A DNA stretch of 38,907 bases from Burkholderiales bacterium (GTDB taxonomy: Bacteria; Pseudomonadota; Gammaproteobacteria; Burkholderiales; JACQAP01). Both the position numbers and the translations under genes were made by a program. This document shows, one piece after another, positions 1 through 38,907 of this stretch. The notes beneath the pieces were generated by a model. The model was not told the DNA's origin and searched no databases. It saw nothing but the letters and a program-made list of their open reading frames with translations. Each line of letters starts with the position of its first letter. Position 1 is the stretch's first letter. The stretch is taken from positions 1-38,907 of the forward strand of contig JBOIFZ010000124.1 in the NCBI GenBank assembly GCA_050741735.1, written 5' to 3'.

Positions 1-185
1 GAAGCCGATTGGACGGTCTCGGTAACGCTGGTACGGCACGCCGAGGCCGCCAGAATCGCCTCGGACATCTTGGCGCGGGCCGTATAGTCCTGGTACGCCG
101 GCAGCGCGACCGCCGCCAGAATACCGATGATCGCGACCACGATCATCAGTTCGATAAGGGTAAAACCCTTTTGTAAGGCCTTCAT
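1..185 (-). CDS. pilA: Type IVa pilin (major pilin, PilA/PilE-like), N-terminal part; the gene runs off the window edge
   Basis: Reverse-strand translation from the ATG at 185-183 gives [54 protein letters not shown]... This is a short leader ending in Gly, followed by FTLIELMIV with Glu at +5, the type IV prepilin signature. An AAGGAG SD lies 6 nt upstream. Confidence 0.9.
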
Positions 186-248
186 GGATCACTCCTTGAT
201 GGTTGATTAAAGAAACACACCTGGATTCCGTGTGTTCTACCTCACTAG

Positions 249-264
249 CGCAATCCCCGTGCCA
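249..264 (-). promoter_or_regulatory. Sigma-54 (RpoN) -24/-12 promoter for the pilin gene
   Basis: The minus strand reads TGGCAC-GGGGA-TTGCG, matching the TGGCAC-N5-TTGC consensus. It lies about 65 nt upstream of the pilin ATG. RpoN/PilR-dependent pilin promoters are well established in Pseudomonas, Neisseria and Myxococcus. Confidence 0.75.
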
Positions 265-472
265 ACCTGCTTCGGACGCTGCCAGTAACGCCCTCTTGGT
301 TTGTCGCTATCCCCATAAACGTTTGAAAAACAGCCTCTTGCAAAGCCATCCTGCGACCACGACTTAACCTTTAACAAGCCGTCGCCGGCACCCAATCAGT
401 ACCTCCTGCGGCCAGTCAACACGCATCCGGCGACACGCAATCCGGGCACCCGGCAGTAACTGACGCAGTTCG

Positions 473-2110
<1,638 letters not shown>

Positions 2111-2156
2111 GGAAGGGTGATCTCGCGTAAAGACTGCCCGGTGCGGTCGCGATCGC

Positions 2157-4547
2157 CTACTTGATGCAGACTGCCCGGACCTGATGCAATTCGGTAATGC
2201 CCTGCAGGACCTTCTCGATGCCGTCCTGTTTCAGCGTCCGCATGCCTTCGGCAAGCGCGGTGGCAACGATTTCCGCTACCTGCGAGTGCTCCTGGATGTG
2301 CTTCTTGAGCGAATCGGTGCCCACCAGCAGCTCGTGCAGGCCTACCCGGCCCTTGTAGCCGGTGCCGCCGCAGACGTCGCATCCAACCGGCGTGTACAAC
2401 TTGAATTGTCCCTTTTCGTCGGCAAACTGCTTGGCCCAATCGCGGTAAATTGATTCGTACGCGGCCTTCGGGTCGCGCTTCCATTGCACGGTGTTCTTCA
2501 GCTCGACGCAGTACTCCTCGAGAATCCCCTTGAGTTCTTCCTGCGTAGCCACGTGAGGTGTCTTGCACTTGGAGCACAGCCGCTTGGCCAGGCGTTGCGC
2601 CAGTACCCCAAGCAATGCGTCGGCAAAATTGAACGGGTCCATGCCCAAGTCGAGCAGGCGGACAATCGACTCCGGCGCGCTGTTGGTATGCAGCGTGGTG
2701 AACACCAGGTGGCCGGTGAGCGAAGCCTCGATGCCGATCGAGGTGGTCTCCTTGTCGCGCATTTCACCCACCATGATGATGTCGGGATCGGCGCGCAAAA
2801 ACGCCCTCATCGCGACCGCGAAAGTCAGCCCGGCCTTGACGTTCATCTGTACCTGGCGCAGGCCCTTCTGGGTGATTTCGACCGGGTCCTCGGCGGTCCA
2901 GATCTTGGTCTCCGGCGTGTTCAGATAACCGAGCGCCGAATGCAGCGTGGTGGTCTTGCCGGAACCGGTCGGGCCGCACACGAAGAACAGTCCGTAAGGC
3001 ATGCTGACCACGTCCTTCAACGTGCCGAGGTTGCGCTCCGACAGTCCCAGTTTGTCGAGCGGGATCGGCTCGCCCCCGCCGAGAATACGCATCACGATGT
3101 CCTCGACGCCGCCCGCAGACGGAATGGTCGCCACCCGCAGTTCGATATCGAGCGGGCCGAATTTCTTGAACTTAATCTTGCCGTCCTGGGGTTTGCGTTT
3201 TTCCGAGATGTCGAGATCGCACATGATCTTCAGGCGCGCGGCAATGGCATTGCGGTAGCTCGACGGCACCGAAATATACGGTTGCAGCGTGCCGTCCTTG
3301 CGGAAGCGGACTTCGGTCTTGCCCTTTCCCGGATACGGCTCGACGTGAATGTCGGAAGCCCCCTGGTGATAGGCGTCCACGATGATCTTGTTTACCAGTT
3401 TCACCAGTTCGTTGTCCTGCGCCAGGGATACGTCGTCGGTTCCGCCTCCGGCCCCACCCTCGTCGTCGCCCTCGTCGTCCATGGTGGACAGCAGTTCGGT
3501 GATGTTCGAGGTGTCACCCACGGCATCCGCGCCGAAGAACTGATCCAGCGTGGCGCTGAATTCGCGCCGGGTGCACACTTTGAAAACCACCTTGTGCTTG
3601 GGAAAGATGTTGGCCACCACTTTCGAGGCGCGCACTTTTTCCGGGTCGGTGGTAAGCACGATCAGGCCTTCCCTCACGTCTTCGATCGGCACCCAGGAGC
3701 TGCTCTCGACGAAATCGCGCTTCAGGTTCCTGAGCAGGTCCATGGGCTTGCCCCGGTCCTGCTTGAACGACTCGTAGGGCACGCGGAAGAACTGGGACAG
3801 CGCTTCGCCGATCGCCGGCGCTTTGACCTGGAACTCGTCGGACAGAACATCCTCGATGTCCCGGTTCTTGCGCCTGGCGGAACGGGTCGCGAGTTCCATT
3901 TCTTCTGCGGAAAGCACCGCATTGGTCACCAGATGGTCGTACTTCCCGCGCAGCATCGCCGTCGGGCGGCTGCGTTGCTTCAGCGCAATGGCAAGGGTTT
4001 CACCGAGATGCGTCGCGCCTTCCTCCGCGACGGCGGAAAAAGGCTGGCCGCTCTTGGCATTGATCACCTGCACCACGCCGATCAGCTCGCCTCCAGGGCC
4101 ATCCGTTATCGGCACCACCAGCATTTGCTTGGTGCGGTATCCGGTGCGGCGGTCCACTTCCTTGAGGAACTTGAGGTCAGCGTTGTGGCCGCGCAGCTCA
4201 TTGTCGTCGTAGACATCGCGGATGCTGATGAGCCTCTTCGACAACGCCACGAAGCCGGCGATGCTCTGCTCGTTGATCGGCAGCTTCAGGTCCTTGAAAG
4301 AAGACAAGCCGGTCTTCACCTTGGAGATGATCGACGTCCTGTCGTCGGAAACCACGTAGATGGTGAGCCGGTCGGCCTCGAACACGGCGCAGATATCCTG
4401 CGACAGCTCCAGCATGATCTCGTCGATATTGCTGGTCGCATGAATCTTGTTCGTGACCACCTGGAGCCTTTTCTGGAACTCCAGTTTATGGCTCATTTCG
4501 GCCAGGTTATGGCCGGTTTGCGGCTTGGTCTCAAAGACTGTGCTCAT
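2157..4547 (-). CDS. GspE/PilB/MshE-family secretion/pilus assembly ATPase with an N-terminal GAF domain
   Basis: 796-aa ORF. The GAF core (VDRRTGYRTKQMLVVPITDGPGGELIGVVQVINAKSG) lies in roughly aa 30-190. It is followed by a GspE_N-like segment, Walker A GPTGSGKTTT, the GEMRD Asp box, and the tetracysteine CSKC...CDVCGGTGYKGR typical of assembly ATPases. An AAGGAAGGA SD precedes the ATG. Confidence 0.9.
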   Translation of the reverse strand: MSTVFETKPQTGHNLAEMSHKLEFQKRLQVVTNKIHATSNIDEIMLELSQDICAVFEADRLTIYVVSDDRTSIISKVKTGLSSFKDLKLPINEQSIAGFVALSKRLISIRDVYDDNELRGHNADLKFLKEVDRRTGYRTKQMLVVPITDGPGGELIGVVQVINAKSGQPFSAVAEEGATHLGETLAIALKQRSRPTAMLRGKYDHLVTNAVLSAEEMELATRSARRKNRDIEDVLSDEFQVKAPAIGEALSQFFRVPYESFKQDRGKPMDLLRNLKRDFVESSSWVPIEDVREGLIVLTTDPEKVRASKVVANIFPKHKVVFKVCTRREFSATLDQFFGADAVGDTSNITELLSTMDDEGDDEGGAGGGTDDVSLAQDNELVKLVNKIIVDAYHQGASDIHVEPYPGKGKTEVRFRKDGTLQPYISVPSSYRNAIAARLKIMCDLDISEKRKPQDGKIKFKKFGPLDIELRVATIPSAGGVEDIVMRILGGGEPIPLDKLGLSERNLGTLKDVVSMPYGLFFVCGPTGSGKTTTLHSALGYLNTPETKIWTAEDPVEITQKGLRQVQMNVKAGLTFAVAMRAFLRADPDIIMVGEMRDKETTSIGIEASLTGHLVFTTLHTNSAPESIVRLLDLGMDPFNFADALLGVLAQRLAKRLCSKCKTPHVATQEELKGILEEYCVELKNTVQWKRDPKAAYESIYRDWAKQFADEKGQFKLYTPVGCDVCGGTGYKGRVGLHELLVGTDSLKKHIQEHSQVAEIVATALAEGMRTLKQDGIEKVLQGITELHQVRAVCIK

Positions 4548-4643
4548 GGCGTCCTTCCTTTTTCCGTTTGCCGGTTGCCACTCCGGGATACTACCCCAGC
4601 AACTTCCGGGCCGCTTACCCGCGACTTGCCCGGCAGCGGGGCA

Positions 4644-5408
4644 CTAAAATTTGAAAACCTGGCCGTTGGACAACATGCGGGGGTTGTAGCGTTCCGCATA
4701 CTCCCCGACTTCCTGCATCGTCACCGTGCCGGCGCCGGGCTTCAGGTGCGTGATATAGACCCGCGCCGGGCGCTTGAGTTTGGCCAGTTCCTCCGCCAGC
4801 ATGCTCGGACACAGATGTTTCGACGTGATCGCCAGCTCCTTCTCCTCGTTCGGGAAGGCCGTCTCGATGATCAGATAGCGCAGGTTCTCGATCTTGTTGA
4901 CTTCTGCCCAAAGCGCGTCGTTGGTGGTGGTGTCGCCCGTGAAAACCAGACTTGCCTCGCCGCTGTCGAGGTGGAACCCGACCGCGGGGACCACGTGATT
5001 GGCCGGCAACACGGTAATCCGGCGTCCGCCGAGATTAACGCATTCGCCCACTGCAAACGTGGTGTATTTCATGTACGGCGCGGACTTGCTCGGAATTTCG
5101 GCGAAATCCGGCCATACCTTCCAGTTGAAAATGTGGTCCTTCAGGATTTTGTGCGTCGGCTCGGTGCAGTGCACGTTGATCGGCGTATCGCGCATCGGGC
5201 CGATGGTGTCCACCAGGAACGGCAGCGAGGTGATGTGATCGAGATGCGAGTGGGTGATGAACACGTGGTCCACCTTCAGCAGCTCGGTGAGGCTCAGATC
5301 CCCGACCCCGGTTCCGGCGTCGATCAGCACGTCGTAGTCGAGCAGCATCGTGGTGGTGCGCAGGTTTCCACCGATTCCGCCACTGCACCCGAGTACCCTG
5401 ATCAGCAT
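4644..5408 (-). CDS. MBL-fold hydrolase resembling class II 3',5'-cyclic-nucleotide phosphodiesterase (CpdP/PDE1-like)
   Basis: 254-aa ORF. The N-terminus is MLIRVLGCSGG...LLDYDVLIDAGTG and the core is THSHLDHITSL (the HxHLDH core of the class II PDE signature; the rest of the signature matches only partly). The ATG lies 2 nt after the cyclase stop codon. Confidence 0.7.
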   Translation of the reverse strand: MLIRVLGCSGGIGGNLRTTTMLLDYDVLIDAGTGVGDLSLTELLKVDHVFITHSHLDHITSLPFLVDTIGPMRDTPINVHCTEPTHKILKDHIFNWKVWPDFAEIPSKSAPYMKYTTFAVGECVNLGGRRITVLPANHVVPAVGFHLDSGEASLVFTGDTTTNDALWAEVNKIENLRYLIIETAFPNEEKELAITSKHLCPSMLAEELAKLKRPARVYITHLKPGAGTVTMQEVGEYAERYNPRMLSNGQVFKF

Positions 5409-5410
5409 CG

Positions 5411-7639
5411 CTATTTAGTCTCGAATTTCCAGGAGCCGTCCCAGCCTTGCTCCGGAGGATTGCTGCGGAATAAGGCAATGCGCCCGAGGAAGAGCTTATA
5501 AAGTCCGCTCGCTGCGTTGCGCTTTTGCAGGTTGAGCAACTGCAATTCTGCCATATCCCAGTCGCGCGCCCGGTAAAGCTTGAGCGCCTGCCCCCAAAGC
5601 TTCAATTCGTCCTGCACCGCCTTGTCGACTTCCACCGCCAGGCCGATCGGTTCGAAAATGGTCACCGGCTTGTCCTTGCCTTTCACCTTCACCTGATCGA
5701 GCTCGCGAAAGACCACGTCGGGAACCTCCGCGCGGGTGCCTTCGCCGACGATCATGTTGACCCCGTATTCCTTGGTCTTGCCTTCCAGGCGCGAAGCCAA
5801 ATTCACCGCATCGCCCATCACGGTGTAGGCCAGACGGATTTCCGAGCCCATGTTGCCAACGCTCATGCGGCCACTGTTCACGCCCACGCCAATGTGGATT
5901 GGGGGCCAGCCCATTTCCTGGAAGTGCGGCTGCAGCGCGTCGAGGACTTTGTGCATCTCCAGACCCGCGAGCACGGCGCTGCGCGCATGCTGTGGATCGT
6001 CGAGCGGAGCCCCCCAGAATGCCATGATGCAATCCCCCATGTACTTGTCGATGGTGCCGAGATGCTTGTAGATCACCCGGGTGAGCGGCGTGAGGAATTC
6101 GTTCATCAGCTTGGAGAGCTGCTTCGGGTCGAGGCCTTCGGAAATGGTGGTGAATCCGCGCACGTCGGTGAACAACACCGACAACTCGCGACTTTCGCCT
6201 TCCATCGAGAAGGACTCGGGATCCCTGCTCATTTCGTCCACCAGCTCGGGCGGTACATACTGGCCGAACAGGCCGGTGAGCTGGCGCTTGGCGCGCGATT
6301 CGACGAAGAAGCCGTAGGACATGTTGAGCGCAAACAGCGTTGCGATAATCAACAGGCCCGAGGCCAGGGGCAACACCAGGTTGCCCTCGGTCCACACCAG
6401 CACGTTGCTGGCGAACACGGCCGCCAGCACCACCACCGTGAGCATAGTGGCGCGTAGCGGATTCACCAGAGGCAGCACCAGCGCCATCGCCAGACCCGAA
6501 AACAACAGCAGCACCACCTCGGCGCCAAGCACATACGGCGGCTTCTGCTTGATCTTGCCGTCGAGCATGCCGGTGATCAAATTGGCGTGAATTTCCACTC
6601 CGGGGTACACGCCTGCCACCGGAGTCGCCCTGAGGTCGAACAGCCCCGGCGTGGTCGTACCCACCAGGACTATCTTGTTCTTCAGATCGTCGATCGGTGC
6701 CGTGCCATGCAACACATCGGTCCCTGAAACATACTTGAAACTGCCCTGGCGGCCGCGGTAGGGAACCAGTGCCGCCACCTGGACATCCACCGGAATGCGT
6801 ACCGAGCCGATGTCGATCCACTCCAGTCCGGGATAGTTCCTGGTGAAGAACTTTTCCTCCGGGAAACCGGGAACGACCGGCGGCGATTCCAGCCCGAGGC
6901 GCACCATCGCCATCGATAGCGATTCGTAGTACGCGCCCCCGTACTCCGCCAGCATCGGCACCCGCCTGGTCACACCGTCTTCGTCGGGCAAGGGGTTGAA
7001 GTGACCGCCGCTTGCCGCGGCCTCCTGGAATTCCGCGAGGTTGGCGCCGTAACCGATCCAGCGGGTAAAGTCGATATTCTTGCCCTTGAAGGTGCCGGCC
7101 GGCAGGCCCGGCTTGGGCAACGCGCCCGTGGCGCGCCCTTTTCCGTCTTCCGACACGACATCGGAAAAGTAATAGCCCAGCACAACTGCGCGATTCCTCA
7201 GCTTCTCGGCGAACGCGCGGTCGTATTCGAGTTGCGGACCGATCTCCTTGAGCACCGCCTGGTACTGCGCGTTGCCCCGGAGCTGGTTCTCGCCGAGCTG
7301 CCTGAGCACCCCCAGGCCGGAACTTTCGTCGCGTTCCGCGAACACCACGTCGAAGCCGACGATGCCCACCTTGTAGTGATCGAACAGCTGGTCGAGCATC
7401 AGCGCGAGCTTGTCGCGGCGCCACGGCCAGCGGCCCTCCGCGGCGAGGCTTTTCTCGTCGATGTCGACGATGACCAGGCGTGGATCGATGCTATTGGGCA
7501 TCGTCAGGCGCAGGCGCGCGTCGTAAATGATGTTTTCGAAGCGATTGACGAAGGGGATTTGGTAGTAACGGGCGGCGTGGCCGACAAAAATCAGAATCAC
7601 CACCAGTCCGAGCGCAATGCGCACCAGATGCTTCTTCAA
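5411..7639 (-). CDS. CHASE2 sensor domain-containing class III (IIIb) adenylate cyclase
   Basis: 742-aa ORF. The N-terminal TM plus CHASE2 region contains VIVDIDEKSLAAEGRWPWRRD, followed by multiple TM helices. The cyclase domain has FTDVRGFTT, GTIDKYMGDCIMAFWGAP and AYTVMGDAVNLASRLEG. The only start candidate is a TTG at 7639, preceded by the SD AAGGGAGA. Confidence 0.88.
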   Translation of the reverse strand: MKKHLVRIALGLVVILIFVGHAARYYQIPFVNRFENIIYDARLRLTMPNSIDPRLVIVDIDEKSLAAEGRWPWRRDKLALMLDQLFDHYKVGIVGFDVVFAERDESSGLGVLRQLGENQLRGNAQYQAVLKEIGPQLEYDRAFAEKLRNRAVVLGYYFSDVVSEDGKGRATGALPKPGLPAGTFKGKNIDFTRWIGYGANLAEFQEAAASGGHFNPLPDEDGVTRRVPMLAEYGGAYYESLSMAMVRLGLESPPVVPGFPEEKFFTRNYPGLEWIDIGSVRIPVDVQVAALVPYRGRQGSFKYVSGTDVLHGTAPIDDLKNKIVLVGTTTPGLFDLRATPVAGVYPGVEIHANLITGMLDGKIKQKPPYVLGAEVVLLLFSGLAMALVLPLVNPLRATMLTVVVLAAVFASNVLVWTEGNLVLPLASGLLIIATLFALNMSYGFFVESRAKRQLTGLFGQYVPPELVDEMSRDPESFSMEGESRELSVLFTDVRGFTTISEGLDPKQLSKLMNEFLTPLTRVIYKHLGTIDKYMGDCIMAFWGAPLDDPQHARSAVLAGLEMHKVLDALQPHFQEMGWPPIHIGVGVNSGRMSVGNMGSEIRLAYTVMGDAVNLASRLEGKTKEYGVNMIVGEGTRAEVPDVVFRELDQVKVKGKDKPVTIFEPIGLAVEVDKAVQDELKLWGQALKLYRARDWDMAELQLLNLQKRNAASGLYKLFLGRIALFRSNPPEQGWDGSWKFETK

Positions 7640-7939
7640 GCTGTCTCCCTTGATTCGCAGCGCGTCGGCTCAACGCCGCATCTGCGGAGCCCGAGCGCGC
7701 AGGCGGAGCAGGCCGGTGGATGCGACCCGGAGTCGCTCGCATTGCACGCCCCTCATGTGCATTCGATGGGCCGCCTACGCGGTCATATCCCCGGAGGGGC
7801 CCCTGTTCCGCGCTCCGGCGTCCCTAGCAGTCATCCGCACCCGGCGCAACGCGCGTCGTCGGACTTATGCAGAGATTCCCTAGTTATCGATGTCTCCTCT
7901 GGCGCGGGTAGTTAAAGTCCGAGCGGGCAGCGGTTCGGC

Positions 7940-8722
7940 TCAGGATTTCAGGAAGAACTCCATCTTTACCCCGGCCAGCTCGATGATGTCGTGATCGTTG
8001 AGCTGGTGGGCCTGGGCATCGAGCGCCTTGCCGTTGACCACCGGGAAGTTGGTGCCTTCCACGTGGGTAATGTAGTAGCCATGTGGCCGCTTGGCGATGA
8101 CCGCCACCTGCACCCCGGGCTTGCCCAGCGTGGTCAGCGGCTTGAGCAGCGGCAGTTCCTTGCCGGAATTGGGCCCGGAGAGAATTTGGATGGTGCCTTG
8201 TCCCCCTGGCATTGCCGTGGCGGCAGGCGCGGCCGCGGCCTGCGACGGAGCCGGCTTGTGCGCTTCCGTCGCCGCCGGCGCGGCCTGGGGATTGATGACG
8301 GTGTCGCTCAGTTTCGCGGCCTGGGGGACGTGGTCCTGGGTATCGGTCGGCGCCTTTGTTTCCGCCTTGGATACTGCGACGGGAGCGCGCAGCACCATGG
8401 TCTTCTCGAACTCGACCTGGCTCATGCTGGCCGGCGCTTCGTTGACGTACTTGAGCTTGTATTTGCCGATTTCGATGATGTCGTTGTTCTGAAGGAAGTG
8501 CTTCTTCACCGGCTGGCCGTTGACCAGCGTACCGTTGGTGCTGCCAAGATCCTCGAGAAAGGAATCCTTGAGGATGGTCATGATGATGGCGTGCTCTCCG
8601 CTGACAGCCAGATTGTCGATCTGAACGTCGTTGTGCGGTTTGCGGCCGATGGTGGATCGCTCCTTGGTGAGGGTGAACTCCTTGATCACCTGGCCATCGA
8701 GACTGAGTATCAACTTCGCCAT
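7940..8722 (-). CDS. FHA domain protein (canonical N-terminal FHA, Ala/Pro-rich linker, degenerate C-terminal FHA-like domain)
   Basis: 260-aa ORF. The N-terminal region STIGRKPHNDVQIDNLAVSGEHAII...GSTNGTLVNG carries the GR...SxxH...NGT FHA signature. The C-terminal domain (TLGKPGVQVAVIAKRPHGYYITHVEGTNFPVVNGKAL) has the FHA fold pattern but lacks the Arg/Ser/His triad. An AAGAGGAAG SD is present. Confidence 0.85.
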   Translation of the reverse strand: MAKLILSLDGQVIKEFTLTKERSTIGRKPHNDVQIDNLAVSGEHAIIMTILKDSFLEDLGSTNGTLVNGQPVKKHFLQNNDIIEIGKYKLKYVNEAPASMSQVEFEKTMVLRAPVAVSKAETKAPTDTQDHVPQAAKLSDTVINPQAAPAATEAHKPAPSQAAAAPAATAMPGGQGTIQILSGPNSGKELPLLKPLTTLGKPGVQVAVIAKRPHGYYITHVEGTNFPVVNGKALDAQAHQLNDHDIIELAGVKMEFFLKS

Positions 8723-8734
8723 ATCTGCTTCCTC

Positions 8735-9559
8735 TTATTTGAACCACGAAAGGAACTTCGCCCACAGGCCTTCGTCAGCCGGGAAGTCCTTCTTCACCCT
8801 GATCAGCACCACGGAGACATTATCACGCCCGCCGTTGTCATTCGCCATCTGTACCAGTTGATCGGCCGCGAGCGGGAGGTTGCTGCCGATCGCCGCCAGG
8901 GTCATTGCGATGTCCTCGTCGTCGACCATGTCATTGAGTCCATCGGAGCACAGCAGATAGATGTCGCCGGGCTCGGCCGGATAAGTACGGATCTCCGCCT
9001 CGACTTCCGGCTCGATGCCCAACGCCCTCGTGACCAGGTTCTTGTTCTGCGAGCGCTTGGCGGCCTCCTTGGTGAGCAGGCCGCTGTCGATTTGTTCCTG
9101 CAGCAGCGAATGGTCGCGGGTGATCTGCTGCAGATTGTCCCCGCGAAAGCGGTAACAGCGGGAATCGCCGATGTGGGCAATCGTTATCTGGTTGTTGCAC
9201 AACAATGTCACCACCAGCGTGGTCCCCATGCCCGCGTACTGCGGCTGGCTGTTGGCCGACTGGAAAATCGAGGTGTTGGCCCTGGCGATGATGTCCCGAA
9301 GCAGGCCGGTCGCCAGCGGAGAACCGGAACTTTCGTCCAGTTCGTGTGGCGCATGCCGGGCCAGCGCTTCGCGGGTCTCGCTTGAAATCAGCGCGGTGGC
9401 GATGCCGCTGGCGACTTCGCCGGCATTGTAGCCACCCATGCCGTCGGCCAGCACCGCCAGCCCGATCTGCGCGTCGGTAGCAGTGCTGTCCTCGTTGTGG
9501 GAGCGCACCATCCCGGTGTGGGTGGCTTTCGCCATCTCCAGGGAGGGGGTCAGATTCAT
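8735..9559 (-). CDS. PP2C-family Ser/Thr protein phosphatase (Stp-like)
   Basis: Motifs are HTGMVRSHNEDS, LADGMGGYNAGEVAS, LLCSDGL and DNGGRDNVSVV. I prefer the ATG at 9559. The ORF track starts at a TTG at 9568. Confidence 0.88.
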   Translation of the reverse strand: MNLTPSLEMAKATHTGMVRSHNEDSTATDAQIGLAVLADGMGGYNAGEVASGIATALISSETREALARHAPHELDESSGSPLATGLLRDIIARANTSIFQSANSQPQYAGMGTTLVVTLLCNNQITIAHIGDSRCYRFRGDNLQQITRDHSLLQEQIDSGLLTKEAAKRSQNKNLVTRALGIEPEVEAEIRTYPAEPGDIYLLCSDGLNDMVDDEDIAMTLAAIGSNLPLAADQLVQMANDNGGRDNVSVVLIRVKKDFPADEGLWAKFLSWFK

Positions 9560-9572
9560 TTCTTCCAATCCA

Positions 9573-12119
9573 TCACAGGGTCACGTCCACGGTTCCGAAC
9601 TGCGCCGCGCATTGGCGCAGCGCCCGCGCCATTTCTTCCCCGCTCTTAAAGCGCGCGGCCACGTCTTTGGCGAGCGCCTTGCTGATGATCGCCACCAGAC
9701 ACGCTGGAAGCGTCGGGTTTATGCCGAGTATGTCGGCAGGGGGCTCGTTGGCGATCTTGAACATCAACTGGGTCATCGAATCGCCCTGGAACGGCAAACT
9801 GCCGCAGGCAAGCTGATACAGCGTCACGCCCAGCGAAAACAGATCGGAATGGCCGTCGATCTTGTCGCCGGCCAGTTGTTCCGGCGACATGTACGAGGGG
9901 GTGCCCAGCACCATGCCGGTCTTGGTCTTGGACGAATCGGTGATGCGCGCGATGCCGAAGTCGGTGACCTTGACCGAATCGACCTGCGCGTCATACATGA
10001 TGTTGGCCGGCTTGATATCGCGATGAACCACGTTCTGCTGGTGTGCGTAGGCCAGGGCCTCGGCGACGCGCGCGACCACTGATAGCGTTTTCGGCAACGG
10101 CAGCAGGTTGCCCGGTTTGGTTTGCGGCACCAGGTCCTTGCCCTTGAGGAATTCCATGGCGATGTAGGCCAGGTCGTGCTCTTCGCCGGCGTCGTAGATG
10201 GTGACGATATTGGGATGGTTGAGCCGGCCGGCAGTCTCGGCTTCGCGGAAGAAGCGTTGCTTCACCTCTTCCAGCTCGTCGGCTTCGAACTCCTGGGACA
10301 GCGCCATGGTCTTGATCGCGACGATGCGGCCGATCTTCGGGTCCTTGCCCAGATAGACAACGCCCATCGCGCCCTTTCCGAGTTCCTTTTCCACCTGATA
10401 ACGGCCGAGCATCGGCTTTTCCACGCCGCCGCCCTCGAGGACCAGCGTGCTGGCGTTGGTGCGCCCGCCGCCGCTGCCAAGGATTACGGTCTCGGACATC
10501 TGCTTGGCGCGATTGAGCTTCTTATTCAGGTCGCGGAACTTCGGATTGTAGGTGGCCATGTTCTCGTACACCGCCTGGGCCTTGTTGAACTGGCGTTTGC
10601 GCTCGAAATCGAGCGCAAGGTTGTACAAGTTGTCCATCAGCTGGTCGTCGAGCGGCACCTTCTTGAACTTGTCGAAGGCCATGTCGAGCTGGCCCTGCCC
10701 CTGGAAAGCCAGGCCCAGCGTGCGGTTGGATTCCGCCGAATCGAGGTCCGACCTGGCCTTGCCGCGCTCGGTGGAGAGAAAGCGCTTGGTGGTGAGCAGG
10801 ACGTGGCCGATCACCAGCAGCACCGCCGAGGCCATCAGCTGGATCCACATCAGCTGGCCCGCCATCAGCACGAAATGCGCGGCAAACAGCGCCGCAAGCA
10901 GCACCGCGCTCACGGTGAAACCCATGCCTGCCTTGAGCCGCGGCAGCAGCAGAATCAGATACAACGCGACCAGCAGGAATGCCGCCTTTTCGACCCAGAT
11001 ACCCCAGGCGGGCGCGACAAAGAAATCCTCCTCGAGAATGCTGGACACCGAGTGCGCCAGAGTCACAACCGGTGCCATTCCAGGCGAAATCGGCGTCACC
11101 TGGTAGGTCCCGATGCCGGCCGCGGTGGCGCCAATCAACACGACTTTGTCCCGGTATTTCTCCGCCGGGAACTTTCCCGAGATCACGTCGTAAAAGGAAT
11201 CCAGCGGAAATGCCGGTTTGCCGTCCCTGTCCTTGTAGAAATAGGTGTACATCTGCAGATAGGGATCGGTATTGATCGTCAGGTTCCCCAACTTCACCCC
11301 TTCGCCCAGCCGCAGTTCGACGTCTGCCGGTCCCAGATTCAGGCTTGTGGCGACGAGAACCAGCGAAAACGACGGGAAATACTGATCGTAGTAGCGCACC
11401 ACCAATGGTTCGGTGCGCGTGCTGCCGTCTACATCCGGAAGCGCGTTAAGGTGGCCGACCGCTGCGGCACCGGCTGCGATTTCTTCGAGCGGCGCACTCG
11501 CCTGCAGCGTCGGCGCCGGGAAAATGTTCCTGTCGCCCGCGCCGATGCGGTCGCTCACTTTGGTGATCTGATTCTTCAGAATGTAATCGGCGAGCGGATG
11601 GTCGGGATTGCCGCGCGGTTCGCCTATGGTAAAAAGCGTCGGCAACGCCACATTGCCGGCCTGCGCCACCGCGGCGGCAAGCTTGCGGTCGCTGTTGAGC
11701 GCATCGTCCGCCTCAGCCAGCACCGACGCGAAATCGGCAAGGTTCTGCTGCTGCGCGGGCGGGAGCGCCTGGTAGAGCTCCGCGAGTTTGTGAATATAGA
11801 CGAGCCCGGGATCCACCTGCGGCTCGAAAAAAAAGGAGGCATAGCCAACTACCTTCGCTCCGGCCTGTTTGAGATTGCCGATCATCTTCGCGTGGATCTC
11901 ACGCGGCCAAGGCCATCGCCCGATGTTGGCGATGCTTCGATCGTCGATGGCGATGACCGCAACGCGCTGCGACGGGGCGTGGCTGGAGGCCCGCACGCCG
12001 AGGTCGTAGGCCTGACGTTCGAGACTTTGAATGAGATCGCTGCCGGACGCGACCAACAAAACGACGGCAATGACCAATCCGAGGAACCAATCGGCTTTCC
12101 AGAAAGCCGTCTTCTTCAT
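9573..12119 (-). CDS. CHASE2 sensor domain-containing Hanks-type Ser/Thr protein kinase
   Basis: The N-terminal CHASE2 region (VIAIDDRSIANIGRWPWPRE) is followed by a TM block and a TPR-like segment. The C-terminal kinase has GKGAMGVVYLG, AIK, HRDIKPANIM, DFGIAR and GTPSYMSPE. I take the ATG at 12119 as the start; an upstream in-frame GTG at 12128 is also possible. Confidence 0.9.
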   Translation of the reverse strand: MKKTAFWKADWFLGLVIAVVLLVASGSDLIQSLERQAYDLGVRASSHAPSQRVAVIAIDDRSIANIGRWPWPREIHAKMIGNLKQAGAKVVGYASFFFEPQVDPGLVYIHKLAELYQALPPAQQQNLADFASVLAEADDALNSDRKLAAAVAQAGNVALPTLFTIGEPRGNPDHPLADYILKNQITKVSDRIGAGDRNIFPAPTLQASAPLEEIAAGAAAVGHLNALPDVDGSTRTEPLVVRYYDQYFPSFSLVLVATSLNLGPADVELRLGEGVKLGNLTINTDPYLQMYTYFYKDRDGKPAFPLDSFYDVISGKFPAEKYRDKVVLIGATAAGIGTYQVTPISPGMAPVVTLAHSVSSILEEDFFVAPAWGIWVEKAAFLLVALYLILLLPRLKAGMGFTVSAVLLAALFAAHFVLMAGQLMWIQLMASAVLLVIGHVLLTTKRFLSTERGKARSDLDSAESNRTLGLAFQGQGQLDMAFDKFKKVPLDDQLMDNLYNLALDFERKRQFNKAQAVYENMATYNPKFRDLNKKLNRAKQMSETVILGSGGGRTNASTLVLEGGGVEKPMLGRYQVEKELGKGAMGVVYLGKDPKIGRIVAIKTMALSQEFEADELEEVKQRFFREAETAGRLNHPNIVTIYDAGEEHDLAYIAMEFLKGKDLVPQTKPGNLLPLPKTLSVVARVAEALAYAHQQNVVHRDIKPANIMYDAQVDSVKVTDFGIARITDSSKTKTGMVLGTPSYMSPEQLAGDKIDGHSDLFSLGVTLYQLACGSLPFQGDSMTQLMFKIANEPPADILGINPTLPACLVAIISKALAKDVAARFKSGEEMARALRQCAAQFGTVDVTL

Positions 12120-12306
12120 GCCACCCACCCTGTTGGATGCCTGAAGGCTTTGATTTCTAATTAGTTAAACGCTAGAGCTAGAGATTTTACGATATTCCCG
12201 TCAAAAGTATATGATTTTTTTCAATACTAATCTTCCAGGGAAGGCCTCGACGCGAGCGTCTCAAGACCAACCTGGGGCGGCAGGCCGGGCATCTGGCGAG
12301 ACCACG

Positions 12307-12489
12307 TCACATCCCCTCGGCGATGATTACGCTTCTTATCGCAGTGCGCTGGCGGATCTTTTTTGCGGCCGCGTACTGAGGCGCGCCCCACCACGCGCGC
12401 GCCTTCTCTACGTTGTCGAACTCGAGTACCACCATACGCTCGGGATGCCACTCGCCTTCCAGTACATCGGTCCCGCCGCCGCGTGCCGG
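12307..12489 (-). pseudogene. DUF1330-family gene remnant (C-terminal ~55 codons only)
   Basis: The frame reads ...ARGGGTDVLEGEWHPERMVVLEFDNVEKARAWWGAPQYAAAKKIRQRTAIRSVIIAEGM*. This matches the C-terminal half of DUF1330 proteins (LEG.W...R.VV.EF.S.E.A..WY.SPEY). There is no matching N-terminal half and no start codon. Confidence 0.6.
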
Positions 12490-12652
12490 GAAACGCGAAA
12501 GGGACGAGCAGGAAGGCCGGTTGCGGGTAATAAGCGATCGCGATGGCGGTGAACGCCACCGCATGCAAAGTGTGTCCGGAAGGAAAACTGAACTGATCGA
12601 GCGGGCGGGCGTTGCAGGTGATCGCCCGGTTCACTAGGTAGGGTCTGGGCCG
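12485..12652 (-). pseudogene. PAP2-family phosphatase remnant (central fragment only)
   Basis: The frame reads RPRPYLVNRAITCNARPLDQFSFPSGHTLHAVAFTAIAIAYYPQPAFLLVPFAF. It carries the PAP2 C1 end (RP) and the C2 motif (PSGH), but the C3 motif (SRxxxxxHxxxD) is absent. An in-frame stop lies immediately 5' (12653-12655). The 3' end runs, in a different frame, into the DUF1330 remnant. Confidence 0.6.
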
Positions 12653-12706
12653 CTAGGTCTTGGCCTTCAACCACCGGTACAGCATCGTGCCGGCTACGAC
12701 GCGGGA

Positions 12707-13090
12707 TCAGCCGAACAGCACCAACATCCAGACCACCACAACGTTGATCAGGGAAAACAGCACCGCGGCGCTGCCGATGTCCTTAGCGCGTTTGGCGAGC
12801 CGATGCTGCTCGAGCGATACCCGGTCCACCGTCGCCTCCACCGCGGAGTTCAGCAGCTCGACGATCAGCACCACCAGCACCGAGGCGATCATCAGCGCCT
12901 TGCCCGTGCCGGGCGCTGGAAGTAACAGCGCCAGCGGGATGAGGACCACCGCGAGCCACACTTCCTGGCGGAACGCGTCTTCGTGCCGGTACGCCGCCTT
13001 GAGGCCGTCAAACGAATAGAACAGCGCATTGAAGATGCGCCGCAATCCGGTCTTGCCTTTGTGCGGGCTTTCTATCTGTCCGGAGTCCAT
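12707..13090 (-). CDS. dgkA: Diacylglycerol kinase (DgkA family)
   Basis: 127-aa ORF with three TM segments. [29 protein letters not shown] parallels the E. coli DgkA N-terminus (GYSWKGLRAAWINEAAFRQE). It overlaps the gcvPB stop by 19 nt. Confidence 0.85.
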
Positions 13091-14520
13091 TTGAGGTCGA
13101 GTTCGCGCGCGGCCTTGACGTCGTCGAGACGGCGCACCGGAGTGGTGTGCGGCGCGGATTTGACGAGGTCCGGATCACTGTGTGCCTCGTCGAGGATTTC
13201 CTTCATCGCTGCGACAAAGGCGTCCAGCGTTTCCCTGGATTCGGTCTCGGTCGGTTCGATCAGCAGGCATTCCGGGACCAGCATAGGAAAGTACGTGGTC
13301 GGGGCGTGGAAGCCCTTGTCGAGCAGGCGTTTGGCCACGTCCATCGCCGTGACGCCGGTTTTCTCCTTCAGACCCTTCAGGGTGATGATGAACTCGTGGC
13401 TGGCGCGACGCGAGTCGAATGCCACGTCGAAACCGGCCTGGCGCAATTGCACCATGAGGTAATTGGCGTTCAACGTGGCAAACTCCGCCACCCGCCGCAT
13501 GCCATCGCGCCCGAGCATGCGCGCATACACGTAGGCGCGCAGCAGCACCCCGGCGTTGCCGCCAAACGCAGACATGCGGCCGATCGACTGCGGTCGATCC
13601 TGCTCCGAAAGCCAGCGGAAACGCTCGCCCTCCTTCGCAATGATCGGAAGCGGCAGGAAGGGCAACAGCCGCCGTGCGACGCCCACAGGCCCCGCTCCCG
13701 GACCGCCGCCGCCATGCGGCGTGGCGAAAGTCTTGTGCAGGTTCATGTGGATCACGTCAAAACCCATGTCGCCGGGCTTCACCTTGCCGAGTATCGCGTT
13801 CAGATTGGCACCGTCGTAGTAGAGCAACCCGCCCGCGCCATGCACGATGTCACGGATGTTCTCGATGGTGCGCTCGAATACGCCCAGCGTGGAAGGGTTG
13901 GTGAGCATCAGTCCCGCCGTCTGCGGCCCGACCGCGGCGGTCAGTGCTTTGAGGTCGACGTTGCCTTCGCGGTCAGTCGGCACTTCGGCCACCGTATAGC
14001 CGCACATGGTCGCGGTGGCTGGGTTGGTGCCGTGAGCAGCGTCCGGAACGATGATTTCGCTGCGGGCGTCGTCACCGCGCGCGCGGTGATAGGCGCGGAT
14101 CATCGCGACGCCGGCGAATTCGCCCTGCGCACCGGCCATCGGCGCCAGGCTTACCCCCTCCATTCCGGTCACTTCCAGCAGGATCTCCTGCAATTCGTGC
14201 ATGCAGCCAAGATAGCCCTGGCCGGTCTCCTCCGGCGCAAGCGGATGACGCGCCAGGAATTCCGGCAACATCGCCAGCGCGTTGCATGACCGCGGGTTGT
14301 ACTTCATGGTGCAGGAACCAAGCGGGTAAAAATGGGTGTCGATGGAGAAGTTTCTTTGTGACAGGCGGGTGTAGTGGCGCAGAGCATCCAATTCGGATAC
14401 TTCCGGCAGTCGCGGCAATTCGCTTCGCAGCAACTCCGCAGGCAGGTCCGCGACGATTGCCGTCGGCGGCGCCTGCGCGTGGGCGCGGCGTCCGTGTCTG
14501 GACTGATCGAAGACGAGCAT
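13072..14520 (-). CDS. gcvPB: Glycine dehydrogenase (decarboxylating) subunit 2 (P-protein beta)
   Basis: From the ATG at 14520 the product begins [14 protein letters not shown], which matches typical GcvPB N-termini. The PLP region reads [16 protein letters not shown]. The ORF track extends to a TTG at 14538. Confidence 0.9.
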
Positions 14521-14596
14521 GCTGTTCGGGATCGGCAATTCGGGCGCGGTTCATACGCGCACAGAAGCGCGCGGCCGGCTGTTGTCCGTTACCACA

Positions 14597-15097
14597 TTAT
14601 TTCAGCGCCGCCAGCGCCGCGTCGTAATTCGGCTCGTTGGCGATCTCCGGCACCAGCTCGGAGTGCAGCACCTTGTTGTTCTCGTCGAGCACCACCACCG
14701 CCCGCGCCGTCAACCCCTTGAGCGGGCCGTCGGCGATGTCCACGCCGTACTTGCTGTGAAAATCCCTGCCGCGAAATGTGGACAGCGTCACCACGTTGTT
14801 GAGCCCCTCGGCGCTGCAGAAGCGCGCCATCGCGAACGGCAGATCCGCCGAGATCACCAGCACCACTGCGTTATTCATCCCCGAAGCCTTCTGGTTGAAC
14901 ACGCGCGTGGACTGCGCGCAGGTCGGCGTGTCCAGGCTCGGCACGATGTTCAGCACTTTGCGTTTCCCCGCGTAGATTCTCAGCGACACATCGGCAAGGT
15001 CTTTGCCGGTCAGGCTGAAATCGGGCACGGCGTCGCCTTTCTTTGGCAGATTGCCGGCCACGGCGACGGGATTGCCTTTGAGCGTTACGGTTGCCAT
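14597..15097 (-). CDS. tpx: Thiol peroxidase (Tpx, atypical 2-Cys peroxiredoxin)
   Basis: The last 166 codons of the 382-aa track ORF read [29 protein letters not shown]...[15 protein letters not shown]...FCSAEG. A GGAGA SD precedes the ATG at 15097. Confidence 0.9.
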
Positions 15098-15144
15098 CTG
15101 ACTCTCCTCAAATAAATCCTGATCGTGAATTGTGCAACCCAATG

Positions 15145-16500
15145 TCAACCGCCTGTCGCCGCGGCAAGCGCCGCGACGTAGGCATCGAGATCGGCTTCGG
15201 TCTTGGTCTCGGTGGCACAGACCAGCAGCGCTGCCCCGAGTTCCGGGTAATCGCGGGAAACATCGTGGCCGCCAAGGATACCGCGGGAGCGCATATTCAC
15301 GAGCACCCCATCGGCCGGCCGCGGCAGCCGGATCACCGCCTCGTGGAAAACCGGCGCGCTGAAAACCCGCTGCACGCCGGGGATACGTGTCACCTTCTCC
15401 AGCAGCAACCGGGAATTGGCATGCGATTGCGCAGCCACGTTCTTCAGCCCCTGGGCGCCGAGCATCGCCAGGTAGATCGTCGCGGCTGTGACCGCCAGGC
15501 CCTGATTGGTGCAGATGTTCGACGTGGCTTTGGAGCGGCGGATATGCTGTTCGCGCGCCTGCAGCGTCAGGGTGTATCCGCGCCGTCCTTCGACATCGAC
15601 CGTAGCGCCGACGATGCGGCCGGGCATCTGCCGCACCAGTGCCTGCTTGCACGCCATGAATCCGAAGTAGGGTCCGCCGTTGGCGAGCGGCACGCCCAGC
15701 GGCTGGCCTTCTCCGACCGCGATGTCGGCGCCGTGGCTGCCCCACTCGCCGGGAGATTTCAGCAACGCCAGAGCAGTCGGGTTGACGCAGGCAACGGTCA
15801 ATGCGCCGCGCGCGTGCGCCCAGTCGGTCAAGGCATCCACCGTTTCGAGCACACCGAAGAAGTTCGGCTGCGCAACCACCAGCGCCGCGAAGTCCGCCTT
15901 GCCCAGTGACTCCAGCGTTTCAATGGACACGCGGCCATCCGTCGCGGAGTATGGCACTTCGACCAGTTCGATGCGCTGATTGGAAACGATGCTGGCGACG
16001 ACGCGCCGGTAGGCCGGATTGACGCCGGCGGGAATCAGCACGCGCCGCGCCGACTTGTGCAGGCGCACCGCCATCAGCACCGCCTCGGCAAGCGCGGAAG
16101 CGCCGTCGTAGAGGCTGGCGTTGGCGGCATCGAGCCCGGTGAGCGACGCCATCATGCTCTGGTACTCGTAGAGCAATTGCAGCGTGCCCTGGCTCGCCTC
16201 CGCCTGATACGGCGTATACGCCGAATAAAACTCCCCTCGGGTGGCAATCTGCCAGACCGCGGCGGGAATGTGATGTTCATAGGCACCGGCACCGATGAAG
16301 TTGAGCATCGGCCGGTCCTGGCGCGCTCGTTCATGCATCAGGCGCGTGACCTGCATTTCGTTCATGCCTACAGGGATGCCCGCCAGCCCGTCGCTCTTGA
16401 GGCTTTGTGGAATCTCGTCGAACAGTTGGTCGATTGTCGAAACGCCAACCGCCGCGCACATGGCGCGGATGTCTTCCTCGGTGTGGGGAATGAAGGGCAT
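15145..16500 (-). CDS. gcvPA: Glycine dehydrogenase (decarboxylating) subunit 1 (P-protein alpha)
   Basis: 451-aa ORF beginning [14 protein letters not shown]... and containing [22 protein letters not shown], which is typical of GcvPA. Confidence 0.9.
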
Positions 16501-16509
16501 GTCAGTTCC

Positions 16510-16594
16510 GTGACGAGTGACGAGAATTAGGAGGGTCTTCTTCCGTTTCGGTTCCTTGGTTTTATCGCCTCACGCCTCACGCCTCTCGCCTCAC
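16510..16594. repeat. Intergenic element with tandem heptamer arms (2x GTGACGA ... 4x CGCCTCA/T)
   Basis: GTGACGAGTGACGA lies at 16510-16523. CGCCTCA CGCCTCA CGCCTCT CGCCTCA lies at 16567-16594. The two arms are imperfect reverse complements (GTGACGA versus TGAGGCG). The element fills the gcvH-gcvPA spacer. Confidence 0.6.
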
Positions 16595-16596
16595 CT

Positions 16597-16986
16597 TCAA
16601 TGCGCTTCCGCCTCGACCAGCTTCTGATAACCCGCCGCGTCCAGCAACGCTTCCAGTTCGGCCGGGTTGCTGGGCTTGAGACGGAACATCCAGGCGTCGT
16701 ACGCGCCCTCATTGATTTTCTCCGGCGCGGTTTCGAGATCGCCGTTTACCGCCACGACCTCCCCGGAAATCGGTGAGTAGATGTCGGAGGCGGCTTTCAC
16801 CGATTCGACCACCCCGCATTCCTCGCCTTTCTTAAGCTTGCGGCCCAGCGCCGGATTTTCCACGAACACCAGGTCGCCCAGAAGGTCCTGTGCGTGATGC
16901 GTAATGCCGACCGCCACGGTCCCGTCGGCCTCAGGCCGCGCCCATTCGTGGCTGTCGGTGTATTTCAGATTTGCAGGAATCGACAT
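16597..16986 (-). CDS. gcvH: Glycine cleavage system H protein
   Basis: 129-aa [14 protein letters not shown] and the lipoyl-lysine context [20 protein letters not shown] are present. Confidence 0.93.
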
Positions 16987-17001
16987 GAATGCTCCAGATT
17001 T

Positions 17002-18105
17002 TCAACGGATCGAAGAAGAAAGGCCGGCGACCAGGCTGCGTCCGTTCCGCACGAAGGGATATTTTACCGTTCTAGCCGGCAGCCACTTGTCGCGGATCTT
17101 CACTTTCGCCGATTCCCCGGCTTGCACGCCGATCGGCATACGCGCCAGCGCGATCGAAGTATCCAGCGTGGGCGAGAAGCTGCCGCTGGTAATCTCTCCG
17201 CGACCATTGCGCGTCTCGACTTCCTGATGTGCGCGCAGCACCCCGCGCTCGAGCAGCACCAGGCCAAGCATCTGCGCACGCGGTGGCGCGGCAAGCAGTG
17301 CCGCCTTGCCGACAAAGTCGCGCGGGTTTTCCAGGTCTACAGTCCATTTCAGGCCGCACTCCAGCGGGGTCACGGTTTCATCCATGTCCTGGCCGTAAAG
17401 GTTCATCCCCGCCTCCAGGCGCAGCGTATCGCGCGCGCCCAGGCCCGCCGGGCCCACGCCGGCATCGAGCAGCGCCCGCCACAGGCGTGGCGCTTCAGCG
17501 GCCGGCAGCATGATCTCGAACCCGTCTTCGCCGGTGTAGCCGGTGCGGCCGAAGAAAAACGCGCCCCACTCCGCGGCAAAGAATGGTCCAAGCGCGTCGG
17601 TCGCCGGTTTCGATTGCGGCAGCGCCTGCCACACTTTCGCGCGTGCCCGCGGCCCCTGCACCGCGATCATCGCCAGATCCCGCCGCGGCGTGATCGTCAC
17701 GGCGGCCGCGGCGCGCGCCCTTTGCGAAGACATCCAAGCAAGGTCCTTGTCCGCGGTAGCGGCGTTGACCACCACGCGAAAGCGTCGCGGGTCCAGAAAG
17801 TACACGATCAGATCGTCGAGAATGCCGCCCGAATCGTTGAGCATGCATGAGTAAAGCGCTTTGCCCGGGATCTGCAGACGATCCACGTTGTTGGCGAGCA
17901 GCCGCATCAGGAACGTGCGGGCGCCTTCGCCATCCACGTCCACCGCCAGCATGTGCGAGACGTCGAACATGCCGGCGTCCTTGCGCACCCTGTGGTGCTC
18001 GTCGATCTGCGAGCCGTAGTGCAGCGGCATCTCCCAGCCGCCGAAGTCCACCAGCCTGGCGTTGAGCGCGCGATGGGCCGCGTTGAGCGGAGTCTGCTTC
18101 AGCAT
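17002..18105 (-). CDS. gcvT: Glycine cleavage system aminomethyltransferase T protein
   Basis: From the ATG at 18105 the product begins [41 protein letters not shown], a classic GcvT N-terminus. The track ORF has 16 extra upstream codons that overlap the preceding gene. Confidence 0.9.
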
Positions 18106-18115
18106 CGCGCGCTGC

Positions 18116-18925
18116 TCAGGGATACAACAGGTAAAGACGGTAACCGGCAGCACGCAGCTCGCCGGTGTCCAGAAACAGCCGTATCGGCAGCTCTGCCCCC
18201 GCTTTCAGTCCATCGGCTGCGTCAGTCCACTGCAGGTACTCCGCCGGAAGAAAAATGCGGCGCGCGATGGTCTGATCCTGCGAGTTGGTCAGCGTCAGCT
18301 CGAACGCCGGATAGTCCTGCTCCACCGGCGCACGATTGCGCACCGCGACCATCAGCTCGATTTCGCTGGGGCGGGCCGAATCCGGCGCCTTCAAATCCGA
18401 AGCCTCGATATGCAAGAAACGCGACAGCCGCGGCAGCGCCACGGTGCAGTCCAACCATTCACACGCCCGCTCGTAGTACTTCCGGGACTGCGGAACCAGC
18501 ACCATCAGCTCGGTGCGAAACGCGTACGCCGCCTGAAGGGCGAGCAGGGCGAGCAGCAGCAGCGACAGGCTCACCCAAAGGCTGGTGCGGCGCGGCGCTT
18601 CCGGCATCCTGAATTCCCATTCATACAGGCTCGCGGCCGGATCCGGCCGCGACGCAGCCGCCGGCCTTACCTTCGGCCGCACCGGAATTCGCGTTGGCGC
18701 TGATTTTTCGAGGGGCGGCGCTACCGGCGGCAAATCGGATTGCGCTGGGGACGGCGTTTCGCGTTCCGGCGCGGCCGGCTGAGGCTCTTGGGCAGTGAGC
18801 GTCGCGAAGGCATCGAACACCTGCCTGCATTGGCCGCAGCGCACCTGGCCACTGGAAGCTTGCAGTTGCTGGGTGGTTACCCGGAAAGCAGTCCCACAGT
18901 GTAGGCAACGCGTGTACAGGTTCAT
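18116..18925 (-). CDS. Zinc-ribbon (MJ0042-type) plus DUF3426 family membrane protein
   Basis: From the ATG at 18925 the product begins [39 protein letters not shown] (CxxC...CxxC). A Pro/Ala-rich linker, one TM helix and a DUF3426-like C-terminal domain follow. Its conserved position is after prmA. Confidence 0.75.
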
Positions 18926-18935
18926 GACATCCGCT

Positions 18936-19829
18936 TCATTTGAGTCTCTTGCCGTATAACCTGATCCAGCCTTGCTCCTCGACGGCGGGCTCCATGTCGA
19001 ACCATTCCGCATAGGCATCGGCAACAGCCCTTGCATGCGGCGCCAGGATCCCGGACAGCACCACATGTCCGCCCGGCACGGTCAACTCCGCGAGCAGCGG
19101 TGCCAGTATTTTGAGCGGATTGGAGAGGATATTGGCCATGACGACATCTGCCGGTTGCAGTCGCGGTCCATCGGCCCCGACGAAGGTTGCAACCACACGA
19201 TTCTGCTCGGCATTGTAACGGCTGGCGACCAGCGCCAGCGGATCGATGTCCACGCCAACCACGCGGCCGGCGCCGAATTTCGCCGCAGCAATGGCGAGGA
19301 TGCCGGAGCCGCAGCCGTAGTCGATGACGCTGCTGCCAGGGAACAGATGCCGGTCCAGCCAATCCAGGCACAGTCGCGTGGTCGGGTGGCTGCCGGTGCC
19401 GAAGGCGAGTCCCGGGTCGAGCACGATATTGATGGCGGAGCCATCCGGCGCGGCGTGCCAGCTCGGCACGACCCACAGCCGCGCAGACACCCGCATCGGC
19501 GCGAACTGGCTGTGGATGAGCTTCACCCAGTCCTGCTCGGGGACTTCTGCGGTGCGATATGCGGGGACCGGATTGAGGCCGGCGGCAGCGCAGGCGCGGC
19601 TGAGCACTGCGGCCGCGTCGGTGTCGGGATCGAACAGAGCAATCAGGCGGTTGCAGCCGTAGGCCAGTTCGGCCTCTTGTCCCGGTTCCTGAAAGATCGG
19701 GGTTTCCTGCTCGGTGCCGGCACACGCGTCGGCCACGTCCACGGAAATGGCGCCGGCCTCGAGAAGCGCGTCCGACAGCGCCGTTACCTGCGCGGCATCG
19801 AGCGTGAGTTCAAGCGCAAGCCAGGCGAT
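18936..19829 (-). CDS. prmA: Ribosomal protein L11 methyltransferase
   Basis: The product contains LDPGLAFGTGSHPTTRLCLDWLD and VIDYGCGSGILAIAA. Homology to the PrmA N-terminus (AWLALELTLDAAQVTALSDALLEAGAISV versus E. coli MPWIQLKL...LSDALMEAGAVSI) extends 29 codons upstream of the track GTG. In that stretch the best-placed start candidate is an ATC at 19829-19827, 6 nt after a GGAGG. Confidence 0.85.
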   Translation of the reverse strand: MAWLALELTLDAAQVTALSDALLEAGAISVDVADACAGTEQETPIFQEPGQEAELAYGCNRLIALFDPDTDAAAVLSRACAAAGLNPVPAYRTAEVPEQDWVKLIHSQFAPMRVSARLWVVPSWHAAPDGSAINIVLDPGLAFGTGSHPTTRLCLDWLDRHLFPGSSVIDYGCGSGILAIAAAKFGAGRVVGVDIDPLALVASRYNAEQNRVVATFVGADGPRLQPADVVMANILSNPLKILAPLLAELTVPGGHVVLSGILAPHARAVADAYAEWFDMEPAVEEQGWIRLYGKRLK

Positions 19830-19853
19830 GCCACACCTCCGCAGGATCCGCCG

Positions 19854-21209
19854 CTACTCCACCTTGCTGTACTTGGCGAGCTTCTCTTCCAGGTAATCGA
19901 TGCTGGTGCCTCCGCGCATGAATGCGGTGTCCAGCATCAACTCCTGGTGCAGCGGCAGGTTGGTCTGAATGCCCTCGACGCTCATTTCCGAGAGCGCGAC
20001 GCGCATGCGTGCGATTGCCTGGTCGCGGGTGTCGCCGTAGGCAATGACCTTGGCGATCAGGGAATCGTAATACGGCGGCACGAAATAACCGTGGTAGACG
20101 TGCGAATCCACGCGGATCCCCGGCCCGCCCGGCACGTGCCAGGAGGTGATGCGGCCCGGCGACGGTGTGAACTTGTAGGGATGCTCGGCATTGATCCGGC
20201 ACTCGATCGCGTGCCCGCGGAATGTGATGTCTTTCTGCCGGAACGGCAGTTTCTGTCCCGCGGCCACCAGAATCTGGGTCTTCACGATATCCACGCCGGT
20301 GATCATCTCGGTCACCGGATGCTCCACCTGCACCCGCGTGTTCATCTCGATGAAGTAGAACTCGCCCTTCTCGTAGAGGAACTCGAAGGTGCCCGCGCCG
20401 CGATAACCGATCTTGCGGCACGCCTCGGCGCAGCGCTCGCCGATGCGGACGCGCTCCTTCATCGGTATCAGGGGCGCCGGTGCCTCCTCGATGATCTTCT
20501 GGTGGCGGCGCTGCATCGAACAATCGCGGTCGCCGAGAAAGACCGCGTTGCGGTGCTCATCGGCGAGCACCTGGATCTCGACGTGACGCGGAGTCTCGAG
20601 AAACTTCTCCATATACACCGTCGGGTTGCCGAATGCGGCCTTCGCTTCCTGCCGGGTCATCGTAACCGCGTTGACCAGCGCCGCCTCGGTATGCACCACC
20701 CTCATACCGCGTCCGCCGCCGCCGCCGGCCGCCTTGATGATCACGGGATAGCCGATCTTGCGCGCCACCTTGACGATTTCCTGCGCCTCCTCGGGCAGCG
20801 CGCCTTCGCCTCCAGGCACAACCGGCACGCCGGCCTTGGTCATCGCCTGCTTGGCGCTCACCTTGTCGCCCATCAGCCGGATGGTGTCGGGCCTCGGCCC
20901 GATGAACACGAAGCCGCTTTTTTCCACCCGCTCGGCAAAGTCGGCGTTCTCGGACAGAAAGCCGTAGCCCGGGTGAATCGCCTCGGCGTCGGTCACTTCG
21001 GCGGCGCTGATGATCGCCGGCACGTTCAGGTAGCTTTCCGAGGCGGCGGCCGGGCCGATGCACACCGACTCGTCGGCAAGACGCACGTACTTGGCGTCGG
21101 CGTCGGCCACCGAGTGCACGGCGACCGTCTTGATGCCCAGTTCGCGGCAGGCGCGCTGTACGCGCAGCGCGATCTCACCGCGGTTCGCTATGAGGATTTT
21201 TTCGAACAT
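19854..21209 (-). CDS. accC: Acetyl-CoA carboxylase biotin carboxylase subunit
   Basis: 451-aa ORF beginning [17 protein letters not shown], with the ATP-grasp motifs [10 protein letters not shown] and [14 protein letters not shown]. Confidence 0.95.
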
Positions 21210-21261
21210 GGAAAGCTTTGCGCGCGCCGCCTGGGAAAAACCAGGCCGGGCGGGTCGATGC

Positions 21262-21726
21262 TCAACTAATCAGGAATAGCGGCTGGCCATACTCGACCGG
21301 CTGGCCGTTCTCCACCAGCACGGACTTGATCACGCCACCCAGGTCGGCCTCGATTTCGTTCAACAATTTCATTGCCTCGATGATGCACAGCGTATCGCCG
21401 GCATTGACCGATTGCCCGATTTCCACGAAAGGCTTGGCGCCGGGCGCCGACGAGCGATAGAAAGTACCGACCATGGGTGATTTCACCACATGCCCTTCAG
21501 GCTCGGCTGGGGCTCCGGGCGCCGCTGCCAGCGCGACCGCGGCTGCGGCCGCCGCCGGAGCCACCGTCATCATGCTCGTGGCCTGGGGCATCGTCATCAC
21601 CGCAGTCTGCACCGCATTGCCGGCACGGCTGATCCGTACTTTTTCCTCGCCCTCCGTGATCTCCAGTTCGGCGATTCCGGATTCCTGCACCAGGTCGATC
21701 AGCTTCTTGAGTTTCCTCAAGTCCAT
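21262..21726 (-). CDS. accB: Acetyl-CoA carboxylase biotin carboxyl carrier protein
   Basis: 154-aa ORF with an Ala/Pro linker and the biotinylation motif [15 protein letters not shown]. Confidence 0.93.
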
Positions 21727-21738
21727 ATAGGCGGGACC

Positions 21739-22233
21739 CTATTTCCCGGCTGTATAGGTCAGCGCGCACTGCAACGCGTACTCATAGCCTTGCGACCCCA
21801 GTCCGCAAATCACCCCGACAGCTTGGTCGCTGAAATAGGAGTGGCGCCGGAAGGGCTCGCGCGCGTGCACGTTGGATAGATGCACTTCGATGTAGGGAAT
21901 GCGCACCGCGGCGAGCGCATCGCGCAGCGCCACGCTGGTATGGGTATAGGCTGCCGGATTGATGATGACGAAATCGACGCCGGCAGGGCCGGCTTTGTGG
22001 ACGCGCTCGACCAGCTCAGCCTCCGAGTTGCTCTGATAGCTGTCGAGCTTGGCCCCGGCATTCAGCGCCAGCGCCAGCAAACGCTTGTTGATGTCCGACA
22101 GGGTTTCGGCTCCATAGATCTCCGGCTCGCGAGAGCCGAGAAGATTGAGGTTGGGGCCATGCAGGACGAGAACTTTTCTGGGGCGTACAGGGCCGGAGGA
22201 AGCCGCCTTGCCACCCTTCGAGGCGTTCTTCAT
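21739..22233 (-). CDS. aroQ: Type II 3-dehydroquinate dehydratase
   Basis: Motifs are [34 protein letters not shown] and [17 protein letters not shown]. The product is about 15 aa longer at the N-terminus than typical AroQ, but no alternative start exists. Confidence 0.9.
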
Positions 22234-22472
22234 GGCGGCAAGTTTGCCGCAGTTTGCAGGAATTTGTCCAGTTTAGGCGGGATTTTGACCCATTCAACGG
22301 GCCTGGATTTTGCGTTTCCGGGCCGCTGTCCCAAGGCATGGGCGCACCTTCGTCGATGCTGCGGTGGGTCCGGAGCGAACCCCAAACCAATGCGTCAGAA
22401 CCCGCACAAGTCCTGAGTTTTAAGCGCTGTTCGTGGAATTTGGCGCCTATTGTGAAACGTTCGAAGCGAAAT

Positions 22473-23000
22473 TCACATGGCCGGCTGGATGATCCCGGTC
22501 AGTTTTTGCTCGTTCAACCCGCCAAGCTCGGTCCCAATCAACCGGCCTTCGCGATCGAGAATGACCGTGAATGGTAGGCCGCCAAGTTCGTTGCCGGCGA
22601 CCCTGGCGAGCTCGATCGCGTCCATTTCGCCGATAAGAACCGGATAGTTCATGCGGTACTTGACAACAAATTCGCGAACTTTAGCCGGATTATCAACGGC
22701 GATCCCAACAAATTGCAGCCCTTGGTCGCCGAGTTTTTCCTGCATCCGGACGAATTCGGGGATTTCCTTCAGACACGGCGGACACCAGGTCGCCCAGAAA
22801 TTCACCACCATGACCTTGCCCCGCCATTGGGCCAATGCCTGGGATTTGCCTTCCATGTCGGGAAGCGAGGCTGCCATCAGCCGAGCTACATTGCCTGAAA
22901 CCGGCGCCCCGCCCCTGTTCCAAGTGTGCAGCCAGAAACCGGCCGCGAGCGCCGAAACGACCGCGAGCACCAAAAGCGCGATCCGGGCGGCTCTTTTCAT
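22473..23000 (-). CDS. TlpA/ResA-family membrane-anchored thiol:disulfide oxidoreductase
   Basis: 175-aa ORF with an N-terminal anchor helix and the thioredoxin motif VVNFWATWCPPCLKEIPEF. Its ATG overlaps the upstream stop (ATGA). Confidence 0.85.
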   Translation of the reverse strand: MKRAARIALLVLAVVSALAAGFWLHTWNRGGAPVSGNVARLMAASLPDMEGKSQALAQWRGKVMVVNFWATWCPPCLKEIPEFVRMQEKLGDQGLQFVGIAVDNPAKVREFVVKYRMNYPVLIGEMDAIELARVAGNELGGLPFTVILDREGRLIGTELGGLNEQKLTGIIQPAM

Positions 23001-23512
23001 CGGGACGGTGCCGCGTCCCGCAACCGCAATATCAGATTCGAGGCATTGCCTTCGGATCTGACGGCTTCACCGGACGATCGCGCCGGAACGAGCCGTGCCG
23101 TTTGGGTCAGCGGGAGGTAGCACACGCCGACATCGGCGCAACCCTGGGAAACCGCCTTCAGCGTAAAGCCCCCGGCCGATTTCACCGCCAGCCTGATGAC
23201 CAGTTCGCCGCGATAGGTCTCGACCCGCCCGAAGAATTCGTCGTCCTTGATCTTGCCGGGCGGAAACCGGGCTTCGCCTAGCCCGACCGATCGTGGAATC
23301 GCGGTGAACCGGAACTTGTCGCGATACATGTAATAGCCGTCGGCGATGCGATAGCGCAACTCCACGAGTCCGGGTTCGATGAGCCTGGCCGAGAACCGGA
23401 ACGCCTGCTCCGGCGCCAGCAGGTCGTCGGCAGCGGCCGGCGATAACGCACATGCAGCGCATGCCGCCAGCAGCGTTTCGGCAAAAAATCTTGCGGTGAT
23501 GCGCCGGTTCAT
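22997..23512 (-). CDS. DsbD N-terminal (alpha) domain protein; the membrane and thioredoxin domains of DsbD are absent
   Basis: 171-aa ORF with a signal peptide. LLAPEQAFRFSA, YRIADGYYMYRDKFRF and QGCADVGVCYLP are typical of the DsbD periplasmic N-domain. It lies directly downstream of cutA, as dsbD usually does. Confidence 0.7.
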   Translation of the reverse strand: MNRRITARFFAETLLAACAACALSPAAADDLLAPEQAFRFSARLIEPGLVELRYRIADGYYMYRDKFRFTAIPRSVGLGEARFPPGKIKDDEFFGRVETYRGELVIRLAVKSAGGFTLKAVSQGCADVGVCYLPLTQTARLVPARSSGEAVRSEGNASNLILRLRDAAPSR

Positions 23513-23530
23513 TCGGTGGAAAAGGGGGCC

Positions 23531-23878
23531 TTATTCGGCGGCGGATTCGGCAGCGACCCAGCCCAGATATTCGCCCAGACCGGCCACAACAGGGACACTG
23601 ACGATCTCGGGAAGTTCATACGGGTGGTTGGCGCGGATCGCGGCTTCGACGCGCGGATAACGTGAAGCCACCGTCTTGATCAGCACCGGTACCTCGGTCG
23701 CCGTCTCGATCCTGCCCTGCCAGCGATAGACCGATGAGCACGGTGCCAGCACGTTGACACAGGCGGCGAGCCGCTGCTCCACCAGCAACTGCGCCAGCTT
23801 CCTGGCCGCCGCAAGGTCCGGCAAATTGGTCAACACCACGACGACTTCGCCGCCAGCGCCGGACACGTCATTGTCCAC
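23531..23878 (-). CDS. cutA: Divalent-cation tolerance protein CutA
   Basis: 115-aa ORF containing LAACVNVLAPCSSVYRWQGRIE...HPYELPEI, the CutA1 signature region. Confidence 0.9.
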   Translation of the reverse strand: MDNDVSGAGGEVVVVLTNLPDLAAARKLAQLLVEQRLAACVNVLAPCSSVYRWQGRIETATEVPVLIKTVASRYPRVEAAIRANHPYELPEIVSVPVVAGLGEYLGWVAAESAAE

Positions 23879-23929
23879 GGGAAAGTACTCCGGGCAATTA
23901 CGTCGCGCCGGCCGCTGCGGATGCGTTGT

Positions 23930-24808
23930 TCACGTCGATCGAGCCCGCGCGGCAACGACGCCCTGCGCGACCGACGGATAGCGCAGCCTCACCCGCAACT
24001 CTTTTTTCAGGCGGCGGTTGGCAAGGCGCCGGGATTCGCGCATGAAAGACAGCGTGCTTTCCGGAATCTCCCGCTCCGCGGCTTCGCGACTGATCCGAGG
24101 CGGGTGCGGCAGACCGAACTGGTCAGCGACCAGGTCGAAGTAGTCGCCCATTTTCATCCATGAGTCGTCGCAAGCGTTGTACGCACGTCCGCCGCGGCCG
24201 CGACTCAATGCCGCCATCACAGTGCGGGCGAGGTCATCGGCATGGATGTGATTGGTATACGGATCGTGCGCGGTCTCAAGCGCCGGCGTGCCGGCTTTCA
24301 GACGCGCAAGCGGCAGTCGTTCTGCGGCGTAGATCCCGGGCACGCGCAGGATGCTGACATGCACACCGGTCTGCGCGCCCCATGCGCGCAGTTGCCGTTC
24401 AGCATCCAGTCGGCGCCGGGCGCGATCGCTCGAGGGTTTCGCTCCCCGGGTCTCGTCCACCACGGCACCGCCGCAATCTCCATAGACGCCACTGGTGCTG
24501 ATGTACGTCATTCGCTGTGGTAGACTGCCGCCCTTTGCGAGTGCCCGAACCAGGTTGGCGGTGCGCGTGTCACGCGTTCCCGATCCCGGCGGCGGGGCGA
24601 AATGCACCACGTCCTGCGCCAGGCCGGCGAGCCGGTCCAGCGTCTCTGGACGATCCAGATCTCCAGCCACCGGAACTATCCCTTCGGCACGCAGCAGCGC
24701 ATGCCGGTTCTTCGAGTGGGTTAACGAGTAAATGCGCCAACGCCCCCGCAGTGCACGTACCATGCGCAGACCGACATCGCCGCAGCCAATGATCAACAGT
24801 CTTCTCAT
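23930..24808 (-). CDS. NAD(P)-dependent SDR/epimerase-family oxidoreductase
   Basis: 292-aa ORF with the Rossmann N-terminus MRRLLIIGCGDVGLR and an extended-SDR-like layout (YISTSGVYG). Confidence 0.7.
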   Translation of the reverse strand: MRRLLIIGCGDVGLRMVRALRGRWRIYSLTHSKNRHALLRAEGIVPVAGDLDRPETLDRLAGLAQDVVHFAPPPGSGTRDTRTANLVRALAKGGSLPQRMTYISTSGVYGDCGGAVVDETRGAKPSSDRARRRLDAERQLRAWGAQTGVHVSILRVPGIYAAERLPLARLKAGTPALETAHDPYTNHIHADDLARTVMAALSRGRGGRAYNACDDSWMKMGDYFDLVADQFGLPHPPRISREAAEREIPESTLSFMRESRRLANRRLKKELRVRLRYPSVAQGVVAARARST

Positions 24809-24854
24809 GCGTGCATTTTAACCCGGAGCCCGGCCCCAGCTTCTTCGAACTGCA

Positions 24855-25886
24855 ATGTCCCACCAGGTTACCATCAGGCCCAGCAATCACGTTTTCACGG
24901 TCGGCGAAGGCGAAACCGTGCTCGCCGCCGCGCTGCGCGAAGGCTTCACCCTGCCTTACGGCTGCCGCAACGGCGCCTGTGGCACCTGCAAGGGCAAAAT
25001 CCTAGAGGGCAAGGTGGACTACGGCAATCCGCAGCCGTACGTGCTCGCCGAGTTCGAGAAGAAAGCGGGGCTGGCGCTGTTCTGCCAGGCCAGGCCGCTG
25101 GCCGATCTGGTGATCGAGGCGCGCGAAATCAGCGGGGTGGGCGAGCTGCAGATCCGCAAGCTGCCGTGCCGGGTGCAGGAGATGCACAGGGTCGCTCCCG
25201 ACGTGGTGGTGCTGAAACTGAAACTGCCGGCGAACGAGCGCCTGCAGTTCCTGGCCGGACAGTACATCGACATCCTGATGAAGGACGGCAAACGCCGCGC
25301 CTATTCGATGAGCAATCCGCCGCACGACGACCAATACGTCGAACTGCACGTGCGCAACATGGCCAACGGCGCCTTCACCGACTACGTGTTCAACCGGATG
25401 AAGGAGAAGGACATCCTGCGTTTCGAGGGACCGCTGGGCACCTTCTTCATGCGCGAGGATTCCGACAAGCCGATCCTCTTCGTGGCGAGCGGCACGGGAT
25501 TCGCGCCGATCAAAAGCATCATCGAACACGCCTTCCATGTCGGGACCACCCGCCAGATGATGCTGTACTGGGGCGGACGCCGGCCGATGGACATTTACGT
25601 GGGTGAACTCGCCGCCCGCTGGCAGCAGGAACACGACAATTTCAGCTTCGTCCCGGTGATCTCGGACGCGCTTCCCGAGGACAACTGGAGCGGGCGCAGC
25701 GGTTTCGTGCACCGCGCAGTGATGGAGGATTTCCCCGACATGAGCGGCTATCAGGTGTACGCCTGCGGCGCGCCGGTGGTGGTGGAAGCCGCGCACAAGG
25801 ACTTCACCACGCAGTGCGGGCTTCCCGAGGACGAGTTTTTCTCCGACGCCTTCACCCCGTCGGTCGATCCTAAGCCCGCCGCGTGA
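24855..25886 (+). CDS. 2Fe-2S ferredoxin / FNR-family flavin reductase (CDP-6-deoxy-delta-3,4-glucoseen reductase-like)
   Basis: 343-aa ORF. It has the plant-type ferredoxin cysteines CRNGACGTCKGK...FCQA, the FAD motif RAYSMSN, and the NAD-binding motif FVASGTGFAP. Confidence 0.8.
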   Translation: MSHQVTIRPSNHVFTVGEGETVLAAALREGFTLPYGCRNGACGTCKGKILEGKVDYGNPQPYVLAEFEKKAGLALFCQARPLADLVIEAREISGVGELQIRKLPCRVQEMHRVAPDVVVLKLKLPANERLQFLAGQYIDILMKDGKRRAYSMSNPPHDDQYVELHVRNMANGAFTDYVFNRMKEKDILRFEGPLGTFFMREDSDKPILFVASGTGFAPIKSIIEHAFHVGTTRQMMLYWGGRRPMDIYVGELAARWQQEHDNFSFVPVISDALPEDNWSGRSGFVHRAVMEDFPDMSGYQVYACGAPVVVEAAHKDFTTQCGLPEDEFFSDAFTPSVDPKPAA

Positions 25887-25897
25887 CTTTCTAAATC

Positions 25898-26064
25898 TTC
25901 ACCGCAAAGGCGCAAAGGCGCGAAGGCGCGAAGAAAAACCCGCAAAGAAATACGAAATCTGACTTGAAACCCGGCGCAAACGTGACCTCGGAAATTTTTC
26001 GTACAGTATTCGTTCTTTGGCTTTCCTTTGCGTTTCCTCTGCGCCCTTGCGTCTTTGCGGTGAA
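25898..26064. repeat. MITE/REP-like element: 24-bp terminal inverted repeats (22/24 match) built from CGCAAAGG-type tandem units, flanking a ~119-bp core
   Basis: The sequence at 25898-25921 is TTCACCGCAAAGGCGCAAAGGCGC. The reverse complement of 26041-26064 is TTCACCGCAAAGACGCAAGGGCGC. The element fills the convergent gap between the reductase stop (25886) and the ppc stop (26074). Confidence 0.65.
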
Positions 26065-26073
26065 AAGATCTGG

Positions 26074-28842
<2,769 letters not shown>

Positions 28843-28868
28843 ATGACTTTCAAAGGCGTTTCACCGCA

Positions 28869-30077
28869 TCAGAGCACCGGCTGCCTGCGTCCGCCGCCGT
28901 AGTGCTGCAACTGGCCGAGCGTGACCTCGAGCGCCTTCTGGTAGTGGGCGGCAGCCTGTTCGAGCTTGCCTTCGCGCTCCAGCAGGCGCGCCAGCTCCAG
29001 GTGCACCGAATACGTGGGCTCGATCGACAGGCTTGCCTCGAGATAACTGCGGGCCTTGCCCCACAAACCCTGGTGCGCGCAAAGCCGGCCCAGCGTGAGC
29101 AACAGCACCGCATCGCGCGGATGCGCCTGAAGCCACTTCTCGGCACGTTCCAGTTGCTGCCGGACGTCTTCCCCCAGGCATTCGGAATACAGCGCCAGGA
29201 GGCCCTGGTCCCAGATCCGCTCGACGCCGTCCTCGACGATACGATGCGCCTCCGCACACGCACCAAGATCGACGAAGCACCGTGCCGCCGCCGCGGCGAT
29301 GCGCGGCTCATGCCGGTCCTGCACCGGCAGCTTGTCCCAGTATTCGCGTAGCGCCTTGCCATCCAGCGTCGTGAGCTTTAGGTTCTCGATGATCGCGTGG
29401 CGGCGCAGTTGCGAGACCACCGGCCGTTCGAACACCTTGCGCTTTTCCAGTTGCGGGATCAGCGCCAGCACGCGGTCCCAGTTCTTTGCCATCTGCTGCG
29501 CGCGCAGCTCCAGCCGCAAAGCGGCCGTGTGGCTCTCCGGCAACCGCTTCAGCACATCGAGCGCGTCGTGGTAGCGGCGTTCGTCCAGCAGCATTTCTGC
29601 CTGCGCGATCAATCGCATGCTGTCTTCGACGGGATCGTGGCCGGCGGCCTTGGCCAGATAATCGTCGCGCGTGGAAAACGCGCGCATGCCGTGCGCGGCG
29701 CGCGCCGCCAAAATGGCGGAAAGGGCCGGCGACTCACCCGCCTTGAGCGCCGCAGCGGCCGCCTTCTCGGCCTTGCCGAAGCGGCCTTCGAAGAAATTGA
29801 CCAGGGCCTCGTTGAAAGCGGCGCGCGCCCGGTTTTCGTTGCGGCGCTTGAGGTAGGCCCGCACCCGACCCGGCATGGCGATCGAAATCATGATCGCGCG
29901 CATCACCAGATACGCGACCACGACGGCCACTACTGCGATGAGAATCGCCAGATTGAGCGAAAGCTCGACGCGCCATGGCGGCAGCACCAGCAGTACGTAG
30001 CCGTTGTTGTAGCGCGCCGCCAGCACCAGTCCGACGGCGGCGGCAAAAAGTCCGATTACCCACAACAGACCCCGCAT
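28869..30077 (-). CDS. hemY: HemY-like heme biosynthesis-associated TPR membrane protein
   Basis: 402-aa ORF with two N-terminal TM helices followed by TPR-like repeats. It sits downstream of hemX in the canonical hemCDXY order. Confidence 0.75.
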   Translation of the reverse strand: MRGLLWVIGLFAAAVGLVLAARYNNGYVLLVLPPWRVELSLNLAILIAVVAVVVAYLVMRAIMISIAMPGRVRAYLKRRNENRARAAFNEALVNFFEGRFGKAEKAAAAALKAGESPALSAILAARAAHGMRAFSTRDDYLAKAAGHDPVEDSMRLIAQAEMLLDERRYHDALDVLKRLPESHTAALRLELRAQQMAKNWDRVLALIPQLEKRKVFERPVVSQLRRHAIIENLKLTTLDGKALREYWDKLPVQDRHEPRIAAAAARCFVDLGACAEAHRIVEDGVERIWDQGLLALYSECLGEDVRQQLERAEKWLQAHPRDAVLLLTLGRLCAHQGLWGKARSYLEASLSIEPTYSVHLELARLLEREGKLEQAAAHYQKALEVTLGQLQHYGGGRRQPVL

Positions 30078-30111
30078 CAGTCTGCCCCCTGCATCGGATA
30101 GCGAGTCATCC

Positions 30112-31164
30112 TCAGCGGACGGCCCGCTCGCGCACCATCCTGAGATTGCGCGCTGCGTCCAGGCTCGCGGAGATATCCGGAAGCTCGATGCCGACCTCTG
30201 ACTGCGCCAGCTGCTTCAGGGTGGACAGCGCGGCAGCCACCGGTTTGCTACCGGTGTCGTAGTAGCGTTGCAACCAGTCCGAAGCCGCGTCGAGATCAGC
30301 CTGGAAGCTTGTCTCGTCGCGCGTCAGCAATGTCAGCCGCGCCCCGAGAAGACGCAGCTTCAGATTCTCGCGCAGGAAGAATGCCTGCTCCGGGGACAGC
30401 AGCGGAGCCTCCGGTTTTTCGGCATTCTGGATGCGCACCAGGCGACGCAGATCCTGTTTGGTTTCGCGCCACAGATTGGCCCAGAATTCCCCGCTCGCCG
30501 GCGCAGCCGCATCGTTGGCCGGCTGCGGTCGCTGCTCCATGGCCAAGGGCAACACATCCACCGCCGTCATCACGTTGTCCAGACGCAGCGCCATGCCCAC
30601 CACGTCCACGTACGGCGCGGCCTTGAGCCGCTCCATATCCTTGCTGATTACCCGCCGCAATGCGGTCAACTGCGGGCGATCCATACGCGCCAGGCGCGCA
30701 TCCGCAGTCTCCAGCGCAATCAGCGCGGCTTTGACGTTACCTGCAAGCTGTAGTTGCTGGTTGGCGATCAGCAGTGCCTGCTCGACTTCGGCGAGCACCC
30801 ATTCGTCGCGGCTGCCCGACAAATCCCTGTAGAGCGATTCGAGCGCCAGACGCTGGTTCTGGGTTTCCACCATGCGCACCTCGAGCTGTCCGAGCCGCGC
30901 CACCACGTCGCGCAATTCGTCGCGCGACTGCCCGGCAAGCGACCGCGTTTCGCGGCTTAGGGCATCGGCTTCGGCAAGACGCCTGGCCACGTCCTGCTGG
31001 AGTACGTCGACGCGCTTGCGTGCGTCATACCACTGCCACGCGGCCAGCGCAGTCGCGGCCAATGCCAGCAGCAACGCCAGGTCGGCAAGTCGCGAGCGTC
31101 GCCGCGGCTGTGACGCAGCCCGTGTATCCGCAACGAGTTGCTGTTCGCTTGATGGTTCGGCCAT
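30112..31164 (-). CDS. hemX: HemX-like protein (annotated in databases as uroporphyrinogen-III C-methyltransferase family)
   Basis: 350-aa ORF with one TM helix, a long coiled-coil and the LIANQQLQLAGNVKAALIALETAD region typical of HemX. Synteny also supports the call. Confidence 0.75.
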   Translation of the reverse strand: MAEPSSEQQLVADTRAASQPRRRSRLADLALLLALAATALAAWQWYDARKRVDVLQQDVARRLAEADALSRETRSLAGQSRDELRDVVARLGQLEVRMVETQNQRLALESLYRDLSGSRDEWVLAEVEQALLIANQQLQLAGNVKAALIALETADARLARMDRPQLTALRRVISKDMERLKAAPYVDVVGMALRLDNVMTAVDVLPLAMEQRPQPANDAAAPASGEFWANLWRETKQDLRRLVRIQNAEKPEAPLLSPEQAFFLRENLKLRLLGARLTLLTRDETSFQADLDAASDWLQRYYDTGSKPVAAALSTLKQLAQSEVGIELPDISASLDAARNLRMVRERAVR

Positions 31165-31185
31165 ATTTCCCGGAAAAAAAAACGG

Positions 31186-31989
31186 TCAGGTCACGGGGTG
31201 AACCCGGCGCAGTCTTGCAAACCAGGTCTCCAGTCCCGTCGCCAGCCCCTCGTCTCCAATGCCCGCGACGAAAACCATGTGCACGCCCAAGGCAAACGCG
31301 GTAGCGGCCACGCGCGGATGGGAGACGAACATTGGAGTCTGGCACAACCACGGCCGGCATGCCTCTCCGGCCATGTCGAAGAGATTGATCACGATTTCCG
31401 AACTGGTGGCGAGGCAGGCCCGGAGCCTGCCTTGCTGCCACAGTGGCATCAGTTCTGCCAGGTCGTGCCGGGGTCTTGCGCGCCGGTAGCATTCCACGTA
31501 TTCGACGTCGGCACCTCGCTGGCGCAGTGAATCGCCGAGCAACTCACGCCCGCCCTGCCCGCGAAAAATCACCACACTCTTTCCGGCGAACTTCAACTCG
31601 GACAACGCATCGAGCAAAGCTTCGCTGTCGAAATCCGCTTGCGGCGTGATCATCTCGCCCACGCCGAATTTTTTCAACTCGGCGGTGGTTCCAGGCCCCA
31701 GCACCGCCACGCGCATGCCGGCAGGCAGGCCGCCTGCCTGCGCGATGCGCTGCATCGCCAGCTGCGCTGCGTTCGGGCTGGTGAATATCGCCAGGTCGAA
31801 CTGCGCCAGCCGCTTCAGTACCGGCGCAGTCGCGACATCCGGTTGCGCCACGATCTCCATCGCCGGAAACAGCAGCGCTTCACCGCCGAGGCTGCGAATC
31901 AGCTCGGCCAACCGCTGCGATTGATGCACGGGCCGGGTTACCAGGACACCGATGCCCGCCAGCGGCTGCCCGCCTCCTGTCCCGCGCAC
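31186..31989 (-). CDS. hemD: Uroporphyrinogen-III synthase
   Basis: The product contains GIGVLVTRPVHQSQRLAELIRSLGGEALLFPAMEI, a HemD-like N-terminus. No ATG is available. I place the start at the GTG at 31989, just after the hemC stop, but the exact start is uncertain. Confidence 0.8.
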   Translation of the reverse strand: MRGTGGGQPLAGIGVLVTRPVHQSQRLAELIRSLGGEALLFPAMEIVAQPDVATAPVLKRLAQFDLAIFTSPNAAQLAMQRIAQAGGLPAGMRVAVLGPGTTAELKKFGVGEMITPQADFDSEALLDALSELKFAGKSVVIFRGQGGRELLGDSLRQRGADVEYVECYRRARPRHDLAELMPLWQQGRLRACLATSSEIVINLFDMAGEACRPWLCQTPMFVSHPRVAATAFALGVHMVFVAGIGDEGLATGLETWFARLRRVHPVT

Positions 31990-31994
31990 GCGTG

Positions 31995-32978
31995 TTATCC
32001 GCCCAGCGCCGCGAGGATTTCGCGCGCACCCTTGGCAATCAGGCGCTCGGCAAGAGCTTGGCCGAGATCGGCAGGCGAATCTGCCGCCGAACCGGCGATC
32101 TCGTCGTACACCATGTGCACGCCGTCGGGACTGGCGACGAATCCGCGCAGCCGGGCCCGGCCGTTGTTCAGCTCGGCATATCCGCCCAGCGGCACCTGGC
32201 AGCTGCCCGCGAGCGCGCGGCTCACCGCCCGTTCGGCCTCCACGCACCAACGGGTGGCGGCATCGTCAAGCGGCGCGATCGCCGCAACCAGTTCGCTGCG
32301 TTCGGCGCGGCACTCGATGCCGAGCGCGCCCTGGCCGACTGCGGGAAGGCTCTGTTCGGGCGTAAGCAGGCAGGCGATGCGGGCAGAAAGGCCAAGGCGC
32401 TTGAGTCCGGCCGCCGCGAGGATGATCGCGGCGAACCGCCCATCATCGAGTTTGCGCAAGCGCGTCTGCACATTGCCGCGCAACGGCTCGACCTCGAGAA
32501 GAGGAAAACGCGCGCGCAACTGGCTTTCGCGCCGCAGGCTGGAGGTGCCGACGCGGCTTCCCGGCGGTAGGCTCTCCAGGTCGCGATAGTCGTTGGAGAC
32601 GAATGCGTCGCGCGGGTCTTCGCGCTTGGTGATGGCGGCGATCGTGAACCCGGAAGGCAGACTCATCGGCACGTCTTTCATCGAGTGCACCGCGATATCC
32701 GCCTCGCCGGATTCCAGCGCGGACTCCAGTTCCTTCACGAACAGGCCCTTGCCGCCGATCTTGGCAAGCGAGGTGTCGAGCATGCGGTCGCCCTGCGTGG
32801 TTACGCCCAGCAACTTCGTCTCGACTCCGGCGTAGAGAGCGCGCAGACGCCCCTCGATGTGGTGCGCCTGCCACATGGCGAGCGCGCTTTCGCGGGTGGC
32901 GATGACGATTCGGGACGGAAGACTCTTGGCAGACGACAAGGGTTTGGATCCAGGAGGACGGCAAACTCGGGCCGCCAT
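31995..32978 (-). CDS. hemC: Hydroxymethylbilane synthase (porphobilinogen deaminase)
   Basis: Motifs are [41 protein letters not shown] and AVHSMKDVP. Confidence 0.93.
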
Positions 32979-33047
32979 CGTAATATCCGAAGCAGCCCAA
33001 AAAAGCTCTACTTCTGCAACCGGTCTAGGCCGGCCGGCACAAACGCA

Positions 33048-33578
33048 TCACTTCTCCAGCAGGCTGCGCAGCATCCATGCCGTCTTCTCGTGGACTTCCA
33101 TGCGCTGGGTCAGAAGATCCATGGTCGGCTGGTCGTTGCCGCTCTCGGCGGCAGGAAAAACCTTGCGCGCCGTACGCGTGACCGCTTCGTGTCCCTCCAG
33201 AAGGATCTTGATCATGTCCTGGGCCTTGGGCACGCCGGGTGTTTCCTTGATCGAGGCAAGCCTGGAAAACTGGACGTAGGTCCCGGGCGCCGGCGCGTCC
33301 AGCGAGCGGATGCGCTCGGCGATCAGATCGACGTTGTTCCACATCTCGGTGTACTGGGTTTCGAACATCAGATGCAGCGTCTGGAACATCGGACCGGTCA
33401 CGTTCCAGTGAAAATTGTGGGTCTTCAGGTACAGCGTGTATGTGTCGGCAAGCAGCTTCGACAAGCCATCGACGATCTGTATCCGGTCTTTCTCCTTGAT
33501 GCCAAGATCAGCAGCCATTTTCGACTCCATTGCGTCTGGGTTGACGAGGACCTGCGCCCGTTTCGAATCATAGGACAA
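33048..33578 (-). CDS. dps: Dps-family DNA-binding ferritin-like protein
   Basis: 176-aa ORF with [32 protein letters not shown] and DLIAERI, the Dps ferroxidase-site context. Confidence 0.9.
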
Positions 33579-33613
33579 TTCTTCGCCGTTTTCAGCGGGA
33601 CTTCAGTACTTCC

Positions 33614-34126
33614 CTAGAGATCGCGTGTGCCGCGAACGCGCACGGCATCGCGGGCACGCATGAGTTCCCGGTAGCCGCCCGAGGTCAGATAGCGCAGCGC
33701 CGAACTGGTGATCTTCCCAAAAAATTGCTCCAGCATCACGACGTTGCCGTCTCTGCGCCAGACGCGGACCCGATTGACGATCGCCCCGGCCATGCCGCTG
33801 CGCAACTGTTCGTCAAAATCCTCGGGCGCGCCGAACCGCGCCGTCAGGCGGCCCTCGACCTCGGCAAACCGCGCCTCATCGAACAAGACCGTCGTTCGAT
33901 TCAGAAGTTCTCCGCGGTACTCGAGCGTCATCCCCAGAACCGGCAAACCCAGATGCTCGAGGGACTTCCCCCCTGCCCGGCACAGGGTGTGCGCACCGGT
34001 CTCGGCACACGAGTAAAGCCTGCGGTCGAGATCGGAAAGCCGCGAGCCGAGCGCTTCGATACCTTGCGCGCCGGATACTGCGCCGGCGACCAGCAAAAGC
34101 AACGCTGTGCAATGACGTGCGCTCAC
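33614..34126 (-). CDS. Hypothetical exported protein
   Basis: 170-aa ORF with a signal-like N-terminus (ARHCTALLLLVAGAVSGAQG). Its GTG start overlaps the response-regulator stop (GTGA). I recognise no family motif. Confidence 0.5.
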   Translation of the reverse strand: MSARHCTALLLLVAGAVSGAQGIEALGSRLSDLDRRLYSCAETGAHTLCRAGGKSLEHLGLPVLGMTLEYRGELLNRTTVLFDEARFAEVEGRLTARFGAPEDFDEQLRSGMAGAIVNRVRVWRRDGNVVMLEQFFGKITSSALRYLTSGGYRELMRARDAVRVRGTRDL

Positions 34127-34896
34127 AGGACATTGCGCCCCAGTTCCTTGACGATATGTTGCTGGCGGCGGCTCACCGGCAGTTTTTCATCGAGCCCGGC
34201 CAGCGTCACCACCCAACCCGCCTCGCCGCTGTCGCCGCCGTCCTTCTCGAACCCGGTGATGTGCGCTTTCGCCACCAGACAACTGCGGTGGATACGCACG
34301 AACTGCCCGGAAAATTCCTGCTCGAGTTTCGACAGCGACTCTTCCAGCAGGTATTCGCGCGCGGCGGTGCGGATGGTCACGTATTTCAACTCGGCGCGCA
34401 GGTAGAGAATTGCCGGCACCGGAATCAGCACCACCTTGCCGCGCTCCTGTACCGAAAGATGGGTGCGCGCGTCCGGGGTGATCTGCTGCAATACGTCGAG
34501 CCGCAGCGGGGTTATTGCGCGCACCCGCGTCAGCGCCTCGTGCAGCCGCCGCAGCCGGATCGGCTTCAGCAGATAATCGACTGCGTGCAACTCGAACGCC
34601 TTCAGGGCGTAGTCGTTGTAGGCGGTGGTGAAAATCACCGACGGCGGCTCGGGCAGCTTCAGCAAGTGCTGCGCCACTTCGAGACCGTCCATTTCCGGCA
34701 TGCGAATGTCCAGCAGTACCAGGTCGGCGGGGGTTTCCTCCAGCAGCGCCAGCAGTTCGCGACCGCTCGCGGCCTCGCCTGCGAGCTCGATCGGAAAGCT
34801 GCCGGCACAGTCTTCCAGCAGATCCCTGATGCGGCTGCGCGCCGGCGCCTCGTCGTCGGTAATCACCACCCGCAACGATTGTGGATGCTTGCTCAC
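34123..34896 (-). CDS. algR: LytTR-family (AlgR-like) response regulator
   Basis: 257-aa ORF. The receiver domain reads LRVVITDDE...LVLLDIRMPEMDG. The C-terminal LytTR domain reads IPVPAILYLRAELKYVTIRT...FVRIHRS. Synteny with hemC and argH matches the Pseudomonas algZ-algR-hemC arrangement. Confidence 0.85.
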   Translation of the reverse strand: MSKHPQSLRVVITDDEAPARSRIRDLLEDCAGSFPIELAGEAASGRELLALLEETPADLVLLDIRMPEMDGLEVAQHLLKLPEPPSVIFTTAYNDYALKAFELHAVDYLLKPIRLRRLHEALTRVRAITPLRLDVLQQITPDARTHLSVQERGKVVLIPVPAILYLRAELKYVTIRTAAREYLLEESLSKLEQEFSGQFVRIHRSCLVAKAHITGFEKDGGDSGEAGWVVTLAGLDEKLPVSRRQQHIVKELGRNVL

Positions 34897-35957
34897 CTTC
34901 CCTCCCGCACGTACGGAAGCGTGATGCGTACTTCATATTGGCCGTCACAGTCGCGGGTTTGCAGGCTGGCTTCGGCGTCGAAATGCAGCGATAACCGCTC
35001 CCTGATGTTGGAGAGCGCCATCTTGTTGCCGGTGTGATGACTGCCCTCCTTGCGGAAGGGATTGCGCAACAACATATGCACCCGGTCGCGATCGCTGAAG
35101 ACGTGAATGCTGATGACCCCCGGCTCCATCGACGGCTCGATGCCGTGGTAGACCGCATTCTCCAGCAGCGGTTGCAACAGCAGCGGCGGCACCAGTGCGT
35201 CCCCGGGCATCTTGTCCACCTGCCACTCCACCCGCAGGCGATCGCCGAGCCGCAACGCCTCCAGCCCCAGGTACTGGCGGCACAGTTCGACTTCGCGCTC
35301 GAGCGGCACCAGATCGCGGTTGTCGGCCATCAGCACGCGGAACAGTTCGGCGAGGTCTTCGAGCGCCGTTTCGGCGCGGCGCGGTTCGCTGCGCACCAGG
35401 GACAGGACGGCGTTGATGCTGTTGAACAGAAAATGGGGGCGAATGCGCGCCTGCAGCGCCTGCAGTCTTGCCTCGGTCAGCGCCGGCGACAGCATCCGGC
35501 TGCGCAAATTGAAGTAGGCTAGCACGAGCAGCGTGGCCACGGCGGTAAAGAACCAGCTGCGCGCCAAACCGGCCGTATCCGGCGTGAATACCGCCGAGGT
35601 CGCGATCACCACAACAGTCGCAATACCGAGCTCGACGGCCACGATCACCGCCACGGCCAGCAGGTAATCGAGCTTGTGCAGCCAGCGATCGGCGAGGCCG
35701 AGCAGCAGCAACGAGACGATGACCATCGGCTGCACCAGGGCGGAAATGCGCAGCCACTGATCCAGCATGTCGTACCAGTTCGAGGATTTCAGTGCGGCTG
35801 CAACAACCGTCATGGCGATAACGATCACCAGCAGACGCAACATGACGCCCAGATTGCGGAAATCCGGAAGAAGGTTGGGGTGACGGTTTTGATTTATACT
35901 TACCATCGGCTGATCCAGGCCAAAAATCACGCCAGAACAGGCGCTTAACGCAGTCAT
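34893..35957 (-). CDS. algZ: LytS/AlgZ(FimS)-type sensor histidine kinase
   Basis: A multi-TM N-terminus is followed by a His_kinase (PF06580-like) region, [20 protein letters not shown], and an ATPase region, [14 protein letters not shown]. An alternative start at the ATG at 35906 would leave a more realistic 72-nt divergent promoter region. Confidence 0.85.
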
Positions 35958-35978
35958 TGTGAACAGGGCAGGGCCTTA

Positions 35979-37388
35979 ATGCAACCCAAGGAAAAACCCG
36001 CGGACGACGCCGGCAAAGCCTGGTCCGGCCGGTTCAGCGAACCGGTCGCGGAACTGGTGAAGCGCTATACCGCGTCCGTCGACTTCGACAAGCGGCTCGC
36101 GGAGTTCGATATTGCCGCTTCGCTGGCCCACGCGCGCATGCTGCATGCGGTCGGCGTGCTCACAGCCAAGGATCTTGCCGACATCGAACGCGGCATGAAC
36201 GCGATCGTCGGGGAGATCCGCCAGGAAAAGTTCACCTGGTCGGTTGACCTGGAGGACGTGCATCTGAATATCGAGAAGCGGCTCACCGATCTGGTCGGCG
36301 ATGCCGGCAAGCGGCTGCATACCGGGCGATCGCGCAACGACCAGGTCGCGACCGACATCCGGCTCTATCTGCGCTGGGCTGCGGATGAAATCGTTGCGCT
36401 GATTCACGCCTTCCAGAAAGGCCTGCTCGATCTGGCCGAGCATCACGTCGATACGCTCATGCCCGGCTACACGCATCTGCAGGTGGCACAGCCGGTGAGC
36501 TTCGCGCATCACCTGCTGGCCTACTTCGAAATGATGAAGCGCGATGCCGAGCGCTTTGGCGACTGCCGCAGGCGGTTCAACGTGCTGCCTCTGGGCGCGG
36601 CGGCGCTCGCCGGCACCACCTACCCGATCGATCGCGAGCGCGTCGCCAGGGATCTGGGTTTCGACGGCGTGTGCGAGAACTCGCTCGATGCGGTATCGGA
36701 TCGCGATTTCGCCATCGAGTTCTGCGCCTGCGCGGCGCTGATGATGACGCATCTGTCGCGGCTGTCCGAGGAGCTGGTCTTGTGGATGAATCCGCGCTTC
36801 GGTTTCATCACGCTCGCCGACCGGTTTTGCACCGGCTCGTCAATCATGCCGCAGAAGAAAAACCCCGATGTCCCGGAACTGGTGCGCGGCAAGACCGGGC
36901 GTGTCAACGGCCACCTGGTGGCGCTGCTCACCCTGATGAAAGGCCAGCCGCTGGCCTACAACAAGGACAACCAGGAAGACAAGGAGCCGCTGTTCGACAC
37001 CGTGGATACGTTGACCGCCACGCTCAGGATCTGTGCCGACATGATAGACGGCATCACAGTCAACAAGGACGCGATGCGCCAAGCGCTTCTGGAGGGCTAC
37101 GCCACGGCAACCGACCTGGCCGACTATCTGGTAGGCAAGGGCCTGCCGTTTCGCGAAGCCCACGAGGCGGTCGCGCGCGCGGTGCGCTTCGCTGCCGAAA
37201 AGGGTGTGGACCTCACGCAACTTAGCGTCGAGCAGTTGCGGCAGTTCTCCAAGCTGATCGACGCTGAGGCGCTCGGCAAGCTCTCGCTCGAGGGCTCGGT
37301 CGCCTCGCGCGATCACGTCGGCGGCACCGCGCCGACCCAGGTACGCGCGGCGATTGCCCGAGCCCGTGCCTGGCTGGCCGCGCGCTAG
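35979..37388 (+). CDS. argH: Argininosuccinate lyase
   Basis: 469-aa ORF with [20 protein letters not shown], the [11 protein letters not shown] signature and [15 protein letters not shown]. Confidence 0.95.
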
Positions 37389-37408
37389 CGCATTCCGCGC
37401 AGGCTGCC

Positions 37409-38311
37409 GTGGTGCCGGCGCCCCGCGCGGCAACCTGGCAGGCGATCGCGGCCGATCTCTCCCGCGCCACCGGCTCGCCCTTTTCTGCCTCGCGCGCCGA
37501 GCCTACCGGCGGCGGCTCGATCAACCAAGCATTCCGGCTCGGCGGCGGCGGAAAATGCTTTTTCGTCAAGCTCAACGCAGCCGGGCAGCTGGGAATGTTC
37601 GAGGCGGAGCTGGCGGGGCTCATGGAACTCGCGGCAGCAAAGGCGGTACGCGTGCCGCTGCCCATCTGCTGCGGGTCGGATGCGCACTTTTCCTGGATCG
37701 CGCTGGAACACCTCGAATTCGGCAATGGCATGGACGGCCTGGCCGCCCTCGGGGCGCAGTTGGCCCTGTTGCACCGGTGCACCGCCGCAAACTTCGGCTG
37801 GAACCGGGACAACACCATCGGCTCCACGCCGCAGCATAACGAGTGGTGCAGCGACTGGATCGTGTTTCTGCGCCAGCACCGGATCGGCTTTCAATTGCAG
37901 CTTGCCCAGCGCAACGGTTACCGGGGCCGGCTGCAATCCTCGGGCGAGAAGCTGCTCACCGAACTCGACGCATTCTTTACCGGCTACCGGCCGCAAGCTT
38001 CGCTGCTGCACGGCGACCTGTGGGGCGGCAATGCCGCAGTTCTTGCGGACGGAGAACCGGCGATCTTCGATCCTGCGGTGTACTACGGCGACCGCGAAGC
38101 CGACCTGGCCATGACCGAGCTGTTCGGCGGCTTCCCTCAGGCGTTTTATCGCGGCTACGACGACGCGTGGCGGCTCGACCCCGGCTATCGGGTACGCAAG
38201 CAGCTCTACAACCTGTACCATTTGCTCAATCACCTGAATCTGTTCGGCGGTTCTTATCTTGCCCCGGCACAAGCCGCCATCGACGGGTTGCTCGGCGAAA
38301 TTCGCGGGTGA
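37409..38311 (+). CDS. Fructosamine/ketosamine-3-kinase family protein
   Basis: 300-aa ORF with TGGGSINQAFRL, LLHGDLWGGN and the DPAVYYGDREADLAMTELFGGF motif typical of this family. Confidence 0.85.
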   Translation: MVPAPRAATWQAIAADLSRATGSPFSASRAEPTGGGSINQAFRLGGGGKCFFVKLNAAGQLGMFEAELAGLMELAAAKAVRVPLPICCGSDAHFSWIALEHLEFGNGMDGLAALGAQLALLHRCTAANFGWNRDNTIGSTPQHNEWCSDWIVFLRQHRIGFQLQLAQRNGYRGRLQSSGEKLLTELDAFFTGYRPQASLLHGDLWGGNAAVLADGEPAIFDPAVYYGDREADLAMTELFGGFPQAFYRGYDDAWRLDPGYRVRKQLYNLYHLLNHLNLFGGSYLAPAQAAIDGLLGEIRG

Positions 38312-38443
38312 TTGACGGCCCGGCGCGAGCGGGAGCACAACCTTTCCGAAAGCCGGTCAAGCTGGATTCAGAATAGTCCAGCGTGGTTCACCGCCCGCCG
38401 GATTATTTTTTTGTTGCACGAATTGAACGAGGGAGGAGAAATC

Positions 38444-38907
38444 ATGAACGGGATTTATTCACGGCCTCTGAAAGCGGTTGCCGCAATGCTTGCGGGCGCG
38501 GCGCTGAGCATTTTTTCGCAACCGGCCACGCACAGGACAAGCCGATCCGCATCGGCCTGGTCACCTTCCTCTCCGGCCCGGCCGCCGGACCTTTCGGCGT
38601 GCCGGCGAAAATCGCGGCAGAAGCGATCGTCGATTCCCTCAATGCCGGCAAAGTCCCCGCGCCTTACAACGCCAAGGGCTTCGCCGGCACGCCACTCGAA
38701 CTTACTATCATCGACGAGGCCGGCGGCGCCACCAAGCAGGTGACCGAGTTGCGCAACCTGGTCGAGCGCCAGAACGTGGACTTCGTCGTCGGTTACATTT
38801 CCAGCGGCGATTGCCTGGCAGTTGCGCCGGTAGCCGAGGAACTGAAGAAAATCACCGTCCTGTTCGACTGCGGCACGCCGCGGGTGTTCGAGGACGCGAG
38901 CTACAAG
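38444..38907 (+). pseudogene. ABC transporter periplasmic substrate-binding protein (LivK/Peripla_BP_6-like), frameshifted near the signal peptide; the 3' end runs off the window
   Basis: The ATG at 38444 has a strong SD (GGGAGGAG) and gives the signal-like MNGIYSRPLKAVAAMLAGAALSIF... The mature-protein homology (AQDKPIRIGLVTFLSGPAAGPFGVPAKIAAEAIVDSLN...DFVVGYISSGDCLAV) is in the -1 frame starting around 38530 and has no start of its own. Confidence 0.75.

Follow-up and report, generated by a model that had tools for sequence, protein, structure and literature searches.

A conserved betaproteobacterial gene cassette that could link envelope sensing to type IV pili by way of cAMP

Organization of the locus

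The window, i.e. the whole 38.9-kb stretch of DNA analyzed here, carries a cassette of seven intact genes followed by a pilin gene, all on the minus strand. They lie in the order kinase, PP2C, FHA, cyclase, phosphodiesterase (PDE), GAF-ATPase and GAF-HD-GYP, then the pilin gene with its sigma-54-type promoter box (Table 1). The intergenic gaps are, in this order, 4, 12, 300, 2, 96 and 46 nt, and 288 nt separate the HD-GYP gene from the pilin gene. An earlier note on this DNA had described packed same-strand genes, and the gap sizes that it quoted match ours; it had however counted eight genes plus the pilin, where we count seven. Each Pfam domain that it named scores above its gathering cut-off, and the catalytic motifs are invariant throughout, over 42-66 orthologues per protein. 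The spacing suggests three tightly packed units, namely kinase-PP2C-FHA, cyclase-PDE and ATPase-HD-GYP.

Table 1. Predicted features of the cassette (window positions).
Feature	Positions	Strand	Source
CHASE2 - TM - TPR - Hanks-type Ser/Thr kinase (CHASE2-TPR-Pkinase), 851 aa	9573..12128	-	Pfam
PP2C Ser/Thr phosphatase, 277 aa	8735..9568	-	NCBIfam Stp1_PP2C_phos
FHA protein, 260 aa	7940..8722	-	Pfam FHA
Insert of ~186 nt, FHA-to-cyclase spacer	7692..7877	-	comparison with spacers of relatives
CHASE2 - TM - class IIIb adenylyl cyclase (CHASE2-Guanylate_cyc), 742 aa	5411..7639	-	Pfam
MBL-fold class-II-like cyclic-nucleotide phosphodiesterase (MBL/PDEase_II), 254 aa	4644..5408	-	Pfam
GAF - degenerate MshEN - PilB-like secretion ATPase (GAF-MshEN-T2SSE), 796 aa	2157..4547	-	Pfam
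GAF - HD-GYP phosphodiesterase, 545 aa	473..2110	-	Pfam
Sigma-54-type promoter box TGGCAC-N5-TTGC	251..266	-	read from sequence
Type IVa major prepilin gene, 5' part, cut by window end	1..184	-	translation

The 300-nt gap between the FHA and cyclase genes is due to the insert, since the corresponding spacers of relatives without it measure 95-124 nt. The end motif of this insert is found again in the related loci L001 and L003 (opposite orientation), and at another place in L004. No RNA structure signal was detected in the insert (z=+1.3), which is a lineage-specific small repeat lying outside the mechanism considered below.

Conservation of the cassette

The cluster is a conserved signalling cassette kept in many Betaproteobacteria. 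Its five upstream genes are all found in this order in 39 of the 50 assessable species-level genomes, and the HD-GYP gene adjoins the ATPase gene on the downstream side in at least 52 of 58 genomes. Median gaps across the related loci are 4, 17, 115, 2, 96 and 37 nt, the 2-nt value between cyclase and PDE being computed over 53 loci, and the pilin gene lies 220-350 nt downstream of the cassette in most of them. The synteny that the earlier note had proposed to test is thus borne out in dozens of species-level genomes, so that the adjacency is not due to chance.

One could nevertheless wonder whether these genes form a single circuit. Independent modules could simply be adjacent by descent in one lineage, the kinase-PP2C-FHA unit serving an unrelated target. 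Indeed, the spacers of ~115 nt (FHA-cyclase) and ~96 nt (PDE-ATPase) could accommodate separate promoters, 5 of 50 loci are devoid of the kinase and/or the cyclase, a Nitrosomonadaceae genome holds PDE-ATPase-HD-GYP-pilin alone, without kinase, PP2C, FHA and cyclase, and the upstream flank (dgkA, gcvP) is likewise syntenic in close relatives. Against this, the gene order is maintained down to ~55-65% protein identity and with both flanks different (Azospira oryzae, Sulfuricella), the genes kept in the Nitrosomonadaceae genome likewise have other neighbours, a 4-nt overlap joins the FHA gene to the cyclase gene in Sulfuricella, the kinase and the cyclase have in common CHASE2, a rare sensor type, and the cassette has stayed intact where a cNMP-binding gene was gained inside it. 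We thus regard a mere assembly of unrelated modules as quite improbable. The cassette is however modular and not "hard-wired" as formerly claimed: PDE, cyclase or kinase is missing from some cassette genomes, and to these losses are added the Nitrosomonadaceae subset and the stand-alone GAF-ATPases described below.

Kinase, phosphatase and FHA protein

The kinase matches the Pfam families CHASE2 (1.4e-51) and Pkinase (2e-54), and its HRD and DFG motifs are invariant in 46 orthologues. The phosphatase reaches 247.6 bits against Stp1_PP2C_phos, for a cut-off of 230, with metal-binding motifs invariant in 57 orthologues. The third protein (Pfam FHA, 2.7e-22) is built of a canonical N-terminal FHA domain, whose GR, SxxH and NG motifs do not vary among 42 orthologues, a Pro/Ala-rich linker and a degenerate C-terminal FHA-like domain; the C-terminal part aligns with the protein's own N-terminal FHA domain at E=7e-5. 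Kinase, phosphatase and FHA reader could constitute a reversible phospho-threonine checkpoint on the pilus/cAMP machinery, resembling PpkA/PppA/Fha1.

Cyclase and phosphodiesterases

The cyclase matches CHASE2 (1.4e-56) and Guanylate_cyc (9e-21), and its best solved relative is CyaB from Pseudomonas aeruginosa (5.4e-37). All 62 orthologues keep the residues D, K, D, T, N and R, and the protein carries the Lys/Thr specificity residues of class IIIb adenylyl cyclases, in agreement with the class III cyclase proposed in the earlier note. The PDE obtains a moderate score with PDEase_II (45.4 bits, cut-off 23.7), matches Lactamase_B_2 as well, and gives weak matches to solved structures; its class II metal site HxHxDH is invariant in 66 orthologues. 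Its orthologues also match Anti-Pycsar_Apyc1, a broad cNMP phosphodiesterase family.

The HD-GYP enzyme (Pfam HD_5, 8.6e-43; GAF, 3.7e-13) finds its best solved relative in PmGH (4mcw, 1.4e-29). Across 58 orthologues its motifs HD and HHExxDGxGYP do not vary, and an insert of ~100 aa interrupts the domain (compare HdiD). A resemblance to V-cGAP3 was also observed (3.9e-21), the SPYTxGH motif being common to both. Furthermore, a Tyr occupies the position of PmGH Glu185, which we take to be the third-metal ligand, as in the cGAMP-specific V-cGAP3; the substrate could thus be another cyclic dinucleotide.

The messengers could therefore differ from those that we propose, the cyclase producing cGMP or some other cyclic mononucleotide, or else the HD-GYP enzyme degrading 3'3'-cGAMP instead of c-di-GMP. 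To the V-cGAP3 resemblance and the Apyc1 matches can be added that of the cyclase domain with the Pycsar cyclase profile PycC (1.3e-29). However, the substrate-defining Lys and Thr are invariant, the closest solved enzymes to the cyclase are adenylyl cyclases, no Pycsar-type component other than the cyclase was matched, and PmGH, the best match of the HD-GYP enzyme, is a c-di-GMP phosphodiesterase. Such a change of messenger seems to us very improbable.

The pilus ATPase and the pilin

Besides MshEN and GAF, the ATPase matches Pfam T2SSE (2.2e-115), and among solved structures it is closest to PilB and PilF (~1e-104). Walker A and B, the His box and four Cys are invariant in 66 orthologues, and the protein is predicted to be a complete PilB-like motor. 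In contrast to these preserved motifs, both c-di-GMP-binding motifs of the MshEN domain, as defined in PMC5013675, have degenerated in all 66 orthologues. This loss fits a GAF-based input in place of the usual one. Because the score against the NCBIfam PilB equivalog (492 bits) is below the 676-bit cut-off, and neither pilC nor pilD was found in the window, the protein may be a paralogue with an accessory role rather than the main motor of extension.

The GAF-MshEN-T2SSE fusion gathers 249 clusters at 50% identity (E<=1e-30) and is a family much older and broader than the cassette. Around the GAF-ATPases of Desulfobacterales and of one betaproteobacterial clade, no gene for a cyclase, a PDE, an HD-GYP enzyme, a kinase or a pilin was found, so an adjacent cyclase need not supply the GAF ligand. 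Our literature search brought up no work on a pilus ATPase fused to a GAF domain.

Downstream, the sigma-54 box TGGCACGGGGATTGCG lies ~66 nt 5' of the pilin ATG. Among the 55 pilin genes of related loci, 48 are preceded by a similar box, the background frequency being 0.02 per 200 nt, and the full-length orthologue in locus L006 matches Pfam Pilin and N_methyl. As judged from the sequence, this gene is a major pilin with its own sigma-54 promoter.

GAF domains as candidate cAMP receptors

The two GAF domains are paralogous, as the earlier note had stated (27% identity, E=3e-13), and each of them finds its best sequence matches among GAFs that bind cAMP or cGMP, which assigns them by homology to the cNMP-binding GAF lineage (CyaB2, PDE2/5/10, Lcd1). 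The ATPase GAF matches the cAMP-binding CyaB2 at 1.4e-23, as well as PDE10A GAF-B and PDE2A GAF-B. Its top Foldseek matches include PmGH, PDE5A, PDE2A, CyaB2, PDE10A and cAMP-bound Lcd1 (5w10). The elements V-D-x-x-T-G-[YF]-R-T and S-[IV]-A-G, together with T62 and Q160, are invariant in the 66 orthologues of the ATPase; they map to positions of PDE2A GAF-B that we take to contact cGMP (Martinez et al. 2002).

A different role for these GAFs must be weighed. They could bind another small molecule, or serve only in dimerisation or as a scaffold, the cyclase and PDE using other receptors such as a CRP-type regulator or the cNMP_binding-Rhodanese protein and the link to pili being only transcriptional. 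The stand-alone GAF-ATPases go in this direction, as do Foldseek matches to GAFs not known to bind cyclic mononucleotides (PtsP, Nlh2, NifA-like proteins, PmGH itself). In P. aeruginosa, moreover, cAMP control of pili is transcriptional, via Vfr. In Rhodocyclaceae relatives (12 of 80 loci, and Azospira), a CAP-type cNMP_binding-Rhodanese gene stands between PDE and ATPase, and Azospira has in addition a CRP-type gene 2.7 kb away. On the other hand, the GAF similarities and invariant contact positions reported above argue for cyclic nucleotides, a cAMP-activated GAF-HD-GYP enzyme already exists (Tlr0485), and no CAP-type receptor was found with Pfam in the window's cassette. The absence of such a receptor, put forward in the earlier note, thus holds for the window's lineage but not for these Rhodocyclaceae. 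Altogether, we consider it unlikely that the GAFs are not cAMP sensors, although this is a serious alternative.

Our preferred reading, to which we give a probability of about 0.5, is that the cassette links what is sensed at the envelope to the activity of type IV pili, with cAMP as the messenger. An extracytoplasmic cue perceived by CHASE2 would switch on the cyclase, and the PDE, whose gene starts 2 nt past that of the cyclase, would keep the cAMP signal short or local. Binding of cAMP to the N-terminal GAF of the ATPase would alter the activity or recruitment of the hexamer and so gate pilus extension post-translationally. In parallel, cAMP bound to the GAF of the HD-GYP enzyme would activate c-di-GMP hydrolysis, as in Tlr0485, and c-di-GMP breakdown would move the cell toward a motile state. 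If this is true, cAMP control of pilus assembly would be direct. The self-contained circuit of the earlier note is thus sustained in its synteny, domains, cyclase residues and cNMP-type GAFs, but not in its gene count, hard-wiring and novelty of crosstalk.

Comparison with known systems

Threonine phosphorylation in the H1 type VI secretion system also relies on a Hanks kinase whose sensor is extracytoplasmic, on a PP2C and on an FHA protein (PpkA/PppA/Fha1), encoded together beside a secretion-type nanomachine, and the motifs of the three cassette counterparts are intact. The cassette differs in lacking type VI genes and in the CHASE2 sensor of its kinase, and its tie to the pilus ATPase is one of gene order only.

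A second comparison concerns the Pil-Chp/CyaB/CpdA/Vfr circuit of P. aeruginosa, where type IV pili likewise share one circuit with a cAMP phosphodiesterase and a membrane-bound adenylyl cyclase of class IIIb. There, the receptor is the CRP-family factor Vfr, the sensor is MASE2, the phosphodiesterase is of class III and the genes are scattered. The cassette, unlike it, has a CHASE2 sensor, an MBL/class II-like PDE, GAFs carried by enzymes as candidate receptors, and contiguous genes.

The crosstalk from cAMP to c-di-GMP, for which the earlier note knew no characterized example coupled to pilus genes, has by itself a GAF route already described. Tlr0485 has the same GAF-HD-GYP architecture and probably the same logic, from cAMP to c-di-GMP breakdown; the cassette gene differs by its fixed place beside the genes for cyclase, PDE and pilus ATPase, by the ~100-aa insert in its product and by the Tyr at the position of PmGH Glu185. 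In Leptospira, the GAF-GGDEF protein Lcd1, a cAMP-dependent diguanylate cyclase, is another c-di-GMP enzyme governed by a cAMP-binding GAF, but its output is the opposite one, synthesis and not hydrolysis, and it has no link to pilus genes.

Finally, MshE from Vibrio cholerae and PilB from Myxococcus xanthus resemble the cassette protein in their ATPase core and MshEN fold, as well as in the concept of a nucleotide second messenger acting on the N-terminal region of the motor. In the cassette protein, however, both 24-residue c-di-GMP motifs are lost and a cNMP-type GAF stands in front, so that the messenger would be cAMP instead of c-di-GMP.

Cassette organization

The cassette consists of seven genes followed by a pilin gene, and not of eight plus pilin as claimed in the earlier note. 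The spacer lengths agree with the figures given there (4, 12, 300, 2, 96, 46 and 288 nt, in transcription order), and the domain calls held as well, every Pfam domain scoring above its gathering threshold. Catalytic and binding motifs, checked in aligned orthologues taken from 80 related loci, are intact throughout.

Genes of the cassette in the window, and motifs found invariant in their orthologues
Product	Position	Strand	Domain source	Invariant motifs	Orthologues
CHASE2-TPR-Ser/Thr kinase	12128..9573	minus	Pfam	HRD, DFG	46
PP2C phosphatase	9568..8735	minus	Pfam	metal motifs	57
FHA protein	8722..7940	minus	Pfam	GR, SxxH, NG	42
CHASE2-class III cyclase	7639..5411	minus	Pfam	D, K, D, T, N, R	62
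Metallo-beta-lactamase/PDEase_II protein (PDE)	5408..4644	minus	Pfam	HxHxDH	66
GAF-MshEN-T2SSE ATPase	4547..2157	minus	Pfam	Walker A/B, His box, four Cys	66
GAF-HD-GYP protein	2110..473	minus	Pfam	HD, HHExxDGxGYP	58
Prepilin, 5' end only	start at 184	minus			

We propose that an envelope cue sensed by CHASE2 would lead the cyclase to raise cAMP, a signal that would be limited by the PDE, which is encoded 2 nt downstream of the cyclase gene. cAMP would bind the GAF domain of the PilB-like motor, gating pilus extension, and would also activate the HD-GYP protein and so lower c-di-GMP. The CHASE2 kinase, the PP2C phosphatase and the FHA protein would add a reversible phospho-threonine checkpoint. 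To this mechanism, with all its steps taken together, we give a probability of about 0.5. We put forward more tentatively the specific claim that cAMP made by the CHASE2-gated cyclase binds the N-terminal GAF domain of the ATPase directly and gates pilus extension, this domain having functionally replaced the c-di-GMP site of MshEN.

The 300-nt gap between the FHA and cyclase genes is due to a lineage-specific insertion of about 186 nt (window 7692-7877, minus strand), the spacer being 95-124 nt long in relatives without it. A motif at the end of the insertion is found in the same spacer of one related locus (L001:338-360), in the opposite orientation in a second (L003:6821-6843) and at an unrelated place in a third (L004:20709-20731), and this recurrence suggests a small mobile repeat, MITE- or REP-like. 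The idea that the 300-nt spacer is a regulatory element was rejected: it gives no RNA structure signal and is not conserved, and the lineage-specific insertion is found instead. Scans for sigma-70 promoters and terminators returned chance levels only. An Rfam scan of the whole window at gathering score returned zero families, so that no riboswitch or sRNA accounts for the spacers; no glycine riboswitch was found at that score upstream of the gcvT-H-P genes (window 16500-18300). We also rejected an anti-phage defence system (Pycsar or kinase-based) because all PADLOC matches were to generic kinase or cyclase domains; none involved the PDE, FHA or HD-GYP protein, and the full system-specific component set was absent.

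The FHA protein ends, at residues about 185-260, in a further FHA-like domain that is degenerate: it shares 28% identity with the N-terminal FHA domain (E=7e-5) and lacks the phospho-threonine-binding residues GR, SxxH and NG. A Pro/Ala-rich linker connects the two domains.

The ATPase and its MshEN domain

Among solved structures, the 796-residue ATPase is nearest to type IVa PilB/PilF (about 1e-104), ahead of GspE (about 1e-91). Databases annotate it generically, for example as "GspE/PulE family protein". PilB is also its best-scoring family, with 491.9 bits against the NCBIfam PilB equivalog TIGR02538, below the cut-off of 675.65; the GspE model gives 450.2 bits, below 630.25. Judged by the curated PilB cut-off, the protein is thus PilB-like and not demonstrably a canonical PilB. 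Its motor motifs are invariant in 66 orthologues: Walker A GPTGSGKT, the Walker B/Asp box DPDIIMVGEMRD, the His box TGHLVF.TLHTN and a tetracysteine zinc motif (CxxC + CxxC). Neither pilC nor pilD is present in the 38.9-kb window or after the pilin gene in the related locus L006, where an O-antigen-ligase-like gene, resembling the P. aeruginosa gene for the TfpO-type pilin glycosylase, is followed by unrelated genes. A major pilin gene follows in most loci.

MshEN domains bind c-di-GMP through two tandem 24-residue motifs, RLGxx(L/V/I)(L/V/I)xxG(L/V/I)(L/V/I)xxxxLxxxLxxQ (PMC5013675), with which the MshEN region of the ATPase was compared after alignment to the GSPII domain of PilF. Both motifs are lost. 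In motif I, RLG is missing and Gly and Gln are each replaced by Ala; in motif II, Asp stands for Arg, Glu and Phe for the Gly residues, and Phe/Tyr for Gln. Since these replacements at the Arg, Gly and Gln positions of both motifs are found in 65-66 of 66 orthologues, the usual c-di-GMP input of the motor is very probably absent.

The GAF domains

That the two GAF domains are paralogous was borne out (27% identity, E=3e-13), and both resemble in sequence or fold the cAMP- or cGMP-bound GAF domains of the PDE2/5/10, CyaB2 and Lcd1 type. The GAF domain of the ATPase matches both cAMP-binding GAF domains of Anabaena CyaB2 (1.4e-23), PDE10A GAF-B (4.6e-10), PDE2A GAF-B (5.7e-9) and also PmGH; that of the HD-GYP protein matches PDE5A (4.9e-18) and CyaB2 (8.4e-11). 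A model of ATPase residues 1-340 (pLDDT 69.5 overall, higher within the GAF domain) retrieved with Foldseek PmGH, PDE5A, PDE2A, CyaB2, PDE10A and cAMP-bound Lcd1, along with GAF domains that bind other ligands; target-normalised TM-scores were 0.66-0.78 to PDE10A GAF-B and Lcd1-cAMP. Residues V131, D132, T135, T139, I96/A97 and T62 are invariant in the 66 orthologues, and they align with V484, D485, T488, T492, I458/A459 and S424 of PDE2A, reported as cGMP contacts in the 1MC0 work. The equivalents of PDE2A F438/D439 are Lys-Thr, and sequence cannot separate cAMP from cGMP here.

The cyclase, the PDE and the HD-GYP protein

The cyclase has the residues of a class IIIb adenylyl cyclase: two Asp for metal binding, a Lys for the substrate, a Thr where class IIIa has Asp, and an Asn and an Arg for the transition state. 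The substrate-defining pair, Lys (IDKYMGD) and Thr (AYTVMG), follows the class IIIb adenylyl-cyclase pattern, and all 62 orthologues share the motifs F(T/S)DxRGFT, xDKYxGD and AYTVMGDxVNxxSR. The nearest solved domain is that of P. aeruginosa CyaB (5.4e-37), whose alignment (3r5g) agrees on these residues.

The 254-residue PDE scores 45.4 bits against Pfam PDEase_II (cut-off 23.7), its metal motif HxH(L/M)DH is present in 66/66 orthologues, and the orthologues also match the Apyc1 family of metallo-beta-lactamase-fold cyclic-nucleotide phosphodiesterases. Its score against NCBIfam cyc_nuc_deg_phdiest is 31 bits, below the cut-off of 400, its matches to solved structures are weak (yeast PDE1 at E=0.0026), and a single-sequence AlphaFold model (pLDDT 40) was unusable for a fold search. 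Among the assignments proposed for the cassette proteins, that of the PDE is the weakest.

The 545-residue HD-GYP protein belongs by its Pfam GAF and HD_5 domains and its metal-ligand His/Asp motifs to the GAF-HD-GYP (PmGH) family. HD, HHERMDGKGYP, GGH, NHH and IADIFEAL show little or no variation among 58 orthologues, and a Tyr occupies what we take to be the position of PmGH Glu185. Among solved structures, PmGH is the best match (1.4e-29), followed by the cGAMP-specific V-cGAP3. That the messenger is another nucleotide, or that the HD-GYP protein acts on another one, is a reading to which the V-cGAP3 match and the Apyc1 matches of the PDE orthologues lend something; the class IIIb residues and the PmGH match speak against it, and we consider it very improbable. 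Between the HD and GYP halves lies an insert of about 100 residues (residues about 290-397); a comparable insert of unknown function, named HdiD, was described in 2026 in GAF-linked HD-GYP proteins (PMC12943098).

Conservation of the cassette

When one genome per species was scanned with the GAF-MshEN region, more than 535 genomes proved to contain a relative. The best 80 of these loci (63-98% identity) are all betaproteobacterial and mostly from uncultured organisms. The order kinase-PP2C-FHA-cyclase-PDE is kept in 39 of the 50 loci with enough upstream sequence; five of the 50 lack the PDE and another five the kinase and/or cyclase. The HD-GYP gene directly follows the ATPase gene in at least 52 of 58 loci, and median spacers across loci are 4, 17, 115, 2, 96 and 37 nt.

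The pilin gene lies 220-350 nt after the HD-GYP gene in most loci. Upstream of the window pilin gene we found the sigma-54 box TGGCACGGGGATTGCG, and in related loci 48 of 55 pilin genes are preceded by a GG-N10-GC box (TGGCAC-N5-TTGC), for which the background frequency is 0.02 per 200 nt. The pilin gene carries a predicted sigma-54 promoter. Tandem pilin pairs with near-identical N-termini are seen 0.2-1.5 kb after the HD-GYP gene in L016, L023, L033, L039 and L040, and large TPR-repeat genes lie between the HD-GYP and pilin genes in L053, L054 and L061.

These data also bear on whether the cassette is a set of independent units kept side by side by descent, the kinase unit especially. The loci without kinase and/or cyclase fit such an idea, as does a Nitrosomonadaceae genome that has PDE-ATPase-HD-GYP-pilin only, which is the tightest core of the cassette. 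The flanks are conserved among close relatives only, and the full cassette occurs with different neighbours in Azospira oryzae and in one Sulfuricella genome, with a 4-nt overlap between the FHA and cyclase genes in the latter. We regard independent units as improbable. Just downstream of the Azospira cassette, on the opposite strand (L085:15044-17400), lie a CYTH-CHAD gene and a CRP-type regulator gene (cNMP_binding + HTH_Crp_2); the Sulfuricella cassette, too, has a CYTH-CHAD gene upstream of it (L087:1-114).

Outside the cassette, the window holds housekeeping genes (dgkA, gcv genes, accBC, aroQ, ppc, hemCDXY) and no further pilus genes. The genes directly upstream of hemC-hemD-hemX-hemY (28869-32978) encode a histidine kinase of the LytS type (PF06580) and a regulator with Response_reg and LytTR domains (34123-35957, minus strand). 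The order is that of algZ(fimS)-algR-hemCD in P. aeruginosa, where the pair controls the minor-pilin operon; the pair in the window, at 22 kb from the cassette, may provide a second regulator related to pili. The 578 nt between dgkA and the kinase gene (window 12129-12706) contain no more than a short ORF that matches PAP2 in part (residues 14-42, E=2e-4) and looks like a gene remnant.

The wider GAF-ATPase family and candidate cAMP receptors

A search of 1.84 billion cluster representatives with the GAF-MshEN region returned 249 clusters (50% identity) at E<=1e-30, and GAF, MshEN and T2SSE occur together in 23-25 of 27 diverse full-length representatives. In Desulfobacterales and one betaproteobacterial clade the GAF-ATPase gene stands alone: within 10 kb of it there is no gene for a cyclase, a PDE, an HD-GYP protein, a kinase or a pilin. 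Given these clusters and stand-alone members, the GAF-MshEN-T2SSE fusion is older and wider than the cassette, and this age and spread is the chief reservation about taking cAMP made by the neighbouring cyclase for the GAF ligand. In the Desulfobacterales loci L081-L083, a conserved ORF of 83-88 aa without Pfam match (9679-9945 / 9701-9952) precedes each stand-alone gene, and a gene for a sigma-54 response regulator is found a few kb upstream.

In twelve of the 80 loci, and in Azospira, one additional gene lies exactly between those for the PDE and the ATPase. Its product joins a CAP-type cNMP-binding domain, in which the FGE...PRNATV cassette is intact, to a rhodanese domain, and the presence of this gene inside the cassette is an independent mark of cyclic-mononucleotide signalling. 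These loci are of Rhodocyclaceae type (L069:8540-9607, L085:8919-10001, L055, L057, L059, L064, L065, L072, L074, L075, L079 and L080, with L070 partial); the protein has about 355-360 aa, with an N-terminal region of unknown function before the cNMP-binding and rhodanese domains, a combination for which we know of no characterised protein. The GAF domains could sense another ligand or be structural, with cAMP acting via CAP-type receptors. The stand-alone ATPases and the Foldseek matches to GAF domains with other ligands are compatible with this alternative, and the similarity of both GAF domains to cAMP- or cGMP-bound ones speaks for binding of a cyclic mononucleotide; we consider the alternative unlikely, although the least so of the three discussed.

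Significance and comparison with known systems

The inputs known for type IV pilus motors are partner proteins and c-di-GMP, the latter acting through MshEN, FimX or PilZ, and to our knowledge cAMP acts on pili only via transcription factors such as Vfr and SyCRP1. Gating of PilB by a GAF domain would give pili a cAMP input that is fast and post-translational and, if true, would make this the first motor of the secretion superfamily under cyclic-mononucleotide control. It would also assign a function to a large unstudied family (249 clusters, Betaproteobacteria and Desulfobacterales). Full-text literature searches found no description of a GAF-fused PilB/GspE-like ATPase, nor of a CHASE2/FHA/PP2C cluster or the conserved cassette, and the MshEN survey does not mention GAF (PMC5013675). 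The cassette offers a compact, genetically linked case of crosstalk between cAMP, c-di-GMP and Ser/Thr phosphorylation, and links two CHASE2 sensors of unknown ligand to a scorable phenotype; being present in Azospira oryzae, it may be open to experiment.

Nucleotide control is already known for PilB/MshE, but there it is c-di-GMP that acts on MshEN. Crosstalk from cAMP to c-di-GMP via GAF domains is likewise known. Tlr0485 is a characterised GAF-HD-GYP protein under cAMP control, with the same architecture as the HD-GYP protein of the cassette, and Lcd1 is a known case of cAMP-GAF control of a c-di-GMP enzyme. Finally, PpkA/PppA/Fha1 form an established control pathway of type VI secretion, to which the putative kinase-PP2C-FHA checkpoint of the cassette may be likened by analogy only.

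Follow-up and report, generated by a model that had tools for sequence, protein, structure and literature searches.

A GAF-bearing, non-canonical PilB/GspE-family ATPase with a predicted cyclic-nucleotide pocket in a betaproteobacterial signalling gene cluster next to pilA

According to a 2024 review, assembly ATPases of type IV pili are controlled by c-di-GMP acting on the MshEN/N1 domain, by PilZ–FimX cofactors and by cAMP through transcription (Vfr), and GAF domains are nowhere mentioned there. MshE of Vibrio cholerae and the c-di-GMP-binding PilB proteins, PilB of Myxococcus xanthus and PilB2 of Clostridium perfringens, share an MshEN N-terminal domain, an N1D–N2D–CTD layout and a tetracysteine site. 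The published MshEN motif consists of two tandem 24-residue stretches, RLGxx(L)(V/I)xxG(I/F)(L/V)xxxxLxxxLxxQ, separated by a 5-residue spacer. Thermus thermophilus PilF, another PilB-family motor, has a long regulatory N-terminal extension made of repeated GSPII/MshEN-type domains that bind c-di-GMP. In Pseudomonas aeruginosa, where the Pil-Chp/CyaB/Vfr system links a class-IIIb membrane adenylate cyclase to type IVa pili, cAMP acts transcriptionally via Vfr (PMC11656802).

[quoted passage not shown] Two GAF-HD-GYP enzymes are also relevant: Tlr0485 is activated by cAMP, and the ligand of the PmGH GAF is unknown (10.1101/2021.11.05.467447).

Here we analysed a 38,907-nt stretch of DNA (the window) from a Burkholderiales bacterium, which encodes an assembly-type ATPase preceded by a GAF domain. 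The protein has the N1D–N2D–CTD arrangement, the same catalytic boxes and the tetracysteine site of MshE, PilB and PilB2, and, as in MshE and PilB, an N-terminal module of the motor is predicted to sense a second messenger. Unlike in those proteins, this module is an additional N-terminal GAF domain of ~190 aa, predicted to respond to cAMP and not to c-di-GMP. It likewise differs from PilF, whose extension is not a GAF. We found no published description of a GAF–PilB/GspE/MshEN fusion in the literature searched.

Domain layout and family placement of the ATPase

The gene begins with ATG and encodes a 796-aa protein (Table 1), for which public assemblies had no identical entry. Pfam assigned a GAF domain (aa 41–189, 40.5 bits, cut-off 22.4), an MshEN/T2SSE_N domain (PF05157, aa 254–341, 39.8 bits) and a T2SSE domain (PF00437, aa 376–790, 385.7 bits, cut-off 24.9), the last placing the protein by sequence in the PilT-like/T2SSE secretion ATPase superfamily. 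The catalytic motifs are intact, comprising Walker A GPTGSGKTTT (aa 525–534, nt 2946–2975), the Asp box EDPVE (at aa 553), Walker B DPDIIMVGEMRD (at aa 587) and the His box TGHLVFTTLHTN (at aa 611). The tetracysteine site consists of two CxxC pairs, C658/C661 and C723/C726, and together with the N1 fold it fits the assembly (extension) subgroup PilB/GspE/MshE. The original prediction had described a standard core of this type behind a GAF domain at residues ~30–190; both features were confirmed. In the AlphaFold2 model, the GAF fold spans aa 13–192 (pLDDT ~90) and N1D spans aa 205–340 (pLDDT >90). With a pLDDT <50, the linker between them (aa 195–199) is modelled as flexible, unlike the continuous helix of the CyaB/PDE proteins; this counts against cAMP gating in that it suggests no obvious route for allosteric coupling.

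Table 1 Features of the locus, in positions of the window
Feature	Position	Strand	Evidence
Type IVa major pilin (pilA), 5' part, cut by window edge	3..185	-	Translation
Sigma54-type promoter consensus TGGCACGGGGATTGC	250..264	-	65 nt upstream of pilin ATG
GAF-HD-GYP protein, PmGH-type, predicted c-di-GMP phosphodiesterase	473..2110	-	Pfam GAF + HD + HD_5
GAF-N1D-ATPase gene, non-canonical PilB/GspE family	2157..4547	-	ORF; Pfam GAF + MshEN + T2SSE
N2D + C-terminal ATPase core, aa 376–790	2178..3422	-	Pfam T2SSE; motifs; PDB matches
N1D/MshEN-fold domain, aa 200–345	3513..3950	-	PF05157; AlphaFold2; alignment to PilB N1D
Degenerate MshEN motif pair + 5-residue spacer, aa 201–253	3789..3947	-	Alignment to M. 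xanthus/Geobacter PilB N1D
GAF domain, cyclic-nucleotide-binding type, aa 13–192	3972..4511	-	Pfam; AlphaFold2; PDB relatives; pocket residues
MBL-fold hydrolase, candidate cyclic-nucleotide phosphodiesterase	4644..5408	-	Pfam Lactamase_B_2, PDEase_II
CHASE2-class III adenylate cyclase, class IIIb Lys/Thr pair	5411..7639	-	Pfam CHASE2 + Guanylate_cyc
FHA-domain protein	7940..8722	-	Pfam FHA; 42/80 loci
PP2C Ser/Thr phosphatase	8735..9568	-	NCBIfam Stp1_PP2C 247.6 bits, above cut-off; 55/80 loci
CHASE2-Ser/Thr protein kinase	9573..12128	-	Pfam CHASE2 + Pkinase; 39/80 loci

The best PDB matches of the ATPase were PilB (3jc8), PilF (347 bits) and Geobacter PilB, all ahead of EpsE; at 353 versus 310 bits, the protein is closer to PilB than to GspE. 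The V. cholerae MshEN structure (PDB entry 5HTL) was absent from the PDB matches even at E ≤ 10. The ATPase fell below the cut-offs of both NCBIfam equivalogs, PilB (TIGR02538, 491.9 bits against 675.65) and GspE (TIGR02533, 450.2 against 630.25). Ten of its nearest relatives scored 362–546 bits with the PilB model, again all below the cut-off, and neither the ATPase nor these ten received an NCBIfam equivalog name. When 131 ATPase cores were compared by neighbour joining, the tree was star-like and did not resolve whether the GAF-bearing proteins are a single clade, so we draw no conclusion on one versus several fusion events.

That the protein is a housekeeping type II secretion GspE, with its gsp operon just beyond the window, would agree with its GspE score and with the database names of its relatives, which are generic and in some cases read 'GspE/PulE family protein'. 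However, apart from the shortfall against the GspE cut-off, V. cholerae EpsE could be aligned only from aa 373 of the ATPase onward, so that no GspL-binding N1E domain was detected. The window has no gsp genes, and neither have the 10-kb surroundings of 80 related loci; what follows downstream is a type IVa pilin gene. We therefore rejected this assignment, which is barely credible. The best reading is that the protein belongs, as a non-canonical member, to the PilB/GspE family, whose hexameric ATPases assemble type IV filaments; a canonical PilB encoded elsewhere probably works beside it.

The GAF domain and the degenerate MshEN motifs

The GAF core, VDRRTGYRTKQMLVVPI...ELIGVVQVINAK, is located at aa 131–165, and its resemblance to the GAFs of PDE5 and CyaB, noted in the original prediction, could be measured. 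A phmmer search against the PDB returned CyaB2 (1ykd) as the best match (E 1.2e-23) and PmGH as the second, followed by PDE10A GAF-B (4.5e-10), PDE2A (5.9e-9) and PDE5A (2.8e-8); all significant matches to E 2.5e-4 were cyclic-nucleotide-binding GAFs, PmGH excepted. Foldseek with the AlphaFold2 GAF gave probability 1.00 to CyaB2, PDE2A/5A/10A/6 and Lcd1 (Lcd1-cAMP), with the PmGH GAF as the top structural match. The N-terminal domain thus scores as a GAF whose nearest solved relatives, PmGH aside, bind cyclic nucleotides. The parallel drawn earlier with the GAF of the neighbouring HD-GYP protein also held on alignment (27% identity, E 2e-13).

In CyaB2 GAFb, cAMP is contacted by R291, T293, I308, D356 and N359 (PMC4411481). 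These residues align to R60, T62, V77, D132 and T135 of the ATPase GAF, the last being Thr as in PDE GAFs; across 95 family sequences, each is either invariant or conserved to 90% or more. The pocket residue T139 is also conserved, and D132, T139, N163 and F170 are kept in 49–54 of 57 GAFs from divergent relatives. The domain therefore appears, by sequence, to be of the cyclic-nucleotide type with a conserved predicted pocket, in which the purine, ribose and phosphate positions of the CyaB and PDE GAFs are retained. The NKFDE motif (N286, K287, F295, D299 and E300 in PDE5) is preserved in part. On alignment to PDE10A, three of its five residues are present in the window GAF subfamily (N163, F170 and E175), whereas Ala occupies the K position (A164, adjacent to K165) and the D position (A174), a departure from CyaB and the PDEs that counts against cAMP gating. 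Divergent GAF-ATPases mostly have the full motif (N in 54/57, K in 23/57 plus R in 8/57, F in 52/57 and D in 33/57). The GAF-ATPase differs further from CyaB and the PDEs in its output, a hexameric secretion-type ATPase in place of a dimeric cyclase or phosphodiesterase, and in having a single GAF; relatives with two or three tandem GAFs exist.

An alternative is a GAF that senses no cyclic nucleotide but another small molecule, as the GAFs of NifA, FhlA, PtsP and DosS do, or that serves in dimerisation or as a scaffold, the ATPase being regulated otherwise. Besides the two alanines in NKFDE, such a role would fit the PtsP-type GAFs that Foldseek also matched at high TM-scores for the target (3trc 0.85, 3ci6 0.77), and the unknown ligand of the second-closest relative, PmGH. 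Against it stand the otherwise uniformly cyclic-nucleotide-binding PDB matches, the family-wide conservation of the CyaB2 cAMP contacts, and a gene flanked by a cyclase and a candidate phosphodiesterase, with a CAP-type cyclic-nucleotide-binding protein added in relatives. We consider a non-nucleotide role unlikely. Within the preferred cyclic-nucleotide reading, equivalents of R60 and T62 are shared by GAFs that bind cAMP and GAFs that bind cGMP, so the GAF residues are not decisive on the purine and the residues of the neighbouring cyclase were used for the cAMP assignment.

The original prediction had placed the GAF in place of a recognisable MshEN motif. The motif is indeed lost, but the N1/MshEN-fold domain is retained and the GAF is added ahead of it. 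N1D aligned to the N1D of M. xanthus and Geobacter PilB, residue for residue from M. xanthus PilB residue 9, and not to the N1 domain of EpsE. In the M. xanthus PilB register, motif I reads G201/K202/Y203...A210...T221...A224 where R-L-G...G...L...Q is expected, and fails the consensus at positions 1, 2, 3, 21 and 24. Motif II reads D230/I231/E232...F239...F253 and fails at positions 1, 3, 7, 10, 11 and 24. Both thus lack the R, G, G and Q of MshE and PilB, in agreement with the Gly/Gln pattern reported missing from the GspE_N-like segment KYDHLVTNAVLSAEEMELATRSA, which was located at aa 202–224. Neither the strict motif nor a relaxed form, [RKPN]hGxxhhxx[GAS]hhxxxxhxxxhxx[QNKRYWST], matched the window ATPase or any of 120 family members in regular-expression searches.

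Collectively, these comparisons show that the c-di-GMP-binding residues of N1D have been lost while the fold itself was kept. Among the 150 closest clusters at 50% identity, 56 carry a GAF; the MshEN motif is intact in none of these 56 versus 34 of the 94 GAF-less relatives, a strict anticorrelation between the two features among the nearest relatives.

Gene neighbourhood and the adjacent pilin

The ATPase gene lies in a cluster ordered CHASE2 kinase, PP2C, FHA, CHASE2 class-IIIb adenylate cyclase, MBL hydrolase, GAF-ATPase and GAF-HD-GYP. Related loci were found in at least 593 betaproteobacterial species; 80 species loci were examined together with flanks of up to 10 kb, and most of them retain the cluster. 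Carriers include the iron oxidisers Gallionella and Sideroxydans, the ammonia oxidiser Nitrosomonas, and Rhodocyclaceae, and among isolates Chitinimonas viridis and Parachitinimonas caeni. A gene with cNMP_binding and Rhodanese domains (CAP-type cyclic-nucleotide binding) is inserted in ~20 loci. Nitrosomonas loci keep the MBL gene and the ATPase only, which counts against cAMP gating. The window gave no matches in Rfam and no tRNA genes.

The GAF-HD-GYP gene starts 46 nt downstream of the ATPase and is present in 68/80 loci. The HD and GYP motifs are visible in its product, which contains FDKKTGYRSKSFLTVPM...EIIGVLQLINAK. It shares the architecture of PmGH and Tlr0485 and, by prediction, the logic of the cAMP-activated Tlr0485, in which cAMP is coupled to c-di-GMP turnover; unlike in those enzymes, the GAF protein under study is an ATPase and not a phosphodiesterase, and the two window GAFs are no closer than the identity given above. 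The MBL protein (71/80 loci) has the HxHxDH motif as HSHLDH; it scored 66.7 bits with Pfam Lactamase_B_2 and, against a cut-off of 23.7, 45.4 bits with PDEase_II. It reached only 31 bits with NCBIfam cyc_nuc_deg_phdiest (cut-off 400) and E 0.0026 at best with yeast PDE1 (4ojv). Its top PDB matches were generic, of the beta-CASP/RNase Z kind, so a phosphodiesterase role is tentative, and this weak likeness counts against cAMP gating.

The cyclase (55/80 loci) had P. aeruginosa CyaB (PaCyaB, 3r5g) and Cya2 as its best PDB matches, its catalytic domain being nearest to PaCyaB. Its segments FTDVRGFT, GTIDKYMGD and AYTVMGD align with 3r5g and include two metal-binding Asp. The purine-specifying positions are Lys (in GTIDKYMGD) and Thr (in AYTVMGD), as in PaCyaB, an assignment by sequence to the class IIIb adenylate cyclases. 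Cya2, a guanylate cyclase, has Glu/Gly there. It is the next cyclase structure after PaCyaB, and one may ask on this ground whether the sensor reads cGMP instead; the cGMP binders PDE2A, PDE5 and PDE6 also scored nearly as high as PDE10A with the GAF, and isolated GAFs can be promiscuous (PMC4411481). However, the Lys/Thr pair of the neighbouring cyclase and the cAMP-specific CyaB2 as the top GAF match make a cGMP sensor quite improbable. cAMP is thus the ligand that context favours.

The cluster is adjacent to pilA. A full-length orthologue of the truncated pilin, in a related locus, has Pfam Pilin and N_methyl domains. In 35 of the 52 loci with room for it, from several families, the HD-GYP gene is followed by a pilin gene at a distance of no more than 1.2 kb. 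The site TGGCACGGGGATTGC is the sole exact sigma54 consensus match in the window, where 0.16 would be expected, and at least 20 related loci have an exact match ahead of their pilin gene. Since pilA thus has its own sigma54 promoter, its adjacency to the ATPase does not amount to co-transcription, which counts against cAMP gating.

The promoter also bears on whether the ATPase is a type IVa motor at all. It might serve another filament system (MSHA-like, competence or T2SS-like) or be a pure signalling ATPase, with the neighbouring pilA functionally unrelated. No PilC, PilD, PilM–Q or GspF genes were found within 10 kb in the 80 loci, and in other lineages the divergent GAF-ATPases are encoded by orphan genes that lack a neighbouring pilin; both findings count against a cAMP-gated pilus. 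The score below the PilB cut-off points the same way, and Gallionellaceae isolates carry type IVa and MSHA-like clusters elsewhere (PMC3770913). In contrast, the PilB-like N1D and the recurrence of a pilin directly after the ATPase–HD-GYP pair argue for a link to type IVa pili. A motor for another system, or for none, is somewhat unlikely but retains appreciable weight.

A predicted cAMP switch and its spread

On balance, we hold with moderate confidence that the protein is a cAMP-gated, non-canonical pilus ATPase within a cAMP-signalling operon. We infer cAMP as ligand, the way in which it regulates, and the machine of the type IVa pilus as target. The sensory input of the motor would have been exchanged, the c-di-GMP-binding helices being kept as a fold and a cyclic-nucleotide GAF added ahead of them. 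The membrane CHASE2 class-IIIb adenylate cyclase would make cAMP on a cue from outside the cytoplasm, and the MBL-fold hydrolase would probably degrade it. Two proteins, the ATPase and the HD-GYP c-di-GMP phosphodiesterase beside it, would read the messenger through their GAFs, with the cNMP-binding/rhodanese protein as a putative third reader in many relatives. Binding of cAMP to the GAF may allosterically release or block the hexamer, either in its activity or in its docking to the pilus platform. Type IVa pilus extension would thereby be gated post-translationally by cAMP, and c-di-GMP would be lowered in parallel. The CHASE2 Ser/Thr kinase, PP2C phosphatase and FHA protein may form a second input to the cluster. 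In contrast to P. aeruginosa, the predicted cAMP sensor sits on the motor-type ATPase itself, and input to the cyclase comes through CHASE2. The earlier proposal that nucleotide control has moved to the GAF, which stays a prediction, gains support from the adjacent class-IIIb cyclase, the cNMP-binding/rhodanese gene and the anticorrelation between GAF and MshEN motif.

GAF-fused PilB-like ATPases, which make up 56 or more of the 150 nearest clusters and occur in at least 593 betaproteobacterial species, may constitute a large undescribed class of type IV filament motors in which c-di-GMP input is swapped for direct cAMP/cGMP gating through a PDE/CyaB-type GAF. In Betaproteobacteria, this gating would be hard-wired to the CHASE2 cyclase and HD-GYP protein, so that one extracellular cue would both extend pili and lower c-di-GMP. 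We offer this wider picture tentatively, as plausible but somewhat short of probable.

If correct, a motor-borne cyclic-nucleotide GAF would be a fourth route of control over assembly ATPases, direct and post-translational, and a natural case of a second-messenger swap on one enzyme scaffold. The cyclase, candidate phosphodiesterase, two GAF effectors and pilin all lie within ~8 kb, and this compact, testable module is therefore suited to the study of cAMP/c-di-GMP cross-talk, as well as of CHASE2 sensing. The cluster points to an undescribed on/off switch for pili in Betaproteobacteria, including the environmentally important groups named above, in which moving and attaching to surfaces bear on biofilms, water treatment and biogeochemical cycling.

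Domain architecture of the ATPase and loss of its c-di-GMP motif

The ORF of the original prediction begins with ATG and encodes 796 amino acids, and the peptide strings quoted in that prediction were all found in this ATPase and in the downstream HD-GYP protein. The proposed N-terminal GAF domain was detected by Pfam ahead of the MshEN and T2SSE domains, and the core retains its catalytic signatures. An AlphaFold2 model of residues 1–377, built from 95 family sequences (mean pLDDT 81.8), displayed a confident GAF domain at residues 13–192 and a confident N1 domain at residues 205–340, connected by a linker of low confidence (residues 195–199).

The GAF domain had been proposed to stand in place of a recognizable MshEN motif. 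The motif is indeed lost, but the domain is not replaced: the N1 fold is retained, with the GAF domain added ahead of it. Residues 206–375 aligned to the N1 domains of two PilB proteins, that of M. xanthus from its residue 9 and that of Geobacter from its residue 24, and V. cholerae MshEN was absent from the PDB matches of this region even at E ≤ 10. The MshEN signature comprises two copies of RLGxx(L)(V/I)xxG(I/F)(L/V)xxxxLxxxLxxQ separated by a 5-residue spacer (PMC10519070). Read in register, motif I of the ATPase is G201-K-Y...A210...T221...A224 and motif II is D230-I-E...F239...F253, so that neither copy retains its Arg, Gly residues or Gln. Y203, E232 and F239 of the degenerate motifs are invariant in the family alignment. 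[quoted passage not shown] The domain has thus preserved its fold but not its c-di-GMP site. Among the best 150 of 53,105 relatives, found by searching 1.84 billion cluster representatives, the relaxed motif occurred in 0/56 GAF-bearing versus 34/94 GAF-less proteins (Fisher's exact p = 9e-9, a statistic that ignores shared ancestry).

The GAF domain and the place of the ATPase in the PilB/GspE family

In a phmmer search of all PDB chains with residues 1–201 of the ATPase, the best match was Anabaena CyaB2 (1ykd; E = 1.2e-23), through its tandem GAF that binds cAMP. Next came PmGH (4mcw), an HD-GYP enzyme with a GAF whose ligand is not known, then PDE10A GAF-B, PDE2A GAF-B, PDE6 and PDE5. The claimed likeness to PDE5 and CyaB GAFs was thus borne out and, PmGH aside, all matches to E = 2.5e-4 were cyclic-nucleotide GAFs. 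The top Foldseek PDB matches of the modelled N-terminus were PmGH, CyaB2, PDE5A, PDE2A and PDE10A; lower matches comprised PDE6 and the cAMP-bound Lcd1 GAF, mixed with PtsP-type and cyanobacteriochrome/phytochrome GAFs.

In CyaB2 GAFb, cAMP reportedly contacts R291, T293, I308, D356 and N359 (PMC4411481), which correspond to R60, T62, V77, D132 and T135 of the ATPase in a HMMER alignment. Across the 95 aligned sequences, R60, T62, D132 and T135 never vary, and conservation of V77 is at least 90%. The NKFDE motif, as set on PDE5 (N286, K287, F295, D299 and E300; PMC11977230), is partial: N163, F170 and E175 are kept, and K and D are replaced by A164 and A174. A fuller motif is common in 57 GAFs of more distant GAF-ATPases (N in 54/57, F in 52/57, D in 33/57, K or R in 31/57), of which 52 and 49 contain equivalents of D132 and T139, respectively. 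The GAF of the downstream HD-GYP protein proved to be kin, as proposed; 27% identity (E = 2e-13) indicates one subfamily, not recent duplicates.

The ATPase scored 491.9 bits against the NCBIfam PilB model (cut-off 675.65) and 450.2 bits against the GspE model (cut-off 630.25). Ten of its nearest relatives, both GAF-bearing and GAF-less, all fell under both equivalog cut-offs as well. Among PDB relatives, PilB and PilF (342–353 bits) ranked above EpsE (305–310 bits), which could be aligned only from ATPase residue 373, indicating that a GspL-binding N1E domain is absent. Judged by these scores and by the PDB ranking, the ATPase belongs to a non-canonical part of the PilB/GspE family. A homologous GAF is present in 56 to 59 of the best 150 relatives, some of which have tandem arrays of two or three, and the star-like neighbor-joining tree of ATPase cores does not separate one GAF fusion from several. 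Database names of family members are generic, such as 'GAF domain-containing protein' or 'GspE/PulE family protein'.

Several of the nearest GAF-less relatives among the cluster representatives (P0145, P0148, P0153 and P0166) are also ~800 aa long and carry a ~200-aa unannotated N-terminus (one weak DUF4388 match) ahead of an intact MshEN motif; other sensor modules thus seem to be fused to the same ATPase clade. Divergent GAF-ATPases of other lineages are orphans too, one of them amid housekeeping genes. A metagenomic lineage unrelated to that of the window carries a head-to-tail row of three ATPase paralogues, each with two to three GAF domains at its N-terminus (loci L082 and L083), and no pilus or secretion genes were seen near them.

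A conserved gene cluster upstream of a type IVa pilin

The genes for the kinase, PP2C, FHA protein, cyclase, MBL hydrolase, ATPase and GAF-HD-GYP protein follow one another on one strand, with spacings of 2, 96 and 46 nt from the cyclase through the HD-GYP gene. The first three, separated by gaps of only 4 and 12 nt, make up a triad that accompanies the cyclase/ATPase cluster in about half of related loci. The kinase and cyclase are ~27% identical in their CHASE2 domains, indicating two different CHASE2 sensors per cluster. The 300-nt gap after the FHA gene may contain the promoter of the cyclase-to-HD-GYP operon; a simple sigma70 scan of this gap gave no match. The catalytic domain of the cyclase is nearest to P. 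aeruginosa CyaB (3r5g), and its purine-specifying residues, Lys (GTIDKYMGD) and Thr (AYTVMGD), are the class IIIb adenylate-cyclase pair. We tentatively regard the MBL hydrolase as a candidate cyclic-nucleotide phosphodiesterase.

Features of the window, the ATPase and related loci (nt, nucleotides; aa, ATPase residues). The last column gives loci, out of 80, with the gene near the ATPase; as many contigs are short, each count is a minimum.
Feature	Position	Strand	Detail	Loci
CHASE2 Ser/Thr kinase	nt 9573–12128	−		at least 39
PP2C phosphatase	nt 8735–9568	−		at least 55
FHA protein	nt 7940–8722	−		at least 42
Kinase/PP2C/FHA triad	nt 7940–12128	−		
Non-coding gap	nt 7640–7939			
CHASE2 class III cyclase	nt 5411–7639	−		at least 55
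MBL-fold hydrolase	nt 4644–5408	−	Above Pfam threshold of class II cAMP-phosphodiesterase	at least 71
ATPase	nt 2157–4547	−		
GAF domain	aa 41–189		Pfam 40.5 bits, cut-off 22.4	
MshEN (formerly T2SSE_N) domain	aa 254–341		Pfam 39.8 bits	
T2SSE domain	aa 376–790		Pfam 385.7 bits	
Walker A	aa 525		GPTGSGKTTT	
Asp box	aa 553		EDPVE	
Walker B	aa 587		DPDIIMVGEMRD	
His box	aa 611		TGHLVFTTLHTN	
CxxC pairs	aa 658/661 and 723/726			
GAF-HD-GYP protein	nt 473–2110	−	Downstream of ATPase	at least 68
Sigma54 consensus	nt 250–264	−	TGGCACGGGGATTGC (TGGCAC-N5-TTGC), 65 nt upstream of pilin ATG	
Type IVa major pilin gene, 5' part	nt 3–185	−	Start nt 185, AAGGAG ribosome-binding site, cut by left window edge	
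gcvPB	nt 13072–14538		Glycine-dehydrogenase subunit	
gcvPB–gcvPA interval	nt 14539–15144		~600 nt	
gcvPA	nt 15145–16500		Glycine-dehydrogenase subunit	
Wzy_C gene	L001:15150–16604	+	O-antigen-ligase-like membrane protein	
Kinase–cNMP-binding fusion	L001:21289–22716	+	Ser/Thr kinase	
Small rhodanese protein	L001:22766–23026	+	Next after kinase fusion	
cNMP-binding/rhodanese fusion	L017:8708–9790	+	CAP-type	
Triple ATPases	L082:4113–13378	+	970, 954 and 1125 aa; same in L083	

In a survey of one genome per GTDB species, at least 593 species encode a relative of the ATPase. The best 80 are nearly all Betaproteobacteria, with Gallionella, Sideroxydans, Nitrosomonas, Noviherbaspirillum, Chitinimonas, Methyloversatilis, Propionivibrio and Sulfuricella among the genera. 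Isolates with the cluster include Chitinimonas viridis CECT 7703, Parachitinimonas caeni DQS-5, Noviherbaspirillum sp. Root189 and Nitrosomonas sp. Nm51. In ~20 loci, L017 being an example, the MBL gene and the ATPase are separated by a gene that fuses CAP-type cNMP-binding and rhodanese domains; the window lacks it, its MBL–ATPase gap being just 96 nt.

The pilin gene starts downstream of the HD-GYP gene, and its full-length orthologue in the related locus L001 matches Pfam Pilin and N_methyl. Where there was room (52 loci), a type IVa pilin started within 1.2 kb downstream of HD-GYP on the same strand in 35. The sigma54 match is the sole exact consensus in the window, and at least 20 related loci also have this consensus ahead of the pilin. 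None of the PilC, PilD, PilM-Q and GspF families recurred in as many as three of the 80 loci. The rest of the window (12.7–38.9 kb) has housekeeping content and no pil or gsp genes; its gcvPB–gcvPA interval showed no ORF with coding-type GC3 bias and no Rfam match.

In the closest relatives, the pilin is followed by a Wzy_C gene, recalling pilin glycosylation genes of the TfpO/PilO type. About 7 kb past the pilin, at a position just outside the window, they encode a kinase fused to a cNMP-binding domain, a further cyclic-nucleotide reader nearby.

A putative cAMP module acting on type IVa pili

We propose that the CHASE2 cyclase would turn a periplasmic or membrane cue into cAMP, to be read by the GAF domains of the ATPase and of the HD-GYP phosphodiesterase; resetting this signal would probably fall to the MBL hydrolase. 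A precedent for the HD-GYP branch is Tlr0485, a GAF-HD-GYP protein that requires cAMP for activity (10.1101/2021.11.05.467447). Because the ATPase would no longer be able to read c-di-GMP, direct gating by cAMP is expected. The adjacent pilin suggests that the ATPase acts on a type IVa pilus machine and, given its divergence and orphan status, it probably works beside a canonical PilB encoded elsewhere. The analysis shows the anatomy, the motif loss, the pocket conservation, the cyclase specificity residues and the synteny; we infer the GAF ligand, whose purine specificity is unreadable from a GAF sequence alone, the direction of its effect and the machine on which the ATPase acts.

GAF is mentioned neither in a 2024 review of how PilB is regulated (PMC11656802), whose topics are c-di-GMP/MshEN, PilZ-FimX and cAMP-Vfr, nor in the original MshEN paper (PMC5013675). 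Full-text literature searches returned no description of a GAF fusion to PilB, GspE, T2SSE or MshEN, nor of the cluster together with type IV pili or the carrier genera. GAF and PilB-type ATPase families are each well known; their combination with loss of the c-di-GMP site and a conserved cAMP module beside pilA appears to be undescribed. Overall, we lean towards reading this protein as a cAMP-gated, non-canonical PilB/GspE-family ATPase in a pilin-linked cAMP module.
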